Made by a program: the position numbers and the translations under genes
Part shown: one piece after another, positions 1-64,000 of the stretch
How the letters are laid out: every line of letters begins with the position of its first letter
How positions within the stretch are numbered: the stretch's first letter is position 1
Source of the DNA: an uncultured Planctomycetia bacterium
GTDB taxonomy: Bacteria > Omnitrophota > Gorgyraeia > 1-14-0-20-64-10
Assembly (NCBI GenBank): GCA_964373805.1
Contig: CAYJWF010000004.1
Coordinates: 1,891 to 65,890, forward strand
DNA: 64,000 nt
Direction of reading: 5' to 3'
The notes under the pieces: model-generated
What the model saw: only the letters and a program-made list of their open reading frames with translations
What the model was told of the DNA's origin: nothing
Database searches by the model: none

Positions 1-395
1 AGCTTGAGACACCCATGGGCCGCCTCTTCGGTCAAGCGATCGGCGTTGGCAACGATCCCTACCTTCCATCGACCGGTGTGCGGCGTCAACGCCATCCAAC
101 CGGCGAGGGCCCGAACCTGATCGATTCCGAGCTGACCGGTCTGGGACTCAGAAGTAACGACCATCACATCGGGGAAGATTCCCTTCTCAACCCTCTGACA
201 GGATTCGCACCGATCGCAGGCCTCGGCTCCCATCGACTCACATTCCACCGCCTTGGCCAACTCCAGGGCCAGACGCCGTTTGCCGATCCCTGGAGGACCC
301 ACGAAAAGGTAGGTATGGGCTAATCGATTTTTAAGGAGCTGCCCTCTGATGAGTCGGATCGCCGCTTCATGCCCGACGATATTAGTCCAAGACAC
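1..395 (-). CDS. holB: DNA polymerase III delta-prime subunit, N-terminal part (gene continues beyond window start)
   Basis: Reverse-strand translation gives ...NIVGHEAAIRLIRGQLLKNRLAHTYLFVGPPGIGKRRLALELAKAVECE..., the AAA+ Walker A of delta-prime. A GTG start near 395 overlaps the tmk stop, the usual tmk-holB arrangement. Confidence 0.75.
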   Translation of the reverse strand, partial: MSWTNIVGHEAAIRLIRGQLLKNRLAHTYLFVGPPGIGKRRLALELAKAVECESMGAEACDRCESCQRVEKGIFPDVMVVTSESQTGQLGIDQVRALAGWMALTPHTGRWKVGIVANADRLTEEAAHGCLK

Positions 396-999
396 TTTGG
401 ATCACCTTCCGGATCTTCTGCTGGACTTCTTCCATCGGCCGATCGGCCCGGATCACTCGGAATCGCCGAGGTTCCCGTCGAGCGAGAACCCGATACCCCT
501 GACGGACCTTCCGATGAAAGGAAATGGGCTTTCTCTCCATCCGGTTGGGACGCTGAACCCGACTCAAACCTTGGGCAGCCGGCAGATCCAATAGGATCGT
601 TAGCTGCGGCTTCAATCCACCCGTCGCTAGCCGGCCCATGGTTTCCACCAACCCGAGATCGACTTTCCCGGCGAAGCCTTGATAGACCCAGGTCGAATCC
701 TGGAATCGATCGACGATCACCACCTTCCCGGCCGCCAAGGCCGGATGGATCACTTGGGAAACCAAGACGGCCCGGCTCGCCTCGTATAGACAGAGCTCCA
801 CGATCGGCTCGATCGGCCCGGAACGACATTCCAAAAGGATTCGCCTCAATCTCACACCGAAAGCGGTCCCACCCGGTTCCCGGGTCAAAAGCACCCGAAA
901 ACCCCGCCGCTTAAGCCAGTCCGCGAGCCTCCGACTCTGGGTCGATTTCCCTGCCCCCTCTGGTCCCTCGAAGGTGATGAGGAACCCCCGTCTAAACAC
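382..999 (-). CDS. tmk: thymidylate kinase
   Basis: FEGPEGAGKSTQ P-loop, DRF/LID motifs; 205 aa; GTG start. Confidence 0.9.
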   Translation of the reverse strand: MFRRGFLITFEGPEGAGKSTQSRRLADWLKRRGFRVLLTREPGGTAFGVRLRRILLECRSGPIEPIVELCLYEASRAVLVSQVIHPALAAGKVVIVDRFQDSTWVYQGFAGKVDLGLVETMGRLATGGLKPQLTILLDLPAAQGLSRVQRPNRMERKPISFHRKVRQGYRVLARREPRRFRVIRADRPMEEVQQKIRKVIQSVLD

Positions 1000-2431
1000 G
1001 TTTGCGCACCACGGTTCCGCCGGCGGTATCTTCGAGGAGATAGCCGGACTCTTTCAATTGCATTCGAATTTGATCGGCCTTCTTAAAATCGCCGCGCCGA
1101 CGGGCCTCATCCCGTTCCCGGATGAGTTCTCGAATGGCAACAGGAACTTCCTGTCCGAAGGAAAGGCCCAATACACCGGCCAACTCCTGAAGAACCGTTC
1201 GGACGGCTCGGAGCTTTTTCATCGCCTGAGAACCCCGCTCCTCCAGCCAAGGAAGCGCCTGCGCCACCAAGCCGTACAGGGCCGACAACGCCTCAGGGGT
1301 GTTCAAATCGTCGTCCATCGCCTGAACGAATTTTTCCCGCGCCGCGCGAGCGGCGGGAGGTTCCTCCTCTTCCCCCGGCCCGATCCGCTGATCCACCTGC
1401 GTCAAAAATCCGAAGAGTCGTTCATAGGCGTGGGCCGTCTCTTTAAGTCGCTCCCAGGTAAAATCGATCGGGGATCGGTAGTGGGCGGTCAAGAAGAAGA
1501 GCCTTAACACCTCGGCCGGGTGCCGCTTCAAGGTTTCCTCTATCGTAACAATGTTCCCCACCGATTTCGACATCTTCTGACCGTTCACCGTGAGCAGGCC
1601 GTTGTGCAACCAGACCCTCGCAAACGGTTTGCCGGCGCCTTGCGCTTGGGCGATTTCGTTCTCGTGGTGGGGAAAGATAAGGTCCCCTCCTCCACCGTGG
1701 ATATCGAAGGAGTCCCCGAGAAGAGCGGTCGACATGGTGGAACACTCGATGTGCCAGCCGGGACGCCCCGGCCCCCAAGGACTCGCCCAACTGGGCTCCT
1801 CCGGCTTGGCCCTTTTCCAAAGGGCGAAATCGAGCAGATCTTTTTTCGCTTCCACCGCCTCACTCCGAGCTCCGGCCAACATCTGGTCGGGATTCTGATG
1901 GGACAACTTTCCATACGAAGGGAATTTTCGAACCGAAAAGTAAACGCCGTCGCTCCCCACGTACGCCATCCCTCGGCGAAGAAGCTCCTCCATGAAGGCA
2001 ATCATCTTCGGGAGGTACTCGGTCGCCTTCGGCTCGTGGGTGGGGGATAAAAGGCCCAAGCGAGAGAAGTCGGCCTGGAACCGCTCGGTGAAATGCTCCG
2101 CGACCAGTTGAACCTTCATTTTCAAATCTAAAGGGGTCAGACCCCTTTTGCCCACCTCTTGAAGCTCGCGCAGGTCAGGGGCCTGACCCCAGTGGCGGGC
2201 CCGATCGATGATCTTGTCGTCCAGATCGGTGATGTTGCGCGCGTAGGTGACCTGGTAGCCTTTGAAGATCAGGTACCGCAAAAGAACGTCAAAGACTACC
2301 GCTCCCCGCGCGTGGCCGATGTGGCAGTCATCGTAGACGGTGACCCCACAGACGTAGAGGGTCACTTGAGGTGGATGTAACGGGAGGAATTCCTCTTTGC
2401 GACCAGTCAGCGTATTCACGAGTCGCATCAT
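992..2431 (-). CDS. cysS: cysteinyl-tRNA synthetase
   Basis: HIGH and KMSKS motifs (CHIGHARG, KMSKSVGN); 479 aa. Confidence 0.95.
   Translation of the reverse strand: MMRLVNTLTGRKEEFLPLHPPQVTLYVCGVTVYDDCHIGHARGAVVFDVLLRYLIFKGYQVTYARNITDLDDKIIDRARHWGQAPDLRELQEVGKRGLTPLDLKMKVQLVAEHFTERFQADFSRLGLLSPTHEPKATEYLPKMIAFMEELLRRGMAYVGSDGVYFSVRKFPSYGKLSHQNPDQMLAGARSEAVEAKKDLLDFALWKRAKPEEPSWASPWGPGRPGWHIECSTMSTALLGDSFDIHGGGGDLIFPHHENEIAQAQGAGKPFARVWLHNGLLTVNGQKMSKSVGNIVTIEETLKRHPAEVLRLFFLTAHYRSPIDFTWERLKETAHAYERLFGFLTQVDQRIGPGEEEEPPAARAAREKFVQAMDDDLNTPEALSALYGLVAQALPWLEERGSQAMKKLRAVRTVLQELAGVLGLSFGQEVPVAIRELIRERDEARRRGDFKKADQIRMQLKESGYLLEDTAGGTVVRKRV
2130..2152. repeat. P1 palindrome GGGGTCAGACCCC (A/T-flanked) inside cysS
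   Basis: AAAGGGGTCAGACCCCTTTTGCC; in frame; encodes GKRGLTPL. Confidence 0.85.
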
Positions 2432-2461
2432 TTATAACCAACCGAACGGTTTTTGTTTCAT

Positions 2462-3157
2462 TCACTGTTTCTGGCGGTGCTCTTTGAGCTGCCCCTCGAT
2501 GGCGTCGATCTCGTGCTGGAGTTTCTCTAAGGCCTGGGCTAAGGGATCGGGGAGACTGGTGTGATCCAAGTTGATCCCTGGAAAACGCCGCCCCTCCTGT
2601 CGGACGATGCGGCCCGGGACCCCCACCACCACCGCGTTGGCCGGAACGTCCCGGATCACCACGGCGTTGGCCCCAATCTGGACATCATCAGAAATGGTGA
2701 TGTTGCCAAGCACCTTGGCCCCGGTTCCGATCACCACGTTGTTGCCGATGGTGGGGTGCCGCTTCCCCCGCTCTTTGCCGGTCCCACCGAGGGTTACCCC
2801 CTGGTAGATCGTGACGTTGTCCCTCAAGACCGCGGTCTCACCGACGACCACCCCCATGCCGTGGTCGATGAACAGGCCCTGGCCGATCTGGGCCCCCGGA
2901 TGAATCTCGATTCCGGTCAACCCGCGGCTGGTCTGGGAGATGAGCCGCGCCAAGAACTTTAAGCCCAACCGATGCAAGGCATGAGCGACCCGATGGGAAC
3001 CGATCGCCAACACACTGGGATAAAGGAAAAGGACCTCCCACTCCGATCGGGCCGCCGGGTCTCGCTCCAGGGCGGCTCGAATCTCCCTTTTTAACGAGAC
3101 TCGCATGAAAAGCAACCACCCGACCGCAAAAAATAAAATAACCGCTAGGATCGGCAT
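2462..3157 (-). CDS. cysE: serine O-acetyltransferase
   Basis: Left-handed beta-helix hexapeptide repeats, IHPGAQIG...; 231 aa. Confidence 0.85.
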   Translation of the reverse strand: MPILAVILFFAVGWLLFMRVSLKREIRAALERDPAARSEWEVLFLYPSVLAIGSHRVAHALHRLGLKFLARLISQTSRGLTGIEIHPGAQIGQGLFIDHGMGVVVGETAVLRDNVTIYQGVTLGGTGKERGKRHPTIGNNVVIGTGAKVLGNITISDDVQIGANAVVIRDVPANAVVVGVPGRIVRQEGRRFPGINLDHTSLPDPLAQALEKLQHEIDAIEGQLKEHRQKQ

Positions 3158-4329
3158 CCTTGAAGCAGGACGACCGCGTAGGCGGCCATCGCCTCTTTCG
3201 CACCAATGGGACCTAAACCTTCCATCGTCCGGACCTTCACGTTCACTTGGGATTCCTTAACCTTAAGAAGCCTCGCCACGGAGCTGCGAATCGCCTCTCG
3301 ATGGGGACCTAACCGTGGCTCCTCGGTGATGACCATGAGATCGGCGTTGGAAATTTCAAGTTTCCTGGCTCGAATCAGCCGAAGCGCCTTGGCGATGAAT
3401 CGCTGGCTCGGGGCCCCTTTCCATTTGGAATCGGTATCGGGAAAGTGGCTCCCTAAGTCCCCGGCCCCTGCCGCCCCCAGCATCGCGTCGCAGAGGGCGT
3501 GGAGGAGCACGTCCGCATCGGAGTGACCCAGGAGTCCCTTCTTCGCTGGAATCTTCCTTCCCCCTAAGACGAGCGGCCGGCCCGCGATCAACCGATGAAT
3601 ATCAAACCCAATGCCTACTCGCATATCAAAAGGGGTCTGACCCCTTTTGCCTTTCATCAAGGTTTCCGCCATCAAGAGATCATCCTGAGTGGTCACCTTC
3701 AAATTCCGGGGAGAACCTTCCACGATCCGTACCTTGACCCCCATCGCCTCCACCAAGGCTGCGTCATCCGTTGCGGTAACCCGCCTGATTCTTGCCCGAT
3801 GGTGAGCCGATTCCAACAGATCCCGACGAAACACTTGAGGGGTCTGGATCGCCCAGAGGTGGTTTCGATCCAAGGTTTTGGCCACCCATCCGGCCCTGAC
3901 CTGCTTGATCGTCGGAACCACTGGGATAGCCGCCACGGCCGCTTGCGTCCGTTGGGCGGTCCGGATCGTCTCCATAAGGAGCTCCGATGGGACGAGGGGA
4001 CGAGCCCCATCGTGAACCACCACCCACTCTGCCGATGGAGGAAGCGCCTGCAATCCTCGGAAGACTGAGGCGGTCCGAGAAGCGCCTCCCGGGATGATCT
4101 GAATCACCTTCCGATAGCGGTACTTCTGGACCATCCGTTGGACCGCCGCGACATCGTCCCGATGACTGACCACAACCATCCCATCGATCGGACGAGCCTG
4201 CTCCAAGGCGCTTAAGGTCCAAGACAGCATCGGCCGTCCAGCCAACCGGACGAACGGCTTTCGGACCTTCTTCTTAAAACGTCTGCCCTCTCCAGCAGCT
4301 GGGACAATAGCGACAACCCTAGGTGCCAG
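3145..4329 (-). CDS. ispDF: bifunctional 2-C-methyl-D-erythritol 4-phosphate cytidylyltransferase / 2-C-methyl-D-erythritol 2,4-cyclodiphosphate synthase (IspDF)
   Basis: Tracked ORF starts at a TTG (4245). The same frame upstream encodes the conserved IspD N-terminus VVAIVPAAGEGRRF, right up to an in-frame TAG at 4351-4353. The C-terminal half is IspF (GHSDADVLLHAL...). No ATG/GTG/TTG lies between the TAG and the motif; the start is placed at CTG 4327-4329 by inference. Confidence 0.8.
   Translation of the reverse strand: MAPRVVAIVPAAGEGRRFKKKVRKPFVRLAGRPMLSWTLSALEQARPIDGMVVVSHRDDVAAVQRMVQKYRYRKVIQIIPGGASRTASVFRGLQALPPSAEWVVVHDGARPLVPSELLMETIRTAQRTQAAVAAIPVVPTIKQVRAGWVAKTLDRNHLWAIQTPQVFRRDLLESAHHRARIRRVTATDDAALVEAMGVKVRIVEGSPRNLKVTTQDDLLMAETLMKGKRGQTPFDMRVGIGFDIHRLIAGRPLVLGGRKIPAKKGLLGHSDADVLLHALCDAMLGAAGAGDLGSHFPDTDSKWKGAPSQRFIAKALRLIRARKLEISNADLMVITEEPRLGPHREAIRSSVARLLKVKESQVNVKVRTMEGLGPIGAKEAMAAYAVVLLQGCRS
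3628..3650. repeat. P1 palindrome inside ispDF (IspD-IspF linker)
   Basis: AAAAGGGGTCTGACCCCTTTTGCC; encodes GKRGQTPF. Confidence 0.85.
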
Positions 4330-4350
4330 GTCGACTTTAGACCCCTTTTG

Positions 4351-5379
4351 CTATCTCGCCGCCTTCCAGGCCGCTCGAGAGTTCTCCACCTCCGGCTTGG
4401 CAAAGATCATCCGCCCCGCAGCGGTCTGAAGGACGCTCGTCACCAACACCCGAACCGTCTGCCCGATCAAGGAACGACCCTGTTCGACCACCACCATGGT
4501 CCCGTCATCGAGGTAGGCCACCCCCTGATTGTACTCCTTGCCCTCTTTGATCACCCGGGCCTCCAACAGCTCCCCGGGCAACACCACCGGCTTTAAGGCG
4601 TTGGACAACTCGTTGATGTTAAGCACCGGGACCCCTTGCAGCTCGGACACCTTGTTCAAATTAAAATCGTTGGTCAAGATCTTGGCCCCCATCAGCTTCG
4701 CCAATCGGACGAGCTTCGCGTCCACCTCTTTGGTGTCCGGGAATTCCTCCTCGTGGATCTTCACCTCCACGGAAGGAATCTTCTGCATCCGGGCCAAGAC
4801 GTCCAACCCCCGACGACCTCGGTTGCGCTTGATGGGGTCTTGGCTGTCGGCGATCTGCTGGAGCTCCTTCAAGACAAAACGGGGGATCACCAACCGGCCC
4901 TCGATGAACTGGGTATCACAGATGTCCGCGATCCGCCCATCGATGATGACGCTCGTGTCAAGGATGACGACCTCTTCCCGTTGATCCTGGCGGGTAAACT
5001 TCACATAGGGGATGATGACGTTGAACTCATCCCGACCCCGAACGGCGATGGCCATCCCAAAGTAACAGAAGATCACGACGATCGCCGCCCGAACGGGATT
5101 GCCCAACTCCGGCCCGGTGGGAACCATATCCAAGGTCGTGATGATGAGCCTCGCCATCAACAGCCCAAAGGCCAGCCCAAAGGCGGCGGCCGAGAGGCCG
5201 CGGCTCGAAACCTTCTTCAAGGCCAATTCCAAACCGATCAAGATCAAAGCCACACCGGCTCCCCCCAGGGCTCCGGTCAAGCCCGCCTCGGATCCCCCCA
5301 AGCCCATCAAGGGTCCGATCTGATAACCGACCATGGCCCCTAGGGCCACAAAGAAGAATCGAATGAACCACAGCGTCAT
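4351..5379 (-). CDS. PIN/TRAM domain membrane protein (YacL-like)
   Basis: N-terminal TM helices, PIN domain ([12 protein letters not shown]), C-terminal TRAM-like domain; yacL is the usual neighbour of ispDF. Confidence 0.75.
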
Positions 5380-5400
5380 GGAAAATTCCTCCTGATAACA

Positions 5401-6138
5401 CTATTTCTTCTTGCTCTCCTTGGGACGATAAAGAAGCTTCCAGGGATGGGCCTTGATGTCGGAAGCGATCCCTTTCAGATCCTCGTAGAGATCGTCCTGG
5501 GTCAACAACCGACCGATGGTCCCCTCCCCCTGTCGAACCTTCGCTAAAATGATGTTGCCCTGGTCGAGCATCTGGGACAGCTTCTCGGTAGCCTCCGCCG
5601 AATGGGCGATGGTGTTCTTCAAATCCTCCTGGGTCGCGGGATTGCCGACCACCGCGTGGATGGAGGCGATGGTCTGCTCCAACTGTTGAACCACCCGATA
5701 CCCGGCTTCGACGAGTTGTTCGCTCGGCACCGAATCCTTTCCCTGAAGGACCTCCCCCGAGGTGAGCACCCGGCTGCCCGGGGTTCCGGGGATCACCTCC
5801 AGGTATTTCTCTCCAATGAGTCCCAAGGTATTGATGTAGGCCACCGCATCCTCTTCCACGCGAGCCTGTTTTAAAACCTGTATCCCCAGCTCCGCCTGCA
5901 TCCGCTGCGTGGCCTCGTCTCGGAAGACCCGCACCGAACGGACCTCCCCGACGTTCACCCCGGCCAAACGGACCGGGGCCCCTGCTTCAACCCCGTTGGC
6001 AAAGTTGAACCGCACCCGCAAGGTGTACTGAGGCTTGGCCGTGTAAAAATCGCTGATCGAGAAGACTACGACGGAAAACAGGATGAAGGCAATGAACACA
6101 AACAACCCTATCTTGATCTCTCGGGTATTCCCAGCCAT
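5401..6138 (-). CDS. mlaD: MCE-family lipid transport substrate-binding protein MlaD
   Basis: N-terminal TM anchor plus MCE domain; sits next to the mlaF/mlaE homologs. Confidence 0.75.
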   Translation of the reverse strand: MAGNTREIKIGLFVFIAFILFSVVVFSISDFYTAKPQYTLRVRFNFANGVEAGAPVRLAGVNVGEVRSVRVFRDEATQRMQAELGIQVLKQARVEEDAVAYINTLGLIGEKYLEVIPGTPGSRVLTSGEVLQGKDSVPSEQLVEAGYRVVQQLEQTIASIHAVVGNPATQEDLKNTIAHSAEATEKLSQMLDQGNIILAKVRQGEGTIGRLLTQDDLYEDLKGIASDIKAHPWKLLYRPKESKKK

Positions 6139-6164
6139 GGGACTCCTCTCCTTAAAATACGGCT

Positions 6165-6905
6165 CTAAGCTCCATTCTCATCCCGTTTGCCTAGAATAAA
6201 TTGGCTCACTACAGGATTCGTGGTGGAACGAATCTCCGTTGGCGTTCCTACCTCGATGATTTTCCCATCGTGCAGCATCGCGATTCGATCGGCGATCTTG
6301 TAGGCCGAAACCATATCGTGGGTCACCGCCACGGCAGTCACCTTTAACCGATCGTGCAGTTCCCGAATCAAATCGTTGATGGCATCGGCCATGATGGGAT
6401 CGACGCCGGTGGTCGGTTCGTCGCAGAGGATCACCTTGGGACGAATCGCCAGGGCCCGGGCCAGCCCCACCCGCTTACGCATCCCGCCGGAAAGCTCGGC
6501 CGGCTTTCGATCCTCGATGCCTTGAAGGCCCACCAGCTTCAAACAATCCTTCACCCGATCCTGAATCTCTGGATCGCTCATTCGGGTATGCTCCTTTAAC
6601 GCGAAGGCCACATTTTCCCCGACGGTCAACGAATCGAACAAAGCCGCTCCCTGGAACAGCATCCCAAACTTAAGCCTTAAAGCGGCCAGCACCTCCCCGG
6701 CAACGTGAGCGATGTCTTGACCGTCCACCAGGACCTGGCCCTGATCCGGCTTCACCAAACCGATGATGTGCCGCAGCAAAACCGTTTTCCCCCCTCCCGA
6801 TCGGCCAATGATCACCATCGTCTCGCCGTCCCGTATGGTCAGGTTCACCCCCTTGAGCACCGGATGGCCGTTGAAGTTCTTGTACAGGTTGATGATCTCA
6901 ATCAC
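6165..6905 (-). CDS. mlaF: ABC transporter ATP-binding protein MlaF
   Basis: Walker A GRSGGGKT, signature LSGGMRKRVGLARA, Walker B ILCDEP. Confidence 0.85.
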   Translation of the reverse strand: MIEIINLYKNFNGHPVLKGVNLTIRDGETMVIIGRSGGGKTVLLRHIIGLVKPDQGQVLVDGQDIAHVAGEVLAALRLKFGMLFQGAALFDSLTVGENVAFALKEHTRMSDPEIQDRVKDCLKLVGLQGIEDRKPAELSGGMRKRVGLARALAIRPKVILCDEPTTGVDPIMADAINDLIRELHDRLKVTAVAVTHDMVSAYKIADRIAMLHDGKIIEVGTPTEIRSTTNPVVSQFILGKRDENGA

Positions 6906-6915
6906 CCCGCCACCC

Positions 6916-7812
6916 CTAAGGAAACACGAAGTAAAAGAACGCGGTGAAGAAACAGTCGGCGGCGATGATCAGGATAAAGGAAACCACCACCGAAAAGGTG
7001 GTCGAGCGGCCCACCCCCTCAGCGCCGCCCGACGTCTCGAAACCTTCGTAACAGGCAACCGTCGCGATGATCACGCCAAAGACGACCGCCTTGAGGAGCC
7101 CCGTGAACAGATCCTTAAACCTTAAGGCGTCCCACGTCATGTTCATGTAAAGGCTGGAACCAATCCCCAGCTTGTAGACCCCCACGACGTACCCCCCCAG
7201 GATCCCCACGAGGTCCGCGTAGAGCGTCAAGATCGGCAGCATCGTCACCAGGGCCAGAAGCCGTGGGACCGCCAGATACCGGACCGGATCGGTAGCCAAG
7301 GTTTGCAGAGCGTCGATCTGCTCGGTCACCCGCATGGTCCCTACCTCGGCCGAGATGGAGGCCCCCACCCGACCGGCGATGACGAGAGCCGTGAGCACCG
7401 GCCCTAACTCCCGCACCATGGAGAGGGCAACCAAGGCGCCGATGTACAGCTCCGCCGAGATCTTTTGGAGCTGATAAGCCGTCTGAAGGGCCAACACCAT
7501 CCCGGTAAAGAGGGAGGTGAGGAAAACCAGGGGGAAGCTGGCGACCCCGACCCGCTCCATCTGGAGGAGGATGAGTTCCCATGAACGATTCCGAGCCAAC
7601 CGCTTCCAACGCCACGGGAAGGGGAGATCGACGACCCAACTCCTCCAGGGCAGCGCCAGGATCCCTCCCACCGTCTGCCAGAGGAGGACCGCGGAGCCCC
7701 CCAGGTATTCGAAGAAGGCCAGCGACCCTTCCCCTAAGCCCCCCACCAAACGGCGGGTTACCGCTTCCGCGCCTTGGCCGCTAGAATTTCTTTCGATGTT
7801 CCACCCCGACAA
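6916..7812 (-). CDS. mlaE: ABC transporter permease MlaE
   Basis: MlaE/YrbE-type multi-TM permease pattern; position in the mla cluster. Confidence 0.75.
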   Translation of the reverse strand: MSGWNIERNSSGQGAEAVTRRLVGGLGEGSLAFFEYLGGSAVLLWQTVGGILALPWRSWVVDLPFPWRWKRLARNRSWELILLQMERVGVASFPLVFLTSLFTGMVLALQTAYQLQKISAELYIGALVALSMVRELGPVLTALVIAGRVGASISAEVGTMRVTEQIDALQTLATDPVRYLAVPRLLALVTMLPILTLYADLVGILGGYVVGVYKLGIGSSLYMNMTWDALRFKDLFTGLLKAVVFGVIIATVACYEGFETSGGAEGVGRSTTFSVVVSFILIIAADCFFTAFFYFVFP

Positions 7813-9295
7813 ACTCCTCGTCCCGATCCAACCGAACCTGGACCCTTTGCCCGGAAGAAGACAACGGATACGTCAGCTCCAGCTCCTCGCGCGTCACCGA
7901 TTCCGGTTGAACTTCACGATCCACCTCATAAGCGAGGCCCACCGCCATTCGGTCTTCCGCCGTGGAACGGCGCACGCTCAGGCCCGAAACCGAAGGTCTC
8001 TCGCCCGGCACCTCTACAGGCCGCGCGGGAGACTCCACCCCCAGGGGTCCCACGCGCCAGCCTCCCCCAACCCCTAAACTTCTTTCGGTCGAGGAAAGCC
8101 GCACGTTGGAAAGGAAGTCGCTGCGGCCCAACCGTCGAAGATCGACGGTCCCCTCGATGAGCAGCACGCCGCTTGGCTTGGTGATTTGAGAGTTCTGGAT
8201 CTTTAAGATCGGCCCTTCGCCTCTAAAACGCAGCGTCGCCAGGCGGAATCTCTCCCATCCCAAGGACCCTCCTTCGCTGGAAATCTGGCCTTGGCTTTCC
8301 AGTTGACTTAAGGGGCCGGTCAAGGTGACTCGACCATGAATCGGACCGGAAAGGGTCCATCGCTGAGGTCCAGCAAACCAACGGATCCATCTGTCTAAAT
8401 CGGCCCTTTTAAGCTCCAAGTTCAAGTCCACCGGATAGGGTGGCTTTAAACGAATCCGACCATTCAAAGAGGCCTCTTGCCCCAAAAGCTCCGCCTGCAG
8501 GTGAAGATCGGAACGCTCCACCACCCACCGGACCGTCAGCTGTTCAGGAATTTCTTCCTCCTGGCGCGCCCAGATGGTGATCCTTCCCCCGACCCCATGA
8601 GAAGAAACCTCTTTCTTAAGAACCCCTTCTACCCGCCAGGCTCCTTGGAGTTCGGCCTGTTTCAAGCGGATCGCCTCCCGCGAAAGGGACCATTGGCTGA
8701 CGAAATGACTCCTGGGAAAGTGAGCTCCTTCTTCTACGTTTCTGGCTGCGCCAGCGGCCAGTCTAGGAAAGTCCCGCGCCTCAGCGAGGGGCTCCATCCA
8801 TCCTAAAAGGATCGGCTCCTTAACCGTGCCGCTCAACTCCACCATTCCTTTAAAGAACGGATGCTCCAGGGTGAGCCAACCGTCCCACCCGAGCTGCGAT
8901 GAGTTTTCCTTGGCGTCCTGAGCGGTAAGATGCAAGCGGCCCTGCGCTTCAAGAGGGAGGCCGCCCACCGACAGGGATACCCGAGTCACCGTGATAGAGG
9001 TCACGATACCGTCGCGAAAGAACATCTGTGGATTCTCGAAAGCGCTTCGACTGAAGAGTCGCCAAAGCGATCCTTCCATCTGAAGACGTTCAATCGCCAA
9101 AAAGGAGGGTTTTACGGAAACTCCATAAAGGATCAGTTTCTTGGGAGAAAAGGCCAATCGCTGAATGGATACCGGCGCCTTGAAAAGTTGACTTAAACCT
9201 TGGCTCAACCGAACGCGCCCAACCTGAAGGGCCCAGAAGAATCCTCCAGCGCTCACAAGACTCACGCAGAGAAACGCCCCAAAAAACCGTCTCAA
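7781..9295 (-). CDS. membrane-anchored periplasmic protein, possibly AsmA-like; carries an in-frame repeat element
   Basis: N-terminal TM helix then a 480-aa soluble region; no firm family match; contains repeat R1 encoding [12 protein letters not shown]. Confidence 0.4.
   Translation of the reverse strand: MRRFFGAFLCVSLVSAGGFFWALQVGRVRLSQGLSQLFKAPVSIQRLAFSPKKLILYGVSVKPSFLAIERLQMEGSLWRLFSRSAFENPQMFFRDGIVTSITVTRVSLSVGGLPLEAQGRLHLTAQDAKENSSQLGWDGWLTLEHPFFKGMVELSGTVKEPILLGWMEPLAEARDFPRLAAGAARNVEEGAHFPRSHFVSQWSLSREAIRLKQAELQGAWRVEGVLKKEVSSHGVGGRITIWARQEEEIPEQLTVRWVVERSDLHLQAELLGQEASLNGRIRLKPPYPVDLNLELKRADLDRWIRWFAGPQRWTLSGPIHGRVTLTGPLSQLESQGQISSEGGSLGWERFRLATLRFRGEGPILKIQNSQITKPSGVLLIEGTVDLRRLGRSDFLSNVRLSSTERSLGVGGGWRVGPLGVESPARPVEVPGERPSVSGLSVRRSTAEDRMAVGLAYEVDREVQPESVTREELELTYPLSSSGQRVQVRLDRDEEFVGVEHRKKF
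8733..8800. repeat. R1 repeat element, copy in AsmA-like gene
   Basis: TCTACGTTTCTGGCTGCGCCAGCGGCCAGTCTAGGAAAGTCCCGCGCCTCAGCGAGGGG. Confidence 0.8.
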
Positions 9296-11769
9296 ATGTG
9301 ACGTTCCGCAGGAGTAGGCGCCGGATGGAAGACCAGTCGATCGTTCTCCACCTCGATCAAGAGCGCTGCCCCCTCCTTGTAGTGTCCCGCGATGATCTCT
9401 TGCGCTAGGGGATCCTCCAAGTGCCGGGCAATGGTCCGTTTCAAAGGTCGGGCCCCATAGATCGGATCAAATCCCTTATCGATCAAGAACTCTTTGGCCG
9501 CGGGCGACAACTCGATGGCGATGCCCTGTTCCCGAACCCGGGCCATGACCTCGGCCATCTCGATCTCTACAATCCGATGGAGATCCTGCCGGGTCAAGGA
9601 TCTAAAAACAATGGTCTCATCCACTCGGTTCAAGAACTCCGGCTTAAAGGTTTTCTTCATCTCCTCCAAGAGCTGACCCTTCATGTCTTGATACGTCACC
9701 TCCTCCTTGGGGGTCTTAAATCCCAAGGAGCCCTGCTTACGCAGCAGCTCCGCCCCCAGGTTGGAGGTCATGATCAAGACCGTGTTCTTGAAATCGACCT
9801 TCCGGCCAAAGCTGTCGGTGAGCCTGCCCTCCTCCAAGACCTGCAGGAGAAGATTGAAGACGTCCGGATGGGCCTTCTCCAATTCGTCCAGGAGGACCAC
9901 GGAGTAAGGGCGCCGACGGACCTTCTCGGTCAACTGCCCGCCCTCTTCGTATCCCACGTAGCCGGGTGGGGCTCCCACCAGTCTTGAGACGTTGAACTTC
10001 TCCATGTACTCCGACATGTCGACCTGGATCATCGCCTCCTCATTCCCAAAGAGAAACTCGGCCAGCGCCCGGGCCAACAAGGTTTTCCCCACGCCGGTGG
10101 GCCCTAAGAAGATGAAAGAGCCGATCGGCCGTCGAGGGTCTTTGAGGCCTGCGCGGGAACGGCGAATGGCGTTGGCGATCGCCTCGATCCCCTCCTGCTG
10201 GCCGACCACCCGCTTATGGATCTCCTCCTCCATCCGCAGGAGTTTCTGCGTTTCCTTCTCCTCCAAACGGGAGACGGGGATGCCGGTCCATTTGGAGACG
10301 ATCTGGGCGATGTCCTCCTCGGTGATCACCGGCTGCGCCTCGGCCTTGGAACGGGACCATTCCCGCTTCGCCCGCTCCATCTCGGCCCTGGCCTCCCGCT
10401 CCTGATCCCGCAGCGACGCCGCCTTCTCGAAGTCCTGTCCCTTGACCGATGCCTCCTTTTCCTTGCGCAAGGTTTCGATCCGTTCCTCAACCTCCTTCAA
10501 GTTGGGAGGGGCGGTCAACACCATCAGCCTCGCCCGGGATCCGGACTCGTCCATGAGATCAACCGCCTTATCGGGCAGGTACCGCCCCGAGATGTAGCGG
10601 TCGGACAGCTTGGCCGCCGCCTCGAGCGCGGCGTCCGAGTACTTCACCTTGTGGTGGGCCTCGTACTTGTCCCTTAACCCCTTCAAGATGGCGATCGTCT
10701 CCTCGACCGTTGGGGGATCCACCACGATCGTCTGGAATCTTCGTTCCAGGGCTGCGTCCTTCTCGATGTACTTGCGGTACTCATCCAACGTGGTCGCCCC
10801 GATGCATTGGATCTCCCCACGGGACAAGGCCGGCTTCAAGATGTTGGAGGCGTCGATCGCCCCTTCCGCCCCACCGGCCCCCACCAAGGTATGCAGCTCA
10901 TCGATGAAGATGATCACATTCTCCGAGCGCCGGATCTCATCCATCACCGCCTTGATCCGCTCCTCGAACTGCCCTCGGTACTTGGTACCGGCCACCATCA
11001 AGGCCAGGTCCAGGATGACCACCCTTTTATCCTTCAAGATCTCCGGAACATCGCTCCGAATGACCTTTTGGGCCAAGCCCTCCACAATGGCGGTCTTTCC
11101 CACGCCGGCCTCCCCCAACAGAACCGGGTTGTTCTTGGTTCGACGGGAGAGAATCTGGATCACCCGTTCGATCTCGTTCTTGCGGCCGATCACCGGATCC
11201 AGTTTGTTTTCTCGGGCCAACTGGGTAAGATCCCGGCCAAAGGCGTCCAGGGCTGGCGTCTTGGTCTTGGCCGGAGCCGGCCCCATCGCGCTGTAGCCGG
11301 GAGCGGTCGATCCCAACAGCTCCATGACCTCCTGCCGGACCTTCCCGAGATCGAGCCCTAAGTTCACCAATACCTGGGCGGCGATTCCCTCCCCTTCCCG
11401 GATGAGGCCCAAAAGGAGGTGTTCGGTTCCGATGTAGTTGTGCCCTAAGTTCCGGGCCTCGTCCATCGCCAGCTCAATCACCTTCTTCGCCTTCGGGGTG
11501 AAGGGAATGTCGCCGGAGACAATGGTGGAAGGCCCCAGCTGCACCAGCTTCTCCACCTCCAATCGGATCTGGTCGGAGCTTAACCCTAAATTTTGCAGGA
11601 CCGCAGCCGCGACCCCTTCCCCCTCTCGGATGAGGCCCAGCAGGATATGCTCCGTCCCAATGTAATCATGATTAAACCGTTTGGCCTCTTCCTTGGCCAA
11701 AAGGATCACCTTCCGCGCCCGCTCGGTAAACCGATTAAACATATTCATCCCGTTACACCTCCTTTCCAC
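9292..11769 (-). CDS. clpC: ATP-dependent Clp protease ATP-binding subunit ClpC
   Basis: Two N-terminal Clp repeats, two AAA+ modules ([16 protein letters not shown]), UVR-like linker; 825 aa. Confidence 0.9.
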
Positions 11770-11893
11770 CCATTTCTAAGAGCTCGATTCCTTCCTTAAT
11801 CGTCAGGACAGCAACCCCATTACTCCAACGTGTCATTCCACCTATAAGGATATCATACCAGAAAAATTGGTTTTAGGGATCGTGGGATGAGGC

Positions 11894-13057
11894 TTAGAGC
11901 GGCTTCGCCAAAGACTTCCAGCTCAGGACGCGGACGAACCCCCTTGTCTGCTCTTCATCTCCTGCGTGAATCAGGAAAGCCGATCTTGTTGTCCGTTTCG
12001 TGAGCCTCCCCCAATAGAAGAGATTCTTCAGAGAGTCAGGGGTGACGGTTTTCCCCGATTGGATCTCCACGGGGATCTCTCTGGATCCTTCTTGAAGGAT
12101 CAGGTCAACCTCATGGCCAGCCTTGTCTCTCCAGAAATACAGGTGAGGGGTTCGCCCTTGGTGCAGCCGGTGTTTGAGTATCTCGCAGACGACGAAGGTT
12201 TCAAAAAGGGCGCCGCGGAGCGGATGGCTTTTCAGGTGAGAAAGATTTTCAATGCCCAATAGGGAGCACGCCAGGCCGGTATCGGTCAGATACAGCTTTG
12301 GGCTCTTGACGATCTGCTTCTTGAAGTTTTGATGGAAGGGAGGAAGCAGGTAAGCCAGAAAGCTGGCCTCCAGGACGCCCAGCCACGCCCTGGCCGTGTT
12401 GTGCGTGATGCCACAGTCGTTGGCCAGATTGCTCAGGTTGAGGATACACCCCGTTCGGCCGGCGCAGAGCTGGAGGAACCGGTGAAAACTGGGGAGGTCG
12501 TGGACGTTCTTGATCTGCCGGACATCCCGCTCCAGATAGGTGCGGATGTAATCCGGGTACCAGTCGGCAGGCCGCAGCCGCTTGTCGTAGATTCTGGGAT
12601 ACAACCCCTGCAACAGGAGTTCTTCCGCAGAGGGCAGTCTCTTTAAAGTGGGAAGGAGCTCTGAGAGTGAGAATGGCATCAACGTCAGGATCCGCACGCG
12701 CCCGGCAAGGGTCTGAGACAGCTTCTCTAGAAGAAGGAAGTTTTGAGAGCCGGTCAGGATAAATAAGCCTTCCCCCTTATGCGTGTCCACGTGGGTCTGA
12801 AGATAAGAAAACAGCTCCGGGGCCCGCTGCGCCTCATCGAGGATGGCGCCTCCCCCGTATTCCTTGAGGAATCCGCGGGGATCCTGGGTAGCGTACGCCA
12901 ACGTATCCCGGTTTTCCAGAGAGACGTAGGCCTTTTGGGGGAACAGGTTTCGGGCCAGTGTGGTTTTCCCGGATTGCCTCGGTCCCAGGATGGCCACCAC
13001 CGGAAACTTTCTGGCCATCTCCACAATCTTCTTCTGCAAGGTCCTGACGACCATCAC
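11894..13057 (-). CDS. AAA+ ATPase of the COG1373/DUF4143 family
   Basis: Walker A GPRQSGKTTL, Walker B ILDEAQ, C-terminal DUF4143-like region. Confidence 0.7.
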   Translation of the reverse strand: MMVVRTLQKKIVEMARKFPVVAILGPRQSGKTTLARNLFPQKAYVSLENRDTLAYATQDPRGFLKEYGGGAILDEAQRAPELFSYLQTHVDTHKGEGLFILTGSQNFLLLEKLSQTLAGRVRILTLMPFSLSELLPTLKRLPSAEELLLQGLYPRIYDKRLRPADWYPDYIRTYLERDVRQIKNVHDLPSFHRFLQLCAGRTGCILNLSNLANDCGITHNTARAWLGVLEASFLAYLLPPFHQNFKKQIVKSPKLYLTDTGLACSLLGIENLSHLKSHPLRGALFETFVVCEILKHRLHQGRTPHLYFWRDKAGHEVDLILQEGSREIPVEIQSGKTVTPDSLKNLFYWGRLTKRTTRSAFLIHAGDEEQTRGFVRVLSWKSLAKPL

Positions 13058-13165
13058 AGGGCCAGGCTACCAGGATATGGATAAATTGTCAATACGATTT
13101 ACAATATATCCATTTTTGTCCGGCGCACCCGTCTCCAGACTTACGCCTGGGACCCTAGACCTTTG

Positions 13166-13216
13166 CGACCCCCCCCCTGATTCGTTTTGCTTCGCAAACC
13201 GAATCAAAACGGTGGG
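13166..13216. repeat. R2 hairpin repeat copy A (C-run / G-run clamped)
   Basis: CCCCCCCCCTGATTCGTTTTGCTTCGCAAACCGAATCAAAACGGTGGGGG; 41-nt core identical to copy B. Confidence 0.8.
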
Positions 13217-13271
13217 GGTGTGCCTTTTCGGGAAGGGTTACAGTCTTAAGTTTACCTGAGGGGCATGCGAG

Positions 13272-13320
13272 AAATGGCGAAAATCTTTTGGCTAACTGTT
13301 CATCACGCCCTAACCGAGGC
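13272..13320. repeat. direct repeat X1 (pairs with X2 at 13972-14020)
   Basis: AAAATCTTTTGGCTAACTGTTCATCACGCCCTAACCGAGG versus AAAATCCATGGCTAACTCTTCATTACGCCCTAACCGAAAAGG. Confidence 0.6.
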
Positions 13321-13384
13321 GGGGCGTTACCAGGGTTGGATAACTCCTGGAGTAGCCAGGAAGTTGGTTAGCCGGATAGTTTCG

Positions 13385-13621
13385 CTAGGCAAGAGCAACT
13401 TCGAGGGGTCTGCGCTTGAGGGCGCTGACCCGGAGGATGGAGAATCCGAGAATGTTGCCTTTCTTATCCACTTTCTCCATCACCTGGTCACTGGCTGTCT
13501 CTCGGAAGTACCCCTTTCGTCTTTCAAAGATGACTTCCAGGTAATCCCCCTCTGGATCGTACCAAAGCTTCACAATCTTGCGTGCCATATCACGGTCCCT
13601 CTTCGAACCTTGTCGGTCCAA
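13385..13621 (-). CDS. DUF2283-family small protein (putative antitoxin)
   Basis: KLWYDPEGDYLEVIF... pattern typical of DUF2283; pairs with the adjacent DUF4258-like gene; true start probably at the internal Met (~13588). Confidence 0.5.
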   Translation of the reverse strand: MDRQGSKRDRDMARKIVKLWYDPEGDYLEVIFERRKGYFRETASDQVMEKVDKKGNILGFSILRVSALKRRPLEVALA

Positions 13622-13884
13622 TAGGCGGTCAATACAAAGGCATCGTCACCTTGAACCTTGACCACCACGCACAGAAACTTGTCCCCTACTTGGGTCCCCA
13701 TGTAGAAACGGTGGTACAACCGCGCGCCGGGATCAGCCAAGGAACGGATGACAATCTGAGGAGCTGCCAATGTCTCGGCGATGGCATCTTCCATTCCCAC
13801 CATTTCTGGGTGTTCTCGTATATGTGCCCACCGTTCCTCCGTAAGACGGATGAGCCGGCCTTCAAAGTCACGCAGGCGCTTCAT
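13570..13884 (-). CDS. DUF4258-like protein (putative toxin of a DUF4258/DUF2283 pair)
   Basis: 104 aa; ...FLCVVVKVQGDDAFVLTAYWTDK... RelE-fold-like pattern; overlaps the partner gene. Confidence 0.45.
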   Translation of the reverse strand: MKRLRDFEGRLIRLTEERWAHIREHPEMVGMEDAIAETLAAPQIVIRSLADPGARLYHRFYMGTQVGDKFLCVVVKVQGDDAFVLTAYWTDKVRRGTVIWHARL

Positions 13885-13971
13885 TGCCTCGGGATGCCGA
13901 CGTTCGGTAAAAGAACCTCCAAGTCATCCATGGCCATGATACCTCTAAGTATAGCCGATGGACACCAGAGA

Positions 13972-14020
13972 GATGCCAAAAATCCATGGCTAACTCTTCA
14001 TTACGCCCTAACCGAAAAGG
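13972..14020. repeat. direct repeat X2
   Basis: See X1; the pair brackets the DUF2283/DUF4258 module just inside R2 copies A and B. Confidence 0.6.
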
Positions 14021-14137
14021 AGGGAATTCGAATCTGTTTAGCTCTTTGCGACAGCGACGAGCGCGCCCGACGGCAATCCATCCGTCATTTCGACGACCGG
14101 AGGGAGGAGAAATCCCGCTTTTGAGATTTCTCGTCGT

Positions 14138-14188
14138 CCCCACTGATTCGTTTTGCTTCGCAAACCGAATCAAAACGGTGGGGACTCC
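14138..14188. repeat. R2 hairpin repeat copy B (direct repeat of A)
   Basis: CCCCACTGATTCGTTTTGCTTCGCAAACCGAATCAAAACGGTGGGGAC. Confidence 0.8.
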
Positions 14189-14264
14189 TCGAAATGACAA
14201 TTTTCTCTCAAACCGCTAAACATCTATTCATCTATTTAGAGGGTATCCCCGGGCCCCTGCGGAC

Positions 14265-15257
14265 TTACGCCTGGGACCCTATGCCGAGGGACTGCTCCAA
14301 GCCTGCCGCAAGGATCGAGACCAAGTCCGGCGAAACTCCGAAACCCTTCAAGATCGCATCCATCGAGAACAGCTCCTGCGCGAAGTAAAGACGTAGAACA
14401 TCCGCCGCGACCCGAACCGGATAAACATGTTCCAGCGGACCCAAATAAGTAACTCGGGAAAGACCATGGATTTTCTGGAAGGCGGTTGTTACCGCATCCG
14501 GGGATCGCTCCGGAACGTAATGAATCCGCCGATTCTCACCGACAAGTCCTTCGGCCAACTCCGATTCCCCCAGCAGAACCAGCCGCCCGGCAAACCGATC
14601 CAGCCTCCGGAGAACCTGGACCAAATCAGCATCTAACGTAGCGGCATCCAGAACAACCGCCTGAATCCCCTCGACGCTTGCCTCCGCCATCGCAACCGCC
14701 ATCGCAATCCCCCGATCCCCTTCCTCTACGTTTCTGGCTGCGTTAGCGGCCAGTCCAGGAAAGTGCCGCGCATCAGCGCGGCCTTCCTCCAGCCCAGAGG
14801 GATTACTTTCTCCCGTGGTACCTGGTTTCGCCTCCCGCTCTGACCCTGAGAAATTTCTTAACAATCGAGGAAGGAATCCCATCACCTTACCAGGAATAGC
14901 CCCCTCCCCACCCCGCCAGCGGGAGATCGTCTCCCGACTCACCGGCTTCCCGCCGTTGTACCCTGCACCTGCCAGCGCCTGAGCCATCCCTTCCTGCGTC
15001 AACCCCAGCCAATCCATCACCTGGCCAAACTCTGTATCACCAGCGACTTCCGAATCCGCTGCATCCTCCTCCAGCCCGGCGAAGGCAGCGGAGGAGCCTC
15101 TGGACCCCCCTGGAAAAGCCGCCTCCAGCTCAGAGCTGGCGGCACTTTCCAGGCCAGCCTGGGCACGCAGCGCAAGGGCAACGGAAGGCCGAACAAGCGT
15201 TAGAGCCAAGAAAAGCCCCAACGAGCTTCGCCAACGGTCCATTCGTTCTCTTCTCAT
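14265..15257 (-). CDS. secreted hypothetical protein of the GLEE-motif family, with embedded repeat and an HTH-like segment
   Basis: Signal-peptide-like N-terminus; several (A/S)GLE(E/Q) motifs; C-terminal ...ILAAGLEQSLGIGSQA; segment GLTQEGMAQALAGAGYNGGKPVSRETISRW resembles an HTH; carries repeat R1. Confidence 0.45.
   Translation of the reverse strand: MRRERMDRWRSSLGLFLALTLVRPSVALALRAQAGLESAASSELEAAFPGGSRGSSAAFAGLEEDAADSEVAGDTEFGQVMDWLGLTQEGMAQALAGAGYNGGKPVSRETISRWRGGEGAIPGKVMGFLPRLLRNFSGSEREAKPGTTGESNPSGLEEGRADARHFPGLAANAARNVEEGDRGIAMAVAMAEASVEGIQAVVLDAATLDADLVQVLRRLDRFAGRLVLLGESELAEGLVGENRRIHYVPERSPDAVTTAFQKIHGLSRVTYLGPLEHVYPVRVAADVLRLYFAQELFSMDAILKGFGVSPDLVSILAAGLEQSLGIGSQA
14712..14800. 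repeat. R1 repeat element, longest copy, in GLEE-family gene
   Basis: CTCTACGTTTCTGGCTGCGTTAGCGGCCAGTCCAGGAAAGTGCCGCGCATCAGCGCGGCCTTCCTCCAG; includes hairpin CCGCGC-ATCA-GCGCGG. Confidence 0.8.
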
Positions 15258-15409
15258 AGGCAGACCATCGAATACGTTTGAGTTTACCTGAAGAATTGGG
15301 AAAGCGCAAGATTCCTGACTGTCTATCGTTACGACTTACTCCTGGTGGGCTTGGCGCTGCGAAAGCTGTTGACACCCATTTCGTCACTTAGGACAATAAA
15401 TGACGACAC

Positions 15410-16117
15410 ATGCCTTTCATCTTGTTGGTCATTTTTGGTCTGGCCGGTTGCGCCACAAAGGCTGGTCCAGCCCCCACTGCGGGATTCGTGGCGGCGGCTC
15501 GGCTTACCCAACCGACGGGCCTTCCCTTTCACAAGGCCTGGCAGAAACCGGAATTCGACTGGGGTCAGTACGGAACCATTTCGGTCAGCCCCGTCAACAT
15601 CGATTACCTTCCCCAGATGGACTGGTGGAAAAAGTTGGAACGGGGTCAAGGCTTTCAAGCCGATGCCAAGAAGCTGGCCGAATACACGCGTCAGACCTTT
15701 GAAGAGGCGTTCCGCGAAGATCCGAACCAACGCTTTCAGGTAGTCGATGCGCCTCAAACCGATACCCTGATTCTGGAGATCGCCCTGGTGGAGATCGTCC
15801 CCAGCAAGATCATGTTAAACACCTTAGGCTACGCCCCCTTTGTCGGCAGCGCCTTTAAGCTGATCCGAAACACCAAGTCCAAAAGCTCCGTGGCCTTCGA
15901 GGCCCGGTTCCGAGACGCCCAAACCGGCGAGGTCGTGGCCCAATTCGCCGACCGGGAGTTCGAGAAGATGTCGCCGGTGAATGTCAAGGATGTCACCTGG
16001 TACGGCCATGCCGAGAGCATCCTCTGCGAATGGGCCGACCAGTTCGTCCGGATGGTGAACCGAAAAGAAGGGGAACAGATCCCCGACTCCAAACCGTTCC
16101 ACCTGAAGCCCTGGTAA
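15410..16117 (+). CDS. lipoprotein, DUF3313-like
   Basis: Lipobox LAGCAT after a short signal peptide; 235 aa; one of very few plus-strand genes in the first 35 kb. Confidence 0.5.
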   Translation: MPFILLVIFGLAGCATKAGPAPTAGFVAAARLTQPTGLPFHKAWQKPEFDWGQYGTISVSPVNIDYLPQMDWWKKLERGQGFQADAKKLAEYTRQTFEEAFREDPNQRFQVVDAPQTDTLILEIALVEIVPSKIMLNTLGYAPFVGSAFKLIRNTKSKSSVAFEARFRDAQTGEVVAQFADREFEKMSPVNVKDVTWYGHAESILCEWADQFVRMVNRKEGEQIPDSKPFHLKPW

Positions 16118-16132
16118 GCAGGTTGTTTGCCC

Positions 16133-16185
16133 AGCCCCCCCCCCCCAAGCTTCGCTTTGCGAAGCAAAACGCGGGGGGCCAGCCG
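16133..16185. repeat. R2 hairpin repeat copy C, between convergent genes (possible bidirectional terminator)
   Basis: CCCCCCCCCCCCCAAGCTTCGCTTTGCGAAGCAAAACGCGGGGGG between the lipoprotein gene (+) and mcsB (-). Confidence 0.6.
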
Positions 16186-16186
16186 A

Positions 16187-17230
16187 TTAGAGGGTTTCTC
16201 GCAGGAGTTTGGCGCGGCGGGCGTCCCGTTCGGAAGGGTTTAAGCCGCGGCCCTCCAGCTTCTGAAGATGGGCCGGCTGGGTCTGGATGAAGAGGCGGTT
16301 CACCAGTCCCCGCTCGAGATTGTTCATTAAACCCAGATCGATACCGAGACGCACCAAAGACAAAAGCTCGACCGTCTCGTTGGAGGTGATAAGGTGGGCG
16401 GATTTCAGCGTCCCCAACGCCCGCCAGATCCGATCCTCGAGAGCCTGACGGCTTTGGGTCAGGAGCGCCCGACGGGCCGCCTCCTCCTGCTCGATCACCT
16501 GTTTGATCAACCTTCCCAAGTTGTCCAGGATCTCCTCCTCGGAGACGCCGAGGCTCACCTGGTTGGACAACTGGAAGAGGTTGCCGGAGGCCTCGGTCCC
16601 TTCCCCGTAAAGGCCGCGCGCCGTCAATCCCAATTTGGAAATCGCATGGAGAACCCGGTTGATCTGCTTGGTCATCACGAGACAGGGTATGTGCAGCATA
16701 CAGGAAGCTCGCATCCCGGTTCCTACGTTGGTGGGGCAGGCCGTCAGATACCCCCACTGGGGAGAAAAGGCGTAGGCGAGATGCCCCTCCAACTGGGCAT
16801 CGATCTGACTCAACACCACCCAGGCCTCGGGGAGATTGAACCCCGACTGCAACACTTGAAGCCGCAGGTGATCCTCTTCATTGATCATGAGGGCCAAGAT
16901 CTCCCGGTCGCTCACCACGACCGCCTTTTCTCCGGAGGGGGACGCATGCTCGGGACTGATCAGGTGCCGCTCCGTGAGGAAGAGACGGTCCAGCTCCGTC
17001 AGTTCCGATAGGGCCAAGAGGAGCGACCCTTTCAAGTAGGCGCAAGTTCCCACCGCCTCCTCGATCCGGGCCAAGATTTCGACCCGCCGTTTCTTGCCGG
17101 CCCAGTGAGGAAATGGGGTGTCGCTCAAATTCCTCGCCAGCCGGATCCGGGAGGACATCACGATCTCTCCCTTGGGGCCGGTTCCCCGGAGCCATTCCCC
17201 GGTTTGGTGGACCAGATCGTCAAGGGTCAT
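16187..17230 (-). CDS. mcsB: protein arginine kinase McsB
   Basis: ATP:guanido phosphotransferase catalytic-domain signature (CPTNVGTGMRAS), 347 aa. Confidence 0.85.
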   Translation of the reverse strand: MTLDDLVHQTGEWLRGTGPKGEIVMSSRIRLARNLSDTPFPHWAGKKRRVEILARIEEAVGTCAYLKGSLLLALSELTELDRLFLTERHLISPEHASPSGEKAVVVSDREILALMINEEDHLRLQVLQSGFNLPEAWVVLSQIDAQLEGHLAYAFSPQWGYLTACPTNVGTGMRASCMLHIPCLVMTKQINRVLHAISKLGLTARGLYGEGTEASGNLFQLSNQVSLGVSEEEILDNLGRLIKQVIEQEEAARRALLTQSRQALEDRIWRALGTLKSAHLITSNETVELLSLVRLGIDLGLMNNLERGLVNRLFIQTQPAHLQKLEGRGLNPSERDARRAKLLRETL

Positions 17231-17261
17231 GGAATTACTGCAAACGTATTTAATCGAGAGA

Positions 17262-17345
17262 CGTATCCGCTCGCCCTGAGCCTGTCGAAGGGCGAACCTG
17301 TCTTCGTGCTTCGACTCTGCTCAGCACGAACGGTTGTCACGGCGA
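17262..17345. repeat. R3 nested-hairpin repeat (conserved loop TGAGCCTGTCGAA / TTCGACWNNGCTCA), mcsA-mcsB intercistronic copy
   Basis: TCGCCC-TGAGCCTGTCGAA-GGGCGA followed by TTCGTGC-TTCGACTCTGCTCA-GCACGAA. Confidence 0.7.
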
Positions 17346-17359
17346 ATCTCCAAATCGCC

Positions 17360-17974
17360 TCATCTTTTAGGTCCCTTGCCTTTCACCCTAGATTCTTCAC
17401 CCTTCACTGCCTTTGCCTTTTCCTCCACGGCTCGAACCCGATCCCGAAGACGGGCCGCCTCCTCAAAGGCCTCCGCGGCGACCGCCTTCTTGAGGTTCTC
17501 CTTAAGCCGCGCCAGATCTGTCTCTTCCCCTATGCTTTTAGCGGCATCAGCAGCCCGTCCAGAAAAGTGCCGCGCATCAGCGCGGCCTTCACTTTTCTTG
17601 GCCGCCTTCGGCTGCGAAACGGAAGGACCCTTTCCCACATGTTGGGTGGAACCGTGGATCCGCTTTAACAGGGGAACCAGGTACGGCTCAAACGTCTCGT
17701 AACAGTTCCCGCAGCCAAGCCGACCAACCTTGCGAAACCCTTCGTAAGTCATTCCACACCTGGGGCAGGAAAGCTTGGTTCGCTCGGTCGACTCTCCTTT
17801 AAGCCCGAAGTCGGCGAGGCCGGCCAAAAGGCCTGCTAACCCGAACTCCTGCCCTGCCGCAGTTCCTTTCTCGTGCGCGCAGCTCTCGCAGAGATGGAGC
17901 TCGCGGGTCTGGTCGTCAATGATCTCGGTCAGATGAACCGTCGCCTCGTTTTGTCCACACAGGTCACAGGTCAC
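17360..17974 (-). CDS. mcsA: McsA, activator of protein arginine kinase (zinc-finger / UVR domain)
   Basis: CxxC pairs (CDLCG...CESC; CPRCG...CGNC) and a C-terminal UVR motif (AVAAEAFEEAARLRDRV); carries a partial R1 repeat. Confidence 0.75.
   Translation of the reverse strand: MTCDLCGQNEATVHLTEIIDDQTRELHLCESCAHEKGTAAGQEFGLAGLLAGLADFGLKGESTERTKLSCPRCGMTYEGFRKVGRLGCGNCYETFEPYLVPLLKRIHGSTQHVGKGPSVSQPKAAKKSEGRADARHFSGRAADAAKSIGEETDLARLKENLKKAVAAEAFEEAARLRDRVRAVEEKAKAVKGEESRVKGKGPKR
17533..17600. repeat. R1 repeat element, partial copy (3' half), in mcsA
   Basis: ...CCAGAAAAGTGCCGCGCATCAGCGCGGCCTTCAC; the 33-nt core is identical to the 14712 copy. Confidence 0.75.
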
Positions 17975-17984
17975 AAGCTTTCCT

Positions 17985-18012
17985 CAAAAAGGTACCAGGT
18001 ACCATTTTAAAA
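17985..18012 (-). terminator. putative rho-independent terminator of ilvE (GGTAC-CTG-GTACC hairpin plus U-run)
   Basis: Minus-strand RNA reads ...AAAAUGGUACCUGGUACCUUUUUGAG directly after the ilvE stop. Confidence 0.5.
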
Positions 18013-18017
18013 CCCCA

Positions 18018-18036
18018 ACGGGGTCAGACCCCATCA
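18018..18036. repeat. P1 palindrome, intergenic (ilvE-mcsA)
   Basis: CAACGGGGTCAGACCCCATC. Confidence 0.8.
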
Positions 18037-18906
18037 ATACCGCACCCCGGCGGTTCTGGTGAGCTTCCGGAAATCCCGCATGAACCTCAAGGTCAACCTC
18101 CCCGGCTTTCCGGTGCCAATCGAACGCCCATCGATCTTGACCACCGGGGCAATCTCCGCGGCGGTGCCGGTTAAAAAACATTCCTCGGCGTTGTACAGAT
18201 CGTGTCGGGTCAGCATCTCCTCGCGGACCTTCCGGCGAACCTCAGTTGCCAACCCGATGACGCAGTCGCGGGTGATCCCCCTTAAGATGCCGGCGTAGGC
18301 CGGGGGGGTCATCAGGATTCCCCGACGGACAATGAAGATATTCTCCCCTGTGCATTCCGAGACGTAGCCCTGGGCAGACAGCATCAGGGCCTCTTCGACC
18401 CCCGCGTTGATCGCCTCGATCTTAGCCAAGATGTTGTTCAGGTAGTTCAGCGACTTGATCTGGGGGTTCAGCGCCTCCGGCAGATTCCGGGGGGTGGGAA
18501 CTGTGACGATCTCCATTCCCTCCTGGTAGATCCGCTTCGGGTACAGCACGATTTTGTCCGCGATGATAAAGACCGTCGGCTTCTCGCACTTGCGCGGGTC
18601 CAATCCCAGGTCACCCACCCCGCGGGTGACGACCAGCCGAATGTAGGCGTTGGTCAACCGGTTGGCCCGCAGGGTCCCCACCACCGCCTGGATCATCTCC
18701 TCCTTGTTTAACGGGATCTTGAGCAGGATCGTGTGGGACGACTCGTAAAGGCGATCCACATGTTCCTTCAGTTTAAAGACGAGGCCATCGTAAGAACGGA
18801 TCCCCTCGAAGACCCCGTCGCCGTAGAGAAGGCCGTGATCGTAGAGGGAGATCTGTGCCTTAGAGGAATCCACCAGTTTCCCATTCAGATAGACCTTTAG
18901 TCCCAT
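18034..18906 (-). CDS. ilvE: branched-chain amino acid aminotransferase (class IV PLP enzyme)
   Basis: Fold-type IV aminotransferase motifs, 290 aa. Confidence 0.8.
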   Translation of the reverse strand: MGLKVYLNGKLVDSSKAQISLYDHGLLYGDGVFEGIRSYDGLVFKLKEHVDRLYESSHTILLKIPLNKEEMIQAVVGTLRANRLTNAYIRLVVTRGVGDLGLDPRKCEKPTVFIIADKIVLYPKRIYQEGMEIVTVPTPRNLPEALNPQIKSLNYLNNILAKIEAINAGVEEALMLSAQGYVSECTGENIFIVRRGILMTPPAYAGILRGITRDCVIGLATEVRRKVREEMLTRHDLYNAEECFLTGTAAEIAPVVKIDGRSIGTGKPGRLTLRFMRDFRKLTRTAGVRY

Positions 18907-19685
18907 AGTCGGCCATCCTTTAACGAAAGCACGCGCCCGGCCATTTGGGTGAGCTCCGGCTCGTGCGTCACCACCACCAACGTTGTTCCTCGCTCCCGAT
19001 GGAACTGCTTGAGGAGCTTTAAGATCATCCGGCCGGTCTCGGAATCCAGATTCCCGGTCGGTTCATCGCAGAAAACGATCTTGGGATCGTTCATCAAGGC
19101 CCGGGCCATGGCCACCCGTTGCTGCTCGCCACCCGAGAGTTCAGCCGATCGATGCGCCGCTCGGTTCTTGAGGCCGACCTGTTCGAGGAGCCCTTGGGCC
19201 TTCTTCCAGGCGTCCCCGGAGGCGGTCCCAGAGCCATTCCCCATCCATCCCGGAAGGGCCACATTCTCCAACGCCGTCAATTCCGACACCAAGTGATAAA
19301 ACTGAAAGACAAACCCAAAGGCCCGATTCCGAATCCGAGCCCGTTCCCAATCGGAAAGGCCGAACAGCGACTTGCCTTCAAACCGCACCTCGCCTTCCGT
19401 GGGCCGATCCAATCCACCCAAAAGATGGAGCAACGTCGACTTCCCTGCTCCCGATGGGCCCACGATGACCAGGAACTCCCCGGCCTGCACGGAAAGGTTT
19501 ACCCCTTTCAGGACCTCCAGTAGGCACCGACCCGTTGGATAGGTCTTCTCCAGTCCCACCGCCTCTAACAGCACCCCCATCCTCCCTTTCCTTCTATCCG
19601 CTATCCGCTGTTTTACTCGTACCGAATCGCCTCGGCCGGCTGTTTCCGGGCCGCTACCCATGCTGGATAAAGGCAGGAGGCCCAA
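18897..19685 (-). CDS. lolD: lipoprotein-releasing ABC transporter ATP-binding protein LolD
   Basis: Walker A GPSGAGKST, LSGGEQQRVAMARAL, Walker B; real start is probably the internal Met or GTG near 19580, just after a GGGAGG Shine-Dalgarno. Confidence 0.8.
   Translation of the reverse strand: MGLLPLSSMGSGPETAGRGDSVRVKQRIADRRKGRMGVLLEAVGLEKTYPTGRCLLEVLKGVNLSVQAGEFLVIVGPSGAGKSTLLHLLGGLDRPTEGEVRFEGKSLFGLSDWERARIRNRAFGFVFQFYHLVSELTALENVALPGWMGNGSGTASGDAWKKAQGLLEQVGLKNRAAHRSAELSGGEQQRVAMARALMNDPKIVFCDEPTGNLDSETGRMILKLLKQFHRERGTTLVVVTHEPELTQMAGRVLSLKDGRLWD
19596..19618. repeat. heptamer pair (AGCGGAT x2, mRNA sense) just upstream of the lolD Shine-Dalgarno and start
   Basis: Plus strand CTATCCGCTATCCGCTG. 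Confidence 0.55.
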
Positions 19686-20803
19686 CTAATCCCCATGGCC
19701 GCCAACCCTACGGCCAACGCGTCCCAAGGTTCCAACTTCACCGGCAGCCGATCGATGTAATAGATCTCCGGTGGCAGCTGAATGAACTGGTACTTCGCCA
19801 AGAGGGTGCACAAACCGAGCCCCAGCCCGCCCCCTAAGAAGGTGCCGAGACAACCAATGAGTAGACCGGCCCAGGTAAAGATCCGACGGATGGAGGCGTT
19901 GGTCGCTCCTAAGGCCTTCAAGATCCCAATCTCCTTCGTCTTCTGAACCACCACGATGAGAAGGGTCGCCACGATGTTAAAGCAGGCCACCAACACGATG
20001 AGGGCCAAGATGACGAACATGGTCACCTTCTCCAATTTGAGGGCCGCAAAGAGATTTCGGTTTAAGTCCATCCAGGTCACCACCCAGTACGGAAACCCAA
20101 GCTTCCGCCGAAGGAGATCCCGAACCGAAGGGGCCTCCAGCGCCGCTTTAAGCCGCACCCCAATTCCAGAGACCCGATCCGGAGTGCCGGCGACTCCCTT
20201 CACCGTCTCGATGGAGGCGAGGGCCAGATTGAGATCGTAGTCGTACATCCCGGTCGCAAACGTGCCCTTGACCTTCATGGGGAACTTGGTGGCCTTCTCT
20301 CCGCCGATCACCGTGATGGAATCCCCGGGTCGAACCCCCCAGCGCCGAGCCAGTTCCGACCCCAGGATTAACTCTCCCGATTGCGGCGGCCAGTACCCTT
20401 CTCTTCGAGAAAGGCGGCTCGCCAACTCCGTCACGGAAGGTTCCCTGGCTGGGTCGATCCCTCTGAGGATGACACCGGTCGCCTCCTTCCCCCGTTGAAG
20501 CAGCACTTGGATTTGGAGGAAAGGGGCCGCCGCCTCCACCTGAGGAATTTCGGTGAGCGTGTTTAAAATGGAATCGACCTCAACGACCCCTCCCTCGGCT
20601 TCAACGATGAGATGTGGATTCGCCCCGACGATCTTCGACTGCAAGTCGGCATCGAACCCGCTCATCACCCCTAACACCACGAGAAGCGCCGCCACCCCCA
20701 AGGCCACCCCCCCCACCGAGATCACCGCGATCACCGAGACAAACGGCTGCGATCGCTTCAACCCCTTCAAATACCTCATCGCCAAAAACAGTTCGTACCT
20801 CAT
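19613..20803 (-). CDS. lolC: lipoprotein-releasing system permease LolC/LolE (FtsX-like)
   Basis: MacB/FtsX-type 4-TM permease with a large periplasmic loop; 396 aa. Confidence 0.75.
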   Translation of the reverse strand: MRYELFLAMRYLKGLKRSQPFVSVIAVISVGGVALGVAALLVVLGVMSGFDADLQSKIVGANPHLIVEAEGGVVEVDSILNTLTEIPQVEAAAPFLQIQVLLQRGKEATGVILRGIDPAREPSVTELASRLSRREGYWPPQSGELILGSELARRWGVRPGDSITVIGGEKATKFPMKVKGTFATGMYDYDLNLALASIETVKGVAGTPDRVSGIGVRLKAALEAPSVRDLLRRKLGFPYWVVTWMDLNRNLFAALKLEKVTMFVILALIVLVACFNIVATLLIVVVQKTKEIGILKALGATNASIRRIFTWAGLLIGCLGTFLGGGLGLGLCTLLAKYQFIQLPPEIYYIDRLPVKLEPWDALAVGLAAMGISWASCLYPAWVAARKQPAEAIRYE

Positions 20804-21288
20804 CCGTGAATTTTACTCTCGATCCAATCCAAGGTATTCCGGAGAAGGGCCGCTACGTCTTCAGCATCTTGGCGAGTGGGTAACCCCTCCGGTCCAATCC
20901 CCGGCAACGCATCTGGATAGCGGGTAGGAATGTAATACTGATCAAGCTTCAGACAGGTCTCTTGAAGCTTTGAAAAGCTGGCATCGAGATCTTGACAAAT
21001 AGCCAATAGCTCACCCAGGGCATGCGATCGAGGAACGGATCGCTGGCGGCTCCGCAAGAAACCCTTTAATGCCTTCTCCACACCTTGTTGAGCATGGAAA
21101 CAAGTCTGATTGTAGATCCCTTTCTCTAGGGCTGCTTCCGCCAACACAAAATCCTCGCGTGCAAACTCCATCCACCTATGCGGCTCGGTCATAGAGGACC
21201 TTCCCTTTATGGGCGATCTCGTCCACCCAAAAGCAATGGTCACTTTTCTCCATCTGAGCCACCTCTTGGGGAGTATAGACGACCACAT
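20800..21288 (-). CDS. HEPN domain protein (toxin component of a HEPN/MNT pair)
   Basis: Rx4-6H-like region and YYIPTRYPD motif; start is probably the internal Met near 21192. Confidence 0.7.
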   Translation of the reverse strand: MWSSILPKRWLRWRKVTIAFGWTRSPIKGRSSMTEPHRWMEFAREDFVLAEAALEKGIYNQTCFHAQQGVEKALKGFLRSRQRSVPRSHALGELLAICQDLDASFSKLQETCLKLDQYYIPTRYPDALPGIGPEGLPTRQDAEDVAALLRNTLDWIESKIHG

Positions 21289-21559
21289 TCAAGCCCACTT
21301 TTGGGTGGGTTAGCTGGAGAATTTCACCGATACGATCGATGAAGCGGCGAGGGGTCTTCTTCACAACGGCCAGATCGATATCGCTCCACTCATGAACATT
21401 GCCTTGGGCCAGGGAGCCGAACAGGATCATGCGCTGCGGCCCGTATTCCCGAACAATGATTCCCATGATCCGCTTCAGTTCCTGCTCAAGCCGTGTTTTT
21501 CGATCCAGGCTCTCTTGATTCATTTTTGTCGGCCTCCGCTGCTCTCGCTTGCACCCCAT
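21176..21559 (-). CDS. nucleotidyltransferase (MNT) domain protein (antitoxin component)
   Basis: GS..G....SDIDL motif of the minimal nucleotidyltransferase fold. Confidence 0.75.
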   Translation of the reverse strand: MGCKREQRRPTKMNQESLDRKTRLEQELKRIMGIIVREYGPQRMILFGSLAQGNVHEWSDIDLAVVKKTPRRFIDRIGEILQLTHPKVGLNVVVYTPQEVAQMEKSDHCFWVDEIAHKGKVLYDRAA

Positions 21560-21823
21560 AGAGATGTCTCATGCTCCTTCGTATCCACGGCCGGGCCGCC
21601 TTCGCTCCGGCGATGCCGTCCGCGCATTATTCGCCGTGCCTTGCCCCTGCGCGGGGGATCGGAACGGGCCCCATCCCGTGTTGAGAAGCGGCCATCCTCC
21701 GCCTTCACCTTTACAACGCTTTGCCGAGTCAGTGTCGTATCCATGCCCGAAATTCCGGATGTTCCTCAACAAGCTTTTCAACCTCTGCGAGAGGAAGCTC
21801 AACGGCTTTCTTTGTGAAATCGG

Positions 21824-22225
21824 CTATAAGCTTGACCACGCCAGGGAGGTACGTGCTGTTGAGCTTTTCGGAAGTAATGGACACATTTCCTCGTCGAGCG
21901 GAGCGTCCATTCTTTCTGAAAACGTCAATAATAAAATAAAGTCATGGCTCCTGTTCTCGCGTGCCCGGTCTTGAATCGCTCTTTCTTCAATGTAGGTCCA
22001 ATCGGTCGTACCCCATTCCAAGTCGTGCAAGATAACAACAATTCTCGATTCTTCCCGAAATACCCAAGGGAGAAAAAGCTCCCCATCTGTACCGGCCATT
22101 TCCTGCCGGTGCTCTGTATAAATAAAAACCTTGCATTGATTCCTGATAGGGTCCGCGACTTGTTTCGCAAGAGGGAGCTGTTTCTTGCAGAACGAGATGG
22201 CCACATCATACGAGGGCACGTTCAT
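21824..22225 (-). CDS. hypothetical protein in a lower-GC islet, possibly TIR-like
   Basis: YDVAISF...KVFIY...ESRIVVILHD...W pattern loosely resembles TIR beta-alpha segments; local GC is clearly below the flanks. Confidence 0.3.
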   Translation of the reverse strand: MNVPSYDVAISFCKKQLPLAKQVADPIRNQCKVFIYTEHRQEMAGTDGELFLPWVFREESRIVVILHDLEWGTTDWTYIEERAIQDRARENRSHDFILLLTFSERMDAPLDEEMCPLLPKSSTARTSLAWSSL

Positions 22226-23679
22226 TACCGTTCTCCCTCCGGCTTAAGCGTTGGGAAGAGGATCACCTCCCGGATCGAATCTTGGGCCGTCAGCAGCATG
22301 GCGAGGCGGTCGATCCCGATCCCTAGGCCGCCGGCCGGCGGCATCCCGTACTCGAGCGCCTCGATGAAATCCTCATCGATCGATTGGGAATATTCCTTGG
22401 CCATCTCGGCGTACCCCTCGAAACGTTTGCGCTGCTCTACGGGATCGTTCAACTCCGTGTAGGCGTTGGCCACCTCAAGCCCCCCGATGAACAGCTCGAA
22501 CCGGTCCGCCAATTCCGGCTTCGCCGCCTGAGCCTTGGCTAAGGGAGAAAAAGCTAAGAAATAGTCCACCACAAAGGTCGGTCGGCCGCTGGATTCCGGC
22601 TCCACCAACTCCGACACGAAATTGAGCAGCCACGAACGGGAGGGTTTCTTCCCTGCCTGTCCAGTCGGCATCTCGAGCCGAACCCCGTGGCCCAAAAGTT
22701 TATCGACCCATTCCTCCACCGGGTCTCCGGGCCGAATCCGGAATTTCTTCTCCATATGCTCGGCGAAAGAGAACCGTTTCCAGGGAAGGGTAAGATCCAT
22801 CGTCTTACCGGCAAATTCCCATTTTAAGCTTCCCCGGAGCTCCTGGGCTGACGTGGTGATCAGCTCCTCGGTTAAGGTCATCATCGAGCGGCAATCCCCG
22901 TACGCCTCGTACACCTCGAGCATCGTGAACTCCGGGTTGTGACGGGTGGAGAGCCCTTCGTTCCGGAAATTACGGTTCAGTTCGTAGACCCGCTCGAACC
23001 CACCGACGAGCAGTTTTTTCAAATACAGCTCCGGGGCGATCCTCAAGTAAAGGTCCAGTCCCAACGCGTTGTGATGGGTCTTAAAGGGCTTGCCCGCCGC
23101 CCCACCGGGAATCGGCTGCATCATCGGCGTCTCCACTTCGAGGAATCCCTTCTCGTCCAAGAACCGCCGGATCCCACTCACCAGGCGGCTGCGCAACAAA
23201 AAGGTCTCACGGACCGCCGGATTGGCCATGAGATCCAGGTAACGCTTCCGATACCGAAGCTCGACGTTCTTCAAGCCATGCCATTTCTCCGGCGGGGGCC
23301 TCAAACCTTTGGCCAGAAGCCACCAATCCGAGACACGAACCGTCTTCTCCCCGGTTTTGGTGACAAAGGAGGTGCCGCTTGAAGCCAGGATGTCGCCCAA
23401 ATCCAACATCTGGACGTCCGCGTACCGTTCCTTTAAGTCGGCCTCGGAGAAACACAATTGGACCTTTCCGCTTTGGTCCCTTACATCGGCAAAGATGGTC
23501 TTCCCATGAACCCGAAAGCCGGTCAACCGCCCAGCCACCTTCACGGATCGGCCTTCTTCAAAGGCGCTCAGGATTTCCTGAAGCGACCCGTCCCGTTTAA
23601 AAACGGTTTGATAGGGGTCCGCGCCGGTGGAACGAACCGCCTTCAGTTTCGTAAGGCGTTGCTCAATCAGCTGATCCAT
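22225..23679 (-). CDS. lysS: lysyl-tRNA synthetase (class II)
   Basis: OB anticodon-binding N-domain, class II motifs 1-3 (FRNEG, GGLGIGIDRL); 484 aa. Confidence 0.95.
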   Translation of the reverse strand: MDQLIEQRLTKLKAVRSTGADPYQTVFKRDGSLQEILSAFEEGRSVKVAGRLTGFRVHGKTIFADVRDQSGKVQLCFSEADLKERYADVQMLDLGDILASSGTSFVTKTGEKTVRVSDWWLLAKGLRPPPEKWHGLKNVELRYRKRYLDLMANPAVRETFLLRSRLVSGIRRFLDEKGFLEVETPMMQPIPGGAAGKPFKTHHNALGLDLYLRIAPELYLKKLLVGGFERVYELNRNFRNEGLSTRHNPEFTMLEVYEAYGDCRSMMTLTEELITTSAQELRGSLKWEFAGKTMDLTLPWKRFSFAEHMEKKFRIRPGDPVEEWVDKLLGHGVRLEMPTGQAGKKPSRSWLLNFVSELVEPESSGRPTFVVDYFLAFSPLAKAQAAKPELADRFELFIGGLEVANAYTELNDPVEQRKRFEGYAEMAKEYSQSIDEDFIEALEYGMPPAGGLGIGIDRLAMLLTAQDSIREVILFPTLKPEGER

Positions 23680-23687
23680 ACCCTTTA

Positions 23688-23730
23688 GATGGTACCAGGT
23701 ACCTTTCTAAAATGGTACCTGATACCATTT
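23688..23730. repeat. P2 twin hairpins GGTACCAGGTACC + GGTACCTGATACC (lnt 3' end / lysS upstream)
   Basis: GATGGTACCAGGTACCTTTCTAAAATGGTACCTGATACCATTTTA. Confidence 0.8.
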
Positions 23731-23732
23731 TA
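23706..23732 (-). terminator. putative rho-independent terminator of lnt
   Basis: Minus-strand RNA ...AAAAUGGUAUCAGGUACCAUUUUAGAAAGG just after the lnt stop. Confidence 0.45.
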
Positions 23733-25178
23733 CGGCCTTCCTCGATGCAAAGATAGGGAATCCACCCCGGATTCAAAGCGAGGAACTGAGGAGATCCGCC
23801 GCCCGGCCGGATCGATGAAGCCGGACCACCCGGTGTTGGCGGCGCGAACCACCCAAACCCGGTTTTCAATCGCACGGAACACGCAGGCCTGCAGATGCTG
23901 AAGCGAGGCAGCCGACCGATGAAACCAGGCGTCGTTGGTGATGACCAGGAGCCACCGGGCCCCTTCCCGAACAAAACGTCGAGACAAATCTGGAAAGAGA
24001 TCCTCGAAGCAGATGAGCACACTGAAGGGAAGGACGTCGTGGGTCTTGAGTCTTGAGTCTTCAGTAAAAGGCTGCCGAAAAGTAGCCGGTTGGAAAACGG
24101 TGAATCGACTTCCGGGGGAGAAATTCCCCATTAAAACGAACCGGCGTAGCCATCCAAAAAAGAACTCGAGGGGGAGGTATTCCCCGAAAGGGACCAGATG
24201 AACCTTGTCGTAACGTTCCACGAGATTCCCTTGGGGGTTTAAAAGGCAAGCGCTGTTAAACATCCTTTCGGTACCTGATACCGTTTCAGTAACCGGTGCC
24301 CCCACCAGTAAAGGAGTGTCCGTGGCTTGCGCCAATTTCTGGAGCCGTTCGAAGATCTCGGGGTCCTCCAAGTATCCAGGTACCGCCGTCTCCGGCCAGA
24401 CGATGAGGTCCGGACGGGATTGAGCGGCTTGACCCGTTAACGTTTCGTAGCGATGCCAGATCTCCTCTTGGAAAACCTCATCCCACTTCTCGGTCTGCGG
24501 GATGTTGCCCTGCACCACCGCAACCCTGAAAGACAGTCGTGGGTCGTGGGTCGTGGGTCGCGAGTAAACCTCAAGCTGGTGAATGCGAAAGGAGCCGTAG
24601 GCCAGCGCAGCAAGCAAACAGGCGCCTGCCAACGCTATAGCGGATAGTCCTTTCCTATACGCTGTACGCTGGACGCTATACGCTAACCAAAGGGCCACGT
24701 TGACCAGAACCACGAGAAAAGAGACCCCGTAGACACCGGTCAAATCGGCGATCTGAATGACCGGAATCCAATTCCACTGGGTGTGAGCGATCAGGTTCCA
24801 TCCGAAGCCGGTCAACCAGGTGTTGCGAAGATACTCCAGAAGAACCCACGCCGCCGGCAAAGTGAGAAGGGGTGTACGGTGTACGGTGTGCGGCGTACGG
24901 CGAAGACCACTCACCATTCTCTGGGCGAGCCAGCCCCAGATCCCAAAATACAGAGCCAGGTATCCGATCAGTAAAACCGTCCCGGGAATCGTCACGTATC
25001 CCACCCACCAGATCGTCCCAGCAAAGAAGAGGATCCCGATAAGATAGCTTTGTAGGAAGGCCTTTCTTGGGGAACTTTTCTCCAGCGCAAGCAGCCAAGG
25101 CAGATAGGCCACCCACGCTAGCCACCCCAAATCAAAAGGCGGGAAACTTAAGACGAAAAGAAGGGCAGAGACAGCCAA
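23730..25178 (-). CDS. lnt: apolipoprotein N-acyltransferase
   Basis: N-terminal multi-TM region plus C-terminal CN-hydrolase domain (CFEDLFP); carries three in-frame heptamer tandem arrays and one GGTACCTGATACC palindrome. Confidence 0.85.
   Translation of the reverse strand: MAVSALLFVLSFPPFDLGWLAWVAYLPWLLALEKSSPRKAFLQSYLIGILFFAGTIWWVGYVTIPGTVLLIGYLALYFGIWGWLAQRMVSGLRRTPHTVHRTPLLTLPAAWVLLEYLRNTWLTGFGWNLIAHTQWNWIPVIQIADLTGVYGVSFLVVLVNVALWLAYSVQRTAYRKGLSAIALAGACLLAALAYGSFRIHQLEVYSRPTTHDPRLSFRVAVVQGNIPQTEKWDEVFQEEIWHRYETLTGQAAQSRPDLIVWPETAVPGYLEDPEIFERLQKLAQATDTPLLVGAPVTETVSGTERMFNSACLLNPQGNLVERYDKVHLVPFGEYLPLEFFFGWLRRFVLMGNFSPGSRFTVFQPATFRQPFTEDSRLKTHDVLPFSVLICFEDLFPDLSRRFVREGARWLLVITNDAWFHRSAASLQHLQACVFRAIENRVWVVRAANTGWSGFIDPAGRRISSVPRFESGVDSLSLHRGRP
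24036..24900. repeat. four separate heptamer tandem arrays inside lnt
   Basis: (GTCTTGA)x2.4 near 24044; (GTCGTGG)x3.4 near 24529; (AGCGTMY)x4 near 24640-24690; (GTGTACG)x4 near 24866. All are kept in frame (encode SRLKT, PTTHDPR, AYSVQRTAYRK, RTPHTVHRTP). Confidence 0.7.
24268..24284. repeat. P2 single hairpin GGTACCTGATACC inside lnt
   Basis: In frame; encodes ...ETVSGTER... Confidence 0.7.
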
Positions 25179-25180
25179 GC

Positions 25181-25603
25181 TTACTGCTGCATCCCTCCCA
25201 GAGAAGGCAGGCGGGTGGAGGTGACGATCCGCATCGCCTCCTCCTCGGTGAATCCCCGGTCGATCAAGGCAAGGTAATAGGTCCGCATGAAGGTGGCCAA
25301 GTTCTGCGCCGTTTCCGGCTCGGCCATCACCTTGGTCATCCCCCGGATCATCGACTCCATCATCTGACCCATCATCGGCCCCATGACCGCCTCGGTCATC
25401 TTGTTCATCTCCTCCATCGCCTTAGCCGTCTCTTCAGCCGTCATCCCACCCTTCGCCTTCTCGGCCGGGGCCGCCGACCTTCTCGATGGGGATGAAGCTG
25501 CCGTCGGATCTTCCAGGGTTTGCTCCTCAGCCTGCGATATCCCTGTAAAAGCGCCTAAGCCCACCACCAGAAAACCGATCACGACCTGTTTCCAGATCAC
25601 CAT
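25181..25603 (-). CDS. small secreted Met-rich hypothetical protein
   Basis: Signal peptide, then Met/Glu-rich sequence; no family recognised. Confidence 0.35.
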   Translation of the reverse strand: MVIWKQVVIGFLVVGLGAFTGISQAEEQTLEDPTAASSPSRRSAAPAEKAKGGMTAEETAKAMEEMNKMTEAVMGPMMGQMMESMIRGMTKVMAEPETAQNLATFMRTYYLALIDRGFTEEEAMRIVTSTRLPSLGGMQQ

Positions 25604-25618
25604 CCTCTCATCCCTCCT

Positions 25619-28606
25619 TCATGCACCATGACATCGTTTGTATTTCCTGCCACTGCCGCAGTAACAGGGATCGTTCCTTCCCACCTTGGGATGTTCCCGT
25701 CGAAATGGGTGGGAGCTCTCCCGCGCTTCGGCCATCGGACCGGCTCCCACTCCCGGAACAAACGGTTCGTCGGTCCCTTCACGAAACGATTCGGGGTTTA
25801 TCAACGAAGGCGTCGGAGTCGCCGCCTTCGGGGCTTCTGGATGAAGGAACTGTGTCGGCTCCAAAACCCGAGGCCTCGTCTCGGTCCGAACCGCTTGGAT
25901 CTTGAAGATAAGCTCCACGATCTCTTGTCGGACCGATTCCACCATCCGGGTGAACATCTGGTACGCCTCGTGCTGATACTCGACCAACGGATCCTGCTGG
26001 CCGTAGACCCGATAGCCGATCCCTTCCCGCAGGTGGTCCATGGCGTAGAGATGATCCTTCCACTTGGTGTCGATGACCTGAAGCATTACCCACTGCTCCA
26101 GCCGCCGCATCGACCCTTCCCCCAATACCGATTCTCGGGCCTCGTAGGCCTGATGGGCGGCGGTGAGGAGGCTCTGCGCCAGATCTTCTCTTCCTATACG
26201 TTTCTGGCTGCGCCAGCGGCCAGTCGAGGAAAGTCCCGCATCAGCGGGGCTCCCCAACTTCGCGAAGTCGGGGATCGCCACCGAAAACCGGCCTTGGATC
26301 GCCTCGGACAATCCGGAGAGATTCCACTCCTCCGGATCTTGATGAGACAGCGCATAAAGATCCAACAATCCCTGGATCGATTCCTCCACCATCTCGAGGA
26401 TCTTAGGCTTCAACTCTTTACCCTCCAAGACCGCCCGTCGCTCCCGGTAGATCACCTCCCGCTGGCGGTTCATCACGTTGTCGTACTCCAAGAGACGTTT
26501 CCGAATCTCGAAGTTGTGCGTCTCCACCCTCTTCTGGGCCGTCTCGATCGCCCTGGAGAGCCACGGGTGTTCGATCGCCTCCCCTTCGGGGATGGCCGCC
26601 TTGGTCCACTCGAGAAGTCGGTTCTCTCCGAAGATGCGGATCAAGTCGTCGTCCAGGGAAAGGTAGAATCGGCTAGAGCCAGGATCCCCTTGTCGGCCGG
26701 AGCGCCCGCGAAGCTGGTTATCGATCCGGCGGGACTCGTGCCGCTCGGTGCCGAGGACGTGCAGACCCTTCAAGCCTACCACCTGGGCATGTTCCGCCTC
26801 CACTTGGGTCTGCACCTTCGGTTCGATCTCCTTCAAAAGCTCGGCCTCGACTTCCTGTGAAAATTCAGGGACCATCTCCGCCGGAGGCGGGCCCTGCGCT
26901 TGCCCGCCCTCATTTTGGCGGGGGGACCCTCCCTGAGCGAGCTGGTCCTTTCGGCGTTTCAGCTCCGCGGCGATGAGGAATTGGGGATTCCCTCCCAAAA
27001 GGATATCGGTCCCCCGCCCCGCCATGTTGGTGGCGATGGTCACCGCCTTGAATCGCCCGGCCTGAGCGACGATCTGGGCCTCCTGCTCGTGGTATCGGGC
27101 GTTGAGGACGTGGTGCGGGATCTGGCGGCGTTTCAGAAGCTCGCTTAACCGTTCCGACTTCTCAATGGAAACGGTGCCCACCAGGACCGGCCGGCCTTCC
27201 CCGTGCAGCTGGGTGATCTCCTCTTCGATGGCTTGGAACTTTTCCCGTTCGGTCTTGTAGACCACATCCGCGTAGTTGGTTCGAATCAAAGTCCGGTTGG
27301 GGGGGACGGTGACCACCTCCAGACGATAGATCTGGTGGAACTCGGCCGCTTCGGTGGAGGCGGTGCCGGTCATCCCTGCCAGCTTATCGTACATGCGAAA
27401 GTAATTCTGGAAGGTGACCGTGGCCAAGGTCTGGTTTTCCCGTTCGATCCGAACCCCCTCCTTGGCCTCGATCGCCTGATGGAGCCCGTCCGACCAGCGA
27501 CGACCCGGCATGAGCCGGCCGGTAAATTCGTCGACGATCACCACCTGGCCGTCCTTGACCATGTAGTCGACGTCCCGCCGGTATAAGGTGTGGGCCCGGA
27601 GGGCCTGGTTGATGTGATGAACGAGGGTGATGTTGGTGTCCTCGTAGAGGTTGCCCACCTGGAGAAGCCCCTCGGCCTTCTTGACACCCTCCTCGGTTAA
27701 GATCGCCGAGTGGGCCTTCTCATCCACGGAGTAGTCCGCGCCCTTCGCCAGTTTCGGAACGATCCGATCGATCTTGAAATAAAGCTCGGTCGACTCCTCA
27801 GCCGGCCCGGAGATGATGAGGGGCGTTCTCGCCTCATCGATCAAGATCGAGTCGACCTCATCCACGATGGAATACGACAATCCCCTCTGGACGCATTCCT
27901 CCACGGAAACCACCATGTTGTCCCGAAGATAATCAAAGCCGAACTCGTTGTTCGTCCCGTAGGTGACGTCGCATGCGTAAGCGGCCTTACGATCCGAGGC
28001 ACCCATCTCGTGTTGAATCGCCCCGACGGTTAACCCTAAGCTTTCGTAGATCGGTCCCATCCAGTTCCGATCCCGTTTGGCGAGGTAGTCGTTCACCGTC
28101 ACCAGATGGACTCCGCGCCCCAAGAGGCCGTTTAAAAAGACGGCCAGGGTGGCCACCAGGGTCTTGCCCTCACCGGTAGCCATCTCGGCAATCTTTCCCT
28201 GATGGAGAACCATTCCTCCGATCAGCTGCACGTCGAAATGGCGCATGTTCACCGTCCGACGGGCCGCCTCGCGAACCAAGGCGAAGGCCTCTGGGAGAAT
28301 CTCCTCCATCGCCCGATTCTCGATCTTTAAGCGACGCTTCCGTTCCCCCTTCAGTGCGTCTTCGTCGTTGGGATCGATGGAATCGCCCAGTGGGACGGTG
28401 CCATCGGAATCGATTCCGCCTCCGAGTTGTGCGATCCGGGCCTTCAGACGTTGACGCAACGCCTCGGCCTTTTCCTTTAATTGGGAATCGCTTACATCCT
28501 TCACCGTCGGCTCCAGGGCGCTGATCCTTGCCACAACAGGCATCAGCCGCTTCAAGAACCGCTCGTTCTGCGAGCCGACCAGTTTATTGAGGAACCAGTT
28601 CAACAT
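25619..28606 (-). CDS. secA: preprotein translocase ATPase SecA
   Basis: DEAD-like motor motifs and C-terminal zinc-binding [14 protein letters not shown]; 995 aa; carries an in-frame R1 repeat in a variable C-terminal region. Confidence 0.95.
26196..26265. repeat. R1 repeat element (RPE-like), copy in secA
   Basis: CTATACGTTTCTGGCTGCGCCAGCGGCCAGTCGAGGAAAGTCCCGCATCAGCGGGG...; same element at 8733-8800, 14712-14800 and partially at 17533-17600. Confidence 0.8.
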
Positions 28607-28640
28607 GAGCGTATAGCGGATAGCGTAGAGCGTATAGGAT
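28607..28640. repeat. heptamer tandem array (CGCTATA-like x4) immediately upstream of the secA start codon
   Basis: Plus strand GCGTATAGCGGATAGCGTAGAGCGTATAGG; mRNA sense CCUAUA CGCUCUA CGCUAUC CGCUAUA CGCUC-AUG; no obvious Shine-Dalgarno. Confidence 0.7.
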
Positions 28641-28976
28641 GAAGCATTCGATACAGCATACCGCCAACCTCCCTCATCAAGTCTTCAATAAAAGTACTCT
28701 TCTGGCTAAAGCCTAAATCGGTTGACAGGAGATACTGGGTCTCTAACTCGCATAGGGAACTGTAAGCAATGGACAAAAACTGTTTGTACTCTTTATTGGA
28801 TTGCCGCCCGTACCCTCAGCGACATTCGATGGAATGGCTACCGCTGACCTTCTCATCTGTTGCAATAAACCGTATTTCTCATCTTGAGGAAAGCCGTTGG
28901 TCAACTTATACAGCTCGATCACCAACCGATAAGACTTCTGCCACACGATCAAGTCCTTAAAGCTTTTAGTCTTCAC
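28620..28976 (-). pseudogene. four-helix-bundle protein (TIGR02436-like), frameshifted
   Basis: ORF 28743..28976 encodes the N-terminal two helices (WQKSYRLVIELYKLTNGFPQDEKYGLLQQMRRSAVAIPSNVAEG) and stops early. The expected C-terminal half (LETQYLLSTDLGF...MLYRML) is readable immediately downstream in another frame. Confidence 0.5.
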
Positions 28977-28989
28977 TATACGCCATCCG

Positions 28990-30064
28990 CTATCTCTTCT
29001 GGGCTTTCCACCGAAGATACGCGTCTAAAAATAGGTCCAGCTCCTCGCCGGCTAAGACCCCTTGCGTCTTGCCGGTCTCCACTCCGGTCCGGTGGTCCTT
29101 GACCATCTGGTACGGATGAAGCACGTACGATCGGATCTGTGAGCCCCATTCGATCTTTTGCTTCTCGGCGTACTGCTTGGCCAGGGCCTCTTCCCGAATC
29201 TTTCGCTCCAGCTCGCACAGCCGAGCGCGAAGGACCTTCATCGCGAAGGCCTTGTTCTTGTGCTGGGACCGTTCGTTTTGGCACTGGACCACGATGCCGG
29301 TCGGCAGGTGGGTGATCCGCACGGCGGAATCGGTGGTGTTCACCCCCTGTCCGCCGGGTCCGCTGGCTCGGTAGACATCGATCCGAAGATCCTTCTCCGG
29401 CAGATCGATCGGAAGGTCGTCCGCCACCTCCGGGATCACATCCACCGCGGCGAAAGAGGTGTGCCGCCTCTTGTTGGCATCGAACGGCGAGATCCGAACC
29501 AGGCGATGGACCCCGTTTTCTCCTTGAAGAAGACCAAAGGCGTAATCTCCCCGGAGGAGGAGCGTCACCGATTTGATCCCCGCCTCTTCCCCCACCAGAT
29601 AATCCAGCACCTCGGTCTCGAACCCTTTGGTCTGGGCCCATCGGCTGTACATCCGAAACAGCATCGAGACCCAGTCGCACGACTCCGTTCCGCCCGCGCC
29701 GGCGGTAATGGAGAGGATCCCGTTGTTGGCGTCGGACTCTCCTCGGAACAGGGTGCGTCGCTCGAGAAGGGCAACCTCTTTTCCTAAACTTGTGAGGGAT
29801 CGCTTGAGATCGGCTTGTGCCGCGGTGTCGTGCTCATCGATGAGGGGGGCCAATTCCTGAAGGGTCTCGGCCTCCCCCCAAGCTCTTTTCCAGTGCTCGA
29901 GGATGCCTTTGAATTTTTTAAGTTCCTGGATGGTGACCCCGGCCTTGGTTTGGGTATCCCAAAATCCGGGAGTCGCGATGGCCTGTTCGAGAACCTTTAT
30001 CCTGGACTCAACCTGGTCCAGGTCAAAGATACCTCCGCAGGTTTTGCAGGGTCTCTCGAAGGGA
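28990..30064 (-). CDS. prfB: peptide chain release factor 2, with programmed +1 frameshift
   Basis: Short 0-frame [26 protein letters not shown] ends at CTT TGA C preceded by the SD-like GGAGG (minus-strand sense, near 29982-29988). The +1 frame continues [10 protein letters not shown]... into the tracked ORF, which has the GGQ motif (GPGGQGVN). Confidence 0.9.
29982..29988 (-). promoter_or_regulatory. prfB: prfB programmed +1 ribosomal frameshift site (CUU UGA C) with upstream SD-like GGAGG
   Basis: Minus-strand sense GCGGAGGUAUCUUUGACCUGG; classic autoregulatory RF2 frameshift. Confidence 0.85.
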
Positions 30065-30168
30065 GGTCAGTTGATTCGCTAAGGCGGTATCCATTACGAA
30101 CGATGGCGCTGCTGTTGGTGGCGGTACCAGTAGGTCCAGGCGACTCCACATAAACCGATCACCAAAAG
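30064..30168 (-). CDS. tiny single-TM membrane protein B1 (34 aa), translationally coupled to prfB
   Basis: ATG preceded by AAGGAG at -8; encodes MNSIVGMYVVLLVIGLCGVAWTYWYRHQQQRHRS; its TAA overlaps the prfB ATG (TAATG); a paralog (B2) lies at 32076-32195. Confidence 0.5.
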
Positions 30169-30199
30169 GACCACATACATTCCAACGATCGAATTCATC

Positions 30200-30391
30200 T
30201 TAAGTCTCCTTCACCCCATCCAAGGCGTAACCCCACCAGAGAAAAACGCCAGCCACTGATCCACCTGCCAACAAGCCTATCACATTGAACCGATCCCCAG
30301 CAAGCAGATTCCCAACGCCCGTCGTGGCGAACAGAATCTTCCTGGGGTCGTAAAGACATCGAGCCAAGCTCTCTCGTTGTCGTTTAATCAC
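30200..30391 (-). CDS. small two-TM membrane protein A1 (63 aa)
   Basis: ...KILFATTGVGNLLAG...GLLAGGSVAGVFLWWGYALDG; a paralog (A2) lies at 32200-32409 with the same architecture and a similar AT-rich upstream motif. Confidence 0.5.
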   Translation of the reverse strand: MIKRQRESLARCLYDPRKILFATTGVGNLLAGDRFNVIGLLAGGSVAGVFLWWGYALDGVKET

Positions 30392-30463
30392 AACCCCAAG
30401 TCTAGGGGACTATACCTAATTGTCAATAAATTTTATTTATATACAATAAGTCAGAAAAGGGGG
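30392..30463 (-). promoter_or_regulatory. AT-rich promoter-like island upstream of cassette A1-B1-prfB with ATTGACAA motif
   Basis: Minus-strand sense ...AAATTTATTGACAATTAGGTATAGTCCCCTAGACT...; a similar ATTGACAA -35-like box recurs upstream of A2 (32410-32460) and of the ATPase at 13058-13130. Confidence 0.4.
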
Positions 30464-31810
30464 CTACGGCGCGCCATCGAGAACCAGCCTATTCCTCTGA
30501 GCCTCCTCCAGCCCCGCCGCCAGATCCGGCCCCTCCAATCCGGCCCGATCCATAAGGGGCTGCCGTAAGCTCGACTTCCAGCCCTCCTCCAGCCCGGCGG
30601 TGGTGCGCCACTCTTCGATCAACGGTCGAAACAACTCGTAGGAGATCGTGGGGAGATACATGGTAAACGCTCCGAAGGCTAACCCTTCCAAAGGCTGCTC
30701 CTCCGGGTTTTTCCGCGGGGGCCCTGCCTGTCTCCTTGGAAGTTTTCCCCCAAGGCACTGTCCCAAAAAGTAGAGGGCCAAATCCTCTTGAGTCGGAATC
30801 TTCCCTGCCGGCAAAGAGGTCCGACACGACTCGGCCAAATCTCTTAGTTGGGACTCAAAATGTTCGACGTAGCATCGCACAGCCTTCACAAGGATGCTGT
30901 TTCTAGGCTTCCTACCGAGAGAATCGAGCGCACTGGCAACGTGCCCAATAATTCTACGCGGCGAGTCTGTCCTTGATGCGTAAGCCGGATACGCCACTGC
31001 TAGGAGCGGAACATAGTCTTGCCAGGACAAGCCAGCCGGTTTTCTTCGATCATTCAAGAGCGTCCGGAAGACACTCACCACGGTCAACCTTTCAGGCGCA
31101 GGAGGGACATACTTCTGAAGGACCTCTAAACTCACCGGTTCACCGCTCACTTTATAGAAACGGGTCAGGGCATTGGCGGCGTAGGAGAAAGGAAGCCATT
31201 CCCCAGAAGTCAAAGAAACTCCGTTCTCATCCACCAGACGGCCCGCGTCCCTTAACAATCTCATCCGGTACCCAAGGGAATAGGGGGTAGGATTGTTAAG
31301 GAAATAGCGCAGAGCCTCGTGCGGTGTCGCAAAGGTCAATCCCTGTCGTAGCTCCGGAAGGTCAGGAGGCATCCCCCTTCTCCAAAGAATGAAAATCTTC
31401 TTTCCAGGAGGGGTCATGGCCTGCCGACGGGCGTTTTCTTGGTCGACCAGCTCTGGGAGGCGGTGCTTCCAGAGGGTCTCTTGGCTTACGTTAATGGATC
31501 TAGCAAACTCCCTCCGTTTCAGTTGATCTCCTGGGTGCTTCTGAACTCCCTCGATGATCCGTTGATGGGTGCGCTGCCATCGGGGGCCATGGGGTTTTCC
31601 ATCCTCTGCATCCGAATCGGACCCCAGGGCCTCCTCGAGGCCGGCCAGGTCCGGCCGCTGGCGCAGGAAAAACAGGGACGGTTCTTCAAAACACCTTTTG
31701 GTATAGGCGGTTGGGCCGGCACCGCCCCCATGGCCACAGACAGCCTGCGAGCAGGTCAATAGGGTGAGCGTCAACGTCCAAATGAACCGGCGCATGGCGT
31801 GTGAGATCAA
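30464..31810 (-). CDS. secreted hypothetical protein of the GLEE-motif family
   Basis: Signal peptide; AGLEE motifs; C-terminal ...AGLEGPDLAAGLEEAQRNRLVLDGAP; internal HTH-like stretch REFARSINVSQETLWKH. Confidence 0.45.
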   Translation of the reverse strand: MISHAMRRFIWTLTLTLLTCSQAVCGHGGGAGPTAYTKRCFEEPSLFFLRQRPDLAGLEEALGSDSDAEDGKPHGPRWQRTHQRIIEGVQKHPGDQLKRREFARSINVSQETLWKHRLPELVDQENARRQAMTPPGKKIFILWRRGMPPDLPELRQGLTFATPHEALRYFLNNPTPYSLGYRMRLLRDAGRLVDENGVSLTSGEWLPFSYAANALTRFYKVSGEPVSLEVLQKYVPPAPERLTVVSVFRTLLNDRRKPAGLSWQDYVPLLAVAYPAYASRTDSPRRIIGHVASALDSLGRKPRNSILVKAVRCYVEHFESQLRDLAESCRTSLPAGKIPTQEDLALYFLGQCLGGKLPRRQAGPPRKNPEEQPLEGLAFGAFTMYLPTISYELFRPLIEEWRTTAGLEEGWKSSLRQPLMDRAGLEGPDLAAGLEEAQRNRLVLDGAP

Positions 31811-31909
31811 GTATAGCAGATGAGAGGCTAACGGGCTAGAAGAATACTTGGGCTTGCTTACGACTAACTTAAGCGGTAAAGAGGTAAGAGTTTAGCGTAG
31901 CGAGAGAAA

Positions 31910-32040
31910 TAAGAGCCCGTTCGCCCTGAGCTTGGTCGAAGGGTGAACGGGTGGCGTTCGTGGTTCGACAGGCCTGCCCTGAGCAGCAATCCCAAAGGGG
32001 TCGAAGGGCTCACCACGAACGGCCCTTCTCTCTGTCTCGG
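31910..32040. repeat. R3 nested-hairpin repeat, largest copy
   Basis: CCGTTCGCCC-TGAGCTTGGTCGAA-GGGTGAACGG, then TTCGTGG-...GCCCTGAGCAGC...GGGGTCGAAGGGC...-CCACGAA. Confidence 0.7.
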
Positions 32041-32075
32041 AGAGCTGAACTCTTACAAACAAAGGGCGGAAGGAC

Positions 32076-32195
32076 TTTATCCCTTCGGGGACTTCTGATG
32101 CTGATGTCGGTGGCGGTACTGAGACCAGTAGGTGCAGGCAATCCCTACCAAGGCTATGACCGAGAGGAACAGATAGGTGGCTATCGCTGAATTCA
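32076..32195 (-). CDS. tiny single-TM membrane protein B2 (39 aa), paralog of B1
   Basis: MNSAIATYLFLSVIALVGIACTYWSQYRHRHQHQKSPKG; ATG 3 nt after the A2 stop; His/Gln/Arg-rich C-terminus like B1. Confidence 0.45.
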
Positions 32196-32199
32196 TCCT

Positions 32200-32409
32200 T
32201 TAACTTTTCCTCCCATCCAAGACGTAACCCCACCAGAACAATAGCCAGGCGTTGCTTGCTCCAAAACACAACGTTACCATATCGAAGTTTTTCCAAGCAA
32301 TAAAATTTCCGATCACCGCTGTGGCAAAAACAATCTTGCTCAAATCGTAAAAATACTTGGCTACGTTTTCCTGCTGTCGCTGGGTCACTGAATATTCCTC
32401 CTTACCCAA
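32200..32409 (-). CDS. small two-TM membrane protein A2 (69 aa), paralog of A1
   Basis: ...KIVFATAVIGNFIAWKNFDMVTLCFGASNAWLLFWWGYVLDG. Confidence 0.5.
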   Translation of the reverse strand: MGKEEYSVTQRQQENVAKYFYDLSKIVFATAVIGNFIAWKNFDMVTLCFGASNAWLLFWWGYVLDGRKS

Positions 32410-32451
32410 CCCAGCGTATCCGGAATTTATTATTTTGTCAATATATCTTAT

Positions 32452-32955
32452 TTAAATAAAACCTTCTTCTTTGAGGAGGCGGCGCTTGGCGGCGAGGCCC
32501 CCTTTGGCGGAGTACCCCCCTAAGGTCCCATCACTGGCGATCCCGCTTCGCGGGATTCTCCTTAAACGGTGCACCTTTCGGTGCACGAAAAACTTAGAGG
32601 AAACGACCCGGTGGCAGGGGATCTGAGGCGCCCAGCGGTTTCGTTTCAAGGCCTGCCCCACCGCCCGAGCCGCTTTCGGCTGGCCGATCTGTCTGGCCAC
32701 CCAGGCATAAGTTCGCACCTGCCCCTTGGGAATCTTCAGGATCGCCTCGTATACCTTCCGTTGAAACGGGGTACACTTCTTCCACCACTCCTGCCGATCG
32801 ATCCCATCTCGAATGGGGTCGAAGGGTCGAATCACTACAAGGGGCAGATCCCCACGGGTGATCATCATCGGCTGCCTGTGTCTTGCCACTTCATCCATTA
32901 CCCTATCGAAGTTCCTCTCAGTGAACCTTTCTGATATCTTCTTCACTTTTATCAC
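32452..32955 (-). CDS. ogt: methylated-DNA-protein-cysteine methyltransferase (MGMT/Ogt-like), with a 23-aa insertion in the active-site loop
   Basis: Conserved MGMT C-domain (TPFQRKVYEAI...TYAWVA...PCHRVV ... DGTLGGY). PCHRVV and DGTLGGY are separated by 23 extra residues encoded by two GAA(A)-loop hairpins in the DNA. Confidence 0.7.
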   Translation of the reverse strand: MIKVKKISERFTERNFDRVMDEVARHRQPMMITRGDLPLVVIRPFDPIRDGIDRQEWWKKCTPFQRKVYEAILKIPKGQVRTYAWVARQIGQPKAARAVGQALKRNRWAPQIPCHRVVSSKFFVHRKVHRLRRIPRSGIASDGTLGGYSAKGGLAAKRRLLKEEGFI

Positions 32956-34417
32956 CTTCCTGTGTCTTGTCTGTCTTTAGATGAATCAGGATTCGCTGGG
33001 CGAGTACCGCAGAGATTCCTCGCACCTGGGTGAGATCCTCGGCAGTGGCCTTGCGGATCGCTTCCACCGAACCGAAGAGAACCAAGAGGTCCTGCCGCCG
33101 GCGGGGCCCCACCCCGGGAACATCATCGAGGGCTGAGCTCAGCGCGTGCTTGCCTCGGAGAAGCCGGTGATAGCCAATGGCGAACCGATGGGCCTCATCC
33201 CGGAGCCGTTGGATGAGCTGCAGCGCCTTCGACTGCGGCGGCAAAACGATCGGCTCCTCGTGGCCAGGCAGGAACAGCTGTTCGAACTCCTTGGCGATCC
33301 CCACAGCCGGCAGATCCAGTTTAAGCTCCCTGAACACCTCCAGGGCGGCGTTGAGATGCCCCTTGCTTCCGTCGATCACCACCAGGTCCGGCCTTTTTTC
33401 GGTACCAGGTACCTTTTTAAGAACGGTGCCTGGCACCGTGAGGGGTTCGTATCGCCGCCGGACGATCTCTTTCATCATGGCGTAATCGTCAATCCCGTGG
33501 ACGCCCCTGATTTTAAATCGACGGTACCCATCCTTGAAAGGGACTCCGTCGACAAAGGTCACCATCGACCCGACCGCCTGACGGCCGAAGAGGTTGGAGA
33601 CGTCAAACCCCTCGATGCGCTGGGGCAGCCGCGGCAACTTGAAGATCGATCGTAAGTCGTCCAAGGCCTCGGCCGGGATCAGCCGCCGGGGACGGACGGT
33701 CAGTTGAAGTAAGCCGGCCACCTGATCCCTGAACCTCGCCGCCTCCTCGTAGCGACGGGTCTGGGAGGCCTCGTTCATCTTCCCTTTAAGATCTTCGAGC
33801 ACCTCCTCCTTTTTGCCTTCCATCAATCGGAAAACCTGGGAGAGGTTTTCTCGATAAGCCGCTGGAGAGATCTTTCCTTCACAGGGCGCTGGGCAAAGCT
33901 TGAGATGATAATCGAGACAAGCCCGTTTCGGCAACGTCCGACAGGTTCTAAAAGGGATCACCCGTCGAATGGCGCCGACGGCTTGCCTGAGCAGTTTGGC
34001 GTTGGTGAAGGGGCCGATCGCCTTGATCCCAGACTCGTGGGTCCCCCGCCCAATGAAAAGCCGAGGAAACTCCTCCTCCACGGTGATCTTTAAGGAGGGA
34101 TACGACTTGTCGTCTCGAAAGGAAACGTTGTACTTAGGTTGATGCTCCTTGATGAGGCTCGCCTCGTAGAGAAGGGCCTCCGCCTCCGAGCCGGTCAAGA
34201 TCCACTCCAAATCGTTCGTCTGCTGAATCAGTCGGAGCAGCTTATCGGTGAGCGGCCGACTGGGTTGAAAGTAGCTTGAGACCCTCTTGCGCAGGGAAAC
34301 GGCCTTGCCAACGTACAGGATCTGGCCGTCAACGTCCTTGAAGAGATAGACCCCGGGGCGGTCGGGAAGCTCGCTTAACTTTTTCTGAAGCGCTGGGGGC
34401 ACCGCTCGGCCAGCCAT
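32918..34417 (-). CDS. uvrC: excinuclease ABC subunit C
   Basis: N-terminal GIY-YIG (GVYLFKD...YVGKA), UVR domain, RNase-H-like endonuclease domain and C-terminal HhH; carries a twin-hairpin insertion encoding TVPGTVLKKVPGTEKR. Confidence 0.85.
   Translation of the reverse strand: MAGRAVPPALQKKLSELPDRPGVYLFKDVDGQILYVGKAVSLRKRVSSYFQPSRPLTDKLLRLIQQTNDLEWILTGSEAEALLYEASLIKEHQPKYNVSFRDDKSYPSLKITVEEEFPRLFIGRGTHESGIKAIGPFTNAKLLRQAVGAIRRVIPFRTCRTLPKRACLDYHLKLCPAPCEGKISPAAYRENLSQVFRLMEGKKEEVLEDLKGKMNEASQTRRYEEAARFRDQVAGLLQLTVRPRRLIPAEALDDLRSIFKLPRLPQRIEGFDVSNLFGRQAVGSMVTFVDGVPFKDGYRRFKIRGVHGIDDYAMMKEIVRRRYEPLTVPGTVLKKVPGTEKRPDLVVIDGSKGHLNAALEVFRELKLDLPAVGIAKEFEQLFLPGHEEPIVLPPQSKALQLIQRLRDEAHRFAIGYHRLLRGKHALSSALDDVPGVGPRRRQDLLVLFGSVEAIRKATAEDLTQVRGISAVLAQRILIHLKTDKTQEGDKSEEDIRKVH
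33400..33442. repeat. P2 twin hairpins GGTACCAGGTACC + GGTGCCTGGCACC inside uvrC
   Basis: TTTTTTCGGTACCAGGTACCTTTTTAAGAACGGTGCCTGGCACCGTG; each hairpin reads VPGT in the uvrC frame (TVPGTVLKKVPGTEKR). Confidence 0.85.
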
Positions 34418-35991
34418 CCGACGACCTCACACGCTTCCTCTATCCTTACAAGAAGCCCAAGCCCCAAAAAGGTTCCCACCGCTGAGCCAATGGAAAGAAA
34501 CAGCCAACCCAGCCGCGCCCAATTCTCCAAAATGGGAACGCCGTAGATCCCTAAGGCCCAGCTTCCCCCAGCCACCGCCCCCATCCCTAAGGAGGCGAAG
34601 AAAACCTTGGACAACCAGCGGCCCAGTCCCTCTCCTAGAACGCCCACCTTCCGATGGACCGCTTGGGTGAGGTGAAGGCCGTTGATAAGAGAACTTATGG
34701 AGGTCGCTAACGCGAGGCCCGAAAGTCCCATGGGCCAGATCAGGATCCCATTCAACAGCACATTGAACACTAAAGCTACGCCTGCGGAGCGGACCGGCGT
34801 CCAGGTGTCGTGCAGGGCATACAGGGTATTGGCCAGCACCTTACCGGCGCAAAGCGAGGCCAATCCCAACGCGTAGTAACGGAGCGCCGAAACGGTCATG
34901 GCGCTCGCCTCCGAGAAGAAGGCCCCCCGTTCCAGCAAGGTGGTGATGATCGGACGCCCCAAAACGACGAGCCCCACACTGGAAGGAACGGCCACGAACA
35001 GACTCCATCGCAAGGCCAGAAGACAGGTGTGACGAATCGCCTTGAGATCCTGCGCCGCGGCCTGGGTGGAAAGGGTGGGCAACGCCGCCTGGGCCATGGA
35101 GATTCCAAACAGGGCGAGCGGCAGATGGAGAAAGCGATGGGCAAAGTAGAGGCTCGCCACTCCACCGGTCCCCACCAACCGAGGGAACGAAGCGAAGATC
35201 GTATCGACCAGTACCCCCATCTGATAGACGCCGCTGCCTACCATTCGGGGCACAAGCAGCCGACCGATCTGAAGAACGCCGGGATGCCGCTGCCACTTGA
35301 AATTCAAACGGATCCCCATCCGGCGAAGCGAGGGGTATTGGATCGCCAGTTGCAGCAGCCCTCCGGCGATCACGCCCCACGCTAACCCCAAGGCATCCTT
35401 TCTATAGGTAAGGATCCCGATGATCATACCGAGGTTCAGCAGAGCCGGTCCTAAGCTGGGCAACGCGAATCGTCCGGCGGAATTGAGCAGCCCCATGAAG
35501 AAGGCCGCCATCCCCACCAACCCCACGAAGGGAAACAGGATCCGGGTCAGCCGAACCGTGTGGTCAAACAGAACTGTATCCTGCCGGAAACCAGGGGCCA
35601 CCCCCTTCACGATCCACGGAGCGGCCACTAGGCCGACCACCAACAACGCGATGAAGGCCACCCCCTGTCGGACCCAGATCGCCTGAGCCAATCGGCCCCA
35701 AGAACTTTTCCCCTCCAGGGCGCGGGTTCGGCTGAAGACCGGGACCAAGGCGCTGTTGGCCGCCCCCTCGCCGGCTAAGTCCCGAAGGAGGTTTGGAATC
35801 CGGAAGGCTACCACGAAGGCCTGAGCGGTGGCTGAAGTCCCATAGGCGGCTGCCATCAGCAGGTCCCGTCCGAACCCTAAAATACGGCTTAACGCCGTGG
35901 CGATTCCCATCGCCCCAGCGGCCTTCAGCAGAGGGGGATAGGTTGACAGCAGGGGCTGCTTTGTGCTACGTTCGAGCGCCATGCCGAACAT
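34375..35991 (-). CDS. murJ: lipid II flippase MurJ
   Basis: LLKAAGAMGIATALSRILGFGRDLLMAAAYG...IPNLLRDLAGEGA signature. The 5' 55 codons of the tracked ORF are the reverse complement of rpsT and are excluded. Confidence 0.8.
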   Translation of the reverse strand: MFGMALERSTKQPLLSTYPPLLKAAGAMGIATALSRILGFGRDLLMAAAYGTSATAQAFVVAFRIPNLLRDLAGEGAANSALVPVFSRTRALEGKSSWGRLAQAIWVRQGVAFIALLVVGLVAAPWIVKGVAPGFRQDTVLFDHTVRLTRILFPFVGLVGMAAFFMGLLNSAGRFALPSLGPALLNLGMIIGILTYRKDALGLAWGVIAGGLLQLAIQYPSLRRMGIRLNFKWQRHPGVLQIGRLLVPRMVGSGVYQMGVLVDTIFASFPRLVGTGGVASLYFAHRFLHLPLALFGISMAQAALPTLSTQAAAQDLKAIRHTCLLALRWSLFVAVPSSVGLVVLGRPIITTLLERGAFFSEASAMTVSALRYYALGLASLCAGKVLANTLYALHDTWTPVRSAGVALVFNVLLNGILIWPMGLSGLALATSISSLINGLHLTQAVHRKVGVLGEGLGRWLSKVFFASLGMGAVAGGSWALGIYGVPILENWARLGWLFLSIGSAVGTFLGLGLLVRIEEACEVVGWLAERCPQRFRKS

Positions 35992-36256
35992 GCGTTCCGC
36001 CCTAAAACGGATGCGGGCCGACCAGAAACGTCGGGAGCGAAATTTGGACTTCGCCTCGGAGCTGAAGACGCTGACCAAAAAGTTTCGTGAGCATGTGAAA
36101 AGCGGCGGGGGCCCCCAAACGCAGGAGTTGTTTCGAACGCTGGTCAAACGCCTGGATCAGGCCGCCAGCAAGAAGATCATCCACCGCAACACCGCCTCTC
36201 GGAAACAGGGACGGCTGGCCCGCTCCCTACGGTCCGTTTCAACTTCCAAGACGTAG
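35981..36256 (+). CDS. rpsT: 30S ribosomal protein S20
   Basis: MPNMRSALKRMRADQKRRERN...IIHRNTASRKQGRLAR matches the S20 family. Confidence 0.8.
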   Translation: MPNMRSALKRMRADQKRRERNLDFASELKTLTKKFREHVKSGGGPQTQELFRTLVKRLDQAASKKIIHRNTASRKQGRLARSLRSVSTSKT

Positions 36257-37201
36257 AAGCTCTCGATCCGCTAACCACTCTGGAGCCGGGTGTCCTAACT
36301 TCAAATCGGCGTCGGCCTTCAACAGATCCTCTAAGGCTTGTTGGAGACGGGCCAAAGGCCACTCTTTAAGACGGCCCATCGCCGCCTGCCGGGAAACCGA
36401 GGTCCAGGATCCCATCGAGAAACCGGTTCGGGAGCGCCACACCATTCGGTAGTACCACCCTAAGGCTCCCATCATCTGTTCCACCGCCAGCCGTCCCTGC
36501 CCCAAGGCCTGCCGCAACAACGCCACGGCCAGCCCTGGCCGGCCAGCCGCCGCCTGATCGAGAATGTCAAAGGCGGTCTCTCGAACCGATGGCGCCATCA
36601 AGGCCTCCACCTCGGCCGCGGTGATCCGCGGGAACTGAGCGGCCAAGAGGCTTAAGGACTCCAGGGCATTGGCCAACAACACGAGCTCGTTTCCCAAACG
36701 GGTGATCAGGAGATCGACGGCCTCTGGATCGATCGATTTCCCTAAACGGGACGCCTGCTCCTTGACCCACCCTTTGAGCTCCGGTCCTTTAAGCGCTCGA
36801 CACAAGACGATCTGAAGCGAACCGTCTCGTCGATGTTCCGGAAATAAAAGATTCCAATCCTGTTCCCATCGCTTAAGACAGAGGGCGAGGCAACTCTTGG
36901 GATTCGGCCGTTTAAGATACTGAGCCAACCTCGCCTGGAGCTCAGGGGAAAGAAGGTCCAAGCCCTCGACCACCACCAGACGGCGCGCCGATCCTAGAGG
37001 ATAGATGGAAGCCGCTTCAAAGAGCTCCGCGAGCTCAGCCGGCGGTTCGGGGAAACGGACCCAGTCGACCTCTTCAAACCCTCGAGCGACGTTCTCCTCT
37101 TTAAGCCGACGGATCGCCTGGTCCTTGAGCCACGCCTCCGGACCCATCAGGAGAACTACGGCGGGCGCTTGCACGAGGGGCTCAACATTACCAGTCTTCA
37201 A
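36239..37201 (-). CDS. holA: DNA polymerase III delta subunit
   Basis: Delta-subunit length and helical clamp-loader pattern; conserved lptE-holA adjacency. Confidence 0.7.
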   Translation of the reverse strand: MKTGNVEPLVQAPAVVLLMGPEAWLKDQAIRRLKEENVARGFEEVDWVRFPEPPAELAELFEAASIYPLGSARRLVVVEGLDLLSPELQARLAQYLKRPNPKSCLALCLKRWEQDWNLLFPEHRRDGSLQIVLCRALKGPELKGWVKEQASRLGKSIDPEAVDLLITRLGNELVLLANALESLSLLAAQFPRITAAEVEALMAPSVRETAFDILDQAAAGRPGLAVALLRQALGQGRLAVEQMMGALGWYYRMVWRSRTGFSMGSWTSVSRQAAMGRLKEWPLARLQQALEDLLKADADLKLGHPAPEWLADRELLRLGS

Positions 37202-37736
37202 TGACTCGTTCCACGACCCGGCGGGAAAAGTCGGTGATCAGATCGTCCACCGCCGCCGTCTCACTCTTGGTCAAACTCCCGGAGAGAAAGTAGGTGGTAT
37301 CCCCGATGAAACTCGGCTCCTCCCACACCAAAGCCCCCTTCTTATCCCGAAGGGTGAGCGAAGCCACGAGGTTCAATCGATACTCCTCCACCGTGTTGTC
37401 GTCCGTCCGCCGGACCGGCTGCCGGGAGAAATCGATCAGCGCCCCCTCCAGGATCAGGTCCGCCTCCTCCCGTTTCGTGGTGACTCGAAGGTTCCCATCG
37501 AACAGGAATCGATCGATCAGGCCTCGCGTGGCCCGCTCTTCCAACCGGGGGAGGTTGGCCTGGTAGCTGTATCGTTCGGAGACCTCTTCGGTAAAGGGGA
37601 TCCGGTTCTCCAACGGCTCGATGTAGATTTGCCGGTAGCTGGCCGGAAGCAGCCGGGTCGTGGAGTAGCCGCACCCTGTTAAAAACAGAGGACAGAGGAC
37701 ACAGAACAGAAGACACAGAACAGCGAGGCGTCTCAT
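37188..37736 (-). CDS. lptE: LPS-assembly lipoprotein LptE
   Basis: Lipobox LTGCG, ~180 aa; position immediately upstream of holA as in proteobacteria. Confidence 0.6.
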   Translation of the reverse strand: MRRLAVLCLLFCVLCPLFLTGCGYSTTRLLPASYRQIYIEPLENRIPFTEEVSERYSYQANLPRLEERATRGLIDRFLFDGNLRVTTKREEADLILEGALIDFSRQPVRRTDDNTVEEYRLNLVASLTLRDKKGALVWEEPSFIGDTTYFLSGSLTKSETAAVDDLITDFSRRVVERVIEDW

Positions 37737-38698
37737 GGCTCGAGGGCGCCGGACTGCTCGAGCTCGGTCAGCTTAGCGAGCGCCTGTGGGGCTAAGGAGG
37801 AATCGGGATACCGCTCGACAATCTGTCGATAATAGACCGCGGCGCTGGCCCCCTTCCCCGATCTCTCGTAGAAATGGGCGACTTCCACTAACCCTTCCGC
37901 CTTAAACTCTCGAAGTTTCTTCAAGCTCTCCTTCGCCTCGGGGACCAGCTCGCTCTCGGGGTGACTTTTGATAAAGGTTTCAAACCAGTCGATCGCCTCA
38001 TCGGTGGCCGATTGATCGTAGCTGGGTTTCAAGGAAAGCTGGTAGGCGCAGAAGGCCACGTTGAACTTGGCCTCCTCACCCCAAGGGGAGCTGGGGTATT
38101 CGTCCACCACCTTCTGGAAGGCTCGGCTGGCTTCTTCGTAACGCTTCTGCCTTCGGTAACACTCCCCAAGGCGCAGCTGCGCCTTGGCTCCGTACTCTCC
38201 GTACGGGGCGTTTTTCACCACGTGGCTGTAGATCTCGATCGCCTTATCCAGCGCTGGGAAGGCGACCGGCACCGGATCGATCCACCTCAGGCGTTTCCCG
38301 GAGGCCAGCGTCTCCGCGATCAAGAACTCCCGCTCGATGGCCTCCTTGAATCGGGCCGAGAAGGGGTAGATCTCCACCAGTTTCTTGTAGGCGGCGTACG
38401 CCTCCGCCGTTTTATCGAGAAGCTCGTAGGAGACCCCGGCCAGGTATTGGGCCTCCGGCGCCACTTCCGACCGCGGGAAGGCGCGCACCAACCGCAAGAA
38501 CTCCTTGACGGCCCGGGCGTAGTTGCCCGACTCGAAGAAACCGATCGCCCAATCCATCTGCGCCCGAGGGGTGTCCTTGGCCGCGTACTTCGGGTTCACC
38601 CAGCGTTTGGTCTGCGGAGTCCAAATCCAGACGGCTTGCGCCTCCGAAACCCAGATTCCCATCCAAAGGATCGCGACCATTCCTACGGCTCTTTTCAT
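37733..38698 (-). CDS. bamD: outer membrane protein assembly factor BamD (TPR lipoprotein)
   Basis: Signal peptide plus TPR repeats (YLAGVSYELL..., LRLGECYRRQKRYEEA...) typical of BamD/YfiO. Confidence 0.7.
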   Translation of the reverse strand: MKRAVGMVAILWMGIWVSEAQAVWIWTPQTKRWVNPKYAAKDTPRAQMDWAIGFFESGNYARAVKEFLRLVRAFPRSEVAPEAQYLAGVSYELLDKTAEAYAAYKKLVEIYPFSARFKEAIEREFLIAETLASGKRLRWIDPVPVAFPALDKAIEIYSHVVKNAPYGEYGAKAQLRLGECYRRQKRYEEASRAFQKVVDEYPSSPWGEEAKFNVAFCAYQLSLKPSYDQSATDEAIDWFETFIKSHPESELVPEAKESLKKLREFKAEGLVEVAHFYERSGKGASAAVYYRQIVERYPDSSLAPQALAKLTELEQSGALEP

Positions 38699-38706
38699 CG
38701 GAAATT

Positions 38707-39084
38707 TTACGATACCACAGTTCCCCGTTCAACGAACTCGGCGATGGCACCCCGATCCTCCGGGTCTATCTCCAGGAACTGAATCCCGCACTCGTAAGCC
38801 TCGTTAAAAGGTTTCCGCCGCATCCAGACCACCCGCGCGATAATCCTAAGCGGTTTTAAATCCCTCGGCATGAAGAGGAGCAGCACCAGACGCGCCTCCT
38901 TCGGCAGAAAGTGCGGGGTGATCAAACGGACCCCCGAGGCGCTCAAGTCCTTGGAAAGGGACCCGGAGTACGACTCCTGGGGCTTCAAAACGTTTCGGAA
39001 TTGGACGGCGATCGAGGTCCTCAGGCGTGGAAGGCGACGCCGTTCCGCAAGAGGTTCAGACGTTTCGGAGATAGGTTCCACCAT
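38707..39084 (-). CDS. PilZ domain protein (c-di-GMP binding)
   Basis: RRxxxR (ERRRLPR) and D/NxSxxG (KDLSASGVRL) motifs. Confidence 0.65.
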   Translation of the reverse strand: MVEPISETSEPLAERRRLPRLRTSIAVQFRNVLKPQESYSGSLSKDLSASGVRLITPHFLPKEARLVLLLFMPRDLKPLRIIARVVWMRRKPFNEAYECGIQFLEIDPEDRGAIAEFVERGTVVS

Positions 39085-39097
39085 GCCGAGGACTATT

Positions 39098-40693
39098 TTA
39101 CCACTGAGAACTAGCGAAAGGCCACTGGGCCATCCAGAGAACGAGCTGAGTCAACCCATGCGCCAGCCCCGTAAAGCTGGCGACAAAAGGGGCGGCCAAC
39201 CCTGGATGGATCGCCCCTGCTCCTAACAACCCGATTCCGGTGGCCACCAAAAGCGAGGTCCACGGAACGATGAGGAGATTGGCCAACGGGGCAATGGAGG
39301 TCACCAGATGGAAGTGCCAAGCCACCCAAGGCACCACGGCGACCCAGGCCGCCACGGAAGTGGCCACGGCCTGGGCGATCCACCGCCAGAATCGCCCTTC
39401 GGTGTCCCGTTCGGTGTCAGACACCGAAGCAACTTTTATAAAGATGGTGCAGTGTCTGACACCGTCGGTCAGCAACCTCGCCAACCACGGCGCCAAAACG
39501 AGCAGACCCAGAACCGCCGAAAAGGAAAGCTGAAACCCTGGATCGGCCAACGCTCGAGGACCGACCGAGAGGATCCCCAGCGCCGCCAACCCCAGAAAGT
39601 TGATCTGCGGGTGTTCCCTTCCCCGCCACAAACTTAAGGAAAGCCCGATCCCGGTGATCGTAGCGCGAAGGATGGGGGGATCCGCTCCGGTGAGTAGGCC
39701 GTAGACGGCCAGGATCCCGATCACCATCCCAAAGCGGACAGCGCGCGGGATCCGCAGAATCGTCAATCCTATTCCGGCGATGAATCCGATGAGGCCCACC
39801 TGAAAGCCGCTCACCACCAACACGTGAATCGTCCCGGTCCGGCGAAAGGCTTCCCGCAACGAAGAAGGAATCTCTCCGGGGGTCCCTAGAAGAAGTTCTT
39901 CCAGGTAAGCGGCCTCGAGGGGACCCAGCAGGGAACGGCCAAGCTGTTGAAGCTGCCGCCGAAAGGCCGCCACCCATCGTCGATAACGCACCCAGGGTCC
40001 CCCCATCTGCCCAAGAGACGTCATGGAACTCGGATCCGATACCGTGAGAATTCCACACGCCTCGTTCAGCCAAAGCCAGCGGCGCTCATCCCCCCTCACC
40101 CTTTTCCCTCTCCCCTCAGAGGAGAGGGTGGGGGTAAGGGGCCCACGGATCTCTCCGTGGAGGCGCACCCGGTCCCCGTAAGCCAGCGCGACTCCATACG
40201 TTGGGAGCCGAACCAACACCTTGCCGGAGGCCGGAATCCAGCCGTCCCGCTGCCAAACCTCGGTCAAACGGAGCCACCCTTGCCGACGCGCCGGTCCGGA
40301 GGGAGGTTTGGTCCACTCCACATCGCTGGCCATCACTCCTTTGCAAGTAATGGGCCGCGGTGGCTCTGCTAGGTGACGGGCAATGGAATCGGTCGGCATT
40401 TGGGCATCCACGAAGGCCCGGAAAAATCCGAGGGCTCCGATGAGGAACAAGAGAGCCCCGTTCGCCATCACCGATCGATGCCGAATCCAGTAGTAAATTC
40501 CGGCAACAATTCCGACCCCACCCCCAATCGCCCAGACCGGCGGCTGGATCCACCAGGCCAACCCGATCCCACAGGAAAAAGCTGCGGCCACCGCCGCCAG
40601 GGGCGCCCGATGGGTCGGCTGGCCCCCCGCGTTTTGTTTCGTTGGCGAAGCAAAACGAAACTTGGGGGGCTGGGCAACTGGGGATGGATTCAT
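39098..40693 (-). CDS. comEC: competence protein ComEC/Rec2 (DUF4131 plus competence domain, no beta-lactamase domain)
   Basis: Multi-TM ComEC core; the tracked N-terminus is read through repeat R2 copy D, so the true start is probably further in. Confidence 0.7.
   Translation of the reverse strand: MNPSPVAQPPKFRFASPTKQNAGGQPTHRAPLAAVAAAFSCGIGLAWWIQPPVWAIGGGVGIVAGIYYWIRHRSVMANGALLFLIGALGFFRAFVDAQMPTDSIARHLAEPPRPITCKGVMASDVEWTKPPSGPARRQGWLRLTEVWQRDGWIPASGKVLVRLPTYGVALAYGDRVRLHGEIRGPLTPTLSSEGRGKRVRGDERRWLWLNEACGILTVSDPSSMTSLGQMGGPWVRYRRWVAAFRRQLQQLGRSLLGPLEAAYLEELLLGTPGEIPSSLREAFRRTGTIHVLVVSGFQVGLIGFIAGIGLTILRIPRAVRFGMVIGILAVYGLLTGADPPILRATITGIGLSLSLWRGREHPQINFLGLAALGILSVGPRALADPGFQLSFSAVLGLLVLAPWLARLLTDGVRHCTIFIKVASVSDTERDTEGRFWRWIAQAVATSVAAWVAVVPWVAWHFHLVTSIAPLANLLIVPWTSLLVATGIGLLGAGAIHPGLAAPFVASFTGLAHGLTQLVLWMAQWPFASSQW
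40612..40665. repeat. R2 hairpin repeat copy D at the comEC 5' end
   Basis: CCCCCCGCGTTTTGTTTCGTTGGCGAAGCAAAACGAAACTTGGGGGG. Confidence 0.7.
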
Positions 40694-40984
40694 CGGCTAT
40701 CTTGTGCCTCTCGGCTTTGGTGGAGTGGCCAACGACATAAGTTGCCCAGCCTCTCGGAGGGGGAAACCACTGCCTGGTTCCCGGCCGCCTCACCGTCTCG
40801 GCGGCGTCGCCAAGCGTGGGCTCGTTCTTCCTCGCCCGGCGACCCCCCTCCGGGCTCCCCTATCCGGCAAAGGCTATCGGTTTCATGGGGGAGAGTTTCC
40901 CACTCGGGGGGAAGTCCGTTTCCTTCCGCACGCCCATAGACCCCCTCTCTCCAGAGGAATCGACTGACCCCATTTGTCTTTGCC

Positions 40985-41374
40985 TCAATCAAAGCGGACC
41001 AGCCCCTTGAGCCTCGACAGCATCTTGGAGGTGATCCCTTTGACTCGCTTCAAATCGACCAAGGTCAGATACCGGCCGTGGCGCTTCCGATCCTCCACCA
41101 TCCGCCTCGCCAACACCGGACCGATTCCCGGTAAACCAACCAATTCGGCGGCGGTGGCGGAATTGACCCGAACCTGCAGCTGAACAAAGGGCCTCTGGGG
41201 GGCCGTCGGCAGCCCCAAACCCAGCAGGGCGAGACCGACAAGGCTCGCCCCACCGATAAACCCCAGGGCCATCCTCTCCTGCCGGGTGAAGATTCCCTCC
41301 AAGAATCGCCTCATATGGGATATTGGCAACATATCAAAAAATATTATAATAATGAAATATGGAACAATCAACAA
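40985..41374 (-). CDS. comEA: competence protein ComEA (helix-hairpin-helix DNA-binding)
   Basis: C-terminal HhH pair (AAELVGLPGIGPVLARRMV...GITSKMLSRL); real start probably the Met near 41314. Confidence 0.7.
   Translation of the reverse strand: MLIVPYFIIIIFFDMLPISHMRRFLEGIFTRQERMALGFIGGASLVGLALLGLGLPTAPQRPFVQLQVRVNSATAAELVGLPGIGPVLARRMVEDRKRHGRYLTLVDLKRVKGITSKMLSRLKGLVRFD
41323..41350 (+). promoter_or_regulatory. sigma70-like promoter (TTGGCA-N16-TATAAT) in the AT-rich comEA / phd-relE divergent region
   Basis: TTGGCAACATATCAAAAAATATTATAAT; ~100 nt upstream of the phd start. Confidence 0.45.
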
Positions 41375-41457
41375 AAACGTTCCTTGAAAAGCGGCCCAAA
41401 ACCTGCTAAGCTTATTTATGGCTATGAAAATAGCGCTGTTATAGGGAGGGTCTTGCT

Positions 41458-41727
41458 ATGAAGATGATCAACACGGTGGAACTTAAAAATCACACCAACG
41501 AGGTTCTTCGTCAGGTCCATCGGGGGCACCCCATCGCTGTCACCCGGCACGGGAAACCGTATGCGGCGGTTATCCCTTTAACGGAGGAAAGCCTTGAGGA
41601 TTTGATGTTTGAATACAGTCCCCGTCTACGCCATCTCATTGCGGAGGCGGAAGCAGATGTGAGAGCTGGACGACTCGTCCCATGGGAGAGTTTCCTCAAC
41701 CATGAGCGAAGGCGCAAGACCTCTTGA
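41458..41727 (+). CDS. Phd/YefM-family antitoxin
   Basis: 89 aa; HGKPYAAVIPLTEESLEDL Phd pattern; overlaps the downstream toxin gene. Confidence 0.75.
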   Translation: MKMINTVELKNHTNEVLRQVHRGHPIAVTRHGKPYAAVIPLTEESLEDLMFEYSPRLRHLIAEAEADVRAGRLVPWESFLNHERRRKTS

Positions 41728-41992
41728 GCTTCTTCTGACCCCCCACGCAGAGGCGGATCTCCTTCGCCTATCCACCGACCTGCGGCAAAGGTTAAAGGAA
41801 GACGTCCTGCGCCTCACTCAGGCCCCAATCCCATTTCGACAACTGAAGAAGCTCCGAAGCTTCAACCCTCCCATTTGGCAACTCACCTCAGGCCGTTTCC
41901 GGATTCTCTATCGTCGAGAAGAAGGGAGGCTGCTGATTCTCCGAGTGGTCGCTAAGCCGGACCAAAAAGATCTCTTCCGCTCTCTGCGCTAA
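41702..41992 (+). CDS. RelE/ParE-family toxin
   Basis: 96 aa; ...RFRILYRREEGRLLILRVVAKPDQKD... typical RelE/ParE C-terminus. Confidence 0.75.
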   Translation: MSEGARPLELLLTPHAEADLLRLSTDLRQRLKEDVLRLTQAPIPFRQLKKLRSFNPPIWQLTSGRFRILYRREEGRLLILRVVAKPDQKDLFRSLR

Positions 41993-44900
41993 GCGGACCG
42001 ATCGGGTAGGGTCACCTGCTCCAGGCCGGTCGCCGTGTAGTGGCCCACGTCCACAAGGAAAGTCTGCTCTCCAGAGAAGAGGGCGTTGATCACCACCTCT
42101 TCCAGCCTCTCCCAGGGTAACCGAAGGGATTCCTTCTGGCCACCTTCAGATTCAGGCCGCCGGAGGATTTGGATGATGCGGTAGCCTTCCTTCTCGAGAA
42201 GGCTCTTTTCCGAGAGAAGGCCCAGTTGAAAGCTGCGGCCCTCTTCTTCCGGATACCGATATCTCTTCAGGAGCCTCTTCGTCAAGCCGAGCAACCGAAT
42301 CAAAATCCCCTCCTGCCGAGGTTCCGAGAATCCCACCGGAATCGCTGGGTCCTCGAGCAGTTCCGGATCAAACAGGACCGCCAGCATAGGCGACCCCCTC
42401 ATCGCTTGCAGAACGAGATGGTCCCGTTCCGACCATTCCTGCCCAGGACGCGGCAGTATCAACTCGAGGAGTTGCGCCATATCCGAATGAACCGGCGCCG
42501 AAGAAGCTGTGCCGAGTCCCATCGAAAGGGTATCGTAGGGACCGATCCCCCTGCGAACCTGCACGGTGAGGAGATCAGGCCATAAGGAGGCTCCTCCATA
42601 TGACCGCGACGGGACATGAATGACTGAGGGGTCGTCGGTAAAACGACCTTGCGTGCCTGGATCCAAGATAGCCTCAGGGTGAAGGACGAGCGAAAGGGTA
42701 CGCTCCGCCTGATTGTAGGAGAGATCTTGGAGGATAAATCCATCCTGAGTATCCATAGTCCAGTCCCATCTCCGGACAGCTTCATCTGAGACGAGGCTTC
42801 CCCATAGGATGGTGAACTGACGCGTTGGGGTGTAATAAGGCACGGGTTCTTCTTTAATCTTCAGGCCGTCCACACCGCCTTTGCCGAGGATGCGAAGATC
42901 AGGCCCAGAGGTGGCGGTCTCTATGCGAAGAAGATCGTCCTCCGTACAGAAGATGTACGTTGGCAACTTCCGCTCGGTTCCTGTAAGCAAATTGGGACGA
43001 CCGGCATACCGAATCCCATTCCCCGGCCTTTGCAACAGATCCCGATAATACGTCGACCCCTCCTCCAGGCCGGTGCTAGGTGATGGTGAAGAATCCTCCC
43101 CCAACGGAGCCGCGGAACCGATATCGGGGCGAAAGCCAAGGTCTCGAAAGAGACGTTCGTACTGGTTCACCACAAACCGGTACGATATCCAATTTGGCAC
43201 AGCGAGATTGGGATCGGTTCCTGAAGCCCGGAGGGCGTGCCCGATCTGTCCGCAGAGGTCCCTGATCCTTCTGGCCAGAGCGGCTGTCTGCCTTGCAGTG
43301 GGCTTATAACGGGTCCTGTTCAAGCCTCGGTAAACTGCCTCGTCCGCTGCAAGGGCCGCCAACGAATCCAACAGCCTCGTAAGTCCTTCCTGTAAGAGAA
43401 CCTGGAGTTGAGCTCGCTGCTGCCTGTCGGTGGAGGCATTCAGATCCTTGATGAGCCTCCTGAACGTGGGAATCCCGTCAAGCCTAAACCCTGCCTCTGT
43501 CTCTCTTCGCCTCTTTTGAAGAAAACTGAGAAAGGAAAGCCGCATCTTCGACGCATCCTTCGAACCTTGAGCTAAGCGAAAGGCAACTCCATTGATCGCC
43601 ACTTCGCTGATCATGGCCGCTGCGGGAATTCCCGCTCCCTGGACCAATCTCTTCACGGAGCGACTGGGATTAAGAAGCGCCATGGAAAGACGAGGCCCCT
43701 CAAGAAACGGATGGCCCGGAAATCCTTCAACGATCGCAGCGAGTTGCTTTTCCTTGGATGGGAACCGGCCCTCCAAACCAAAAACGATCAACCCTCCAAG
43801 CGCACGGAGGATCATGGGAGCAGCTTCACGGAGAAACCGTCTGGCCTCTCCAGGCGCACCGGCTAAACCAATGACCAAGATCCTTCGATCCCTTTCCAAC
43901 TCAACCCGAAATCGGTCCCGTTGCCCAAGCTCAGCATCCAGGCGCACCTCGTCAAATCGAATCGGCTGGCCCAGGCGCGAGGTAGCCCGCTCCTCCCATT
44001 TCTCCAGCTCCCCCATCAATCGGACCAAATCCTTGGGTCTCCATTCCTGCGCACGCCAACCGTTCAACACCTCCAAGCCCTTGACCCGCTTCAACCGTTC
44101 CTCCAGGCCGGCCCCTTCGATTCGCCCTTCGGGCTCCCTCAGGCTAAGCCTGAGCGATTCTGCCGAAGGGCCGGTGGATGGTGCCGTGGAATCCTGGTAT
44201 ACTAGAGGTAGATAAAAATCTCCAACGGACAACGAGGGACGTTGGTGCGCTTCTTGACCAACGCGGGTACCATCATCTTGGGAGGGCTGATTGTTGGGCC
44301 TTTCTTTGGACAACAACCATTCCGACCTCACATGTGCGTGATCGGTTGGTTTCTGTACGGCACCGTATTTAGCCTGGCCCTTTGGCTCAGTCCAACTGGA
44401 AAGGAGGAGCCGTGATGGAAGGGATTTGGTTTGGTTACCTGGCGGTTGGAACGTTGATCGTGGTAGCCCTGGTACTTGGTTGCTTGGATCGGAAATCTCG
44501 CCGGCACGAGAAACAGACCCATTAATCCATCCCCTGCCTTCCTCTAAACCTGCCCTCAACGAATCCGCAGGACGACCGGTAGCCGGATCGAGCGCACGAT
44601 CCATCCGCTGATAGGCAATATCGTTCGACCCTATGCGGCCAATATCTGCATTCCAAAACTCCCACCATTTCGGGTCCACCATGGCCCACAGGCCTTCTGC
44701 ACCCGGGGTAACCGCACGGCCCAGCACATAAGTCATCTCTTGAGTCTGCATCGCTTGGCCCAGCCCTTTTGCTTTCTTGGCCACGGCTCCTCTTGCCTTC
44801 GCCATAATCTTTCGAGATAACCCCTCATCCACCAATCCCCCTAGTGGGACAAAGGCCGAGGTTCCAAGAGGTTCTATCAAGGAGTCCGACAAGGCCATTC

Positions 44901-45396
44901 TCTTTAAGTTACGATCTAGGTGGACAATCCGAAACAGTAAACCGTTTCCCGCGTAGTCTGTTGGGAGCCGGAAGAAGGGAAATTCTTTAAAGTAGAGGTG
45001 TAAGTGAATCCACCAGTCGCCTCCTGCTCCTTTGACCAAATGGTCTTGAAGAGGCGCGTCCTCGAAACCAATGTATAAACTGGATCCACCGTGTTCCTTT
45101 ATCTGGCTCTTTAGGTGCTCCCGAACCAAACGCCTTACCCGGTCGACGTGTCGCTCCTCCAGGCCAACGGCCGAAGCAGAAGAGGAACCCAGCAGGGCGG
45201 CGGTGAGCTCCTGCTCCTCTAGGCCGGAGTCCTTGGTTTGGATCTTGCGAAGCCCCAAGGCTGGACTAGGCAGGGCGAGGTTCATGGATAGAAAAAGGGC
45301 CGCCACTCGGGGGAACAAATAAGCTCGTCTCATCGGGTTTGCCTGTTTCGGTTCAAGTATACCCAACGAGGTCCGGTAAGTCAATAGTATAGTCAA
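41989..45396 (-). CDS. large secreted hypothetical protein (about 1115 aa) of the GLEE-motif family
   Basis: Likely start MRRAYLF... near 45334, after a TTGACT-N17-TATACT promoter; signal peptide; many (S/A/T/V)GLEE motifs; C-terminal domain ...EQTFLVDVGHYTATGLEQVTLPDRSA shared with ORF 46863..47141; no known catalytic domains recognised. Confidence 0.6.
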   Translation of the reverse strand: MTILLTYRTSLGILEPKQANPMRRAYLFPRVAALFLSMNLALPSPALGLRKIQTKDSGLEEQELTAALLGSSSASAVGLEERHVDRVRRLVREHLKSQIKEHGGSSLYIGFEDAPLQDHLVKGAGGDWWIHLHLYFKEFPFFRLPTDYAGNGLLFRIVHLDRNLKRMALSDSLIEPLGTSAFVPLGGLVDEGLSRKIMAKARGAVAKKAKGLGQAMQTQEMTYVLGRAVTPGAEGLWAMVDPKWWEFWNADIGRIGSNDIAYQRMDRALDPATGRPADSLRAGLEEGRGWINGSVSRAGEISDPSNQVPGLPRSTFQPPGNQTKSLPSRLLLSSWTEPKGQAKYGAVQKPTDHAHVRSEWLLSKERPNNQPSQDDGTRVGQEAHQRPSLSVGDFYLPLVYQDSTAPSTGPSAESLRLSLREPEGRIEGAGLEERLKRVKGLEVLNGWRAQEWRPKDLVRLMGELEKWEERATSRLGQPIRFDEVRLDAELGQRDRFRVELERDRRILVIGLAGAPGEARRFLREAAPMILRALGGLIVFGLEGRFPSKEKQLAAIVEGFPGHPFLEGPRLSMALLNPSRSVKRLVQGAGIPAAAMISEVAINGVAFRLAQGSKDASKMRLSFLSFLQKRRRETEAGFRLDGIPTFRRLIKDLNASTDRQQRAQLQVLLQEGLTRLLDSLAALAADEAVYRGLNRTRYKPTARQTAALARRIRDLCGQIGHALRASGTDPNLAVPNWISYRFVVNQYERLFRDLGFRPDIGSAAPLGEDSSPSPSTGLEEGSTYYRDLLQRPGNGIRYAGRPNLLTGTERKLPTYIFCTEDDLLRIETATSGPDLRILGKGGVDGLKIKEEPVPYYTPTRQFTILWGSLVSDEAVRRWDWTMDTQDGFILQDLSYNQAERTLSLVLHPEAILDPGTQGRFTDDPSVIHVPSRSYGGASLWPDLLTVQVRRGIGPYDTLSMGLGTASSAPVHSDMAQLLELILPRPGQEWSERDHLVLQAMRGSPMLAVLFDPELLEDPAIPVGFSEPRQEGILIRLLGLTKRLLKRYRYPEEEGRSFQLGLLSEKSLLEKEGYRIIQILRRPESEGGQKESLRLPWERLEEVVINALFSGEQTFLVDVGHYTATGLEQVTLPDRSA
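45366..45394 (-). promoter_or_regulatory. sigma70-like promoter (TTGACT-N17-TATACT) for the 1135-aa GLEE-family gene
   Basis: Minus-strand sense TTGACTTACCGGACCTCGTTGGGTATACT, ~25 nt upstream of the ATG near 45334, inside an AT-rich island. Confidence 0.5.
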
Positions 45397-45521
45397 CTTT
45401 AATTACCACTAAAAGTCGGGAGCCGGCTGCTCCCACCCCCAGCGTCCCCTTTAAGAAACCATTGACAGGGTTACAATAATAGTTATACTATAATTGCATA
45501 GGATGCATAGGAGGTGAGGCT

Positions 45522-46826
45522 GTGCCTATTCGCAGAGACCTGCTGGATCGGATCGGTCCCTTCCTTAAACGGAAGGAGTTTTTGGCGATCGTGGGCCCCC
45601 GGCAGGCGGGGAAGACGATCTTTCTGGAGCTGTTGGGAGCGTATCTGAACGAAAATTTACACGTCCCAAAGGAGCGAATCCAGAACATCACGTTTGAGGA
45701 CCGCCGGCTGCTGGCCGAATTTGAGCGGGACCCTGTTCCCTTCATCCAATCGTATCTGCCGACTAAGGTTCCCCCATCCTTCACCTTGATGATCGATGAG
45801 TTTCAATACGCCCGGGAAGGCGGACAGAAGTTGAAGCTGATCTACGATACGGTTCCCGGGATCAAGGTGATCGTAACCGGGTCCTCCTCCTTGGAGCTCA
45901 AGGCTCAAGTCGGAAGGTATATGGTCGGAAGGATCTTGAACTTCAACCTCTGGCCTTTTCATTTCGGCGAGATTTTAAGAGCCCGTTCTCCCCGGTTGGA
46001 GAGGGTTTACGACCAACGGAATGAATCCCTTCTGCGATGGCTTAAAGAGGGAAAGCCGGTCCCCATGACGCCTGGTCCGGATGGATTCCGTGAGGAGATG
46101 AGGCCCCTCTTTGAAGAGTACTGCATCTGGGGCGGCTATCCGGCGGTGGTCTTGAGCGAAGGACAGGAGGAACGAAAGAAGGTCCTGGCGGAGATTTACA
46201 ACAACTACATTCTCAAGGACATCAAGACCCTGTTGGAATTGGCCACGGAAGAGAAGCTGTACCGGCTGGCTCAAGTATTGGCTACCCAGATCGGGGATCT
46301 CGTGGTTTACCAACATCTCAGTCAGGCATCCGACCTGGATTACCGGAATTTAAAGAAGCATCTGACCATCCTCACGCAGACCTTTATCACCCAGCAGCTC
46401 CGTCCCTTCTTTAAGAACCGACAGAAGGAGCTGGTCAAAAATCCAAAGATCTTTTTCCTGGACCTGGGATTTCGCAATACCTTGACGGAGAACATGAACC
46501 GGTTGACGACGCGGCCAGATGCCGGGGCGATGGTAGAGAACGCGGTGTGGATCCGGCTTCATGGGCTGTTTGAGGGAACGGAGAAGATCAATTTCTGGAG
46601 AACCAAGGCCGGTGCGGAGGTCGATTTCGTTCTTCATCTTGCCGACCGCCTCCTCCCCATGGAAGTAAAATACAGCCCCTCGGCTGGGGAAAAACTCCCC
46701 AGGGGCTTGGCCAGTTTTATCGAACAGTTTCATCCCCCCGCCGCCTTGGTCCTGACGAAAGATTCCTGGGGCCGGATGAAACGGGGCAAGACCTCCATCC
46801 TGTTCGCCCCGGTCTACTATCTTTAG
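45522..46826 (+). CDS. AAA+ ATPase of the COG1373/DUF4143 family (second copy)
   Basis: Walker A GPRQAGKT, DEFQ Walker B, C-terminal DUF4143-like region; preceded by TTGACA...TATAAT-like promoter and a GGAGGTGA Shine-Dalgarno. Confidence 0.7.
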   Translation: MPIRRDLLDRIGPFLKRKEFLAIVGPRQAGKTIFLELLGAYLNENLHVPKERIQNITFEDRRLLAEFERDPVPFIQSYLPTKVPPSFTLMIDEFQYAREGGQKLKLIYDTVPGIKVIVTGSSSLELKAQVGRYMVGRILNFNLWPFHFGEILRARSPRLERVYDQRNESLLRWLKEGKPVPMTPGPDGFREEMRPLFEEYCIWGGYPAVVLSEGQEERKKVLAEIYNNYILKDIKTLLELATEEKLYRLAQVLATQIGDLVVYQHLSQASDLDYRNLKKHLTILTQTFITQQLRPFFKNRQKELVKNPKIFFLDLGFRNTLTENMNRLTTRPDAGAMVENAVWIRLHGLFEGTEKINFWRTKAGAEVDFVLHLADRLLPMEVKYSPSAGEKLPRGLASFIEQFHPPAALVLTKDSWGRMKRGKTSILFAPVYYL

Positions 46827-46862
46827 AGAATCCACCCGTTCTCTCCAGGGGTTAACTCTGCT

Positions 46863-47141
46863 TTACGCGAACCAATCGGTGAGGAGCTTCAGGGTCTCGG
46901 GCAGGGTCATTTCTTCCAACCCGGCCCGATACGCAGCAACGTCCACCAGGAAGGTATCCTGTCGGTGAGCCAAGGCCTCGGCCACCACCCACGGCACCGC
47001 CGACTCCGGAAGGGGCCCAGCTTTAGTCCCTGGTGTTCGTCGTACCTCGATCACCCGAAAGCCAGTCTCCTCAAGCCCTGCCCTCTCATGAAGCAGACCC
47101 AGTTGAAGCTCACCCTCAGGCCATGAGAAAACGGCCTGCAC
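46863..47141 (-). CDS. stand-alone copy or fragment of the GLEE-family C-terminal domain (92 aa)
   Basis: LQLGLLHERAGLEETGFRVIEV...VPWVVAEALAHRQDTFLVDVAAYRAGLEEMTLPE aligns with the last ~85 aa of the 1135-aa protein; GTG start with a weak RBS; may be a gene remnant. Confidence 0.35.
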   Translation of the reverse strand: MQAVFSWPEGELQLGLLHERAGLEETGFRVIEVRRTPGTKAGPLPESAVPWVVAEALAHRQDTFLVDVAAYRAGLEEMTLPETLKLLTDWFA

Positions 47142-47303
47142 GTTCCCCGTTAAACCGATCAGGTGGATCTGCTTCTCCTCTAAACCACCTCCAGTAACAC
47201 ATCTTACTGAAGGGACCCCCGTGGAGAGAAAACCTGTTCACTTCCTCACCCACGGGATGTCTAAAAAGTGTCGTAGCTTATTCAGTACCTCGGAGAACCT
47301 CTT

Positions 47304-49868
47304 TTAAACGACGAGGCTGATGAGGCGGTTGGGGACGACAATCACCTTCTTCGGCGGCTTGCCATCCAACCAGCGTTGAACGTTGGGATCCTGAAGAACC
47401 TTGGCCTTCAGCTCCTCCTCTTGAGAGCCAACCGGGACCGTCAGATGGGAGCGGACCTTGCCGTTGACCTGCACGACCAGGGTCACCTGCGACTCCTGGA
47501 GGAGGGCAGGATCGTAGGTTGGCCAAGGAGCCTTGGCCAACATCTCCTGGTGGCCCAGCCGTTCCCACAGCTCCTCGGCCAGGTGAGGGGCAAGGGGGTT
47601 TAAAAGCCGGGCCAGCGTCTCGATGGCTTCCTTTCTCTGCCCATCGGAAAGCTGAGGAAAAATCCTCTCCAGGGAGTTCCGATACTCCATCAGGGCGCTG
47701 ATCGCCGTGTTGAACTTGAAGCTCTCCAGATCCTCGGTGACCCGCTTGATCGTCGCGTGGGTGAGGCGCTTAAGCTCACCATCCGATGGAAAACCTGATG
47801 GGGTCAGACCCCTTGGGGTCTGACCCCTTTGACCCTCCACCAAGTTCCAGACCCGATTCATGAACCGCCAGATGCCGTCGATGGCGCTGTCGTTCCATTC
47901 CAGTTGATCCTCCGGGGGAGCGGCGAAAAGGATGAAGAGTCTTAAGGCATCGGCCCCGTACTTGGCGATCACTCCCTCCGGATCGACCACGTTCCCCTTG
48001 GATTTGGACATGACCTCGCCATCCTTCAAAACCATTCCCTGAGTCAAGAGGCGAGAAAACGGCTCTGAGATTGTAAGGAGCCCTAGATCCCGCAGGAACT
48101 TGGTGAAGAAACGGGAATACAGGAGATGCAGGATGGCGTGCTCGATCCCACCGATGTACTGGTCCACCGGCATCCAGAAGGCGGCCTCTTGGGAATCAAA
48201 CGCAGTGGCGGCCGCTTTCGGGGCCGCGTGCGGCTTCGGGGAACAGAACCGCAGGAAGTACCACGAGGAGTCGAAGAAGGTGGCTATGGTGTCGGTCTCT
48301 CGACGGGCCGGTTGCCGACATTTGGGACAGGGCGTCTCCACAAAGGCCTTGACCTTGGCCAACGGTGAGCCCCCGGCTCCTGTGATTGAAACCTTGGGCG
48401 GCAAGGTGACCGGCAACTGGTTCTCAGGAACCGGCACGGTCCCGCAACGGGAGCAGTAAACGATCGGGATGGGAGTCCCCCAGTACCGCTGTCGAGAGAT
48501 GAGCCAATCCCGAAGCCGCCAATGGGTCGTCCGCTGGCCAAATCCATTCTCCTCCATCCAGGCGGCGATCTTTCCCTTACCCTCTTGACTAGACAGACCA
48601 TTAAACTGGGCGGAGTTGACCTGGATCCCTTCCCCTTCGAAGGCCTCTTTCCATCGGCTGGGATCAGGGACAGTCCCCGAAGCTTGCCCTGAGCTTGTCG
48701 AAGTGGGAGACGGTCCCTGAGGAGGCTGGATCACGACTCGGATCGGAAGTCGATGTTCCTTGGCGAACAGAAAATCCCGCTGATCGTGCGCCGGGACCGC
48801 CATGATCGCCCCGGTGCCGTACTCCATGAGGACATAATCGGCCACCCAGATCGGGATTGCCTCTGCGTTCACCGGGTTGATGGCCATCCGCCCGGTGAAA
48901 ATCCCCTCCTTCTTTCTATCGGCGGCGGTCCGGACCTCTCTGGGCTGGCGCTTCACCCGATCGATGAAGGCCCGAACCTGGGGCCCTTTAGGGTTACCTT
49001 GAAGAAGCTCCTCGACGACCGGATGTTCTGGCGCCAAAACGACGTAGGTGGCGCCAAAGATCGTGTCCGGCCGGGTGGTAAAGACCGGAAGTTTTGTCGA
49101 GCTGTTCTGAATGGAAAATTGGATCCGAACCCCTTGGCTCTTCCCGATCCAGTTCCGTTGCATGGTTAAGACACGCTCCGGCCAGCGGCCCAAGGTATCC
49201 AGGTCCTGCAGGAGTTCCTCCGCATACGCGGTGATTTTCAAGAACCACTGCTCCAACTCCTTCGGCTCCACGGCGGTTCCACAGCGCCAGCAGCCGTCTT
49301 GGACCACCTCCTCGTTGGCCAGGGTCGTCTGACAACTGGGACACCAGTTGACCGTGGCTCCGGCCCGATAGGCGAGGCCCTTCTCGAACATCTTGAGGAA
49401 GATCCACTGGTTCCATCGGTAATAGTCCGGCTGGCAGGTCACCACCTCTCGATTCCAGTCGTAGGAGAATCCCAAACGTTTCAAGCCGGTTCGCACCTCT
49501 CCGATGCACCGGAAGGTCCACTCGGCCGGATCCACCTTCTGTTTGATCGCCGCGTTCTCCGCCGGCTGGCCAAAGGCATCGAATCCCGTGGGATGAAGGA
49601 CCCGGTACCCCTGGGCCATCCGAAACCGGGCCAGGACGTCGCCGATCGTGTAGTTCCGGACATGCCCCATGTGGAGGCGCCCCGAGGGATAGGGGAACAT
49701 TTCCAGGAGGTAATATTTTCCTCTTCCGGTGTCTGGCACCGACCCGACCTTTGGCTCCTTCGGGGTGCCTGACACCGGTGTGGCCTGGAAGATCTTCGCC
49801 TCTTCCCACCGCCGCTGCCACTTTTCTTCGATTTCTTGAAATGGGTAAGCCATCGTCGGAAAAGCCAT
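47304..49868 (-). CDS. leuS: leucyl-tRNA synthetase
   Basis: HIGH (HMGHVRN) and KMSKS motifs; 854 aa; carries two in-frame repeat insertions. Confidence 0.95.
47798..47830. repeat. two tandem P1 palindromes inside leuS
   Basis: GATGGGGTCAGACCCCTTGGGGTCTGACCCCTTT; encodes [12 protein letters not shown]. Confidence 0.85.
48655..48700. repeat. R3-related segment inside leuS coding sequence
   Basis: ...GCTTGCCCTGAGCTTGTCGAAGTGGGAG...; in frame; encodes part of the [14 protein letters not shown] linker in LeuS. Confidence 0.5.
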
Positions 49869-49937
49869 TCTAGCACGGGGTTTGAAAGGTTGACAACGTA
49901 AGGGTGCCCCAAGTAGACTTAGACCGAATGAGACTTA

Positions 49938-50008
49938 TGGGGCTGTAGCGTAAAGGGAGCGCATCTCCATGGCATGGAGGAGGTGAGGGTTCGATTCCCT
50001 CCAGCTCC
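49938..50008 (+). tRNA. tRNA-Ala (anticodon GGC)
   Basis: Cloverleaf folded by hand: acceptor GGGGCTG/CAGCTCC with G3:U70, anticodon loop ATGGCAT, T-arm GAGGG-TTCGATT-CCCTC; coordinates +/-1. Confidence 0.7.
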
Positions 50009-50029
50009 AACAATTTCCATTCAAATACT

Positions 50030-50113
50030 TGGGGATGTGCTGGAATTGGCAGACAGGGGAGTCTCAAAAACTCCTGGGCGCAAGCCCGTGGGGGTTCAAG
50101 TCCCTCCATCCCC
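50030..50113 (+). tRNA. tRNA-Leu (anticodon CAA), type II with long variable arm
   Basis: Acceptor GGGGATG/CATCCCC, D-arm CTG-GAATTGGCAGA-CAG, anticodon stem GGAGT/ACTCC with loop CTCAAAA, variable arm TGGGCGCAAGCCCGT, T-loop TTCAAGT; coordinates +/-1. Confidence 0.7.
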
Positions 50114-50151
50114 ACTCAAATTTCTCCATCCCTCATTTGGGAGGGCTCTTG

Positions 50152-50895
50152 GTGCCTAAGCCACGGCTTCCTGACAAAGACTTTCCTTGGACACCTGAAC
50201 TGGCTTACGCGATTGGTCTTCTTACGACAGATGGCAATCTATCAAAGGATGGACGACACATCACCCTAAGATCGTCCGATCTACAACTTTTGGAGACATT
50301 CAGACGTTGCCTTAATCTGACGCGAAGCGGCCCGATCGTCCTGACAAAACGGACGGGGTGGGCTAAGAAGCCAAGCTTTAGGGTTCAATTCAGCAACGTT
50401 CAGTTCTATCGATGGCTCACGAAAATCGGTTTGCATCCTGCGAAAACGTATACCTTGGGTGAGCTGCGTGTTCCCGACGCGTATTTTCCAAACTTTCTGA
50501 GAGGCCACCTGGATGGGGATGGTTCCATTACAGTATCCAGGGACACCTATAACACTTTTAAACATCCCAAATATGTGTACACAAGACTCTACGTGAGCTT
50601 TCTATCGGCAAGTAGACAACACGTGGATTGGATTCAATCGAAGATCTCCGTATTGCTCGGCATTCAGGGTCATAGAAGCCACTACTCTCGAAAAGGCAAC
50701 GGTCGCCACGCTACCATGTGGAAGCTCCGATGTGCTAAGAAAGACTCTTTGAAGCTGCTGGCACGGTTATACCATCGGCAGGACATCCCCTGCTTGGAAC
50801 GCAAAAGAGAGATCGCGAAACAACGGCTTATCCCTTCCTGGGAGGAAGGAGACACAGACAGCGAGAGTTCTCAAAAAGTGCTAGGCCTGCCTTGA
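50152..50895 (+). CDS. LAGLIDADG homing endonuclease (double-motif), free-standing
   Basis: Two LAGLIDADG motifs (LAYAIGLLTTDGNL and LRGHLDGDGSITVS); likely GTG start after a GGGAGGG Shine-Dalgarno, ~40 nt after tRNA-Leu; the tracked ORF extends upstream over the tRNA and that part is rejected. Confidence 0.7.
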   Translation: MPKPRLPDKDFPWTPELAYAIGLLTTDGNLSKDGRHITLRSSDLQLLETFRRCLNLTRSGPIVLTKRTGWAKKPSFRVQFSNVQFYRWLTKIGLHPAKTYTLGELRVPDAYFPNFLRGHLDGDGSITVSRDTYNTFKHPKYVYTRLYVSFLSASRQHVDWIQSKISVLLGIQGHRSHYSRKGNGRHATMWKLRCAKKDSLKLLARLYHRQDIPCLERKREIAKQRLIPSWEEGDTDSESSQKVLGLP

Positions 50896-50960
50896 GCGGT
50901 GACCCCACGGGGCTCGAAGGGTCGACCCGACCCTTTTTGTGGTAAAGTAGCGTTGAAGAG

Positions 50961-51362
50961 ATGCCAAAATCCTCGGGCATTAAGATCTTGCTGGTGGATG
51001 ACAATCGGGACGCCCGATTCGTGGTGGGCCGGGTCTTGCGCTCCAAGGGGTACGAGGTGCTGGAGGCGACCACCGGCAAGGAGGTCTTATCCCGAGCTCG
51101 GGAGGAGTGGCCTACCTTAATCATACTGGACGTGATGCTCCCCGACCTGTCGGGGACCGAGGTCTTCCAAACCCTGCGCAACGACCCCATCACCAAGTCG
51201 ATTCCGGTCCTTCTCGTCACGGCCCGCCCCGACATCGTTTCCAAGCTCCCGACCTTTGAACAGAGTCGGGACCGCTACCTGGAAAAGACCGGCCATCTCG
51301 ATGACCTGGTCCGAACGGTCCACGAGATGGTCGTGGGATCCGAGCACAAGCCGCATGCCTGA
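50961..51362 (+). CDS. single-domain response regulator (CheY-like receiver)
   Basis: LLVDD...D(phospho-acceptor)...ILDVMLPD...VLLVTA receiver motifs; no output domain. Confidence 0.8.
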   Translation: MPKSSGIKILLVDDNRDARFVVGRVLRSKGYEVLEATTGKEVLSRAREEWPTLIILDVMLPDLSGTEVFQTLRNDPITKSIPVLLVTARPDIVSKLPTFEQSRDRYLEKTGHLDDLVRTVHEMVVGSEHKPHA

Positions 51363-51738
51363 TTATCGGCTCAAGATCTTCCTCGTAGACGACGAAGCGG
51401 AATCCCGAGGGGCCCTGGCGCGAGCGCTTCTGGCCAAGGGATACGAGGTGGCCGAGGCGGCCTCGGGTCTGGAGGCCGTGGCCCGGGCCAAAGAGGAATG
51501 GCCGGCCCTCATCATCCTCGACATCGTCCTGCCGGACATCCCGGGCACCGAGGTGCTGGAACGGCTTCGGGCCGACCCGCTCACCAAGGCGATCCCGGTC
51601 CTTTTGGTCACGGCCAAACCGGAGATCGTCCGAAAGCAGATGCCTCAATTCACCTTGACGTCGGACCGCTACGTGGAGAAGCCGGGTCGGATCGATGAGC
51701 TTCTGAAGACCGTTCAGGAGATGTTGGGCGGCCGTTAA
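51355..51738 (+). CDS. single-domain response regulator (CheY-like receiver), tandem paralog
   Basis: MPDYRLKIFLVDDE... receiver domain; start overlaps the upstream stop (ATGCCTGA). Confidence 0.8.
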   Translation: MPDYRLKIFLVDDEAESRGALARALLAKGYEVAEAASGLEAVARAKEEWPALIILDIVLPDIPGTEVLERLRADPLTKAIPVLLVTAKPEIVRKQMPQFTLTSDRYVEKPGRIDELLKTVQEMLGGR

Positions 51739-52286
51739 TAGTCGATTCCGAGCTGGGCGGGGATTCCTCGCTTCATGGGATGCTTGATCTCGTGCATCTC
51801 GGTCACCAAATCGGCCAGATCCACCACCTTGGGATGGGCGTTGCGGCCGGTTAGGATGAGGTGCAATTCTGGCGGCTTGGTTTTCAAAAGCTCCAGAACG
51901 TCCTCCAACTCGATCAGCTTAAAGTCGAGATACCCCAACGCGTAGTTGATCTCATCTAAGATGACCACATCGTATTGACCGGAAAAGACCCGCTCCCTGG
52001 TCAGTTGAAACGCCGCCTGGGCGGCCTGGAGGTGCTCCTCAAACGGTTTCTTATCCCCCATGATCTTGACAAAGCCACGGCCCAGTTGGAGAACCTCGAA
52101 TTGGGGATGGAGCCGCTTGGCCATCTCCAACTCTCCGTAAACGACCGGCCAGTCCCCCTTGAAGAATTGGATCATCAACACCCGCAACCCGTGCCCCAAG
52201 GCCCGCAAGGCCGCCCCTAAGGCGGCCGAGGTTTTCCCCTTGGCATCCCCGGTGTAAACGATGATGAGGCCCTTACGCTTCGGCAT
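51735..52286 (-). CDS. cobO: cob(I)yrinic acid a,c-diamide adenosyltransferase (CobO/BtuR-type ATP:corrinoid adenosyltransferase)
   Basis: IIVYTGDAKGKTSAALGAALRALGHGLRVLMIQFFKG P-loop region typical of CobA/CobO; 183 aa. Confidence 0.8.
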   Translation of the reverse strand: MPKRKGLIIVYTGDAKGKTSAALGAALRALGHGLRVLMIQFFKGDWPVVYGELEMAKRLHPQFEVLQLGRGFVKIMGDKKPFEEHLQAAQAAFQLTRERVFSGQYDVVILDEINYALGYLDFKLIELEDVLELLKTKPPELHLILTGRNAHPKVVDLADLVTEMHEIKHPMKRGIPAQLGIDY

Positions 52287-53235
52287 ACAGCCCCAACTTT
52301 CGGAATTTCGCGTAGCGGGCTTCCAACAGCTCCTGGGCAGAGCTTTCTTTTAACTCTTCAAGATGCCTCTTCACCACCGCCTTGAGATTCGCCGCCGCGC
52401 CATCGAGATCCCAATGGGCGCCCCCCAACGGCTCGGGGATGATTTCGTCGATCAGCCCCATCTCCAGAAGATCCTTGGCCGTCAACTTCAAGGAGGCCGC
52501 CGCCTCAGGCGCCTTGGCCCGGTCCTTCCAAAGGATCGCGGCACACCCTTCCGGAGAGATCACCGAATAGTAGGCATTCTCCATAACCAGGATCCGATCC
52601 CCCACCCCGATCCCGAGCGCACCGCCGGATCCCCCTTCTCCGATCACCGTCACCACAATGGGAACTGAAAGCTTCGCCATCTGCCGAAGGTTGTAGGCGA
52701 TCGCCTGGGCCTGGCCACGTTCCTCGGCCCCAATCCCGGGATAGGCCCCGGGGGTATCGACCAGGCTCACAATCGGCCGATGAAACTTGGCCGCGAGCGT
52801 CATGAGCCGAATCGCCTTGCGATATCCCTCCGGATGGGCGGAACCGAAGTTCCGGTAGAGGTTCTCCTTGGTATCCCTTCCCTTCTGATGCCCCACGATG
52901 AGGAGTTTAATCCCATCGAGTTGGGCAAATCCTCCGATCAGGGCCTTATCATCGGAGAAGGCGCGATCCCCGTGGAGCTCAACGAAATCGGTCATCAGTT
53001 TCGCCACGTAGTCCAGCGTGTAGGGACGCTTGGGGTGACGGGCGAGCTGCACCCGCTGCCACGGGGTCAAGTGCTCGTACACCTGTTTCTTGGCCTGAAC
53101 CAGCTTCTCCTCTAATCGCTTGATCTCGCTGTCTAAGTTAATCGATCCAGAAGCCGGCAGGCTCTTTAATTCCTGGACCTTCCCTTCCAGCTCGAGGATG
53201 GGTCGCTCAAAATCGAGGGTAAAGCCGTTGGCCAT
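52273..53235 (-). CDS. accA: acetyl-CoA carboxylase carboxyltransferase alpha subunit
   Basis: Conserved AccA core (RPIVSLVDTPGAYPGIGAEERGQ); 320 aa. Confidence 0.9.
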   Translation of the reverse strand: MANGFTLDFERPILELEGKVQELKSLPASGSINLDSEIKRLEEKLVQAKKQVYEHLTPWQRVQLARHPKRPYTLDYVAKLMTDFVELHGDRAFSDDKALIGGFAQLDGIKLLIVGHQKGRDTKENLYRNFGSAHPEGYRKAIRLMTLAAKFHRPIVSLVDTPGAYPGIGAEERGQAQAIAYNLRQMAKLSVPIVVTVIGEGGSGGALGIGVGDRILVMENAYYSVISPEGCAAILWKDRAKAPEAAASLKLTAKDLLEMGLIDEIIPEPLGGAHWDLDGAAANLKAVVKRHLEELKESSAQELLEARYAKFRKLGLYAEA

Positions 53236-53246
53236 GGGGATGCCGA

Positions 53247-54137
53247 TTACTCGACGATGGTAACCGGGGTCCCTTCCGGTAGAAGGATGAACAGCTCCTC
53301 GACCTCGGCGTTATTCAATCGAACGCACCCTTGGGTGACCTGCCTTCCGATCGAGGCCGGATCGGTGGTCCCGTGGATGCCATAGCTGGCGAGATCGAAC
53401 CCCAGCCAGCGGCTGCCTAAGATGTTTCGAGGATCTCCGGGAGGAATCACCCCGTCGGGGGTAAACCAGGGAGGGTCGACGATCCGATTGACGATTTTAA
53501 AGGATCCACTGGGGGTCATTCCTCCTTGCCCCGTGGAGCATCGGTATACCTTGACCACCTCTTCGCCCTGCTTTAAAGTCAAGGTGTTCTGCGATTTGTC
53601 CACGATTACGCTAAAGTCGGCTTTCATCGCCTTCAAGCGTTGCCCCACCCGGATCCGATCGCTTTTCAAGCCGTTGGCGGCTTTCAATAACTCGACGGTC
53701 GTGCGGTGCTGCTTCGCGATCTTGGAAAGGGTATCCCCCGGTTCCACAACGTGGGTCACGGCCTCCGGCGTCAAGATGGGGGAGAGAATCAGTTCAACGC
53801 TCACCTGGCCGAGACGCTGCCCAACGGTGTTGGCCATAGCCGTTGGGGGAGCCTGCTGGAGAATTTCTTGGTAGAGGCGCTTGGCCTCTAGGAGGGAACC
53901 TTGGACCCGAGCATTCTCCGCTTTCGCGAGAAGGGCCTTAACGTGGGCGAGGTCCGGCGGCCCCTCGCTGGAAACCTCTGCCTTCGGCGGCGTGACGTAG
54001 ACCTCCGGCCTAGGCACGCCGTTGGGGGAACGTTTGAGGACCATCCCCACGATTCCCACGAGAAGGATCCCGATCCCCACCGCTAAGAACCCCCAACGTT
54101 TCCTCAATGCCGATAGATCCCCAGAGCCACCAAACAT
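53247..54137 (-). CDS. L,D-transpeptidase with LysM domain
   Basis: LysM (VEPGDTLSKIAKQHRTTVELLKAANGL) plus YkuD catalytic domain (...HGTTDPASIGRQVTQGCVRL). Confidence 0.75.
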   Translation of the reverse strand: MFGGSGDLSALRKRWGFLAVGIGILLVGIVGMVLKRSPNGVPRPEVYVTPPKAEVSSEGPPDLAHVKALLAKAENARVQGSLLEAKRLYQEILQQAPPTAMANTVGQRLGQVSVELILSPILTPEAVTHVVEPGDTLSKIAKQHRTTVELLKAANGLKSDRIRVGQRLKAMKADFSVIVDKSQNTLTLKQGEEVVKVYRCSTGQGGMTPSGSFKIVNRIVDPPWFTPDGVIPPGDPRNILGSRWLGFDLASYGIHGTTDPASIGRQVTQGCVRLNNAEVEELFILLPEGTPVTIVE

Positions 54138-54634
54138 CCGACCGCCGCCCCCACGAAAACCTCGAAGGGGGTGTGTCCTATCAGTTCCTTCAGCCGCTCT
54201 TCGCTCACCTGGCCGCTTAAGTAAACCTCATCGATCATCTTGTTTAACACGACCGCCTGCCGTCCGGCTGCCCGGCGAACCCCTTGGGCATCGAACATCG
54301 TCACCAAGGCGAACATCGCCGCCACCGCGAAGCCGGCCGCCTGAAAGCCGTTTTCCAACCCGACTCCCGTGGCGAGAGCGGCCACTCCCGCCGAGTGGGC
54401 GGAGGGCATCCCGCCGGTTCCTAAAAACCAGCGGACATCGAACCGCCGTTGCTGACGCACTAAAAGGAAAACCTTCAAGGTCTGCGCGATGACCCACGCC
54501 ACCAACGTACAGAGGAGAACCTGGTTCTGGAACAACTGCCCCAGACGGGTCACGGTTCGACTCCCTCCGATCGCTCGCCATGATCCTGAGCGAGTGAAAC
54601 GAGTCGAAGGATCATGCCGACTATTGTACCTCAA
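54104..54634 (-). CDS. divergent PAP2-family membrane protein (DUF212/YuiD-like)
   Basis: Multi-TM protein with FQNQVLLCTLVAWVIAQTLKV... and GGMPSAHSA motif; the real start is probably a non-ATG codon near 54550. Confidence 0.55.
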   Translation of the reverse strand: MRYNSRHDPSTRFTRSGSWRAIGGSRTVTRLGQLFQNQVLLCTLVAWVIAQTLKVFLLVRQQRRFDVRWFLGTGGMPSAHSAGVAALATGVGLENGFQAAGFAVAAMFALVTMFDAQGVRRAAGRQAVVLNKMIDEVYLSGQVSEERLKELIGHTPFEVFVGAAVGCLVALGIYRH

Positions 54635-54646
54635 CCGAGGGTGGGG

Positions 54647-55207
54647 TCAAAATCGGGCGGTGATCTCTTCTAGGGATTGTCGGAAGCGGCGGTTATCGAC
54701 CACCGGCTCGGCCCCTTCCACGGGAATCGCTTCGGTGAGGGGAACCCACGATTTGCAGCCGGCGTATTCCGGTTTCGCAGGATGCCGAATCGGCTTCGGC
54801 AATCGGTACGCCCTGAGCACCGCCACCCAGGTGGGAGCTTGCGGTCGGTACTGCATCCTTTCCTTAAAGAACTCCGGGGTCCAGATGTGGTACCTCTCCA
54901 ACCCGCCGAGCTGCTCCGGATCCCGGATCTGGCCGCAAAAGGCTATTCCCCCATAGACCTTAAAATCGATGCCGGCCGGATCACTCGTCAAAGGGCTCCC
55001 TTGGCAGAAATGCTGGCGAAACTCGGGACGTACCTGAGACTCCTTCTGGTGCTCTTGCGTGGGGTACAGGAGAAACTCCCGATGCTGCAGGGAAAAGGCC
55101 CCTTTCGGATCCCGAATCCCCCCTTTTCGGACCAGGATCAGCTGTTGGCCAGTACCCAAGGCCTCCACCACCACGGCCCATTCTTTGAGAGCAACGGATG
55201 AGGTCAC
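54647..55207 (-). CDS. DUF1802-family protein
   Basis: N-terminal ALKEWAVVVEALGTGQQLILVRKGG signature of DUF1802. Confidence 0.5.
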   Translation of the reverse strand: MTSSVALKEWAVVVEALGTGQQLILVRKGGIRDPKGAFSLQHREFLLYPTQEHQKESQVRPEFRQHFCQGSPLTSDPAGIDFKVYGGIAFCGQIRDPEQLGGLERYHIWTPEFFKERMQYRPQAPTWVAVLRAYRLPKPIRHPAKPEYAGCKSWVPLTEAIPVEGAEPVVDNRRFRQSLEEITARF

Positions 55208-55811
55208 CCCGCCCCTCCAGATCTACGACCCCACACCCAGGTAACTGGGTGTGGGGTCACTGTGCCGAGCAGTAGCTCGGCACAGGCGCCGTCTGGGCTC
55301 ACCTTCTTCTGCGCCGTCTGACGGCGCAAGAACTGGAGGGGCGGGGTCATCACGTAAAATTTATTATATCACAGCCTACAATTTTCCTTGACAAGCTACA
55401 GCCGGTTGCGGTAGAAGGACAGGTGCCCTCAAGATCTTGTGGGTCGCCGTGCGACGAAGAAGGGTCGCTGTCCGACGAATAAGGAGGACACGGTGAGCGA
55501 CGCCGCCGAGATGTGAGGCGGCCGGACGCAGACGTATGGCGACGCCGGCCTAGAAGGTGAGCCGGCTGGGGGGAGAGGGTTTTAAGCCGAGAGGCCCTCA
55601 TCCGTCTGCTGTAGCAGGCCGAAGAGGTCCCCACGGGCTTTGAAACAAATGGACTCATTCCTCTTGCTCCCCTGAGGAAGACCTTCCTCCCTAAAACACA
55701 AGATCCTGCAAAGGGCATTTCGAGGAAAACCTAAGACGGCGATCACAGGCGTGGGGTGAAGGGGTTTCTTTCCCTTGGGTCCCACGCCTCCCAAGAAGAG
55801 GAGTCTCATCG

Positions 55812-58646
55812 ATGATGAAGGAATCCCAGCCGGTTGCCGTAATCCCTGGTTCTGCCGTAGAGAAAACACCCTTTGCCCCTTCCTCGGCCCCCTCCACGGC
55901 AGGGTTAAAGATCTCCCGTTACTTCACCGCGCCGGGATCGGATCCGTTTCGGGAGGTGACCTGGGAGTTCCGGACCGCCTCTATCGCCAACGAAAACGGA
56001 GAGTCGGTCTTTGAGCAATCTCAGGTGGAGGTTCCCAACTTCTGGTCGCAGACCGCCACCAACGTCGTCGCTTCCAAATATTTTCGCGGGGCCTTGCGCA
56101 CCCCTCAACGAGAGACCTCCGTCAAGCAGTTGATCGGCCGCGTGGTCGACACGATCACGAGCTGGGGAATCCAGGACGGTTACTTCGCGGGATCCGAAGA
56201 GGCTCAAAATTTCCACGCGGAGCTGACCCACCTTCTCCTCATGCAGAAGGCCTCCTTTAATTCCCCGGTCTGGTTCAATGTCGGAATTGAGCCTCATCCT
56301 CAGTCCTCGGCTTGCTTCATCCTATCCGTAGAGGACACGATGGAGTCGATCCTCGACTGGTACAAGGTCGAGGGGATGATCTTCAAATACGGTTCCGGCT
56401 CGGGGGTGAACCTATCTCCGATCCGCTCCTCCTCTGAGTCGCTGGCCGGCGGTGGGACCGCCTCCGGACCGGTTTCCTTCATGCGGGCCGCCGATGCCTC
56501 GGCCGGGGTGATCAAGTCCGGCGGAAAAACTCGCAGGGCCGCAAAAATGATCGTCTTGAACGCCGACCATCCCGACATCGAAAAGTTCATCGCCTGCAAG
56601 TGGCAGGAGGAGAAGAAGGCCCGGACTTTGGTGGACGCCGGCTTCGACGCCTCCCTCGATGGAGAGGCCTACTCGAGCGTTTTCTTCCAGAACGCCAACA
56701 ACTCGGTCCGGGCGACCGATGAATTCATGCGGGCTGCCCTCGAGGATAAGCCGTGGGATTTAAAGGGGGTGACCACGGGCAAGGTGATGAAGACGGTGAA
56801 GGCCCGAGAGCTTCTGCGCATGATCGCGGAGGCCACCTGGCACTGCGGCGATCCGGGCATGCAGTTCGATACCACGTTCAACAAATGGCACACCTGCCCT
56901 AACTCCGGACGGATCAATGCAACAAACCCCTGTTCAGAATACGCCCATTTGGACAACAGCGCCTGCAATCTGGCCAGTCTTAACCTTATGAAGTTTGTCG
57001 ATGACGAGGGCCGATTTCGAATCGCCGATTTCCGCAACGCGGTCCGGACCATGACCATCGCCATGGACATCCTCGTGGACAACTCCTCGTATCCGACCCC
57101 GAAGATTACCGAGAATGCGAAAAATTTCCGAGAACTGGGGTTAGGGTATGCCAACCTCGGGGCGCTCCTCATGTCGCTGGGCCTGCCGTACGATTCCGAT
57201 GGAGGCCGAGCCTATGCGGCCACGGTGACCGCGCTCATGTGTGGGGAGGCGTATCGAACCTCCGCCGAGATCGCCGGAGCGAAAGGCCCTTACGGGGGGT
57301 TTACCAAGAATCGGGAGCCGCAGCTGAACGTGATCCGGATGCATCGGGACGCCTTGATCCACGTGGACGACCGTCTCGTTCCGAAGGAGTTGTTCGCCGC
57401 GGCCGCCCACGCCTGGGAGGAGGCCCTCCGATTGGGAACGGCCAACGGGGTACGTAACTCCCAGATGAGTGTGGTCGCCCCGACGGGGACTATAGGATTC
57501 ATGATGGATTGCGACACGACCGGGGTGGAGCCGGATATCGCGCTGATCAAGTACAAGAAGTTGGTGGGAGGGGGATTGATCAAGATCGTCAACCAGACGG
57601 TTCCCCACGCCTTGAAACGGTTGGGGTACTCCGAGGCAGACGCCCGGGTGATCCTGGAGTATCTGGATCGGCAGGAGACGATCGAAGGAACCCCCGCTCT
57701 AAATCCAAAAGATCTGCCGGTTTTTGACTGCGCCTTCAAACCGGCCAAGGGAACCCGCTCGATCCATTACCTGGGGCATGTCCGGATGATGGGGGTGGTG
57801 CAGCCTTTCATCAGCGGGGCCATCTCGAAGACCGTGAATGTTCCGGCGGAGGCGACCACCGAGGATATCCTGGAAACCTATCTCGAGGCCTGGAAGGCCG
57901 GGGTCAAGGCGATTGCCATCTACCGGGACGGTTCCAAGCGGGTTCAGCCTCTCTCGACAGGAAAATTCGGTGAAGGCAAGCAAGGGGCCGCCGTCCATTC
58001 CACGAAGAATGGAGAGCCTCTCACAGAAATTCCTTCCGCCGATGGCGCCAAGCACCGCCCCCAGCGGCGCTACCTACCCGACGAACGGCACGCGATCACC
58101 CACAAGTTTTCCATCGCCGGCCACGATGGGTACGTCACCGTCGGGCTCTACGAGGACGGAAAACCGGGGGAGATTTTCATCGTCATGTCCAAGGAGGGGA
58201 CCGTGATCTCCGGTTTGCTGGATGCCTTCGCCACCGCCATCTCCCTGGCCCTTCAATACGGCGTGCCGCTGGAGGCATTGGTCAAGAAGTTCAGCCACAT
58301 GCGGTTTGAGCCGGCAGGGGTCACCTCGAATCCGCAGATTCGGTTCGCCCAATCGATCCTCGATTACGTCTTCCGCTGGATGGCGCTCAAGTTCCTGCCA
58401 GCGGATAAGCAGCCGACTCCACCCGCCACCGTGACCGACCTGGCCGCTAAGCAGGCCGACATCACTCTGCCTTCTTCCACCGTAGGGACCACCTCGAGCC
58501 TCGAGCCGGTTCGACAAACGGAGGTCACCCAACTCTTTCAAGGCCAGGTGGATGCCCCACCCTGCCCGGACTGCGGGGCGATGATGATCCGCTCCGGCAA
58601 CTGCTACAAGTGCTTTAACTGCGGCGCCACCTCTGGCTGCTCTTAA
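55812..58646 (+). CDS. nrdJ: adenosylcobalamin-dependent ribonucleoside-diphosphate reductase (class II, NrdJ)
   Basis: Class II RNR catalytic core (...NPCSEYAHLDNSACNLASLNL..., SVVAPTGTIGF) and a C-terminal Cys-rich zinc ribbon; AGAGGAG Shine-Dalgarno; 944 aa. Confidence 0.9.
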   Translation: MMKESQPVAVIPGSAVEKTPFAPSSAPSTAGLKISRYFTAPGSDPFREVTWEFRTASIANENGESVFEQSQVEVPNFWSQTATNVVASKYFRGALRTPQRETSVKQLIGRVVDTITSWGIQDGYFAGSEEAQNFHAELTHLLLMQKASFNSPVWFNVGIEPHPQSSACFILSVEDTMESILDWYKVEGMIFKYGSGSGVNLSPIRSSSESLAGGGTASGPVSFMRAADASAGVIKSGGKTRRAAKMIVLNADHPDIEKFIACKWQEEKKARTLVDAGFDASLDGEAYSSVFFQNANNSVRATDEFMRAALEDKPWDLKGVTTGKVMKTVKARELLRMIAEATWHCGDPGMQFDTTFNKWHTCPNSGRINATNPCSEYAHLDNSACNLASLNLMKFVDDEGRFRIADFRNAVRTMTIAMDILVDNSSYPTPKITENAKNFRELGLGYANLGALLMSLGLPYDSDGGRAYAATVTALMCGEAYRTSAEIAGAKGPYGGFTKNREPQLNVIRMHRDALIHVDDRLVPKELFAAAAHAWEEALRLGTANGVRNSQMSVVAPTGTIGFMMDCDTTGVEPDIALIKYKKLVGGGLIKIVNQTVPHALKRLGYSEADARVILEYLDRQETIEGTPALNPKDLPVFDCAFKPAKGTRSIHYLGHVRMMGVVQPFISGAISKTVNVPAEATTEDILETYLEAWKAGVKAIAIYRDGSKRVQPLSTGKFGEGKQGAAVHSTKNGEPLTEIPSADGAKHRPQRRYLPDERHAITHKFSIAGHDGYVTVGLYEDGKPGEIFIVMSKEGTVISGLLDAFATAISLALQYGVPLEALVKKFSHMRFEPAGVTSNPQIRFAQSILDYVFRWMALKFLPADKQPTPPATVTDLAAKQADITLPSSTVGTTSSLEPVRQTEVTQLFQGQVDAPPCPDCGAMMIRSGNCYKCFNCGATSGCS

Positions 58647-58674
58647 GGGGTGAGATTCCTCGAGGTCATTCCTC

Positions 58675-58692
58675 GGGGTCTGACCCCATCAG
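58675..58692. repeat. P1 palindrome, intergenic (after nrdJ)
   Basis: CTCGGGGTCTGACCCCATCAG. Confidence 0.8.
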
Positions 58693-59276
58693 AATTTTTC
58701 GCACCGTTTTAAGATCGCCCGAAAGTTCCTCTTCAAGCTCGAGCGCTCCAGTTCTTGGAAAACCCACTCGGGAATCCAGAAGTTCGGTTCGACGGTCGTT
58801 TCGTACGTGATTCGGGTTTCCCCTTCGACCGATTCCAAATACCAGTAGCCCTGATTCCATACAAAATCCCCCTCGACCGCCTTAAAGAGAAGCTGGGTGT
58901 TGGAAATTTCTTGAACCTGGAAAACCGTTCGGATCACTCTTCGATAAAACGGCAAGCGGACTCTTGCCTCCTGATAGAGCACTAAGCGATCCCCTTTTCG
59001 CTCAAGGACTTTGGAGATCTTAAGATCCGGGATAAATTCGGCTAGGTGGTCGTAATCGGTCAAAACAGCCCAAACCTTTTCCTTTGGGACAGCAACGACC
59101 ACCCGGGCTAAGACGTAGGTTCGACGGGGGGCTAGACGCTCTACGGTAACGGTAAGGGAATAGGGCCCTATTTCGGTAACGCGGGTTTCCTCGGCAAGAA
59201 GGAAAGAGGCGCTCCCCACGAGAGAGCTTAACGCCAGCAGTAAGGTTACACCACCCATGCAAGTTGACCCGTTCAC
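58689..59276 (-). CDS. secreted SRPBCC (START/Bet v1-like) family protein
   Basis: Signal peptide then polyketide-cyclase/dehydrase-like fold pattern (~150 aa). Confidence 0.45.
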   Translation of the reverse strand: MNGSTCMGGVTLLLALSSLVGSASFLLAEETRVTEIGPYSLTVTVERLAPRRTYVLARVVVAVPKEKVWAVLTDYDHLAEFIPDLKISKVLERKGDRLVLYQEARVRLPFYRRVIRTVFQVQEISNTQLLFKAVEGDFVWNQGYWYLESVEGETRITYETTVEPNFWIPEWVFQELERSSLKRNFRAILKRCEKF

Positions 59277-59345
59277 CCTTCGACAGGCTCAGGGTGAACG
59301 GCAATGTTCGTGCTTCGACAAGCTCAGCACGAACGGTTTTGCACG
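59269..59345. repeat. R3 nested-hairpin repeat, two tandem units
   Basis: CCGTTCACCC-TTCGACAGGCTCAG-GGTGAACGG then GTTCGTGC-TTCGACAAGCTCA-GCACGAAC. Confidence 0.7.
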
Positions 59346-59360
59346 ACTCGTGAGGTTATT

Positions 59361-59528
59361 TTAAAGTGACTGCTGAAGGAATGTATTCGTTCGAGAGATC
59401 TCTTCAAGCCGCTCGCTGATCGAGATCTCCTCTATCGGAGTCCCTTGAAGCGGCGCAAGACCGCTCTCCACGACGAAGCCACTGAGAAGCCCCATCCCCA
59501 TCCAGATCACAGCCCAAACAGAAGCCAT
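59361..59528 (-). CDS. small membrane protein (55 aa), not in ORF track
   Basis: ATG preceded by AAGGAGG at -7; encodes MASVWAVIWMGMGLLSGFVVESGLAPLQG...; coordinates +/-2. Confidence 0.3.
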   Translation of the reverse strand: MASVWAVIWMGMGLLSGFVVESGLAPLQGTPIEEISISERLEEISRTNTFLQQSL

Positions 59529-59664
59529 CTCGATCCCTCCTTCAAGTTTAGGAGGAGACGCTTAAGTCCGCCACAAGAGGTGGCGGACCATTTGCCTTGA
59601 AAGCGGCCCGGGAAGCCCCGTCGGTTCCCCTACGATAAAGGAAACTTTAAAAAAAAGCAACTCC

Positions 59665-60027
59665 TTATTCTTCTGGGCCGAATAAGGGAGATCGCTCCGT
59701 AGAGACCTCGACGAAACGATTGGGAAGATCCTGGTCGTTGTACCGATGAAGCTCGCGGCGAAGCCCTTCCAAAGAAACTTCCTCGGATCCTTCCAAAGTG
59801 GTGAGTTCACTTTCCGGTGGATTCTCCCCCGCAGGGACGATGGCCCTGAAGGGGGCTGACACTCCCTCTAGGACAAACCCCAAGAAAGGAACCGCTAGCC
59901 CTCTCGCAGGAACTTCCATGGGAGGCGCCGCCGTTGGAGTTTCTGCCCATCCGAAAGAAACCAGCCCCGGTAAGCTCAGCACGCTTACCAAGATACTTAA
60001 AACAGCTAAGACCCTCGGCCTTATCAT
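59665..60027 (-). CDS. small secreted hypothetical protein (about 120 aa)
   Basis: Internal Met MIRPRVLAVLSILVSVLSLPGLVSFGWA (signal peptide) preceded by GGGGAGG; the longer tracked ORF reads through repeat R2 copy E and is rejected. Confidence 0.35.
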   Translation of the reverse strand: MIRPRVLAVLSILVSVLSLPGLVSFGWAETPTAAPPMEVPARGLAVPFLGFVLEGVSAPFRAIVPAGENPPESELTTLEGSEEVSLEGLRRELHRYNDQDLPNRFVEVSTERSPLFGPEE

Positions 60028-60104
60028 GTGTTCTTCCTCCCCATGTTTTAGGCGCGAGGGCCTTGGATCTTTCTTGCTACGTCGACTACCGACCTGGCAA
60101 CTGG

Positions 60105-60160
60105 CTATCCCCCACGTTTTGTTTCGCTTCGCGAACCAAAACGAAACTTGGGGGACCCTT
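60105..60160. repeat. R2 hairpin repeat copy E
   Basis: CCCCCACGTTTTGTTTCGCTTCGCGAACCAAAACGAAACTTGGGGGACCC. Confidence 0.7.
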
Positions 60161-60407
60161 TTAGCTTTGCCCCCCCATGCTTTCTTCGAAAGCAGGACTG
60201 GGGGGCCCCGCCATTGCGGGGGACCCCGGATTACTCCGGCCACCACTGGTACGTCGGTGGCCGTTCGCCGAATCTTTCGTGGCGAACGGGTGTGCCTTGA
60301 GACAGGTCCTCGCAACCTTTCCAGTTCACCCTCACCATCAAGTATGGCAGGTCCCGGGACAAAAAGGTAGAGCAAGTCTCAAATGGTCAAAAGGGGAAAG
60401 GTGAAAA

Positions 60408-63400
60408 TTAACTGGTGAGTGCTTGGGTACGCCGTTGGCTTTCCGGAACGAAGAAGCTGGAACTCAGCTGATTGAAGAACTCCTTTAAGACAGACGCCAC
60501 TGGGGTTGCCGTTGAGGCGATCGTCGTGGCAGGAGCCGGGCCGACAGGGGAAGGAGAAGGAGCCGGGGCGGGAGCTGCCGCCAAGGGAAAGATCACCTGG
60601 CCATTGAAGATCACCTGACCCGGGGGGCTGCTTAACAGGTTTAACGTGTTGCTGGGGCTGACCGTCCCGGAGAGATCCGCCGAGACGCCGCTTACCTCGG
60701 AACTGGCCGAAACGCCCAGGGAGGCTCCGGTAACGGAGACCTCGATCGGATCGCTTAAAGTTCCAATCACCCCCACGGCCAGAAGGGAGGAGTCTCCATT
60801 CGCTGTGAGATTGACATTGGAACCGTTGCCATCGAAGAGGGAGCCGCCGGAGGTCAGGGTCACGGCCCCATCGATGTTCAACGAACCCAGCGTCATGTCC
60901 CCCGTGGAAGTGACGGTGGCTGAGCCGTTGGTCGTGGTGAGGCTCGCCAACGTCAGCGCCTGGTCGTTGGCCAGGAAGATGGAACCGTTGCTCGCGGTCG
61001 CCGTCAAGGTGTTGACGGAACAGTCGACCTGGTTACTGCCGGTGTTTCCGATCCGCCCGCCGGCGGTTAAGGTGAGGGCGTTGGCGGCGATCTTGGTCGT
61101 GTCGTCGCCGTCATCGTTGATGTGGCTTCCGCTCGTCGCCGTGATGCTGAGGTTGCCGATTCCAGCGCTTATGGTTCTCACCGTCAGGTTATCGGCCCCC
61201 TGGATGGTGATGTTGCCTCCACCGGTGGAGACGGTGGAGCCGCTATCCTGGATGTAGGTGCCGGAGCCGTTGCCCTCACTGTCTGCGGTGAGACTCACGG
61301 TGCCGCTTCCACCGGTGGACAGACTCTGTCGGATCCGCACATCGTCCCTCGCCAAGGCGGTGATGTTTCCACTGGTGGAGCTGACGGTTCTCAAGTCCAC
61401 ATTCTCGCCACTGGTCAGGGTGATGCCTCCAGTGGCCGTGGAAAGGGAGGAGCCGCTGTTCATGGTGAGTTTGCCGTTGCCATTGGAATCGCTATCAGCG
61501 ATTAAGGTGAGCGTCCCAGAACCGGCAACCACCACGGCGGAAGAGGAGGCCACGGTCAGATTGTTGTCCGCTCGAAGATCCAGAGATCCGCCTGAGGCAA
61601 CGGTCGGCCCGTTCAAGGTAAAGGAACCGATGTCCCGAACCGCAGCGCCCCCGCTTCCCACGTTGAGATTCAAGGTGTCGACATCCGTATTCAAGGCACC
61701 GCTTACGCCTACCCCTTTCCCTGAAGCGTTGGCGGTTAAGGTGAGCGTCTGGGTGGCAATCGCGGTCGCGCTGCTGCCGTCGTCCAGTATGTTTCCAAAT
61801 AACGATTGGATGGAGACACTCCCGGATCCGCCTCCCGTGATCGCGCGAACGGTGAAGTCTCCTCCGGTCTGGAGGGTCACCCCGCCGTTACCGGACAGGA
61901 TCGAGCTGCCCACCGCTTGGGTTATCGTTCCCACCCCATCGGAGGCGGCTCCTCCTCTGGAAGAAAAGTCGTTATCGGCGATCAAGACCATATCGCCGTT
62001 GGAGCCTCTTACCTCCACGTTGGCGTTTAAGTTAATGTGCCGGCCGGCCAAGAAAACCAGATCGTTGTTGTTGCCCATCCTCAAGGTGTTGTTCACCGTG
62101 ATGTCTTGGGTCGCTTCGAACCGGGCCTCGGAAAAACCGGTGATGTCCGAGATCTGAATGGTGGTGGTGCCGCTCGACGGTGCCGCGTCAAAGGCGATGT
62201 CCGGCGTTGGGGAGGTGTTGTTGGTGGGAGAAGATTGCGAAGAGGTATCGAAGATCAGGTTCAGCGGATCGACGAGAAGCCGCCCGCCGAGGAAGCCTTC
62301 CTGCGCTTGGCCCACGATCTGGCCACCCCACTGAACGGTTTGGCCGCTGAGCTCCACAAAACCGGCGTCTCCCCCCATCGGACCAGCGCTGACATCCAAC
62401 ACCGCTGTCGGCCGGAAGCTTGTATGCCCCTCGGTGGTGTTGATCCAGATCGATCCTCCCTGGGCTCTTGGGGCCCCTCCCCGGACCCGTAGGAGAGAGC
62501 CCGTATCCAGAACCGTCTCCTTCACGGCGATCACCTGGATGTCACCTCCCCGACCGGCCTGTTCAGTATCGGCCGTCACCGTTCCCCGCTGAACGATCCG
62601 GGTCCCTTTCAAGAAGATTTGGCCTCCATCGGGAGCTGGAACGGTGCCATCGGCCCGCAAGGTTCCGGTCTGCGCAACGGTTCCCCCCTCACCGACCAAC
62701 TCAATCCGACCGCCTCGATCCACCACCCGGTTCGCCTCGATCAGGCCGGATTGATTGACCACCTGATCGAAGAGCCGCTCCACCGCCTTAGCGGTCACCA
62801 GGACCTGCCCACTGGGAGCCGAGATTTCTCCCTGCTGTTGAATCGCGGCCGAAACCGGTTTCCCATCGAAGCCGGTTGCCACTTCCGACAACGGCTCCTC
62901 CACCGCCACGGCCAGTTGACCCTCCGGATCGAAAGAAAGGGTGATCTTCTCACCGGCGGCCAGGGCCACGGTCCCCAACTCGGCCACCAAACTTCCCTGG
63001 TTGACCACCGCCCCCCCTAAGAGGGAGATGAATCCTCCCGGGTCGGTGAGGATCCGCCCCTCATTTACAACCGCCTTGGGAGATTGACCGGCCATCCGTT
63101 CGAAACGGAGCTTGCCGCTCAAGAAATCGAGGGGACGCAACTCTAAGGTGGAGGCCACAAATCCCTTGGCAACGTCGATGACGGCGGTGGCGGCGGTGTG
63201 GATCCCGGCCGGGTTGACCAGGAAAAGCTGCCCATTGGAGAGGAGCCTCCCCCCAATCTCAGAAGGCTGCCCTCCGGTCACCCTCGCCAGAACACCGGAG
63301 GTGGGGGTGACCTCGTGATGGTGAAATTCCACCCTCTCCGGTTGGGCGATGTCAAAATGGGGGTACTGGAGGACGGCCTGATCCGACTCAATGTGGAGGT

Positions 63401-63587
63401 GAAGGGTCTGGGGATCCGTTTGCTCTGCGGAAACATTCCCATGCTCCACCCCGTAGTCGGTGGGAAGGGCATAAGACAACCCTTGGGGAAGTCCCAGCGA
63501 AATCCCTAGGAAGTAACCCAGCACCGTCGCGCTTGACCTATGACGATGCAGCGCGCTGAAAGCCCCCCGGCTCACGCGCACGTCCAC
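60408..63587 (-). CDS. filamentous-hemagglutinin-family exoprotein (TpsA) with N-terminal TPS secretion domain
   Basis: TPS-domain motif ...LFLVNPAGIH...; long beta-helical Gly/Thr/Ser/Asn-rich repeats (GSGTLTLIADSDSNGNG..., TGGGNITIQGADNLTV...); 1059 aa; no TpsB partner inside the window. Confidence 0.7.
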   Translation of the reverse strand: MDVRVSRGAFSALHRHRSSATVLGYFLGISLGLPQGLSYALPTDYGVEHGNVSAEQTDPQTLHLHIESDQAVLQYPHFDIAQPERVEFHHHEVTPTSGVLARVTGGQPSEIGGRLLSNGQLFLVNPAGIHTAATAVIDVAKGFVASTLELRPLDFLSGKLRFERMAGQSPKAVVNEGRILTDPGGFISLLGGAVVNQGSLVAELGTVALAAGEKITLSFDPEGQLAVAVEEPLSEVATGFDGKPVSAAIQQQGEISAPSGQVLVTAKAVERLFDQVVNQSGLIEANRVVDRGGRIELVGEGGTVAQTGTLRADGTVPAPDGGQIFLKGTRIVQRGTVTADTEQAGRGGDIQVIAVKETVLDTGSLLRVRGGAPRAQGGSIWINTTEGHTSFRPTAVLDVSAGPMGGDAGFVELSGQTVQWGGQIVGQAQEGFLGGRLLVDPLNLIFDTSSQSSPTNNTSPTPDIAFDAAPSSGTTTIQISDITGFSEARFEATQDITVNNTLRMGNNNDLVFLAGRHINLNANVEVRGSNGDMVLIADNDFSSRGGAASDGVGTITQAVGSSILSGNGGVTLQTGGDFTVRAITGGGSGSVSIQSLFGNILDDGSSATAIATQTLTLTANASGKGVGVSGALNTDVDTLNLNVGSGGAAVRDIGSFTLNGPTVASGGSLDLRADNNLTVASSSAVVVAGSGTLTLIADSDSNGNGKLTMNSGSSLSTATGGITLTSGENVDLRTVSSTSGNITALARDDVRIRQSLSTGGSGTVSLTADSEGNGSGTYIQDSGSTVSTGGGNITIQGADNLTVRTISAGIGNLSITATSGSHINDDGDDTTKIAANALTLTAGGRIGNTGSNQVDCSVNTLTATASNGSIFLANDQALTLASLTTTNGSATVTSTGDMTLGSLNIDGAVTLTSGGSLFDGNGSNVNLTANGDSSLLAVGVIGTLSDPIEVSVTGASLGVSASSEVSGVSADLSGTVSPSNTLNLLSSPPGQVIFNGQVIFPLAAAPAPAPSPSPVGPAPATTIASTATPVASVLKEFFNQLSSSFFVPESQRRTQALTS

Positions 63588-63799
63588 TTTTTCGGTGATG
63601 ACCGGGGCTAGCTGTCTGGATTGTTCATTTCGCCATAGAAATGTCCTGTTAGTAACAGGTTACCTGCTCCCGCAGGAAAATTCAAGGCCCCACAAGCCGC
63701 AAGGAAATTTTCCTCACTTTTACCTCCCCATAGGCCATACTTGATGTGAAGACCTCGAAAAAGGCACGGCCACATTCAAGGCCACGCAAAGCCACGGAT

Positions 63800-63845
63800 C
63801 TTTTGGTGCCAGGCACCTTTTAAAGATGGGTGCCTGGCACCAAAA
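63800..63845. repeat. P2 twin hairpins GGTGCCAGGCACC + GGTGCCTGGCACC upstream of tpsA
   Basis: TTTTGGTGCCAGGCACCTTTTAAAGATGGGTGCCTGGCACCAAAAAAG. Confidence 0.8.
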
Positions 63846-64000
63846 AAGAGAGCCGGGCTGCCGAGGTGCAGAAGATTTTGCGTCACGGCAACCCGGCGTT
63901 TTTATTTTCCTGGTTTCCTTCGGCCTTTCGTAAAAGGTGAGAACGGATTAGGATGGAAGGGATAACCTTAAGATGACGATGCAGCGAGTTAATCCTTTGC

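Follow-up and report, generated by a model that had tools for sequence, protein, structure and literature searches.

The stretch of DNA analysed here, referred to below as the window, is 64 kb in length and contains, on its minus strand, the adjacent genes mcsA and mcsB. Within mcsA, between the codons for the zinc-finger and UVR regions, lies a 63-nt repeat that is written here on the strand opposite to the gene. The features of this locus were as follows.

Positions 16187 to 17230, minus strand: mcsB, encoding an ATP:guanido phosphotransferase (Pfam PF00217, E = 1.2e-65), the downstream partner of mcsA.
Positions 17360 to 17974, minus strand: mcsA, encoding a protein arginine kinase activator of 204 aa with a zinc-finger N-terminus, a variable linker and a UVR motif.
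Positions 17529 to 17591, plus strand: the 63-nt repeat copy in mcsA, antisense to the gene (covariance model (CM) score 86.5 bits, E = 7.5e-21).
Positions 17569 to 17586, no strand assigned: hairpin 2 of the mcsA copy, GCCGCGC-ATCA-GCGCGGC, with seven G-C pairs, the core of a 27-nt exact match to a second site in the window.

Two CxxC zinc-finger pairs of the encoded protein, comprising C3, C6, C29 and C32 and C70, C73, C88 and C91, were invariant across 22 aligned McsA sequences, and the UVR motif was identified by Pfam as PF02151 at residues 154-185 (E = 3.4e-07). McsA homologues numbered 3816, several of them named arginine kinase activator or UvrB/C-motif protein and assigned to Candidatus Omnitrophica. 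Given the CxxC zinc-finger pairs, the C-terminal UVR motif and the adjacency of mcsB, the ORF at 17360-17974 is McsA. Four Logan contigs, assembled independently, encoded the identical 204-aa protein, and the element was detected in one of them (L001). Because the same McsA was obtained in four separate assemblies, with the element found there too, the repeat in mcsA is not an assembly artefact.

The initial annotation of this locus described, at positions 17533-17600, 33 nt identical to a sequence elsewhere in the window and interpreted the segment as a partial copy of a repeat. The match itself was confirmed, but its longest exact run was 27 nt rather than 33. This 27-mer, AAAGTGCCGCGCATCAGCGCGGCCTTC, had exactly two occurrences in the window (14760-14786 and 17564-17590), compared with an expected count of 0.00 in 100 shuffles, and the match extended to 33 of 34 nt, with one G/A mismatch, when the upstream GTCCAG was counted. 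The site was also correctly located, although slightly shifted with respect to the boundaries 17529-17591, which enclose what homology with other copies indicated to be a complete, though diverged, 63-nt unit and not a partial one. Identity between the mcsA copy and the copy at 14725 was 94% (32/34) in the hairpin-2 half and 71% (24/34) in the hairpin-1 half, and the low value for the latter accounts for the earlier recognition of a partial match only. The 17564-17590 match was in frame within the minus-strand ORF 17360-17974, and the segment came after the second zinc finger and before the UVR helix, both as originally described. The mcsA copy encodes McsA residues from about E129 to I148 (EGRADARHFSGRAADAAKSI) together with parts of the S128 and G149 codons.

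Rather than the pair of copies first noted, the repeat family in the window comprised four, all on the plus strand and all inside minus-strand ORFs, for a density of 4 copies per 64 kb. The same four copies were recovered by repeat finding, by a degenerate pattern and by the CM, which gave scores of 85-101 bits (E <= 2e-20) for these copies as opposed to 16.5 bits for the next best match in the window. The copies outside mcsA were as follows.

Positions 8733 to 8795, plus strand: repeat copy in the gene for a 504-aa membrane-anchored protein (7781-9295, minus strand) upstream of mlaEFD (CM 94.7 bits).
Positions 14725 to 14787, plus strand: repeat copy in a 330-aa hypothetical ORF (14265-15257, minus strand), encoding EGRADARHFPGLAANAARNVE, the partner of mcsA in the match first noted (CM 100.7 bits).
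Positions 26195 to 26254, plus strand: repeat copy of 60 nt in secA (25619-28606, minus strand), within a loop of the wing/scaffold domain that is variable (CM 85.1 bits).

A fifth copy, 82% identical and with a CM score of 89.9 bits, was noted on contig L005 from a Planctomycetia MAG, where it sits exactly between the TAA stop codon that ends a DEAD-box helicase gene and the start of typA, AGGAGG-N8-GTG. The arrangement of these signals indicates that the L005 copy is most simply untranslated, in a 5' UTR with a ribosome-binding site after it. This copy was the single match to the pattern GCNGCNNNAGCRGCCMGTCNAGRAAAGT among 185,579 representative genomes, one per species, a collection from which the source species of the window is absent, and no arrays were noted in that scan. 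No further copy was found in two scans of JGI metagenome contigs or in one scan of IMG/VR, and the element was without a BLASTN match among PLSDB plasmids or INPHARED phages; the repeat family is rare in the collections scanned. Weak CM matches of about 16.5 bits, at 32529-32609 of the window and at 12908-12992 of a related Omnitrophica contig (L007), were rejected as members of the family, each being a generic arrangement of two hairpins followed by a ribosome-binding site. The match in L007 was located in the gap after secA.

The layout of the repeat on the plus strand was a flanking CTTCY followed by TCTACGTTT, hairpin 1 (CTGGCTGC-GNNA-GCGGCCAG), TCCAGGAAAGT, hairpin 2 (GCCGCGC-ATCA-GCGCGGC) and a terminal CTTCC. 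Hairpin 1, which begins 9 nt from the left end, is formed by 8 pairs including one G-T, while hairpin 2, which stops 5 nt from the right end, is formed by 5-7 GC-rich pairs. The mcsA copy has an intact hairpin 2 and a degraded hairpin 1, with 3/8 pairs broken. The SecA copy, 60 nt in total, starts with an additional G, and both arms of its hairpin 2 are shortened together by two bases each, for a stem that is two base pairs shorter. Pair positions were paired in 90% of cells across the five copies as opposed to 25-51% in slid controls. A compensatory change was noted at one pair (CG in two copies, GC in two) and the shuffle control was not significant (144/500), so that with five sequences the evolutionary support for the structure is weak; statistics of both structure and orientation are thin with only five copies known.

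The element ends, TCTACG... and ...GGCTCC, do not form inverted repeats, as seen by comparing TCTACGTT at one end with GGAAGGCC, the reverse complement of the other. The plus-strand 5' flanks of the five copies were CCTTCT, CCTTCC, TCTTCC, TCTTCC and ACCTCC. Thus, CTTCY, which has a background frequency of 0.4% of positions, or CCTCC precedes every copy on the plus strand, and RGAAG or GGAGG follows on the sense strand. This flank was native host sequence for the 8733 and SecA copies and, in L005, served typA as its ribosome-binding site. RGAAG itself, rich in purines and Shine-Dalgarno-like, is common in Glu, Gly and Arg codons. Comparison with Rfam revealed no family at the gathering threshold over any copy, and the best matches in an E-value search around the 14725 copy were at chance level (14-16 bits, E near 1). 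Resemblance of CUGAUG...GAAA to a hammerhead motif was dropped for want of an Rfam match, that of GTTTC...GGAAAG to a solitary CRISPR repeat was dropped for the same reason and because no arrays appeared in the genome scan, and that of TGGC...GCA to a sigma-54 promoter was dropped on inspection since the spacing was unfit.

Evidence for insertion came from a sister genome (run SRR22387996), represented by contigs L009 for the region of the 504-aa gene and L006 for mcsA. The alignment of L009 with positions 4300-9060 of the window, at 92.3% nucleotide identity over 4679 nt, contained one gap, which was 63 nt in length and coincided exactly with the element. At this site the filled allele reads GGATGGAT, the element itself (GGAGCC...ACGTAGA) and AGAAGG, whereas in the empty allele GGATGGAT is joined directly to AGAAGG, with zero duplicated bases between them and no target-site duplication. 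Such a duplication had been suggested by GGAAG-like direct repeats flanking the element and was ruled out by this empty site. The sister mcsA on L006 likewise was without 66 nt at the position of the repeat, and its product (P0002), the closest McsA orthologue with 77% amino acid identity, was 179 aa in length compared with 204 aa. A sister orthologue of the 330-aa host was sought on L006, but the neighbouring ORF was unrelated, and there was no empty site for the 14725 copy.

The inserted segments were absent from the corresponding proteins of other organisms. None of the aligned orthologues of McsA (n = 21), SecA (n = 28) or the 504-aa protein (n = 13) contained the segment of the respective host, and the SecA orthologues furnished the pre-insertion sequence KLG-REDL. 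For McsA, this alignment bears out the expectation in the initial annotation that the segment would be missing from orthologues, none of which shared the linker sequence. The segment in mcsA probably represents a dispersed repeat of mobile nature that was inserted in frame. Absence of the repeat from the sister genome fits recent insertion and precise excision equally.

The location of the added residues within McsA was examined in an AlphaFold model built from 22 sequences. While the zinc-finger part and UVR helices were modelled with confidence, residues 115-147, the region that holds the added residues, had pLDDT values below 50 and no secondary structure, so that the linker is disordered in the model. 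Linkers of orthologous McsA proteins were about 16-39 residues in length and unconserved in sequence, compared with 38 residues for the linker in the window. Because the linker is naturally hypervariable in length, the insertion leaves McsA within the range of its orthologues. The earlier view of a repeat-derived linker as unusual thus holds in that the segment is absent from orthologues and has to be qualified in that in-frame palindromic repeats are already documented and linker length varies so widely. As suggested by the model and by variability among orthologues, the 21 added residues are most likely functionally neutral. As a caveat, hairpin 2 is followed on the sense strand of mcsA by ACTTTTCTGG, which fits a simple terminator pattern, and translation through this hairpin should normally prevent termination. 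The SecA copy also occupies a loop that is of variable length among orthologues.

On the reading that we prefer, the mcsA sequence would belong, as one of its copies, to a mobile repeat that is small (63 nt, or 21 codons), non-autonomous and equipped with two GC-rich hairpins. Such a repeat, of the REP, RPE or IS200-IS605 type, would be tolerated because the reading frame is kept. By analogy with IS200/IS605 PATE elements or with the REP/RAYT system, we tentatively propose that copies were spread, or precisely excised, by a HUH-type transposase supplied in trans and acting on single-stranded DNA. Movement of this kind is suggested by the constant ends with neither inverted repeats nor target duplication, by the hairpin near each end, by the resemblance of the flanking motif to the far end of the element and by the scarless presence or absence of the element between close genomes. 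Selection would presumably keep only those insertions that leave an open frame in tolerant loops, and the near-identity of the hairpin-2 halves of the mcsA copy and the copy 2.8 kb away could reflect either a shared subfamily or gene conversion.

Other observations bear on the source and polarity of such movement. No transposase of any kind, HUH included, was found within the 64-kb window, and no obvious guide sequence was noted that would pair with the left-hand motif. A TnpB-like fragment was seen at 19689-20033 of contig L007. GC skew was negative along the whole plus strand of the 64-kb fragment and nearly all genes were on the minus strand, which suggests, with the direction of replication deduced from this fragment, that the plus (presumed top) strand is the leading-strand template, opposite to the rule for IS608. 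The hairpin-1 half was 88-91% identical between the copies from Omnitrophota and that from the Planctomycetia MAG. A broader claim, which we consider speculative and on balance doubtful, would be that the copies represent a family, hitherto undescribed, of single-stranded-DNA mini-transposons of PVC-group bacteria that is ultra-small (63 nt, 21 codons), targets the Shine-Dalgarno-like RGAAG, is suited to coding sequence by its length and sole open sense frame and has moved between phyla.

A transposase might not be needed if the 63-nt block were copied by illegitimate or microhomology-mediated recombination, or by gene conversion, via the GGAAG-like sequence that one end of the element shares with the target. 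The absence of a transposase from the window is in line with this explanation, as are the similar purine brackets formed by the sense-strand start of the element (GGAAGG, GGAGCC or GGGAGCC) and the RGAAG that follows it, the best bracketing similarity being 8 nt (GAGGAAGG) for the 14725 copy. The mosaic identity of the 14725 and mcsA copies (32/34 versus 24/34) also indicates exchange between copies. However, microhomology of 4-5 nt accounts neither for the precision of the 63-nt units at five loci that are unrelated nor for the presence of a copy in another phylum, and at the 8733 empty site the left flank (GGAT) is just weakly homologous to the element ends. Since the conserved hairpins and constant ends point instead to recognition by a protein, spread of the repeat by recombination alone appears unlikely.

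Another explanation, of somewhat lower probability still, is that the repeat acts in cis as an RNA element of mRNAs or antisense transcripts, whether as a stability or processing site, an attenuator or a shared target for co-regulation. Each of the five copies is oriented alike with respect to its host gene, hairpins were kept despite sequence change, and G-U pairs favour the antisense strand, with z-scores down to -5.0. In the mcsA and L005 copies, moreover, a 7-bp GC hairpin followed by ACUUUUCU was scored as terminator-like. Against such a role, the sister genome functions without the repeat in two of the genes, the host genes are without an evident functional link, three of the eight pairs of hairpin 1 are broken in the mcsA copy and translating ribosomes would unwind structure on the sense strand. 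Neither the gathering-threshold comparison with Rfam nor the chance-level matches around the 14725 copy indicated a known RNA family.

The position of the repeat inside reading frames also raised the question of selection on its product, i.e., whether the approximately 21-aa sequence containing GRADARHFPGLAANAARNVE serves as a short linear motif (a degron or a docking site, for example) that was gained for its function. On the sense strand of the host the repeat has one open frame, as opposed to two or three on the opposite strand, and three of the four copies in the window are read in this sole open sense frame to give GRADARHFPGLAANAARNVE and variants of it (...ARHFPGLAANAARNVE). The longest ORF over the L005 copy is in the same frame with a similar peptide. 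An open-frame filter alone predicts the sense orientation for about 25-33% of copies, whereas this orientation was always observed; all copies in the window are, at the same time, on one replichore strand and in one gene orientation, so that replication and transcription bias coincide. The SecA copy, on the other hand, is in a different codon phase and is largely read in another frame to give an unrelated peptide, and it is free of the stop codons by which that frame is interrupted in other copies. These findings indicate that the conserved unit is DNA rather than peptide.

Other results were in accord with conservation at the DNA level. Nucleotide identity between copies (82-88%) was not below peptide identity, the L005 copy is most simply in a 5' UTR and the segment is absent from the sister genome. 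In a word-indexed search of 5.8 billion proteins, a 96-aa concatenate of four versions of the peptide matched nothing at E <= 10, a result of limited weight because the search also missed proteins of the window listed in the same database and was therefore insensitive for such short segments. Thus, we regard a selected peptide module as highly improbable. Equally improbable is a classical MITE, i.e., a deletion derivative of an IS with a DDE transposase that moves by cut-and-paste, for although the repeat is small, dispersed, structured and non-coding alone, its 63 nt fall below the usual 70-300 bp and both defining features tested, terminal inverted repeats (15-30 bp in DDE-type MITEs) and target-site duplication, were absent from the repeat and its empty site. 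Intragenic MITEs that make in-frame fusions are known (PMC10969869).

Insertion of a mobile repeat, the reading preferred here, extends the occurrence of selfish DNA inside functional protein-coding genes to the Omnitrophota, a poorly known and uncultured group, with hosts that include the essential or regulatory genes secA and mcsA. The 8733 site is a clean case, with 63-nt presence or absence at 92% identity, a defined motif in the flank and ends that are exact and free of target duplication, and it makes the mechanism of transposition directly testable; the copy in another phylum is of value as well. Such insertions inflate the apparent diversity of linkers and can pass for lineage-specific protein features in MAG annotation. 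For the biology of McsA the conclusion is deflationary in that the segment added to the linker most likely represents neutral cargo and not an adaptation of the adaptor. If these copies did belong to a mini-transposon family, its movement would seed new linker peptides and supply intergenic cassettes consisting of a hairpin and a ribosome-binding site.

Dispersed palindromic repeats located in frame inside functional genes have been described as Rickettsia palindromic elements (RPEs; Ogata et al. 2000; PMC10969869, PMC3733652). The present repeat resembles these in being an in-frame palindromic repeat of unrelated housekeeping genes that encodes a short peptide at surface or linker positions and is conserved as DNA. 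As expected of an RPE, all four copies in the window were in frame, and absence from orthologues was noted for three hosts. The likeness is nevertheless one of behaviour, and the repeat is not known to be related to RPEs in sequence. It is 60-63 nt in length compared with about 100-150 bp for RPE-1, and its hosts are Omnitrophota and Planctomycetota rather than Alphaproteobacteria. Compared with RPEs, the 63-nt repeat has, in addition, CTTCY/RGAAG as a defined motif in its flank, and its empty site is free of duplication. No description of such an element in Omnitrophota was found in the literature.

Intragenic REPs, tagged by GTAG or CGTC directly 5' of a 5-13-bp stem, and REP dimers that encode 20-30 aa are known, including examples from the PVC bacteria Opitutus terrae and Rhodopirellula baltica, and REPs are thought to move via HUH tyrosine transposases, or RAYTs (PMC3733652). 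The repeat shares with REPs its short GC-rich stem-loops with G-T pairs, its intragenic location and its presence in the PVC superphylum. However, the tetranucleotide GTAG, which was seen in three copies of the window and replaced by GTAA, GTAT or ATAG in others, lies 3' of hairpin 1 on the sense strand after a 4-nt spacer rather than 5'-adjacent to it as in the tag of a REP; the plus strand reads CTAC-GTTT-stem, a mirror of the REP geometry described in PMC3733652. Hairpin 1 (CTGGCTGC/GCGGCCAG) and hairpin 2 (GCCGCGC/GCGCGGC) are unrelated and in tandem, unlike the inverted pair of a REPIN (PMC3116915). In REP/RAYT systems a RAYT gene is flanked by the repeats, which number tens to hundreds per genome; no RAYT gene was found in the 64-kb window.

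Parallels in ends and target were seen with the IS200/IS605 family, members of which produce no target-site duplication, insert next to a transposon-adjacent motif, carry hairpins at the left and right ends and have gene-less derivatives known as PATEs (PMC10055086, PMC3119063). In contrast with PATEs, the repeat is far smaller at 63 nt than those described, it has no known parent IS with tnpA or tnpB, its apparent top strand seems contrary to the lagging-strand-template rule and its left end shows no pairing of a guide to the motif. Like PATEs, it is without terminal inverted repeats or target-site duplication, has a hairpin near each end, is present or absent without a scar between close genomes and is inserted directly 3' of a 4-5-nt motif that resembles its own 3' end. 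Thus, in its ends and target the repeat matches the four IS200/IS605-type criteria that were tested.

The stop codon of mcsA (window 17360-17974, minus strand), the gene for the protein arginine kinase activator, and the start of its downstream partner mcsB (16187-17230, minus strand) are separated in the window by approximately 130 nt (17231-17359); in L006, a contig of a sister genome, there is no such gap, and mcsA and mcsB share a 4-nt overlap. The extra intergenic DNA is a second insertion at the mcsA locus. Within it lies a palindromic repeat (CCGCTCGCCCTGAGCCTGTCGAAGGGCGAACC), the core of which (17267-17309) has an inverted partner, 81% complementary, 42 kb distant at 59259-59301.

Approximately 4.4 kb separate clpC (9292-11769) from mcsA-mcsB, and this stretch, which is lower in GC content (0.559), looks like inserted material that splits a clpC-type operon:
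11894-16120, DUF4143 AAA ATPase, 330-aa ORF and, in opposite orientation, DUF3313 protein, together with overlapping ORFs of about 80-100 aa

The 330-aa ORF, which hosts the 14725 copy of the dispersed 63-nt repeat, also contains a 33-nt stretch (15139-15171) that is 76% complementary, in opposite orientation, to part of that copy. Because this stretch scored just 6.1 bits in the covariance model of the repeat family, the likeness is probably due to chance or to heavy decay of a former copy. On L005, a contig from a Planctomycetia MAG, a copy of the 63-nt repeat (7270-7332) takes up all the DNA that separates the stop codon of a DEAD-box helicase gene from the typA Shine-Dalgarno sequence. The open frame of this copy would also permit TypA to be extended at its N-terminus, with an ATG or GTG further upstream as the start codon.

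An additional dispersed family consists of 46-nt palindromes of the design CCCC..GATTCGTTTTGCTTCGCAAACCGAATCAAAACGG..GGGG, which look REP-like; the positions checked fall between larger ORFs:
13172-13217, 46-nt palindrome family
14138-14183, same family
16136-16186, same family
40623-40668, same family
60109-60154, same family

Short palindromes of one design, flanked by A/T runs, also recur (GGTACCAGGTACC, GGTGCCAGGCACC, GGGGTCAGACCCC and GGTGTCAGACACC) and may be terminators of this organism or another repeat family; one, with a terminator-like score, lies immediately upstream of mcsA:
17982-18032, 23682-23735, 24266-24306, 33392-33437 and 63801-63847, A/T-flanked short palindromes
2119-2152, 3618-3651, 39412-39464, 47786-47834 and 58675-58697, same design

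A match to the c-di-GMP-I riboswitch (63753-63865), barely over the gathering score (36.6 bits vs 35), overlaps a GGTGCCAGGCACC palindrome and for this reason may be a false positive.

On L007, a related Omnitrophica contig, a 114-aa TnpB-like (Cas12f1-like_TNB) fragment was noted at 19689-20033, and elements of the IS200/IS605 family are therefore present in this phylum. Elsewhere in the window, the match of an RF-1/PCRF-domain ORF (28976-29853) starts only at PCRF profile position 60 and the ORF is accompanied by a second, overlapping ORF, an arrangement that would be consistent with prfB (RF2) and its programmed +1 frameshift.

Follow-up and report, generated by a model that had tools for sequence, protein, structure and literature searches.

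A 63-nt repeat occurs five times in the window analyzed here, a 64,000-nt stretch of DNA from an uncultured member of the Omnitrophota (assembly GCA_964373805.1, contig CAYJWF010000004.1), and it is very probably a small, non-autonomous, selfish DNA element whose behavior resembles that of the Rickettsia palindromic elements (RPEs). Seven copies are known: the five in the window, one in another MAG (L002, CAYJQV01), and a seventh deduced from the C-terminal tail of an RsmH protein (P0121). Six of the seven lie in coding sequence, which is about what coding density alone would lead one to expect. Because the same DNA is translated in four ways and in either orientation, with one copy intergenic, what is shared between the host genes appears to be selfish DNA and not a peptide.

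The first-pass annotation of the window had placed four copies in minus-strand genes without disruption of the reading frame. All four were recovered by nhmmer (E = 1e-22 to 1e-24, against 0.38 for the next best match in the window), pattern searches in shuffled sequence gave no matches, and every one of these copies does lie inside an uninterrupted minus-strand ORF, with the quoted peptides correct (Table 1). The mcsA copy had been described as a 3' half only and is in fact full length, with a more diverged 5' half (67–81% identity to the others). Of the gene names, SecA and McsA were confirmed, whereas "AsmA-like" and "GLEE-family" have no support in Pfam or NCBIfam. The count of four was real and nevertheless too low, as a covariance model detected a fifth, diverged copy on the minus strand (19 bits, E = 0.003–0.006). 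Its 14-nt head, TTCCTCTAAGTTTT, is an exact match, both of its hairpin stems differ in sequence with pairing retained, and it directly follows the PCHRVV active-site motif of a methyltransferase. The insert in this enzyme adjoins the catalytic cysteine.

Table 1. Copies of the 63-nt repeat, the pentamers at their left flanks, and their host ORFs, in window coordinates
Feature	Positions	Strand	Length	Remarks
Target pentamer, copy 1	8728-8732	+		CTTCT; immediately 5' of the copy; already in the empty site
Copy 1	8733-8795	+	63 nt	TCTACG...GGGGCTCC; antisense to host gene; 21-residue peptide
Host ORF 1	7781-9295	-	504 aa	Uncharacterized; upstream of mlaEFD
Target pentamer, copy 2	14720-14724	+		CTTCC
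Copy 2	14725-14787	+	63 nt	Nearest to consensus; covariance model 97 bits
Host ORF 2	14265-15257	-	330 aa	Uncharacterized
Target pentamer, copy 3	17524-17528	+		CTTCC
Copy 3	17529-17591	+	63 nt	mcsA; most diverged of the main group
Host ORF 3	17360-17974	-	204 aa	McsA; 170 aa in L010
Target pentamer, copy 4	26190-26194	+		CTTCC
Copy 4	26195-26255	+	61 nt aligned	secA; net insertion 60 nt = 20 residues
Host ORF 4	25619-28606	-	995 aa	SecA
Target pentamer, copy 5	32599-32603	-		TTTCC
Copy 5	32536-32598	-	63 nt	Methyltransferase gene, sense; diverged subfamily; boundaries +/- 3 nt
Host ORF 5	32452-32955	-		O6-methylguanine-DNA methyltransferase-like protein

The unit measures exactly 63 nt, or 21 codons, and consists, 5' to 3' on its own strand, of a head, hairpin 1, a spacer, hairpin 2, and a tail. 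The head is conserved as TCTA(C/A)GTTT, hairpin 1 is GC-rich with a stem of 7–8 bp and a loop of 4 nt, the spacer includes AGGAAAG, and hairpin 2, also GC-rich, is followed by a CTTCC-like 3' tail; in copy 2, these parts are the 9-nt head TCTACGTTT, hairpin 1 at 14734-14753, the spacer TCCAGGAAAGT, hairpin 2 at 14765-14782, and the tail CTTCC. The internal dyads that had been pointed out earlier are present, but stronger ones exist, namely, CTGGCTGC-GCCA-GCGGCCAG (8 bp) and GCCGCGC-ATCA-GCGCGGC (7 bp). Terminal inverted repeats are absent, the element ends TCTACGTTT and GGCCTTCC being no inverted copies of each other, and the terminal tetranucleotide is variable (GTAG, GTAG, ATAG, GTAT, GTAA, and TTAG). 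Stem pairing is kept in 92% of cells, compared with 47% at most for slid partners, and both sides have changed in 7 of the 15 stem pairs, a level that none of 500 shuffles reached, the alignment having been fitted to the model. These compensatory changes come mostly from the one diverged copy (copy 5), and a covariation test with the five close copies alone was not significant. On the + strand, the copies fold with z-scores of -2.2 to -5.1; pairwise, they differ by 14–33%.

Four of the six reading frames of the element are stop-free, while its antisense orientation offers a single one. Three copies use reverse-complement frame 1 and the secA copy a hybrid frame; RsmH and the methyltransferase read the + strand of the element, in frames 1 and 3, respectively. 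The three copies with a common frame give a near-identical peptide, EGRADARHF.GLAA.AARNVEEG, and this sharing is forced because the other frames in that orientation contain stops. The earlier proposal that the element is read differently in different genes therefore holds for secA, in the distal two-thirds only, and not for the other three genes then considered. In secA, the distal frame differs because of a 2-nt deletion in hairpin 2, and this deletion together with a 1-nt difference across the loop places the loop TGA out of frame. The frame of a host gene is never broken because the length of the unit is fixed at 21 codons. Such frame-neutral insertion would be tolerated at any site from which 21 additional hydrophilic residues can loop out, and copies that place a stop in frame would persist only with compensating indels, secA being a likely example.

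Comparison with relatives supports the view that the inserts are secondary additions to their host genes. A contig (L029) that is ~93% identical to the window (92.5–94.9% in the flanks at the copy 1 site) carries an empty site, reading GGATGGAT joined directly to AGAAGGCAC, where the window has 63 extra nt; this sets the exact boundaries of copy 1 and represents a clean 63-nt insertion beside a pre-existing CTTCT. No target duplication was seen at this site, the one fully resolved case. In the proteins, the inserted residues are missing in seven of seven relatives of the 504-aa protein (21 residues), in ~40 relatives of SecA (20 residues), in the one McsA ortholog compared, from L010 (21 residues), and in both orthologs of the methyltransferase, from L009 and L010 (exactly 21 residues), so that the absence from orthologs anticipated for the first three proteins is borne out. 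As the insert is absent from L029 and the other relatives, the element has therefore been active after a split corresponding to ~7% nucleotide divergence.

Within SecA, the insert had been expected to occupy a surface loop, and this agrees with both the AF2 model and solved structures. Residues 785–805 are modeled as coil (pLDDT 46–55) flanked by confident helices, and the segment maps to a loop of the wing domain that is variable in length among solved SecA structures; the insert is thus predicted to be a disordered wing-domain loop. Judging from domain limits, we infer that the McsA linker and the C-terminal tail of RsmH, where the copy is known from protein and not from DNA, are further permissive sites. 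In the methyltransferase, the Pfam DNA_binding_1 match ends at profile position 60 of 81, which is where the insert starts. Between mcsB and clpC, L010 lacks a 4.4-kb stretch, and host ORF 2 belongs to it.

The pentamers at the left flanks read CTTCT, CTTCC, CTTCC, CTTCC, CCTCC, and TTTCC, and back-translation gives CTnCC for RsmH. For the first five copies known as DNA, the chance that all would fall within one mismatch of CTTCC is ~1e-8. As read from the flanking sequence, the insertion point is shown to lie immediately 3' of a CTTCC-like target pentamer, and the tail of the element itself resembles this pentamer. A 5-nt target duplication combined with a strict CTTCC target is disfavored, with duplication-free insertion read from one resolved site. 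The target-bearing strand is the + strand in five copies, four from the window and the one in L002, and these are antisense to their host or flanking genes, whereas the methyltransferase copy (- strand) and the RsmH copy (protein only) are sense to theirs.

The likeness to RPEs is one of behavior; it is supported as an analogy and not as a sign of family membership, and kinship in sequence with RPE families is not expected. According to PMC10969869, which summarizes Ogata et al. (2000, 2002), RPEs are dispersed hairpin-forming repeats of ~100–150 nt that lie in frame in many unrelated genes. As far as that description goes, the element presented here is similar in being a short dispersed hairpin repeat found in frame in unrelated genes, housekeeping genes included, with a fold-compatible peptide (a fold-compatible loop being found in SecA only) and with orthologs that lack the insert. 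It differs in its host (Omnitrophota versus Rickettsia), in its length of 63 nt against the ~100–150 nt given there, in having two separate short stems (7–8 bp) where that account has one element-spanning palindrome with a single long hairpin, in its conserved 5' target pentamer CTTCC, and in being translated in several frames and both orientations. What holds of the RPE-like behavior proposed at first sight is in-frame, secondary insertion at the DNA level, in permissive regions.

Complete insertion sequences of the IS200/IS605 type carry tnpA and often tnpB, and their orientation is biased to the lagging-strand template (IS608). According to PMC5027513, PMC6006769, and PMC3333891, insertion in this family always places the left end 3' of a tetra- or pentanucleotide specific to the element, and subterminal hairpins are what the transposase recognizes. 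The present element shares with IS200/IS605 elements and PATEs the absence of terminal inverted repeats, hairpins near both ends, a left end directly 3' of a pentanucleotide pre-existing in the target, and, at the one resolved site, no target duplication. In contrast to IS200/IS605, it has only a small fraction of the size of a complete insertion sequence, its two hairpins are unlike each other, it lies mostly within ORFs, and its orientation relative to GC skew, which is confounded with gene orientation, would be contrary to expectation.

REPs are extragenic by definition, with a conserved GTAG at the base of the stem, and REP, BIME, and REPIN sequences are believed to be mobilized in single-stranded form by RAYT (TnpA-REP), an HUH enzyme encoded by a single-copy gene. 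Our element resembles them as a non-autonomous, lineage-specific sequence with short GC-rich stem-loops, but GTAG stands at one end in only two of six copies, the hairpins are not mutual inverted copies, and six of seven copies are in coding sequence. Intragenic MITEs (ERIC, Coxiella QMITE1, and Anabaena MITEs) have terminal inverted repeats and target duplications (PMC10969869). They are likewise small, non-autonomous repeats that sometimes form in-frame fusions with host ORFs; the element differs from these, and from classical MITEs derived from DDE transposons, in that its termini are not inverted and the resolved site shows no duplication.

Mobilization would depend on an enzyme acting in trans, able to cut and join single-stranded DNA at the hairpins. 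By analogy, a Y1 HUH transposase of the kind known from IS200/IS605 or REP-RAYT is a possible, if tentative, candidate for this enzyme. No transposase was found among ~50 ORFs of the window scanned against Pfam, nor in the loci of relatives. The GC skew of the + strand is negative, although confounded with gene orientation, which it may simply follow; if it reflects replication, the target-pentamer strand would serve as leading-strand template, a bias opposite to that of IS608. A more elaborate and rather doubtful version is that the element is a minimal transposon moved as a single strand by an HUH enzyme and adapted to genes through its fixed 21-codon length and its mostly stop-free frames, with AGGAAAG serving as a guide that pairs with CTTCC at both junctions. 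If this were true, the ORFs of a compact genome would be its normal habitat and not accidental landing sites, and essential proteins, SecA among them, would repeatedly gain new loops from it.

Several other explanations could account for parts of this pattern. The 63-nt unit (a 58-nt core plus CTTCC) could have been copied between CTTCC motifs by microhomology template switching or short-patch gene conversion, with no transposase involved and with the hairpins promoting copying by stalling replication. The CTTCC-like pentamer present at both the left flank and the right end of the unit, an 8-nt direct repeat in copy 2 (CCTTCCTC, period 63 nt), the clustering of five copies within 24 kb, and the negative transposase scan of the window ORFs would all fit. 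However, in the resolved case, the right end (GCTCC) and the left flank (CTTCT) match at two of five positions only, one copy lies in another MAG at an unrelated locus, and the diverged subfamily keeps head, length, and hairpins through compensatory changes, which fits recognition by a protein and not mere copying. We therefore regard such copying as improbable. For a window taken from a MAG, where repeats break assemblies, an artefact of assembly or binning (chimeric joins, for example, or contaminating sequence) comes to mind, but it is hardly credible given that the copies diverge from one another to the extent described above, that their flanks are continuous ORFs, and that independent Logan assemblies from four runs match the window at 100% identity over the mcsA and secA regions.

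The conserved hairpins, the better-than-shuffled folding of the + strand, and the position of the L002 copy, exactly between a stop codon and the typA Shine-Dalgarno sequence, could also point to a cis element beneficial to the host (a protein-binding site, an mRNA-stability or antisense-RNA module, or a pause site) that was recruited into several genes. This is quite unlikely, as the host genes have no functional relation, both orientations relative to transcription occur, orthologs do without the element, hairpin 1 has decayed in the mcsA copy, and no Rfam family matches the elements. Still less probable is that several proteins share a peptide module with a function of its own (an interaction motif or a degron, for instance) that was spread by recombination. 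The near-identical peptide of three copies would suggest it, but only one stop-free frame exists in that orientation, SecA, RsmH, and the methyltransferase yield unrelated peptides, one copy is non-coding, and the SecA insert is predicted to be disordered.

Beyond the window, a 23-nt degenerate core matched four loci in public genome and metagenome collections (L001–L004), and the only real copy was that in L002, so that these scans placed the element in a single further genome; L001, L003, and L004 match nothing beyond the seed and were rejected. Viral contigs scanned with hairpin 1 and the core gave seed-only matches, and a scan of a plasmid collection gave none. A search with concatenated six-frame peptides recovered three proteins, this method being insensitive for 24-residue motifs (it missed SecA itself), and a homology query joining three host proteins returned no matches. 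Within the window, a partial inverted copy at 15139-15171 is at chance level (E = 2.9), and a 23-residue insertion in holA (~36358-36427) was discarded, as the element anatomy is missing. Literature searches yielded no earlier description of such an element for Omnitrophota and nothing on study ERP125453.

To our knowledge, in-frame "coding palindromes" have usually been regarded as a peculiarity of Rickettsia, and the element offers a clean case in an unrelated, uncultured phylum. The nucleotide-exact empty site gives a direct view of insertion, and the sequence-specific target is a concrete mechanistic clue, of a kind that we believe is still missing for RPEs. The copies in SecA, McsA, and the methyltransferase show that essential proteins can accommodate 20 or 21 random residues. 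In practical terms, such repeats fragment assemblies made from short reads and make MAG proteins look more novel than they are; two of the Logan contigs end inside the repeat.

The insertion in the 504-aa host ORF can be seen directly against an empty site. Querying 1.8 billion representative proteins with this host recovered a protein (P0124) of 89% identity in which exactly 21 residues are missing; these are missing from six remoter relatives too. P0124 is encoded on a contig from the Logan assemblies of public sequencing runs (L029), 92.5-94.9% identical to the window across 4.7 kb. In gene sense, L029 reads GGATGGAT followed directly by AGAAGGCACTCAC, and the window reads GGATGGAT, 63 nt, and then AGAAGGAGCTCAC. 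Because L029 shows the unfilled site, the element unit is exactly 63 nt; it was inserted 3' of a CTTCT already present in the empty site, where nothing is duplicated. Since L029, only ~7% divergent from the window, lacks the copy, the element has been recently active.

Orthologues of three further hosts lack the inserts, in line with the insertion proposed in the first-pass annotation. The segment is missing from ~40 SecA relatives, and SecA without its 20 inserted residues reads ...DFAKL/GREDL..., fitting the relatives' ...L-G-R-E-E-L pattern. McsA of L010, a relative syntenic with the window, is 21 residues shorter in the linker joining the zinc-finger part to the UVR motif. In the methyltransferase orthologues of L010 and a second syntenic relative, L009, exactly 21 residues (SSKFFVHRKVHRLRRIPRSGI) are missing directly after the PCHRVV active-site motif. 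Judged from these sequence comparisons, the segments are insertions and not ancestral sequence. In an AlphaFold2 model of SecA (64 aligned homologues, mean pLDDT 72), residues 785-805, exactly the insert, form a coil (pLDDT 46-55) with confident helices on either side, and, when aligned to solved SecA structures, the site falls in a loop of variable length around E. coli residues 706-714, as expected of the surface loop that had been proposed. We take this loop to belong to the helical wing domain.

Nor are the copies an assembly artefact. The mcsA and secA regions recur, 100% identical, in Logan assemblies of four sequencing runs, and two Logan contigs (L030 and L032) terminate at window position 26217, within hairpin 1 of the secA copy, as expected because assembly graphs branch at repeats. 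These independent breaks imply another copy in the same samples that shares at least one k-mer with the secA copy, likely the RsmH copy described below.

Coordinates of the element copies and of other features. Limits marked as registered were set by aligning those copies with the unit at 8733-8795.
Feature	Position	Strand	Remarks
Element, 504-aa host	8733-8795	+	63 nt; limits set by L029 empty site
Element, 330-aa host	14725-14787	+	63 nt, registered
Element, mcsA	17529-17591	+	63 nt, registered
Element, secA	26195-26255	+	61 nt, registered
Element, other MAG	L002:7270-7332		63 nt, registered
Diverged element, methyltransferase-like gene	32536-32598	-	covariance model, 19 bits, E about 0.003-0.006
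Second palindrome family	33392-33437		within uvrC (32918-34417, minus strand)
Second palindrome family, other sites	17982-18012, 23682-23735, 63801-63841
46-nt palindrome family	13172-13217, 14138-14183, 40623-40668, 60109-60154, 16136-16186
GGGGTCWGACCCC hairpins	2123-2152, 3622-3651, 18006-18032, 47790-47834
7-nt-period tracts	28608-28639, 24653-24684
mcsB-clpC stretch	about 11800-16200		~4.4 kb
Methyltransferase ORF	32452-32955
HEPN-domain protein	20800-21288
Second AAA_14/DUF4143 ATPase	45522-46826
LAGLIDADG-like ORF	50029-50895	+	free-standing
TnpB fragment	L009:19689-20033		at contig end

The four segments originally named are genuine repeats: each scores E = 1e-22 to 1e-24 against an HMM built from them, with the best further match in the 64-kb window at E = 0.38, and half-element patterns match 3 and 2 times in the window versus none in shuffled sequence. 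As first described, all four lie within long, unbroken minus-strand ORFs, and their quoted translations are correct. The host labels fared unevenly. SecA was confirmed by Pfam and McsA by Pfam (UVR motif) and the NCBIfam McsA model (E = 5e-41), but the "AsmA-like" (504-aa) and "GLEE-family" (330-aa) labels are unsupported, with no family matched in Pfam or NCBIfam. The unit comprises a head (TCTACGTTT), hairpin 1 (CTGGCTGC-GCCA-GCGGCCAG), a spacer (TCCAGGAAAGT), hairpin 2 (GCCGCGC-ATCA-GCGCGGC), and a CTTCC tail; it has no terminal inverted repeats.

Three further copies were found. L002, from a MAG labelled "uncultured Planctomycetia" with GC content similar to the window's, holds a full copy that is precisely intergenic: it separates the stop codon of a helicase-like gene from the typA start region (GGAGG-N8-GTG). 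Another copy came to light through a six-frame peptide query, in an RsmH (P0121) that has its full methyltransferase domain by residue 292 and then a tail that is the element in + frame 1, sense orientation, known from the protein alone. A covariance model built from five units found the diverged copy, in sense orientation within an O6-methylguanine methyltransferase-like gene; over 14 nt of flank plus head (TTCCTCTAAGTTTT) it fits the family head pattern exactly, and its hairpins differ in sequence yet pair (GTGCACC-GAAA-GGTGCAC and TCCCGC-GAA-GCGGGA). Six of the seven known copies are in coding sequence, roughly as expected from coding density alone; none occurs in L029 or in 43 kb from L009 and L010. 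Pairing among the five close copies is 88% versus at most 51% with partners slid, and covariation is not significant. With the diverged copy, 92% of cells pair, 7 of 15 pairs are altered on both sides, and 0 of 500 shuffles matched these values, in an alignment fitted to the model and with one sequence supplying most compensatory changes.

Selection on the peptide is not needed to explain the frame common to three antisense copies: they share it because only one antisense frame is open, the other two holding TGA (hairpin 2 loop) and TAG (head). The secA target, GGAAG, is phased differently relative to the codons, and the TGA would thereby come into frame. In the alignment, the secA copy is shorter than the others by 1 nt on one side of the hairpin 2 loop and 2 nt on the other, so translation would start through it in the open frame (..PADA..) and continue in the host frame, for a net +60 nt. 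The two sense copies (RsmH and methyltransferase) are read in two more frames.

Insertion is also sequence specific. The pentamers immediately 5' of the units are CTTCT, CTTCC, CTTCC, CTTCC, CCTCC, and TTTCC, and the 5' flank of the RsmH copy is compatible with CTnCC. Allowing one mismatch, only 2.6% of window positions match CTTCC; for all five of the copies first known as DNA to do so has a chance probability of about 1e-8. The tail is likewise CTTCC-like, and in computed folds the target pentamer and this tail are each possible pairing partners of a central AGGAA(A)G. Fixed-length insertion, a specific target, conserved hairpins near both ends, lack of inverted termini, and recent activity are the features reported for IS200/IS605 single-strand transposition. 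In that family an element-specific tetra- or pentanucleotide always lies directly 5' of the left-end insertion (PMC5027513), and the transposase recognises subterminal hairpins, which REP sequences resemble (PMC6006769 and PMC3333891). Because of this match we tentatively favour, by analogy, a HUH-type enzyme that would mobilise the element in trans, a reading we hold as possible and short of probable. No HUH-type enzyme gene was seen among the scanned window ORFs, and a test of element orientation against GC skew was confounded. Template switching between CTTCC motifs is a possible alternative. A TnpB fragment (Cas12f1-like_TNB domain) in L009 indicates that IS200/IS605-family elements exist in the clade; no element-like hairpins lie beside it.

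The element falls outside the definitions of REP sequences and classical MITEs. Intragenic MITEs are occasionally recorded (PMC10969869). The earlier likening to Rickettsia palindromic elements, the best-known in-frame small-repeat insertions, holds for behaviour and is no claim of membership in that or any described family. Our literature search found no description of such an element for Omnitrophota.

SecA matches other than the window's own reach at most 73% identity, the closest coming from MAGs annotated as Candidatus Omnitrophica/Omnitrophota. The window is a housekeeping region (cysS, ispDF, mlaFED, clpC, mcsAB, lysS, lnt, secA, prfB, uvrC, murJ, holA, lptE, comEC, leuS, and nrd, among others), syntenic with L009 and L010. 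The stretch separating mcsB from clpC, which are adjacent in L010, may be an accessory island. Besides the 330-aa ORF with its element copy, it encodes an AAA_14/DUF4143 ATPase and, on the + strand, a DUF3313 protein. Also amid the housekeeping genes are a LAGLIDADG-like ORF, a HEPN-domain protein, and a second AAA_14/DUF4143 ATPase. The methyltransferase ORF starts ~50 residues upstream of its orthologues' starts, the extra segment resembling a Phd/YefM antitoxin; its true start codon is uncertain.

Other repeats accompany the element. A second small-palindrome family with A/T-rich flanks (GGTACCWGGTACC and GGTGCCWGGCACC) is mostly intergenic; uvrC holds two units in frame, encoding TVPGTVLKKVPGTEKR, where UvrC has 12 fewer residues in L009 and 6 fewer in L010. 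The family occurs once in L002, which has the unusual GGTACCWGGTACC palindrome in common with the window, and not at all in L009 or L010. Two copies of a 46-nt intergenic palindrome (CCCC...CGTTTTGCTTCGCAAACCGAATCAAAACG...GGGG), 98% identical to each other, lie on either side of part of the mcsB-clpC stretch. Hairpins of the form GGGGTCWGACCCC recur in the window; T runs follow some of them, and they may represent either stereotyped terminators or a REP-like family. Two tracts have a 7-nt period (AGCGTAT-like units): the first immediately precedes the secA start codon, and the second, its inverted counterpart, is within lnt, the 32-nt arms being 88% complementary and 3.9 kb apart.

Follow-up and report, generated by a model that had tools for sequence, protein, structure and literature searches.

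The four tandem heptamers that directly precede the secA start codon in this 64,000-nt window (the whole stretch of Omnitrophota DNA analysed here) are best read as the 3' arm of a selfish four-helix-bundle (4HB) gene cassette of the intervening-sequence (IVS) type, lying between prfB and secA. In this reading, to which we assign a probability of roughly 0.6, the two inverted arms of the cassette pair in the transcript and RNase III probably cuts the resulting stem.

A heptamer array at the secA start codon

Tandem Repeats Finder detects a period-7 array of 4.3 copies (82% matches, plus-strand consensus AGCGTAT) at positions 28608-28637. Read in the mRNA sense, on the minus strand upstream of secA, the sequence is CAU CCU AUACGCU CUACGCU AUCCGCU AUACGCU C AUG, and no purine-rich Shine-Dalgarno (SD) motif was found in the 30 nt upstream of the AUG. 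An earlier sequence-only reading had described four tandem CGCUAUA-like heptamers that abut the secA start and take the place of an SD; this description is borne out by Tandem Repeats Finder, by the sequence and by the Pfam assignment of secA. GGAG or GAGG occurs near a candidate start in about half of the window's likely genes, including lolD and lnt, so a start lacking an SD is not exceptional here.

The secA-proximal array is a confirmed non-chance pattern. With up to two mismatches allowed, AGCGKATAGCGKA has 12 matches in the window against 2.68 expected, a number reached in 0 of 100 shuffles. The window contains 5 exact period-7 arrays with 2.3 or more copies, compared with 0.03 expected, and arrays of other periods occur at chance levels.

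A 4HB cassette between prfB and secA

The prfB stop codon and the secA AUG are separated by 384 nt, and this interval is filled by a cassette of ~385 bp composed of a 5' arm, a 4HB gene and a 3' arm (Table 1). The arms are 18–19 nt long and 84–89% complementary. The AG of the prfB TAG also supplies the two opening bases of the first AGCGGAT unit, and the 5' arm, which in the window comprises only ~2.5 units, runs directly into the GTG start of the 4HB gene. A related array had also been noted at the prfB 3' end in the sequence-only reading; it is present, as the inverted partner of the array before secA.

Table 1. Features of the cassette and of related arrays, in window coordinates.
Feature	Position	Strand	Remarks
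secA gene, 995 aa	25619..28606	-	all SecA domains (Pfam)
secA start codon ATG	28604..28606	-	Pfam SecA domains; N-terminus aligns with relatives from residue 1
3' terminal arm of cassette, four heptamers plus C	28607..28638	-	ends 1 nt before secA AUG; homologous in position and sequence to 3' arms of metagenomic 4HB genes
4HB gene (PF05635/TIGR02436, S23p-type)	28600..28976	-	GTG start at 28976; -1 frameshift
Frameshift site	28812..28816	-	one base missing in GAG GG(N) TAC, Glu-Gly-Tyr of the conserved AEGYGR motif; from homologue comparison
5' terminal arm, mRNA sense AUAGCGGAUGGCGUAUAG	28976..28994	-	inverted complement of 3' arm; overlaps prfB stop
prfB stop TAG	28990..28992	-	inside outer end of 5' arm; relatives end ...RWKAQKR* at the same place
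ORF-less mini-copy inside lnt	24632..24686	-	AGCGTAT AGCGTCC AGCGTAC AGCGTAT AG, then gaaagga, then CTATCCGCTATAGCG
Solo 5'-arm-type remnant, AGCGGAT AGCGGAT AG (2.3 units)	19594..19609	-	between lolE stop and lolD SD

As assembled, the 4HB gene does not have an intact reading frame and is recovered as two tblastn segments in different frames. The frameshift could be a real pseudogene mutation or an assembly error. When the frame is repaired, the product scores 119.9 bits against PF05635 (cut-off 33.8) and 114.3 bits against TIGR02436 (cut-off 24), and it matches PDB entry 2gsc (XCC0516) with an E value of 6.7e-23. The repaired ORF reads through the 3' arm and terminates at a TGA (28602-28600) that overlaps secA codons 2-3 (AUGUUGA).

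Exact-sequence look-ups of SecA, of the 77-aa 4HB fragment (with V or M as the first residue), of the prfB ORF and of the upstream gene returned no record, and a search with the SecA N-terminus found no protein identical to that of the window. Rfam reports no family at the locus and no rRNA in the window.

A metagenomic family with conserved heptamer arms

To place the cassette among its relatives, we compared it with 80 metagenomic loci encoding 4HB homologues of 56–77% identity. In nearly all of them, an (AGCGNNN)n array lies upstream and an (NNNCGCT)n array downstream of the 4HB gene. The longest in-phase chain is exactly four units in 39 of 71 3' arms and 21 of 71 5' arms, four being the commonest number. 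The 3' arm has a fixed register: it begins right after the ...NP/HP codons, the last conserved codons of the gene, and has the consensus ATACGCT AAACGCT GTACGCT ATACGCT. The window copy shares both the flanking arrays and this register, with CAT CCT followed by four heptamers.

Conservation within the 3' arm is comparable to that of the coding sequence beside it. The CGCT cores are 78–89% conserved, similar to 4HB codon positions 1 and 2 (0.85 and 0.91), and the variable triplet is 46–69% conserved (81% at one position), similar to codon position 3 (0.62). This conservation decays after the fourth unit. Arrays of at least three in-phase AGCG units numbered 120 within 120 nt of 4HB genes and were absent from 1.22 Mb of unrelated bacterial loci. 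Two loci have an AGGG/CCCT core on both arms and one has an 8-mer, indicating that the arms co-vary at the level of the family. Among database 4HB homologues (66–78% identity), N- and C-terminal extensions such as MAETERLAYSVERIV are translations of these heptamers.

Closely related copies delimit the element. 4HB genes that are 93–97% identical in DNA sequence share their arms, and their flanks diverge fully right outside the last CGCT unit; in a subfamily with a distal 5' arm, divergence sets in directly outside the first AGCG unit. These boundaries identify the arms as the termini of a dispersed element. The family is evidently mobile. The number of units varies between related copies, with five in L123, four in L106 and up to 14 in L128, and there are gene-less forms in which only a short loop separates the 5' arm from the 3' arm (L092, L090 and the window copy in lnt). 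No relatives of the element were found in viral contigs. Taken together, the analyses reported here establish the identity of the parts of the window cassette, its insertion, its membership in the family, the conservation of its arms and the position of the arms at the ends of the element.

The cassette is habitually located just ahead of the next gene. Of 59 distinct contexts, 50 have the start of a same-strand ORF no more than 120 nt from the 3' arm (median 10.5 nt), and in 17 of these 50 the next start is at most 5 nt from the arm, as with secA. Starts located 16–30 nt from the arm usually have an SD. The 4HB stop codon of most loci is a TAA located where units 1 and 2 meet, ~20 nt before the arm ends. 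The genes downstream of the cassette differ from locus to locus.

Insertion into a gene junction

Loci related to the window but lacking the cassette point to the ancestral state of the junction. In L176 (SecA 67% identity), prfB and secA overlap by 8 nt (cATGCTTAA; ATGCTTAA), and in contig P0241 (SecA 69% identity) the upstream gene ends 1 nt before secA. The closest relative, L001 (SecA 78% identity), has an unrelated prfB/secA spacer of 400 nt that is GC-rich, ORF-less and highly structured (z = -3.8). Judging from these sequences, the ancestral prfB/secA arrangement is a tight, translationally coupled junction into which the cassette inserted exactly. The lolD/aminotransferase junction of the window was also considered as an empty site for metagenomic insertions before class IV aminotransferase genes and was rejected, since a gene other than lolD lies upstream there.

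Predicted arm pairing and proposed mechanism

The arms are paired in both the minimum free energy and the centroid folds of the 411-nt region (z = -2.0). The predicted stem comprises 15 bp with one G-U pair, a further 4 bp, and 3 bp at the base. In this fold the prfB UAG lies inside the base of the stem, and the secA AUG is single-stranded and lies 6 nt past the main 15-bp helix.

We propose that in a prfB-4HB-secA cotranscript the arms would pair as a stem of 15–19 bp, looping out the 4HB ORF and bringing the prfB stop codon beside the secA AUG. By homology with rRNA IVSs, this stem would most likely be an RNase III substrate, and cleavage would yield separate messages, with secA carrying a short leader that lacks an SD. 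More speculatively, translational coupling may be relayed from prfB to the 4HB ORF and on to secA as ribosomes open the stem. A genuine frameshift would break this relay at the window locus, and secA would have to initiate without it. Pairing in vivo, RNase III cleavage and any effect on secA translation are inferences.

Comparisons across the family did not reveal selection on pairing at the RNA level. Cognate and non-cognate arm duplexes have similar stabilities (-44.9 vs -43.9 kcal/mol, p = 0.15), with no register-specific covariation. Unit-by-unit covariation is weak and off-diagonal; one cell reaches z = 3.7 in a set of loci that are phylogenetically non-independent. Sense and antisense duplexes show no asymmetry in stability (p = 0.5), so these data do not distinguish selection on RNA from selection on DNA.

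Other heptamer arrays in the window

The sequence-only reading had placed further arrays of this kind inside lnt and before lolD. The lnt array is present and of AGCG type (24655-24685), with a short inverted partner at 24634-24648. Together they constitute an ORF-less mini-copy (Table 1) that is translated in frame as AYSVQRTAYRKGLSAIA, within an Lnt loop of variable length among homologues; its predicted fold is weak (z = -0.34). The array before lolD is present too, with AGCGGAT repeated 2.3 times, but downstream of it lolD is preceded by an SD of its own (GGGAGGA) and starts with the GTG at 19574. The view that these arrays form a class of signal at translation starts does not hold. They are the two ends of the 4HB cassette, an ORF-less derivative in lnt and a remnant at lolD, and they lie near start codons because the cassette occupies tight gene junctions.

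The window also contains period-7 arrays of other sequence. Three further arrays in lnt consist of unrelated heptamers, and each of them falls at an in-frame insertion specific to the lineage. The exact Lnt sequence is present in NCBI and in three independent Logan assemblies, whose lnt arrays do not differ from those of the window. Another non-AGCG array codes for the hydrophobic core in the signal peptide of a lipoprotein, and two more lie around the start of an McsA-like gene. No inverted partners were found for the non-AGCG arrays of the window.

Period-7 arrays are over-represented in some unrelated genomes as well (L030 and L034). No 4HB genes were found near the heptamer clusters of these two, indicating that heptamer arrays are not exclusively tied to 4HB genes.

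4HB genes with heptamer arms in other phyla

A protein search of plasmids returned 33 records, mostly from Nostoc, Calothrix and Anabaena, of which we read ten. In these ten, the usual position of the 4HB gene is between genes of an operon, as in cas6|4HB|cas4 and cas10|4HB|cmr3. A survey of cas genes reports the 4HB family in cas loci and leaves its presence without explanation (PMC3936711); placement at operon junctions explains that report.

The plasmid 4HB genes are flanked by lineage-specific tandem heptamers, and the two arrays are mostly inverted complements. The 5' and 3' units are AGGGAAC and CTGTTCC in Nostoc edaphicum, AAGGGAA and CTTTTCC in Geminocystis, ACAGGTG and CTGTCAC in Anabaena 90, TCAGGAG and CTCCTGA in Nostoc punctiforme, GGAGATA and TATCTCC in Picosynechococcus, and AAGGTTY and RAACCTT in Riemerella (Bacteroidota). 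Pseudanabaena is an exception, with both arrays direct rather than inverted. Anabaena plasmid pANA02 has eight period-7 arrays in 50 kb, none of them more than 325 nt from a 4HB gene or the avd gene of a diversity-generating retroelement (DGR). The reference to cyanobacterial heptamers in the sequence-only reading has proved informative: cyanobacterial 4HB genes too are flanked by heptamer arrays.

A copy within rRNA was found in Azospirillum lipoferum AZO_p2, where a 4HB ORF lies inside the 23S rRNA (Rfam LSU positions 874-1513) between arms of CAGAGGA/CGGAKGA and TCCGTCC/TCTGTCT. Among the loci compared here, the design of a gene with heptamer arms recurs across many bacterial phyla. In the searchable literature, we found no description of a general association between PF05635 and inverted heptamers; flanking heptamers are mentioned only for the Coxiella IVS.

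Discussion

The evidence that the array before secA is one end of a 4HB cassette leaves room for different views of what the heptamers do. They may primarily be protein-recognition arrays, read by the pentameric 4HB ring or by another factor and serving regulation, mobility or maintenance of the cassette, a role that we regard as possible but rather doubtful. Such a role is compatible with the identity of the cassette and differs from our reading only in the function given to the heptamers, with the inverted orientation reflecting symmetric ends and not a stem. Ring proteins such as HutP and TRAP read periodic RNA motifs. Pseudanabaena carries direct arrays, hence no stem is possible there, which counts against a cassette defined by its stem and favors recognition by protein. 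RNase III requires no specific sequence; the strong conservation of the AGCG core therefore points to sequence-specific recognition by something. The core is invariant beside a variable triplet and is conserved like non-synonymous positions, the arms are interchangeable between loci, and no GU/AC strand asymmetry is seen. Between lineages, the heptamer sequence changes along with the protein; the periodicity is kept and the sequence is not. Four units are the commonest number, and the solved family member is a five-chain assembly (2gsc), described as a homopentamer (PMC4990558). Protein recognition is at least as good a fit as pairing for the strictly conserved 4-nt core beside a free triplet, for the prevalence of four units and for the direct arrays of Pseudanabaena. 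Against this role, binding is putative for every family member, and the comparison with HutP and TRAP is an analogy. The arms persist even though the window 4HB gene is frameshifted and the Coxiella protein is apparently not made (PMC4990558), and heptamer arrays occur far from any 4HB gene, both elsewhere in the window and in the two unrelated genomes described above. The frameshift bears on our own reading as well: any mechanism that needs 4HB translation or the 4HB protein would be broken here. In addition, the element lies outside rRNA, and RNase III cleavage is a prediction for copies borne on mRNA.

It is improbable, in our view, that the arrays are neutral debris, prone to slippage, that marks the ends of a decaying insertion and has no present role in RNA or protein binding. 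Near-identical elements do differ in having four or five units, with up to 14 elsewhere; the 4HB gene carries a frameshift; the window has a solo remnant as well as a mini-copy whose predicted fold is weak; and heptamer arrays of many different sequences arise in this genome, some of them within genes. Debris would not explain, however, why, among genes of only 56–77% identity, conservation of the arm cores is as strong as that of codon positions 1-2, or why the 3' arm keeps a fixed register with exactly four units as its usual length, and the units within an arm differ in a position-specific manner, unlike the products of recent slippage. The proposal of the sequence-only reading, that heptamers at translation starts are a phase switch or else operators through which a host protein that binds RNA or DNA regulates secA, lolD and further genes, seems to us very improbable. 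The array does abut the secA AUG with no SD, and in 17 of 50 other contexts no more than 5 nt separate the arm from the next start codon. Yet the arrays travel with the 4HB gene and not with particular host genes, the downstream genes vary by locus, the lolD array lies upstream of a normal SD, and one copy is inside lnt. Slipped-strand phase variation of secA is likewise unlikely: the units are imperfect and non-identical, the array lies outside the secA frame, secA is an essential housekeeping gene, and the lnt arrays are invariant in three assemblies. We retain the reading of the array as the 3' arm of an IVS-type cassette.

To our knowledge, the PF05635/TIGR02436 family, members of which are annotated across very diverse bacterial genomes, has no known function, and we know of no explanation, since 1990, for the origin of heptamer repeats of the short tandemly repeated repetitive (STRR) type. 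We tentatively suggest, as an idea more likely to be wrong than right, that 4HB (S23p) genes and tandem heptamers form one widespread class of mobile cassette. A pentamer would read ~4–5 heptamers, one per subunit; the cassette would home into operon stop/start junctions and rRNA helices; arm pairing and RNase III would make it harmless; and it would relay coupling, so that host expression comes to depend on it. Such cassettes would also be the source of the STRR heptamers and of the peptide insertions in Lnt. If this is true, the function-less "23S rRNA IVS protein" family and tandem heptamers are parts of one cassette, found in operon junctions and in rRNA.

If the reading holds, heptamer-encoded N- and C-terminal extensions of 4HB proteins and their neighbors are probably artefacts of arm read-through, and this case illustrates that an essential, translationally coupled prfB/secA pair can tolerate an insertion. 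It would also make the function of the 4HB protein testable, through heptamer RNA or DNA binding, RNase III processing and translational coupling. IVS-type S23p elements are already known in rRNA; the general association between PF05635 and inverted heptamers is the part worth following up.

Relation to known systems

Among relatives of the 4HB protein, the repaired window product belongs with TIGR02436/PF05635 proteins such as XCC0516 (PDB 2gsc), scoring far above both cut-offs, with the difference that the window gene has a 1-nt deletion. Avd of diversity-generating retroelements shares the same fold superfamily. Identity with Avd was rejected: the score against NF033474 is 25.1 bits (cut-off 80), and the gene is flanked by prfB and secA where Avd would have a reverse transcriptase, template repeat or variable repeat.

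The arms resemble cyanobacterial STRRs in consisting of tandem 7-nt units, mostly at intergenic junctions, which in the plasmids examined flank 4HB genes in inverted orientation. Unlike STRRs, they occur in an Omnitrophota host, and the window units are imperfect, each combining a conserved core with a triplet that varies. Membership among cyanobacterial STRRs was rejected, every named Lnt homologue being from Omnitrophota. A phase-variable contingency locus was likewise rejected, with units only 82% matched, a tract outside the secA ORF and lnt arrays that are the same in three assemblies.

Correia/NEMIS elements of Neisseria are hairpin-forming miniature elements that lie within operons and are cleaved by RNase III. 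REPINs have been described as well (PMC3116915). As in Correia/NEMIS and REPIN/RAYT systems, the inverted ends of the present element would form a hairpin in the cotranscript, gene-less doublets are dispersed, and a gene is flanked by doublet repeats. The element differs from both in having no sequence similarity to them, no recognisable transposase or HUH nuclease, and ends made of heptamer arrays in place of a single inverted repeat.

The closest likeness is to the ORF-bearing IVSs of 23S rRNA, which are found in Coxiella burnetii, Leptospira, Xanthomonas and Brucella (PMC4990558). The Coxiella IVS contains an S23p ORF, a 28-bp terminal stem and 3–4 tandem GACAGAT heptamers upstream of the start codon; heptamer copy number differs from strain to strain, and RNase III cuts the IVS in vitro at the start of the first repeat (PMC4990558). 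Like these elements, the window cassette is ~0.4 kb long and has terminal inverted repeats around a PF05635 ORF, with heptamers just before the ORF. In both, the ORF has a poor or absent SD and is prone to decay, and ORF-less short forms exist. The cassette differs in lying at the mRNA junction of two protein genes and not in 23S helix 9, 25 or 45. Its heptamer core is AGCG, unlike those of the Coxiella and Azospirillum IVSs, and RNase III cleavage is demonstrated for rRNA copies only. Of the features that define an IVS, the cassette lacks insertion in a 23S helix and has both terminal inverted repeats that pair and a PF05635 ORF in the loop. By this comparison, the window cassette is the same kind of object as an ORF-bearing IVS, placed in an mRNA junction.

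Heptamer-flanked 4HB genes and the prfB/secA junction in other genomes

The junction between prfB and secA in the closest relative (L001; SecA 78% identity) is occupied by a different spacer, a GC-rich, ORF-less segment of 400 nt. The ends of this spacer pair with each other, and it folds much better than shuffled sequences (z = -3.8). Structured inserts may settle preferentially at this junction, making it a possible hotspot.

Among the four-helix-bundle (4HB) loci L099-L134, which derive from an AT-rich metagenomic organism, one subfamily has 150-250 nt separating the TTG start from the 5' AGCG arm upstream of it, and a conserved extra segment with a small hairpin (attcccgttttcacgggaat) is found between the two. 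Downstream flanks in this group carry additional heptamers of other sequences (GATACGA, TACTGGA).

The cas operons of the cyanobacterial plasmid loci L162, L166, and L170/L171 also contain 4HB genes, in the arrangements cas6/4HB/cas4 and cas10/4HB/cmr3, and heptamer arrays flank each of them. This location inside cas operons probably accounts for earlier reports of the 4HB family as "cas-associated". One further plasmid array, TTGGTAA, is found 59 nt away from avd, a gene belonging to a diversity-generating retroelement.

Heptamer arrays with no 4HB gene detected nearby

Clusters of tandem-heptamer arrays were found in a Hydrogenedentota MAG (L030) and a Pyrinomonadaceae MAG (L034), including one inverted pair; no 4HB gene was detectable in the surroundings of these clusters. 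In unrelated loci totalling 1.2 Mb, arrays with a period of 7 were ~8 times commoner than those with a period of 8 or 9.

Positions of arrays and other features
Feature	Location	Position	Strand	Remark
Spacer, prfB/secA junction	L001	2052-2453
TTGGTAA x2.7	L171 (Anabaena sp. 90 pANA02)	4072-4090		between avd and reverse transcriptase gene
GTCAGAA/GACTTCT pair	L034	7269-7377		inverted
CACAGGT x2.6 and AGGTACC x2.1	window	17958-18004		neighbouring arrays around start of McsA-like UVR-motif gene
GTCTTGA array	window	24043-24065	-	in lnt
GTCGTGG array	window	24536-24560	-	in lnt
GGTGTAC array	window	24871-24900	-	in lnt
CTGTYCT x5.6	window	37685-37723	-	codes for hydrophobic core of lipoprotein signal peptide, MRRLAVLCLLFCVLCPLFLTGC
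GGGGTCWGACCCC palindrome	window	2133, 2178, 3632, 18020, 47800, 47815, 58675
Adjacent tRNA genes	window	49939-50009, 50031-50114	+
c-di-GMP-I riboswitch match	window	63753-63865	+	36.6 bits, barely above Rfam gathering score of 35

Each of the three arrays within lnt coincides with an in-frame insertion that five homologues lack and that falls in a loop of the protein; the array sequences are identical in 3/3 independent assemblies. At the McsA-like gene, the GTG start and CxxC codons share sequence with the CACAGGT array; AGGTACC lies immediately upstream of the gene's SD. The 13-nt palindrome, present in 7 copies versus 0.26 expected, looks like a REP-like family of dispersed hairpins bearing no relation to the heptamers. 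Finally, the signal-peptide array has no inverted partner in its vicinity, and its CTGTYCT unit is similar to the heptamer arms, CAGAGGA and GACAGAT, of the 23S rRNA intervening sequences of Azospirillum and Coxiella, respectively.

Follow-up and report, generated by a model that had tools for sequence, protein, structure and literature searches.

A small double-hairpin repeat element in frame in the active-site loop of an Omnitrophota Ogt

The ogt gene in a 64-kb window of an Omnitrophota genome (the window being the whole stretch of 64,000 nucleotides analysed) includes an in-frame insert directly after the codons of the PCHRVV active-site motif. This insert, designated element A, is a member of a family of ~60-70 nt double-hairpin repeats with four more copies in the window, and each of the five sits within a long ORF without breaking its frame. 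Element A is probably a small repeat element that entered ogt, was inherited, and is tolerated as a surface loop of the enzyme.

The ogt gene and its insert

The features of the ogt region are listed below.

32452-32955, minus strand: ogt ORF, 167 aa from a GTG at 32955
32821-32946, minus strand: remnant of the N-terminal half of a Phd/YefM antitoxin, residues 4-45, in frame with the MGMT domain and fused to it
32455-32787, minus strand: MGMT/Ogt catalytic domain, residues 57-167, with the Cys114 codon TGC at 32614-32616
32533-32601, minus strand: element A, 69 nt coding SSKFFVHRKVHRLRRIPRSGIAS, residues 119-141, in the sense orientation of the repeat family
32596-32604, minus strand: left imperfect direct repeat GTTTCCTCT (V118 S119 S120), matching the conserved left end of the family, CTTCCTCTA
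32569-32586, minus strand: hairpin 1, GTGCACC-GAAA-GGTGCAC, with a 4-nt loop and 7-nt arms that are 100% complementary
32540-32556, minus strand: hairpin 2, ATCCCGC-GAA-GCGGGAT, with a 3-nt loop and 7-nt arms that are 100% complementary
32533-32541, minus strand: right imperfect direct repeat ATCGCCAGT (I139 A140 S141), resembling the ATC GCC TCC of empty sites

The product of the ORF is a single-domain MGMT/Ogt. The GTG at 32946 (MKKISERF...), with AAGGTGAT just 5' of it, is the more likely start, and the public annotation (P0001) begins at M30 to give 138 aa. The Pfam domain PF01035 (DNA_binding_1) was matched with 101.2 bits (gathering cut-off 27, E 2.8e-29) in two stretches with the insert between them. 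Besides this domain, the protein shares with canonical Ogt, Ada-C and MGMT the PCHR active site, the Asn hinge (NRW), the GGY loop and the C-terminal helix. P113, C114, H115 and R116 are invariant in both alignments made (A1 and A6), and the Cys of PCHR separates Ogt from alkyltransferase-like proteins. All near-invariant MGMT residues are kept, and there is neither a frameshift nor a stop. Unlike the canonical enzymes, the window Ogt has one domain, a 21-aa insert after PCHRVV and a Phd fragment at its N-terminus. Proteins of its type are ~95 aa in length, without the N-terminal domain that canonical Ogt/MGMT enzymes have, and PDB matches to it start at residue 73 or beyond in the full-length enzymes. 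In a Foldseek search with the AlphaFold (AF2) model, the top 41 matches were all OGT, MGMT, ATL or SNAP-tag structures (e.g. 4bhb) at probability 1.00, and the core of the model has a pLDDT of 91-95.

The translation reads ...IPCHRVV-SSKFFVHRKVHRLRRIPRSGIAS-DGTLGGYS..., and in MtOGT numbering the insert falls between residues about 132 and 133. As its length is a multiple of three and it holds no in-frame stop, the insert is expected to be translated. The sequence-only reading of this region had described an in-frame hairpin insert of 23 residues between PCHRVV and GGY, at 32520-32590. The separation is real, the motifs being uninterrupted in 106 of the 118 closest Ogt clusters, and there are indeed 23 residues between PCHRVV and DGT. 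These replace the usual 'AS', so that the gene is 63 nt (21 aa) longer than empty orthologues, and the insert reaches slightly past the proposed range. The encoded peptide is strongly basic (5 R, 2 K and 2 H in 23 aa), with residues 120-129 predicted to be helical and the remainder disordered. The pLDDT is ~77 in this helix and <55 further on, and it falls below 50 at residues 138-147, precisely around DGTLGGY, which was counted against the explanation preferred here. The position of the insert in a beta-hairpin turn at the protein surface, the intact catalytic motifs and the selection on the host gene suggest that the window Ogt is probably active, and that the insert would form an extra basic loop on a working enzyme. 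Pairs of insert-bearing ogt genes are 0.82-0.91 identical at codon positions 1+2 versus 0.46-0.69 at position 3, the signature of purifying selection on these orthologues.

Both hairpins proposed earlier are present and perfect. Hairpin 2, which had been drawn as CCCGC-GAAG-CGGG, has longer arms and a GAA triloop, and GCGAAGC is present within it. The earlier description of the loops as GNRA-like carries no weight, since the GAAA loop of hairpin 1 is not conserved in orthologues, where CGAAAG, TGCAGG, CGGACG and CAAATG were found. The window contains 63 perfect hairpins with a stem of at least 7, versus 29-44 in shuffled sequences, and about one pair of such hairpins no more than 50 nt apart is expected in each window; two hairpins alone are thus within chance. 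The folding energy of the site is likewise unremarkable (z -1.4 as RNA and -2.2 as DNA). It is family membership and conservation in orthologues that establish the double hairpin as a real feature.

The N-terminal 45 aa had been called atypical and Phd-like, and this was confirmed. The segment matched PF02604 (PhdYeFM) with E 0.035 and 14.3 bits, below the gathering cut-off of 29.8 and over profile positions 11-41 only, and BLASTP aligned it with the Phd protein of the related locus L001 at 36% identity over 42 aa (E 4e-11). At L001, an intact pair of phd and PIN toxin genes is located directly upstream of ogt; no toxin gene follows the Phd-like segment in the window. Being homologous to the intact L001 Phd and below the gathering score, the segment was classed as a Phd remnant rather than a member of the family. 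As judged by these alignments, the N-terminus of the Ogt is a leftover of a phd/PIN toxin-antitoxin system.

The repeat family in the window and in related ogt genes

The four further copies in the window, collectively D1, are as follows.

8723-8796, plus strand: D1a, in frame in an orphan ORF (7781-9295, minus strand), coding a 22-aa peptide
14715-14787, plus strand: D1b, in frame in an orphan ORF (14265-15257, minus strand), coding the peptide GRADARHFPGLAANAARNVEEG, with CTTCCTC at both flanks
17520-17591, plus strand: D1c, hairpin 1 of which has decayed, in frame in a UVR-motif protein (17360-17974, minus strand)
26186-26256, plus strand: D1d, in frame in SecA (25619-28606, minus strand), residues 786-808, with the element read in a different frame

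An alignment of element A, D1a-d and the inverted copies found in related ogt genes (B, see below) revealed flank, linker and hairpin-2 blocks in common. In the orientation of the element, the family architecture is CTTCCTC-TAMGTTTC, hairpin 1, GTYYAGGARAGT, hairpin 2 and GCCTCC, where hairpin 1 is 18 nt with a free stem sequence and hairpin 2 is CCCGC-loop-GCGGG. Family membership was assessed in a non-circular manner with an HMM that used only the four D1 copies as input and was run over 1.2 Mb. The only non-self matches with E<1 were ogt inserts, each in the expected orientation (L002 B, 3.9e-5; L003 A, 0.014; L001 A, 0.029; L022 B, 0.86). Pairwise global alignments gave z values of 4.8-12.6 in the same orientation versus -0.7 to 3.6, mostly ~0, when reversed. 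The earlier suggestion that the insert is a hairpin element is upheld by this homology to four further double-hairpin copies.

With respect to the mRNA of the host gene, family copies run in either direction, and peptides from copies other than element A are acidic or neutral and come from other reading frames. D1d is extra in SecA as compared with both the T. thermophilus SecA (2ipc) and the 76%-identical SecA of L001. Homologues of the D1b host ORF, sought in order to find an empty site, were not detected, this being an orphan protein. The D1c host gene is adjoined by a gene for an ATP:guanido phosphotransferase (16187-17230).

The hairpins of the element are sub-terminal, a CCTCC-like pentanucleotide lies on each flank, and the TCCTC of the flank has its complement in a purine linker, AGGAGA. 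No terminal inverted repeats joining the element ends were found, only the two internal hairpins. Imperfect direct repeats of 7-9 bp, candidates for a target-site duplication, are present, namely RTYKCCTCN for A, YTRGGMGGC for B and CTTCCTC for D1b. One of the two repeats may be the element's own, as the element-side copy is conserved across hosts.

A Pfam scan of ~50 window ORFs identified no transposase, including Y1_Tnp, and in ~1.2 Mb of other loci (10-20 kb flanks from ~15 Omnitrophota genomes among them) there were no family copies besides those in ogt. A search of the metagenome collection with a D1-type pattern gave 0 matches, and a looser linker pattern gave 38, among which only the L003 contig is a true family member and the others are at or below chance. 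The concatenated D1 peptides matched nothing at E<=10 among 5.8 billion proteins, and a phmmer search of 1.84 billion representative proteins with the D1b peptide returned itself and one spurious repeat protein. With Rfam 15, a scan of the window at the gathering score gave no match in the region of the insert, and at the site only noise appeared at E<=10. As the family was seen outside the window only in ogt, the evidence for mobility consists of the five copies in one genome together with ogt.

Among the closest Ogt homologue clusters, the 106 empty ones read PCHRV(V/I)AS-DG(T/S)LGGYS, and the remaining 12 carry inserts of three kinds, all inside one stretch of ~8 codons in ogt. At the DNA level, empty sites read ATC GCC TCC GAC. 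Related Omnitrophota share element A at the identical ogt site, and in some of them a second family copy, B, is present in inverted orientation three codons downstream of A; both A and B adjoin GCCTCC-like motifs. The third kind, C (P0012/L126), holds an inverted copy of neighbouring host sequence, GTGGTGGCTGCGGCT ... AGCCGCACCAC. The murJ-uvrC-ogt gene order is kept in relatives.

Orthologues with the insert but lacking the hairpins would have pointed to an old protein loop, as the sequence-only reading had noted. L001, L002 and L003 carry the insert with both stems perfect, and its presence in these orthologues indicates that it is old. Hairpin 2 is intact in 6 of the 8 A-bearing orthologues, with one mismatch in L006 and a 3-nt deletion in L005. 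Short forms of A (L004, L005, L006 and L010) are without hairpin 1 altogether, and L006 has tandem and recombined forms of the insert. A tree of the Ogt core (72 aa) did not distinguish one insertion followed by losses from several insertions.

Together, these findings suggest that ogt acquired the element in an ancestor of an Omnitrophota subgroup, at a GCCTCC-like motif within the turn codons after the PCHRVV active site, and that vertical inheritance has presumably followed since. The second copy in relatives would have entered at an inverted GCCTCC-like motif three codons on. CCTCC would then be the target of the element, which is likely to be mobile now or to have been so formerly.

Conservation of the stems and alternative explanations

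The DNA of A and B was compared across seven related loci. In four orthologues, the stem nucleotides are invariant (26/26) and the loop of hairpin 1 is not (2/6). Third-codon positions are invariant at 8/8 in the stems versus 22/74 (30%) in the ogt host gene, and each of the three codon positions has an identity of 0.74-1.0 within the element, as compared with 0.46-0.73 at third positions of the host. Genomes with only 47-73% identity at ogt third positions have B copies with 88-97% identity. Across subfamilies, 6 of the 7 pairs of hairpin 1 are changed on both arms, 96% of cells being paired, with a covariation score of 0.84 versus 0.22 in shuffled sequences and <=0.16 with a slid partner. 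An ungapped alignment of 26 nt was used for this measurement, as hairpin 1 had been misaligned by MAFFT and RNAalifold on the MAFFT alignment recovered hairpin 2 only. Every Val-His pair in the insert is encoded by GTGCAC, and none of the 8 A-bearing genes encodes the same insert peptide with different, non-palindromic codons. In uvrC, both arms of the palindromes are swapped between genomes and the linker is kept.

Conservation of the stems above that of silent sites is not expected of a purely selfish relic whose locus is fixed, and hints at function or repair bias. Selection on structure in RNA or single-stranded DNA may keep the stems, as may repair that corrects palindromes. One alternative is that the insert is a domesticated nucleic-acid structure, a folded mRNA or single-stranded DNA kept for a function such as ribosome pausing, mRNA stability or protein binding. 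The invariance of the stems where host silent sites are near saturation, the high identity of the B copies, the persistence of hairpin 1 through changes on both arms and the similar pattern in uvrC would all fit. However, the empty orthologue clusters manage without the insert, the short forms manage without hairpin 1, copies point either way along the host mRNA, Rfam gave no match, and the folding energy is ordinary. Intrastrand template-switch repair can, moreover, keep palindromes perfect without selection. Domestication was considered unlikely. That the insert is instead a protein loop of old, lineage-specific origin, retained for its amino acids (e.g. as a basic DNA-contact loop on a minimal Ogt) with the hairpins incidental, is highly improbable. 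It is very basic and common to several orthologues, and the host Ogt is without the canonical N-terminal domain, but the equal conservation at all codon positions and the invariant GTGCAC are not the pattern of protein-level selection, nor does a basic loop agree with the acidic or neutral peptides that the other family copies encode in other reading frames.

Repeated quasi-palindromic insertion by template switching at fragile codons of the active-site loop, with no transposed family, could account for three kinds of insert within ~8 codons, for the inverted adjacent host sequence in kind C and for the tandem and recombined forms in L006. A and B, however, share flank, linker and hairpin 2 with four copies in unrelated window genes, and local snap-back synthesis cannot yield sequence common to unrelated genes. 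Neither A nor B contains an inverted copy of neighbouring ogt sequence, and such an origin is very unlikely. The sequence-only reading had left open whether the protein is inactivated or the insert tolerated, and it is tolerance that is favoured. An insert 4 residues past the catalytic PCHR, adjoining the GGY wall of the alkyl pocket, might have killed the enzyme, leaving a decaying pseudogene or a protein with a new non-catalytic role, and both the low AlphaFold confidence at residues 138-147 and the fusion to an antitoxin fragment could be taken in this sense. The intact reading frame and near-invariant residues, and the excess of identity at codon positions 1+2 over position 3, leave this a very slim chance.

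Other readings were rejected. The insert is far too small for an intein and has no splicing motifs, a translational bypass element does not agree with an in-frame insert without a stop, and an assembly artefact would not recur in independent assemblies of several genomes.

Comparison with known elements and significance

The closest known analogue, compared by description, appears to be the Rickettsia palindromic element (RPE). RPEs are short palindromic repeats of about 100-150 bp, known from Rickettsia and scattered in the genome, many in frame in unrelated housekeeping genes, where they are translated as additional peptide segments compatible with protein fold and function (PMC10969869). 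The present family similarly has homologous copies dispersed in one genome, five in 64 kb and all in frame, in unrelated ORFs including those of SecA and Ogt, and these copies are absent from orthologues (most Ogt clusters; SecA of 2ipc and L001). It differs from RPEs in its length of 60-70 nt, in having a pair of short, separate hairpins in place of a single long palindrome, in the free stem sequence of hairpin 1, in the conservation of stems beyond silent sites in orthologues and in its Omnitrophota host. MITEs such as Correia, ERIC and Nezha are small non-autonomous structured repeats with short flanking direct repeats, sometimes forming in-frame fusions (PMC10969869). Unlike these, the window element has no terminal inverted repeats, its flanking repeats are imperfect and one is probably its own, and neither a parent IS nor a transposase was seen among the ~50 window ORFs.

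Hairpins as the recognisable unit, the lack of terminal inverted repeats and a flanking motif that is short and specific are shared with REP/BIME/REPIN sequences and their RAYTs, and with the palindrome-associated elements derived from IS200/IS605. In IS608, the guide and cleavage sites are complementary, and the AGGAGA beside a hairpin foot of the window element is complementary to the flank TCCTC in a like manner. At the left end, guide complementarity is not obvious. By definition, REPs lie outside genes and have a conserved GTAG-type head, whereas all copies of the window family are intragenic, and no Y1/HUH transposase was found among the scanned window ORFs. The resemblance to REP/RAYT and IS200/IS605 is a lead, and hairpin-guided single-strand transposition loosely similar to these types is a speculation.

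More tentatively, and with less likelihood than the explanation preferred for the ogt insert, an Omnitrophota clade might host undescribed elements that are defined by two sub-terminal hairpins, lack terminal inverted repeats, target CCTCC and sit in frame in essential genes. Their stems would be actively maintained, by ongoing single-stranded, hairpin-recognising movement or by an acquired function, and the active-site loop of Ogt would have been remodelled repeatedly by three kinds of insert, of which two are a single element facing opposite ways.

The best-documented case of palindromic repeats colonising genes in frame is that of Rickettsia (PMC10969869). If the explanation given here is true, the same process extends to a candidate phylum that is free-living or episymbiotic, where the element is different and much smaller. 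Such inserts split Pfam matches in two, and in metagenome-assembled genomes could pass for assembly errors or pseudogenes. Orthologues with no insert, one, two or rearranged inserts provide a natural experiment on the tolerance of an active-site loop to insertion, and stems that are conserved beyond silent sites pose the question of whether the elements are merely tolerated or maintained.

Structure of the ogt gene and its insert

The ogt ORF matches the MGMT DNA-binding/catalytic domain PF01035 in Pfam (E 2.8e-29) in two stretches, and the protein around the active site reads ...NRWAPQIPCHRVV SSKFFVHRKVHRLRRIPRSGIAS DGTLGGYSAKGG... The features at the site, with the hairpins as perfect inverted repeats from a repeat search, are:

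32452-32955, minus strand: ogt ORF, 167 aa
32533-32601, minus strand: insert A, 69 nt
32569-32586: hairpin 1, GTGCACC/GGTGCAC, 7 bp, 4-nt loop
32540-32556: hairpin 2, ATCCCGC/GCGGGAT, 7 bp, 3-nt loop

The coding strand of insert A is TCC TCT AAG TTT TTC GTG CAC CGA AAG GTG CAC CGT TTA, followed by AGG AGA ATC CCG CGA AGC GGG ATC GCC AGT. The sequence-only reading had placed two hairpins, adding 23 residues, after PCHRVV. Both hairpins and the extra residues are there, but the loop of hairpin 2 is a GAA triloop, and since 'AS' is normally present between PCHRVV and DG, the protein is longer by a net 21 aa (63 nt). Perfect hairpins with a stem of at least 7 number 63 in the window versus 29-44 in shuffles, and the folding energy of the insert is ordinary; significance here is not carried by the hairpins alone.

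The closest Ogt homologues are one-domain MGMT proteins of ~95 aa, several of them named Omnitrophica/Omnitrophota. The distance from the catalytic Cys to GGYS is exactly 15 residues in 106 of the 118 closest clusters, and extra residues occur in 12. As the gene order murJ-uvrC-ogt is kept in relatives, the compared ogt genes are orthologues; those with an empty A site read ATC GCC TCC GAC. Alignment with M. tuberculosis OGT (4bhb) is interrupted after PCHRVI-GA and picks up at G-K-L-T-G-Y, which locates the insert in the turn behind the active-site strand.

Inactivation of the enzyme and tolerance of the insert as a surface loop had both been proposed. All near-invariant MGMT residues are present in the window Ogt, and divergence among the insert-bearing ogt genes has proceeded under purifying selection. 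In an AlphaFold2 model built with 118 sequences, the core has a pLDDT of 91-95 and the predicted fold matches OGT/MGMT structures; a moderate-confidence helix at residues 120-129 (SKFFVHRKVH) is followed by values <55, falling to <50 at residues 138-147. Tolerance is favoured: we infer a very basic surface loop in the active-site region, which a probably still working enzyme would accommodate. The core of the earlier interpretation, a real hairpin element interrupting the Ogt loop in frame, holds.

The N-terminus, noted earlier as atypical and Phd-like, is confirmed as such: residues 4-45 share 36% identity (E 4e-11) with the N-terminal half of a Phd/YefM antitoxin. In the related locus L001, this antitoxin and a PIN toxin are encoded immediately upstream of ogt. 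The remainder of the phd/PIN pair is gone from the window. The UvrC tail (…KTDKTQEGDKSEEDIRKVH) is ~17 aa longer than in orthologues and overlaps the ogt ORF start (32918-32970), consistent with such a deletion. The likely ogt start is GTG 32946, preceded by AAGGTGAT, and the fused Phd fragment is a putative translation product. At 30200-32410, a direct repeat of ~150 bp, 1997 nt apart, is formed by a pair of small paralogous ORFs on either side of an orphan 448-aa ORF (30464-31810); of the pair, 32200-32409 was scanned and matches DUF6722. This 2.6-kb block, between ogt and the release-factor gene, is missing in L001.

A family of double-hairpin repeats

A repeat scan found a 68-nt family, D1, with four copies in the window (D1a-D1d, at 8722, 14714, 17518 and 26184). 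Insert A and D1 have a common architecture: CTTCCTC-TAMGTTTC, hairpin 1, GTYYAGGARAGT, hairpin 2 (CCCGC-loop-GCGGG) and GCCTCC. Because a joint profile is made from A and D1 themselves, the relationship was retested without circularity using a profile of D1a-d alone, run over 1.2 Mb (the window and fetched loci). Its non-self matches at E<1 were ogt inserts only, all in the expected orientation (L002, 3.9e-5; L003, 0.014; L001, 0.029; L022, 0.86).

The active-site loop of ogt appears to be an insertion hot spot. Long A, with both hairpins, is present in the window, L001, L002 and L003, and short A, without hairpin 1, in L004, L005, L006 and L010. Insert B (LGG-PAFGGTSLGRAAWRLPKKL-LGG), three codons downstream of A, is found in L002, L003, L005, L007 and L022; L006 has a recombined version of it. 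Global pairwise alignments of A with D1 and with B gave z of 4.8-12.6 in the same orientation, versus -0.7 to 3.6, mostly near 0, in the reverse-complement control; as judged by these comparisons, B is the A/D1 family in opposite orientation. In L002, at 1260-1320, the B copy holds a nested insertion of ~45 nt in the hairpin 2 loop (peptide VPAGAGFFRIKALRRRR).

Imperfect repeats flank A (RTY KCC TCN) and B (YTR GGM GGC, the reverse complement of GCCKCCYAR), so that each copy adjoins a GCCTCC-like motif and is oriented as that motif. The repeat on the element side is kept from host to host, and its partner resembles the host sequence; the pair may represent a target-site duplication, or else the element may have inserted through microhomology with its own end. 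Insert C (ARGSRTTNPSWRV), a third type, occurs in the Ogt loop of homologues P0011, P0012 (L126, 500-829) and P0017. Its DNA contains an inverted copy of neighbouring host sequence, so local quasi-palindrome formation also happens at this loop, and this suggests that C was made by local snap-back synthesis.

All five window copies are in frame within long ORFs: two orphan ORFs, a UVR-motif protein (its gene adjoins an ATP:guanido phosphotransferase gene), SecA and Ogt. The SecA copy (residues 786-808) is extra relative to both T. thermophilus SecA and L001 SecA (76% identical). Of the element's six reading frames, several are open, and its copies make use of two or more. The evidence for mobility consists of these five copies, all from a single 64-kb window, together with those in ogt; searches extended to fetched loci, metagenomes and protein collections gave no further members, and no mobilising enzyme was found among ~50 window ORFs (Pfam).

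Across the four long-A genes, identity of the host core is 0.82-0.91 at codon positions 1+2 and 0.46-0.69 at position 3, and that of the element 0.74-0.91 at every position. Where genomes share 47-73% identity at ogt third positions, their B copies share 88-97%. Window A is 81-87% identical to A of other genomes, and mean column identity over all family copies is 68%. A is thus nearer to its counterparts in other genomes than this alignment suggests for same-genome paralogues, which argues for an old, vertically inherited insert and not recent independent insertions.

The same insert without hairpins in orthologues, which the sequence-only reading would have counted against its claim, was not what was found: in the four long-A copies the stems are invariant at 26/26 nt (hairpin-1 loop 2/6, linker 8/12), and at 8/8 third-codon positions versus 22/74 in the host core. 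The hairpin 1 stems differ entirely among A, D1 and B, yet 96% of cells still pair, with both sides changed in 6/7 pairs. Covariation scores 0.84, compared with 0.22 for shuffles and ≤0.16 with the partner slid; about three independent lineages lie behind this, a modest count. The stems may be conserved by selection on structure or by biased repair.

Other palindromes of the lineage

The lineage of the window's genome is rich in intragenic palindromes. A second in-frame family, based on GGGGTCWGACCCC, GGTACCWGGTACC and GGTGCCWGGCACC, lies in five genes:

2123-2152: CysRS, peptide GKRGLTPLD
3622-3651: IspD-IspF linker, peptide GKRGQTPFD
24266-24306: Lnt
UvrC
47790-47834: LeuRS

Palindromes of the AAAGGGGTCWGACCCCTTT type are translated in frame within the essential genes CysRS, IspD-IspF, LeuRS and Lnt. 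There are 23 occurrences of the 13-mer GGGGTCWGACCCC in 1.45 Mb (~0.2 expected), confined to the window and loci of close Omnitrophota relatives. At one uvrC site (33392-33437, minus strand), the insert of the window, GGTGCCAGGCACC-GTTCTTAAAAA-GGTACCTGGTACC (peptide TVPGTVLKKVPGTEKR), is an in-frame double palindrome, GGTGCC-A-GGCACC ... GGTACC-T-GGTACC. The same site holds GGGGTC-A-GACCCC twice in L007 (GGGGTCAGACCCC) and GGTCWGACC three times in L005, and is empty in L006; the AT-rich linker is kept while both palindrome arms differ between genomes.

A c-di-GMP-I riboswitch match at 63753-63865, plus strand (36.6 bits; gathering score 35), overlaps two GGTGCCWGGCACC palindromes, and may be real or a product of the hairpins. 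A ~1.1-kb segment (13139-14280) has 20-bp direct repeats (GACTTACGCCTGGGACCCTA) as its borders, with two 46-nt palindromes, 98% identical, just inside them (13172-13217 and 14138-14183); its ORFs have no Pfam match. More diverged copies of the palindrome are found at 40623-40668, where a ComEC-like ORF (39098-40693) starts, and at 60109-60154. An ORF with a weak LAGLIDADG_3 match (50029-50895, plus strand) overlaps a tRNA-Leu gene (50031-50115) at its 5' end and adjoins tRNA-Ala (49938-50011). Adjacent HEPN-domain and nucleotidyltransferase-domain ORFs (20800-21559, minus strand), within a row of housekeeping genes, look like a toxin-antitoxin pair.

Comparison with described palindromic elements

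The literature searched makes no mention of these sequences, or of such elements in Omnitrophota. Lacking terminal inverted repeats, the double-hairpin element is not a classical MITE, and being intragenic, with no RAYT found, it is not a REP. Among described phenomena, the Rickettsia palindromic elements (RPE) come closest; they are ~150 bp long and lie in frame in many housekeeping genes, compatible with protein structure (PMC10969869). The ogt element works like these, and is best described as an RPE-like double-hairpin repeat that sits in frame in the active-site loop of Ogt.
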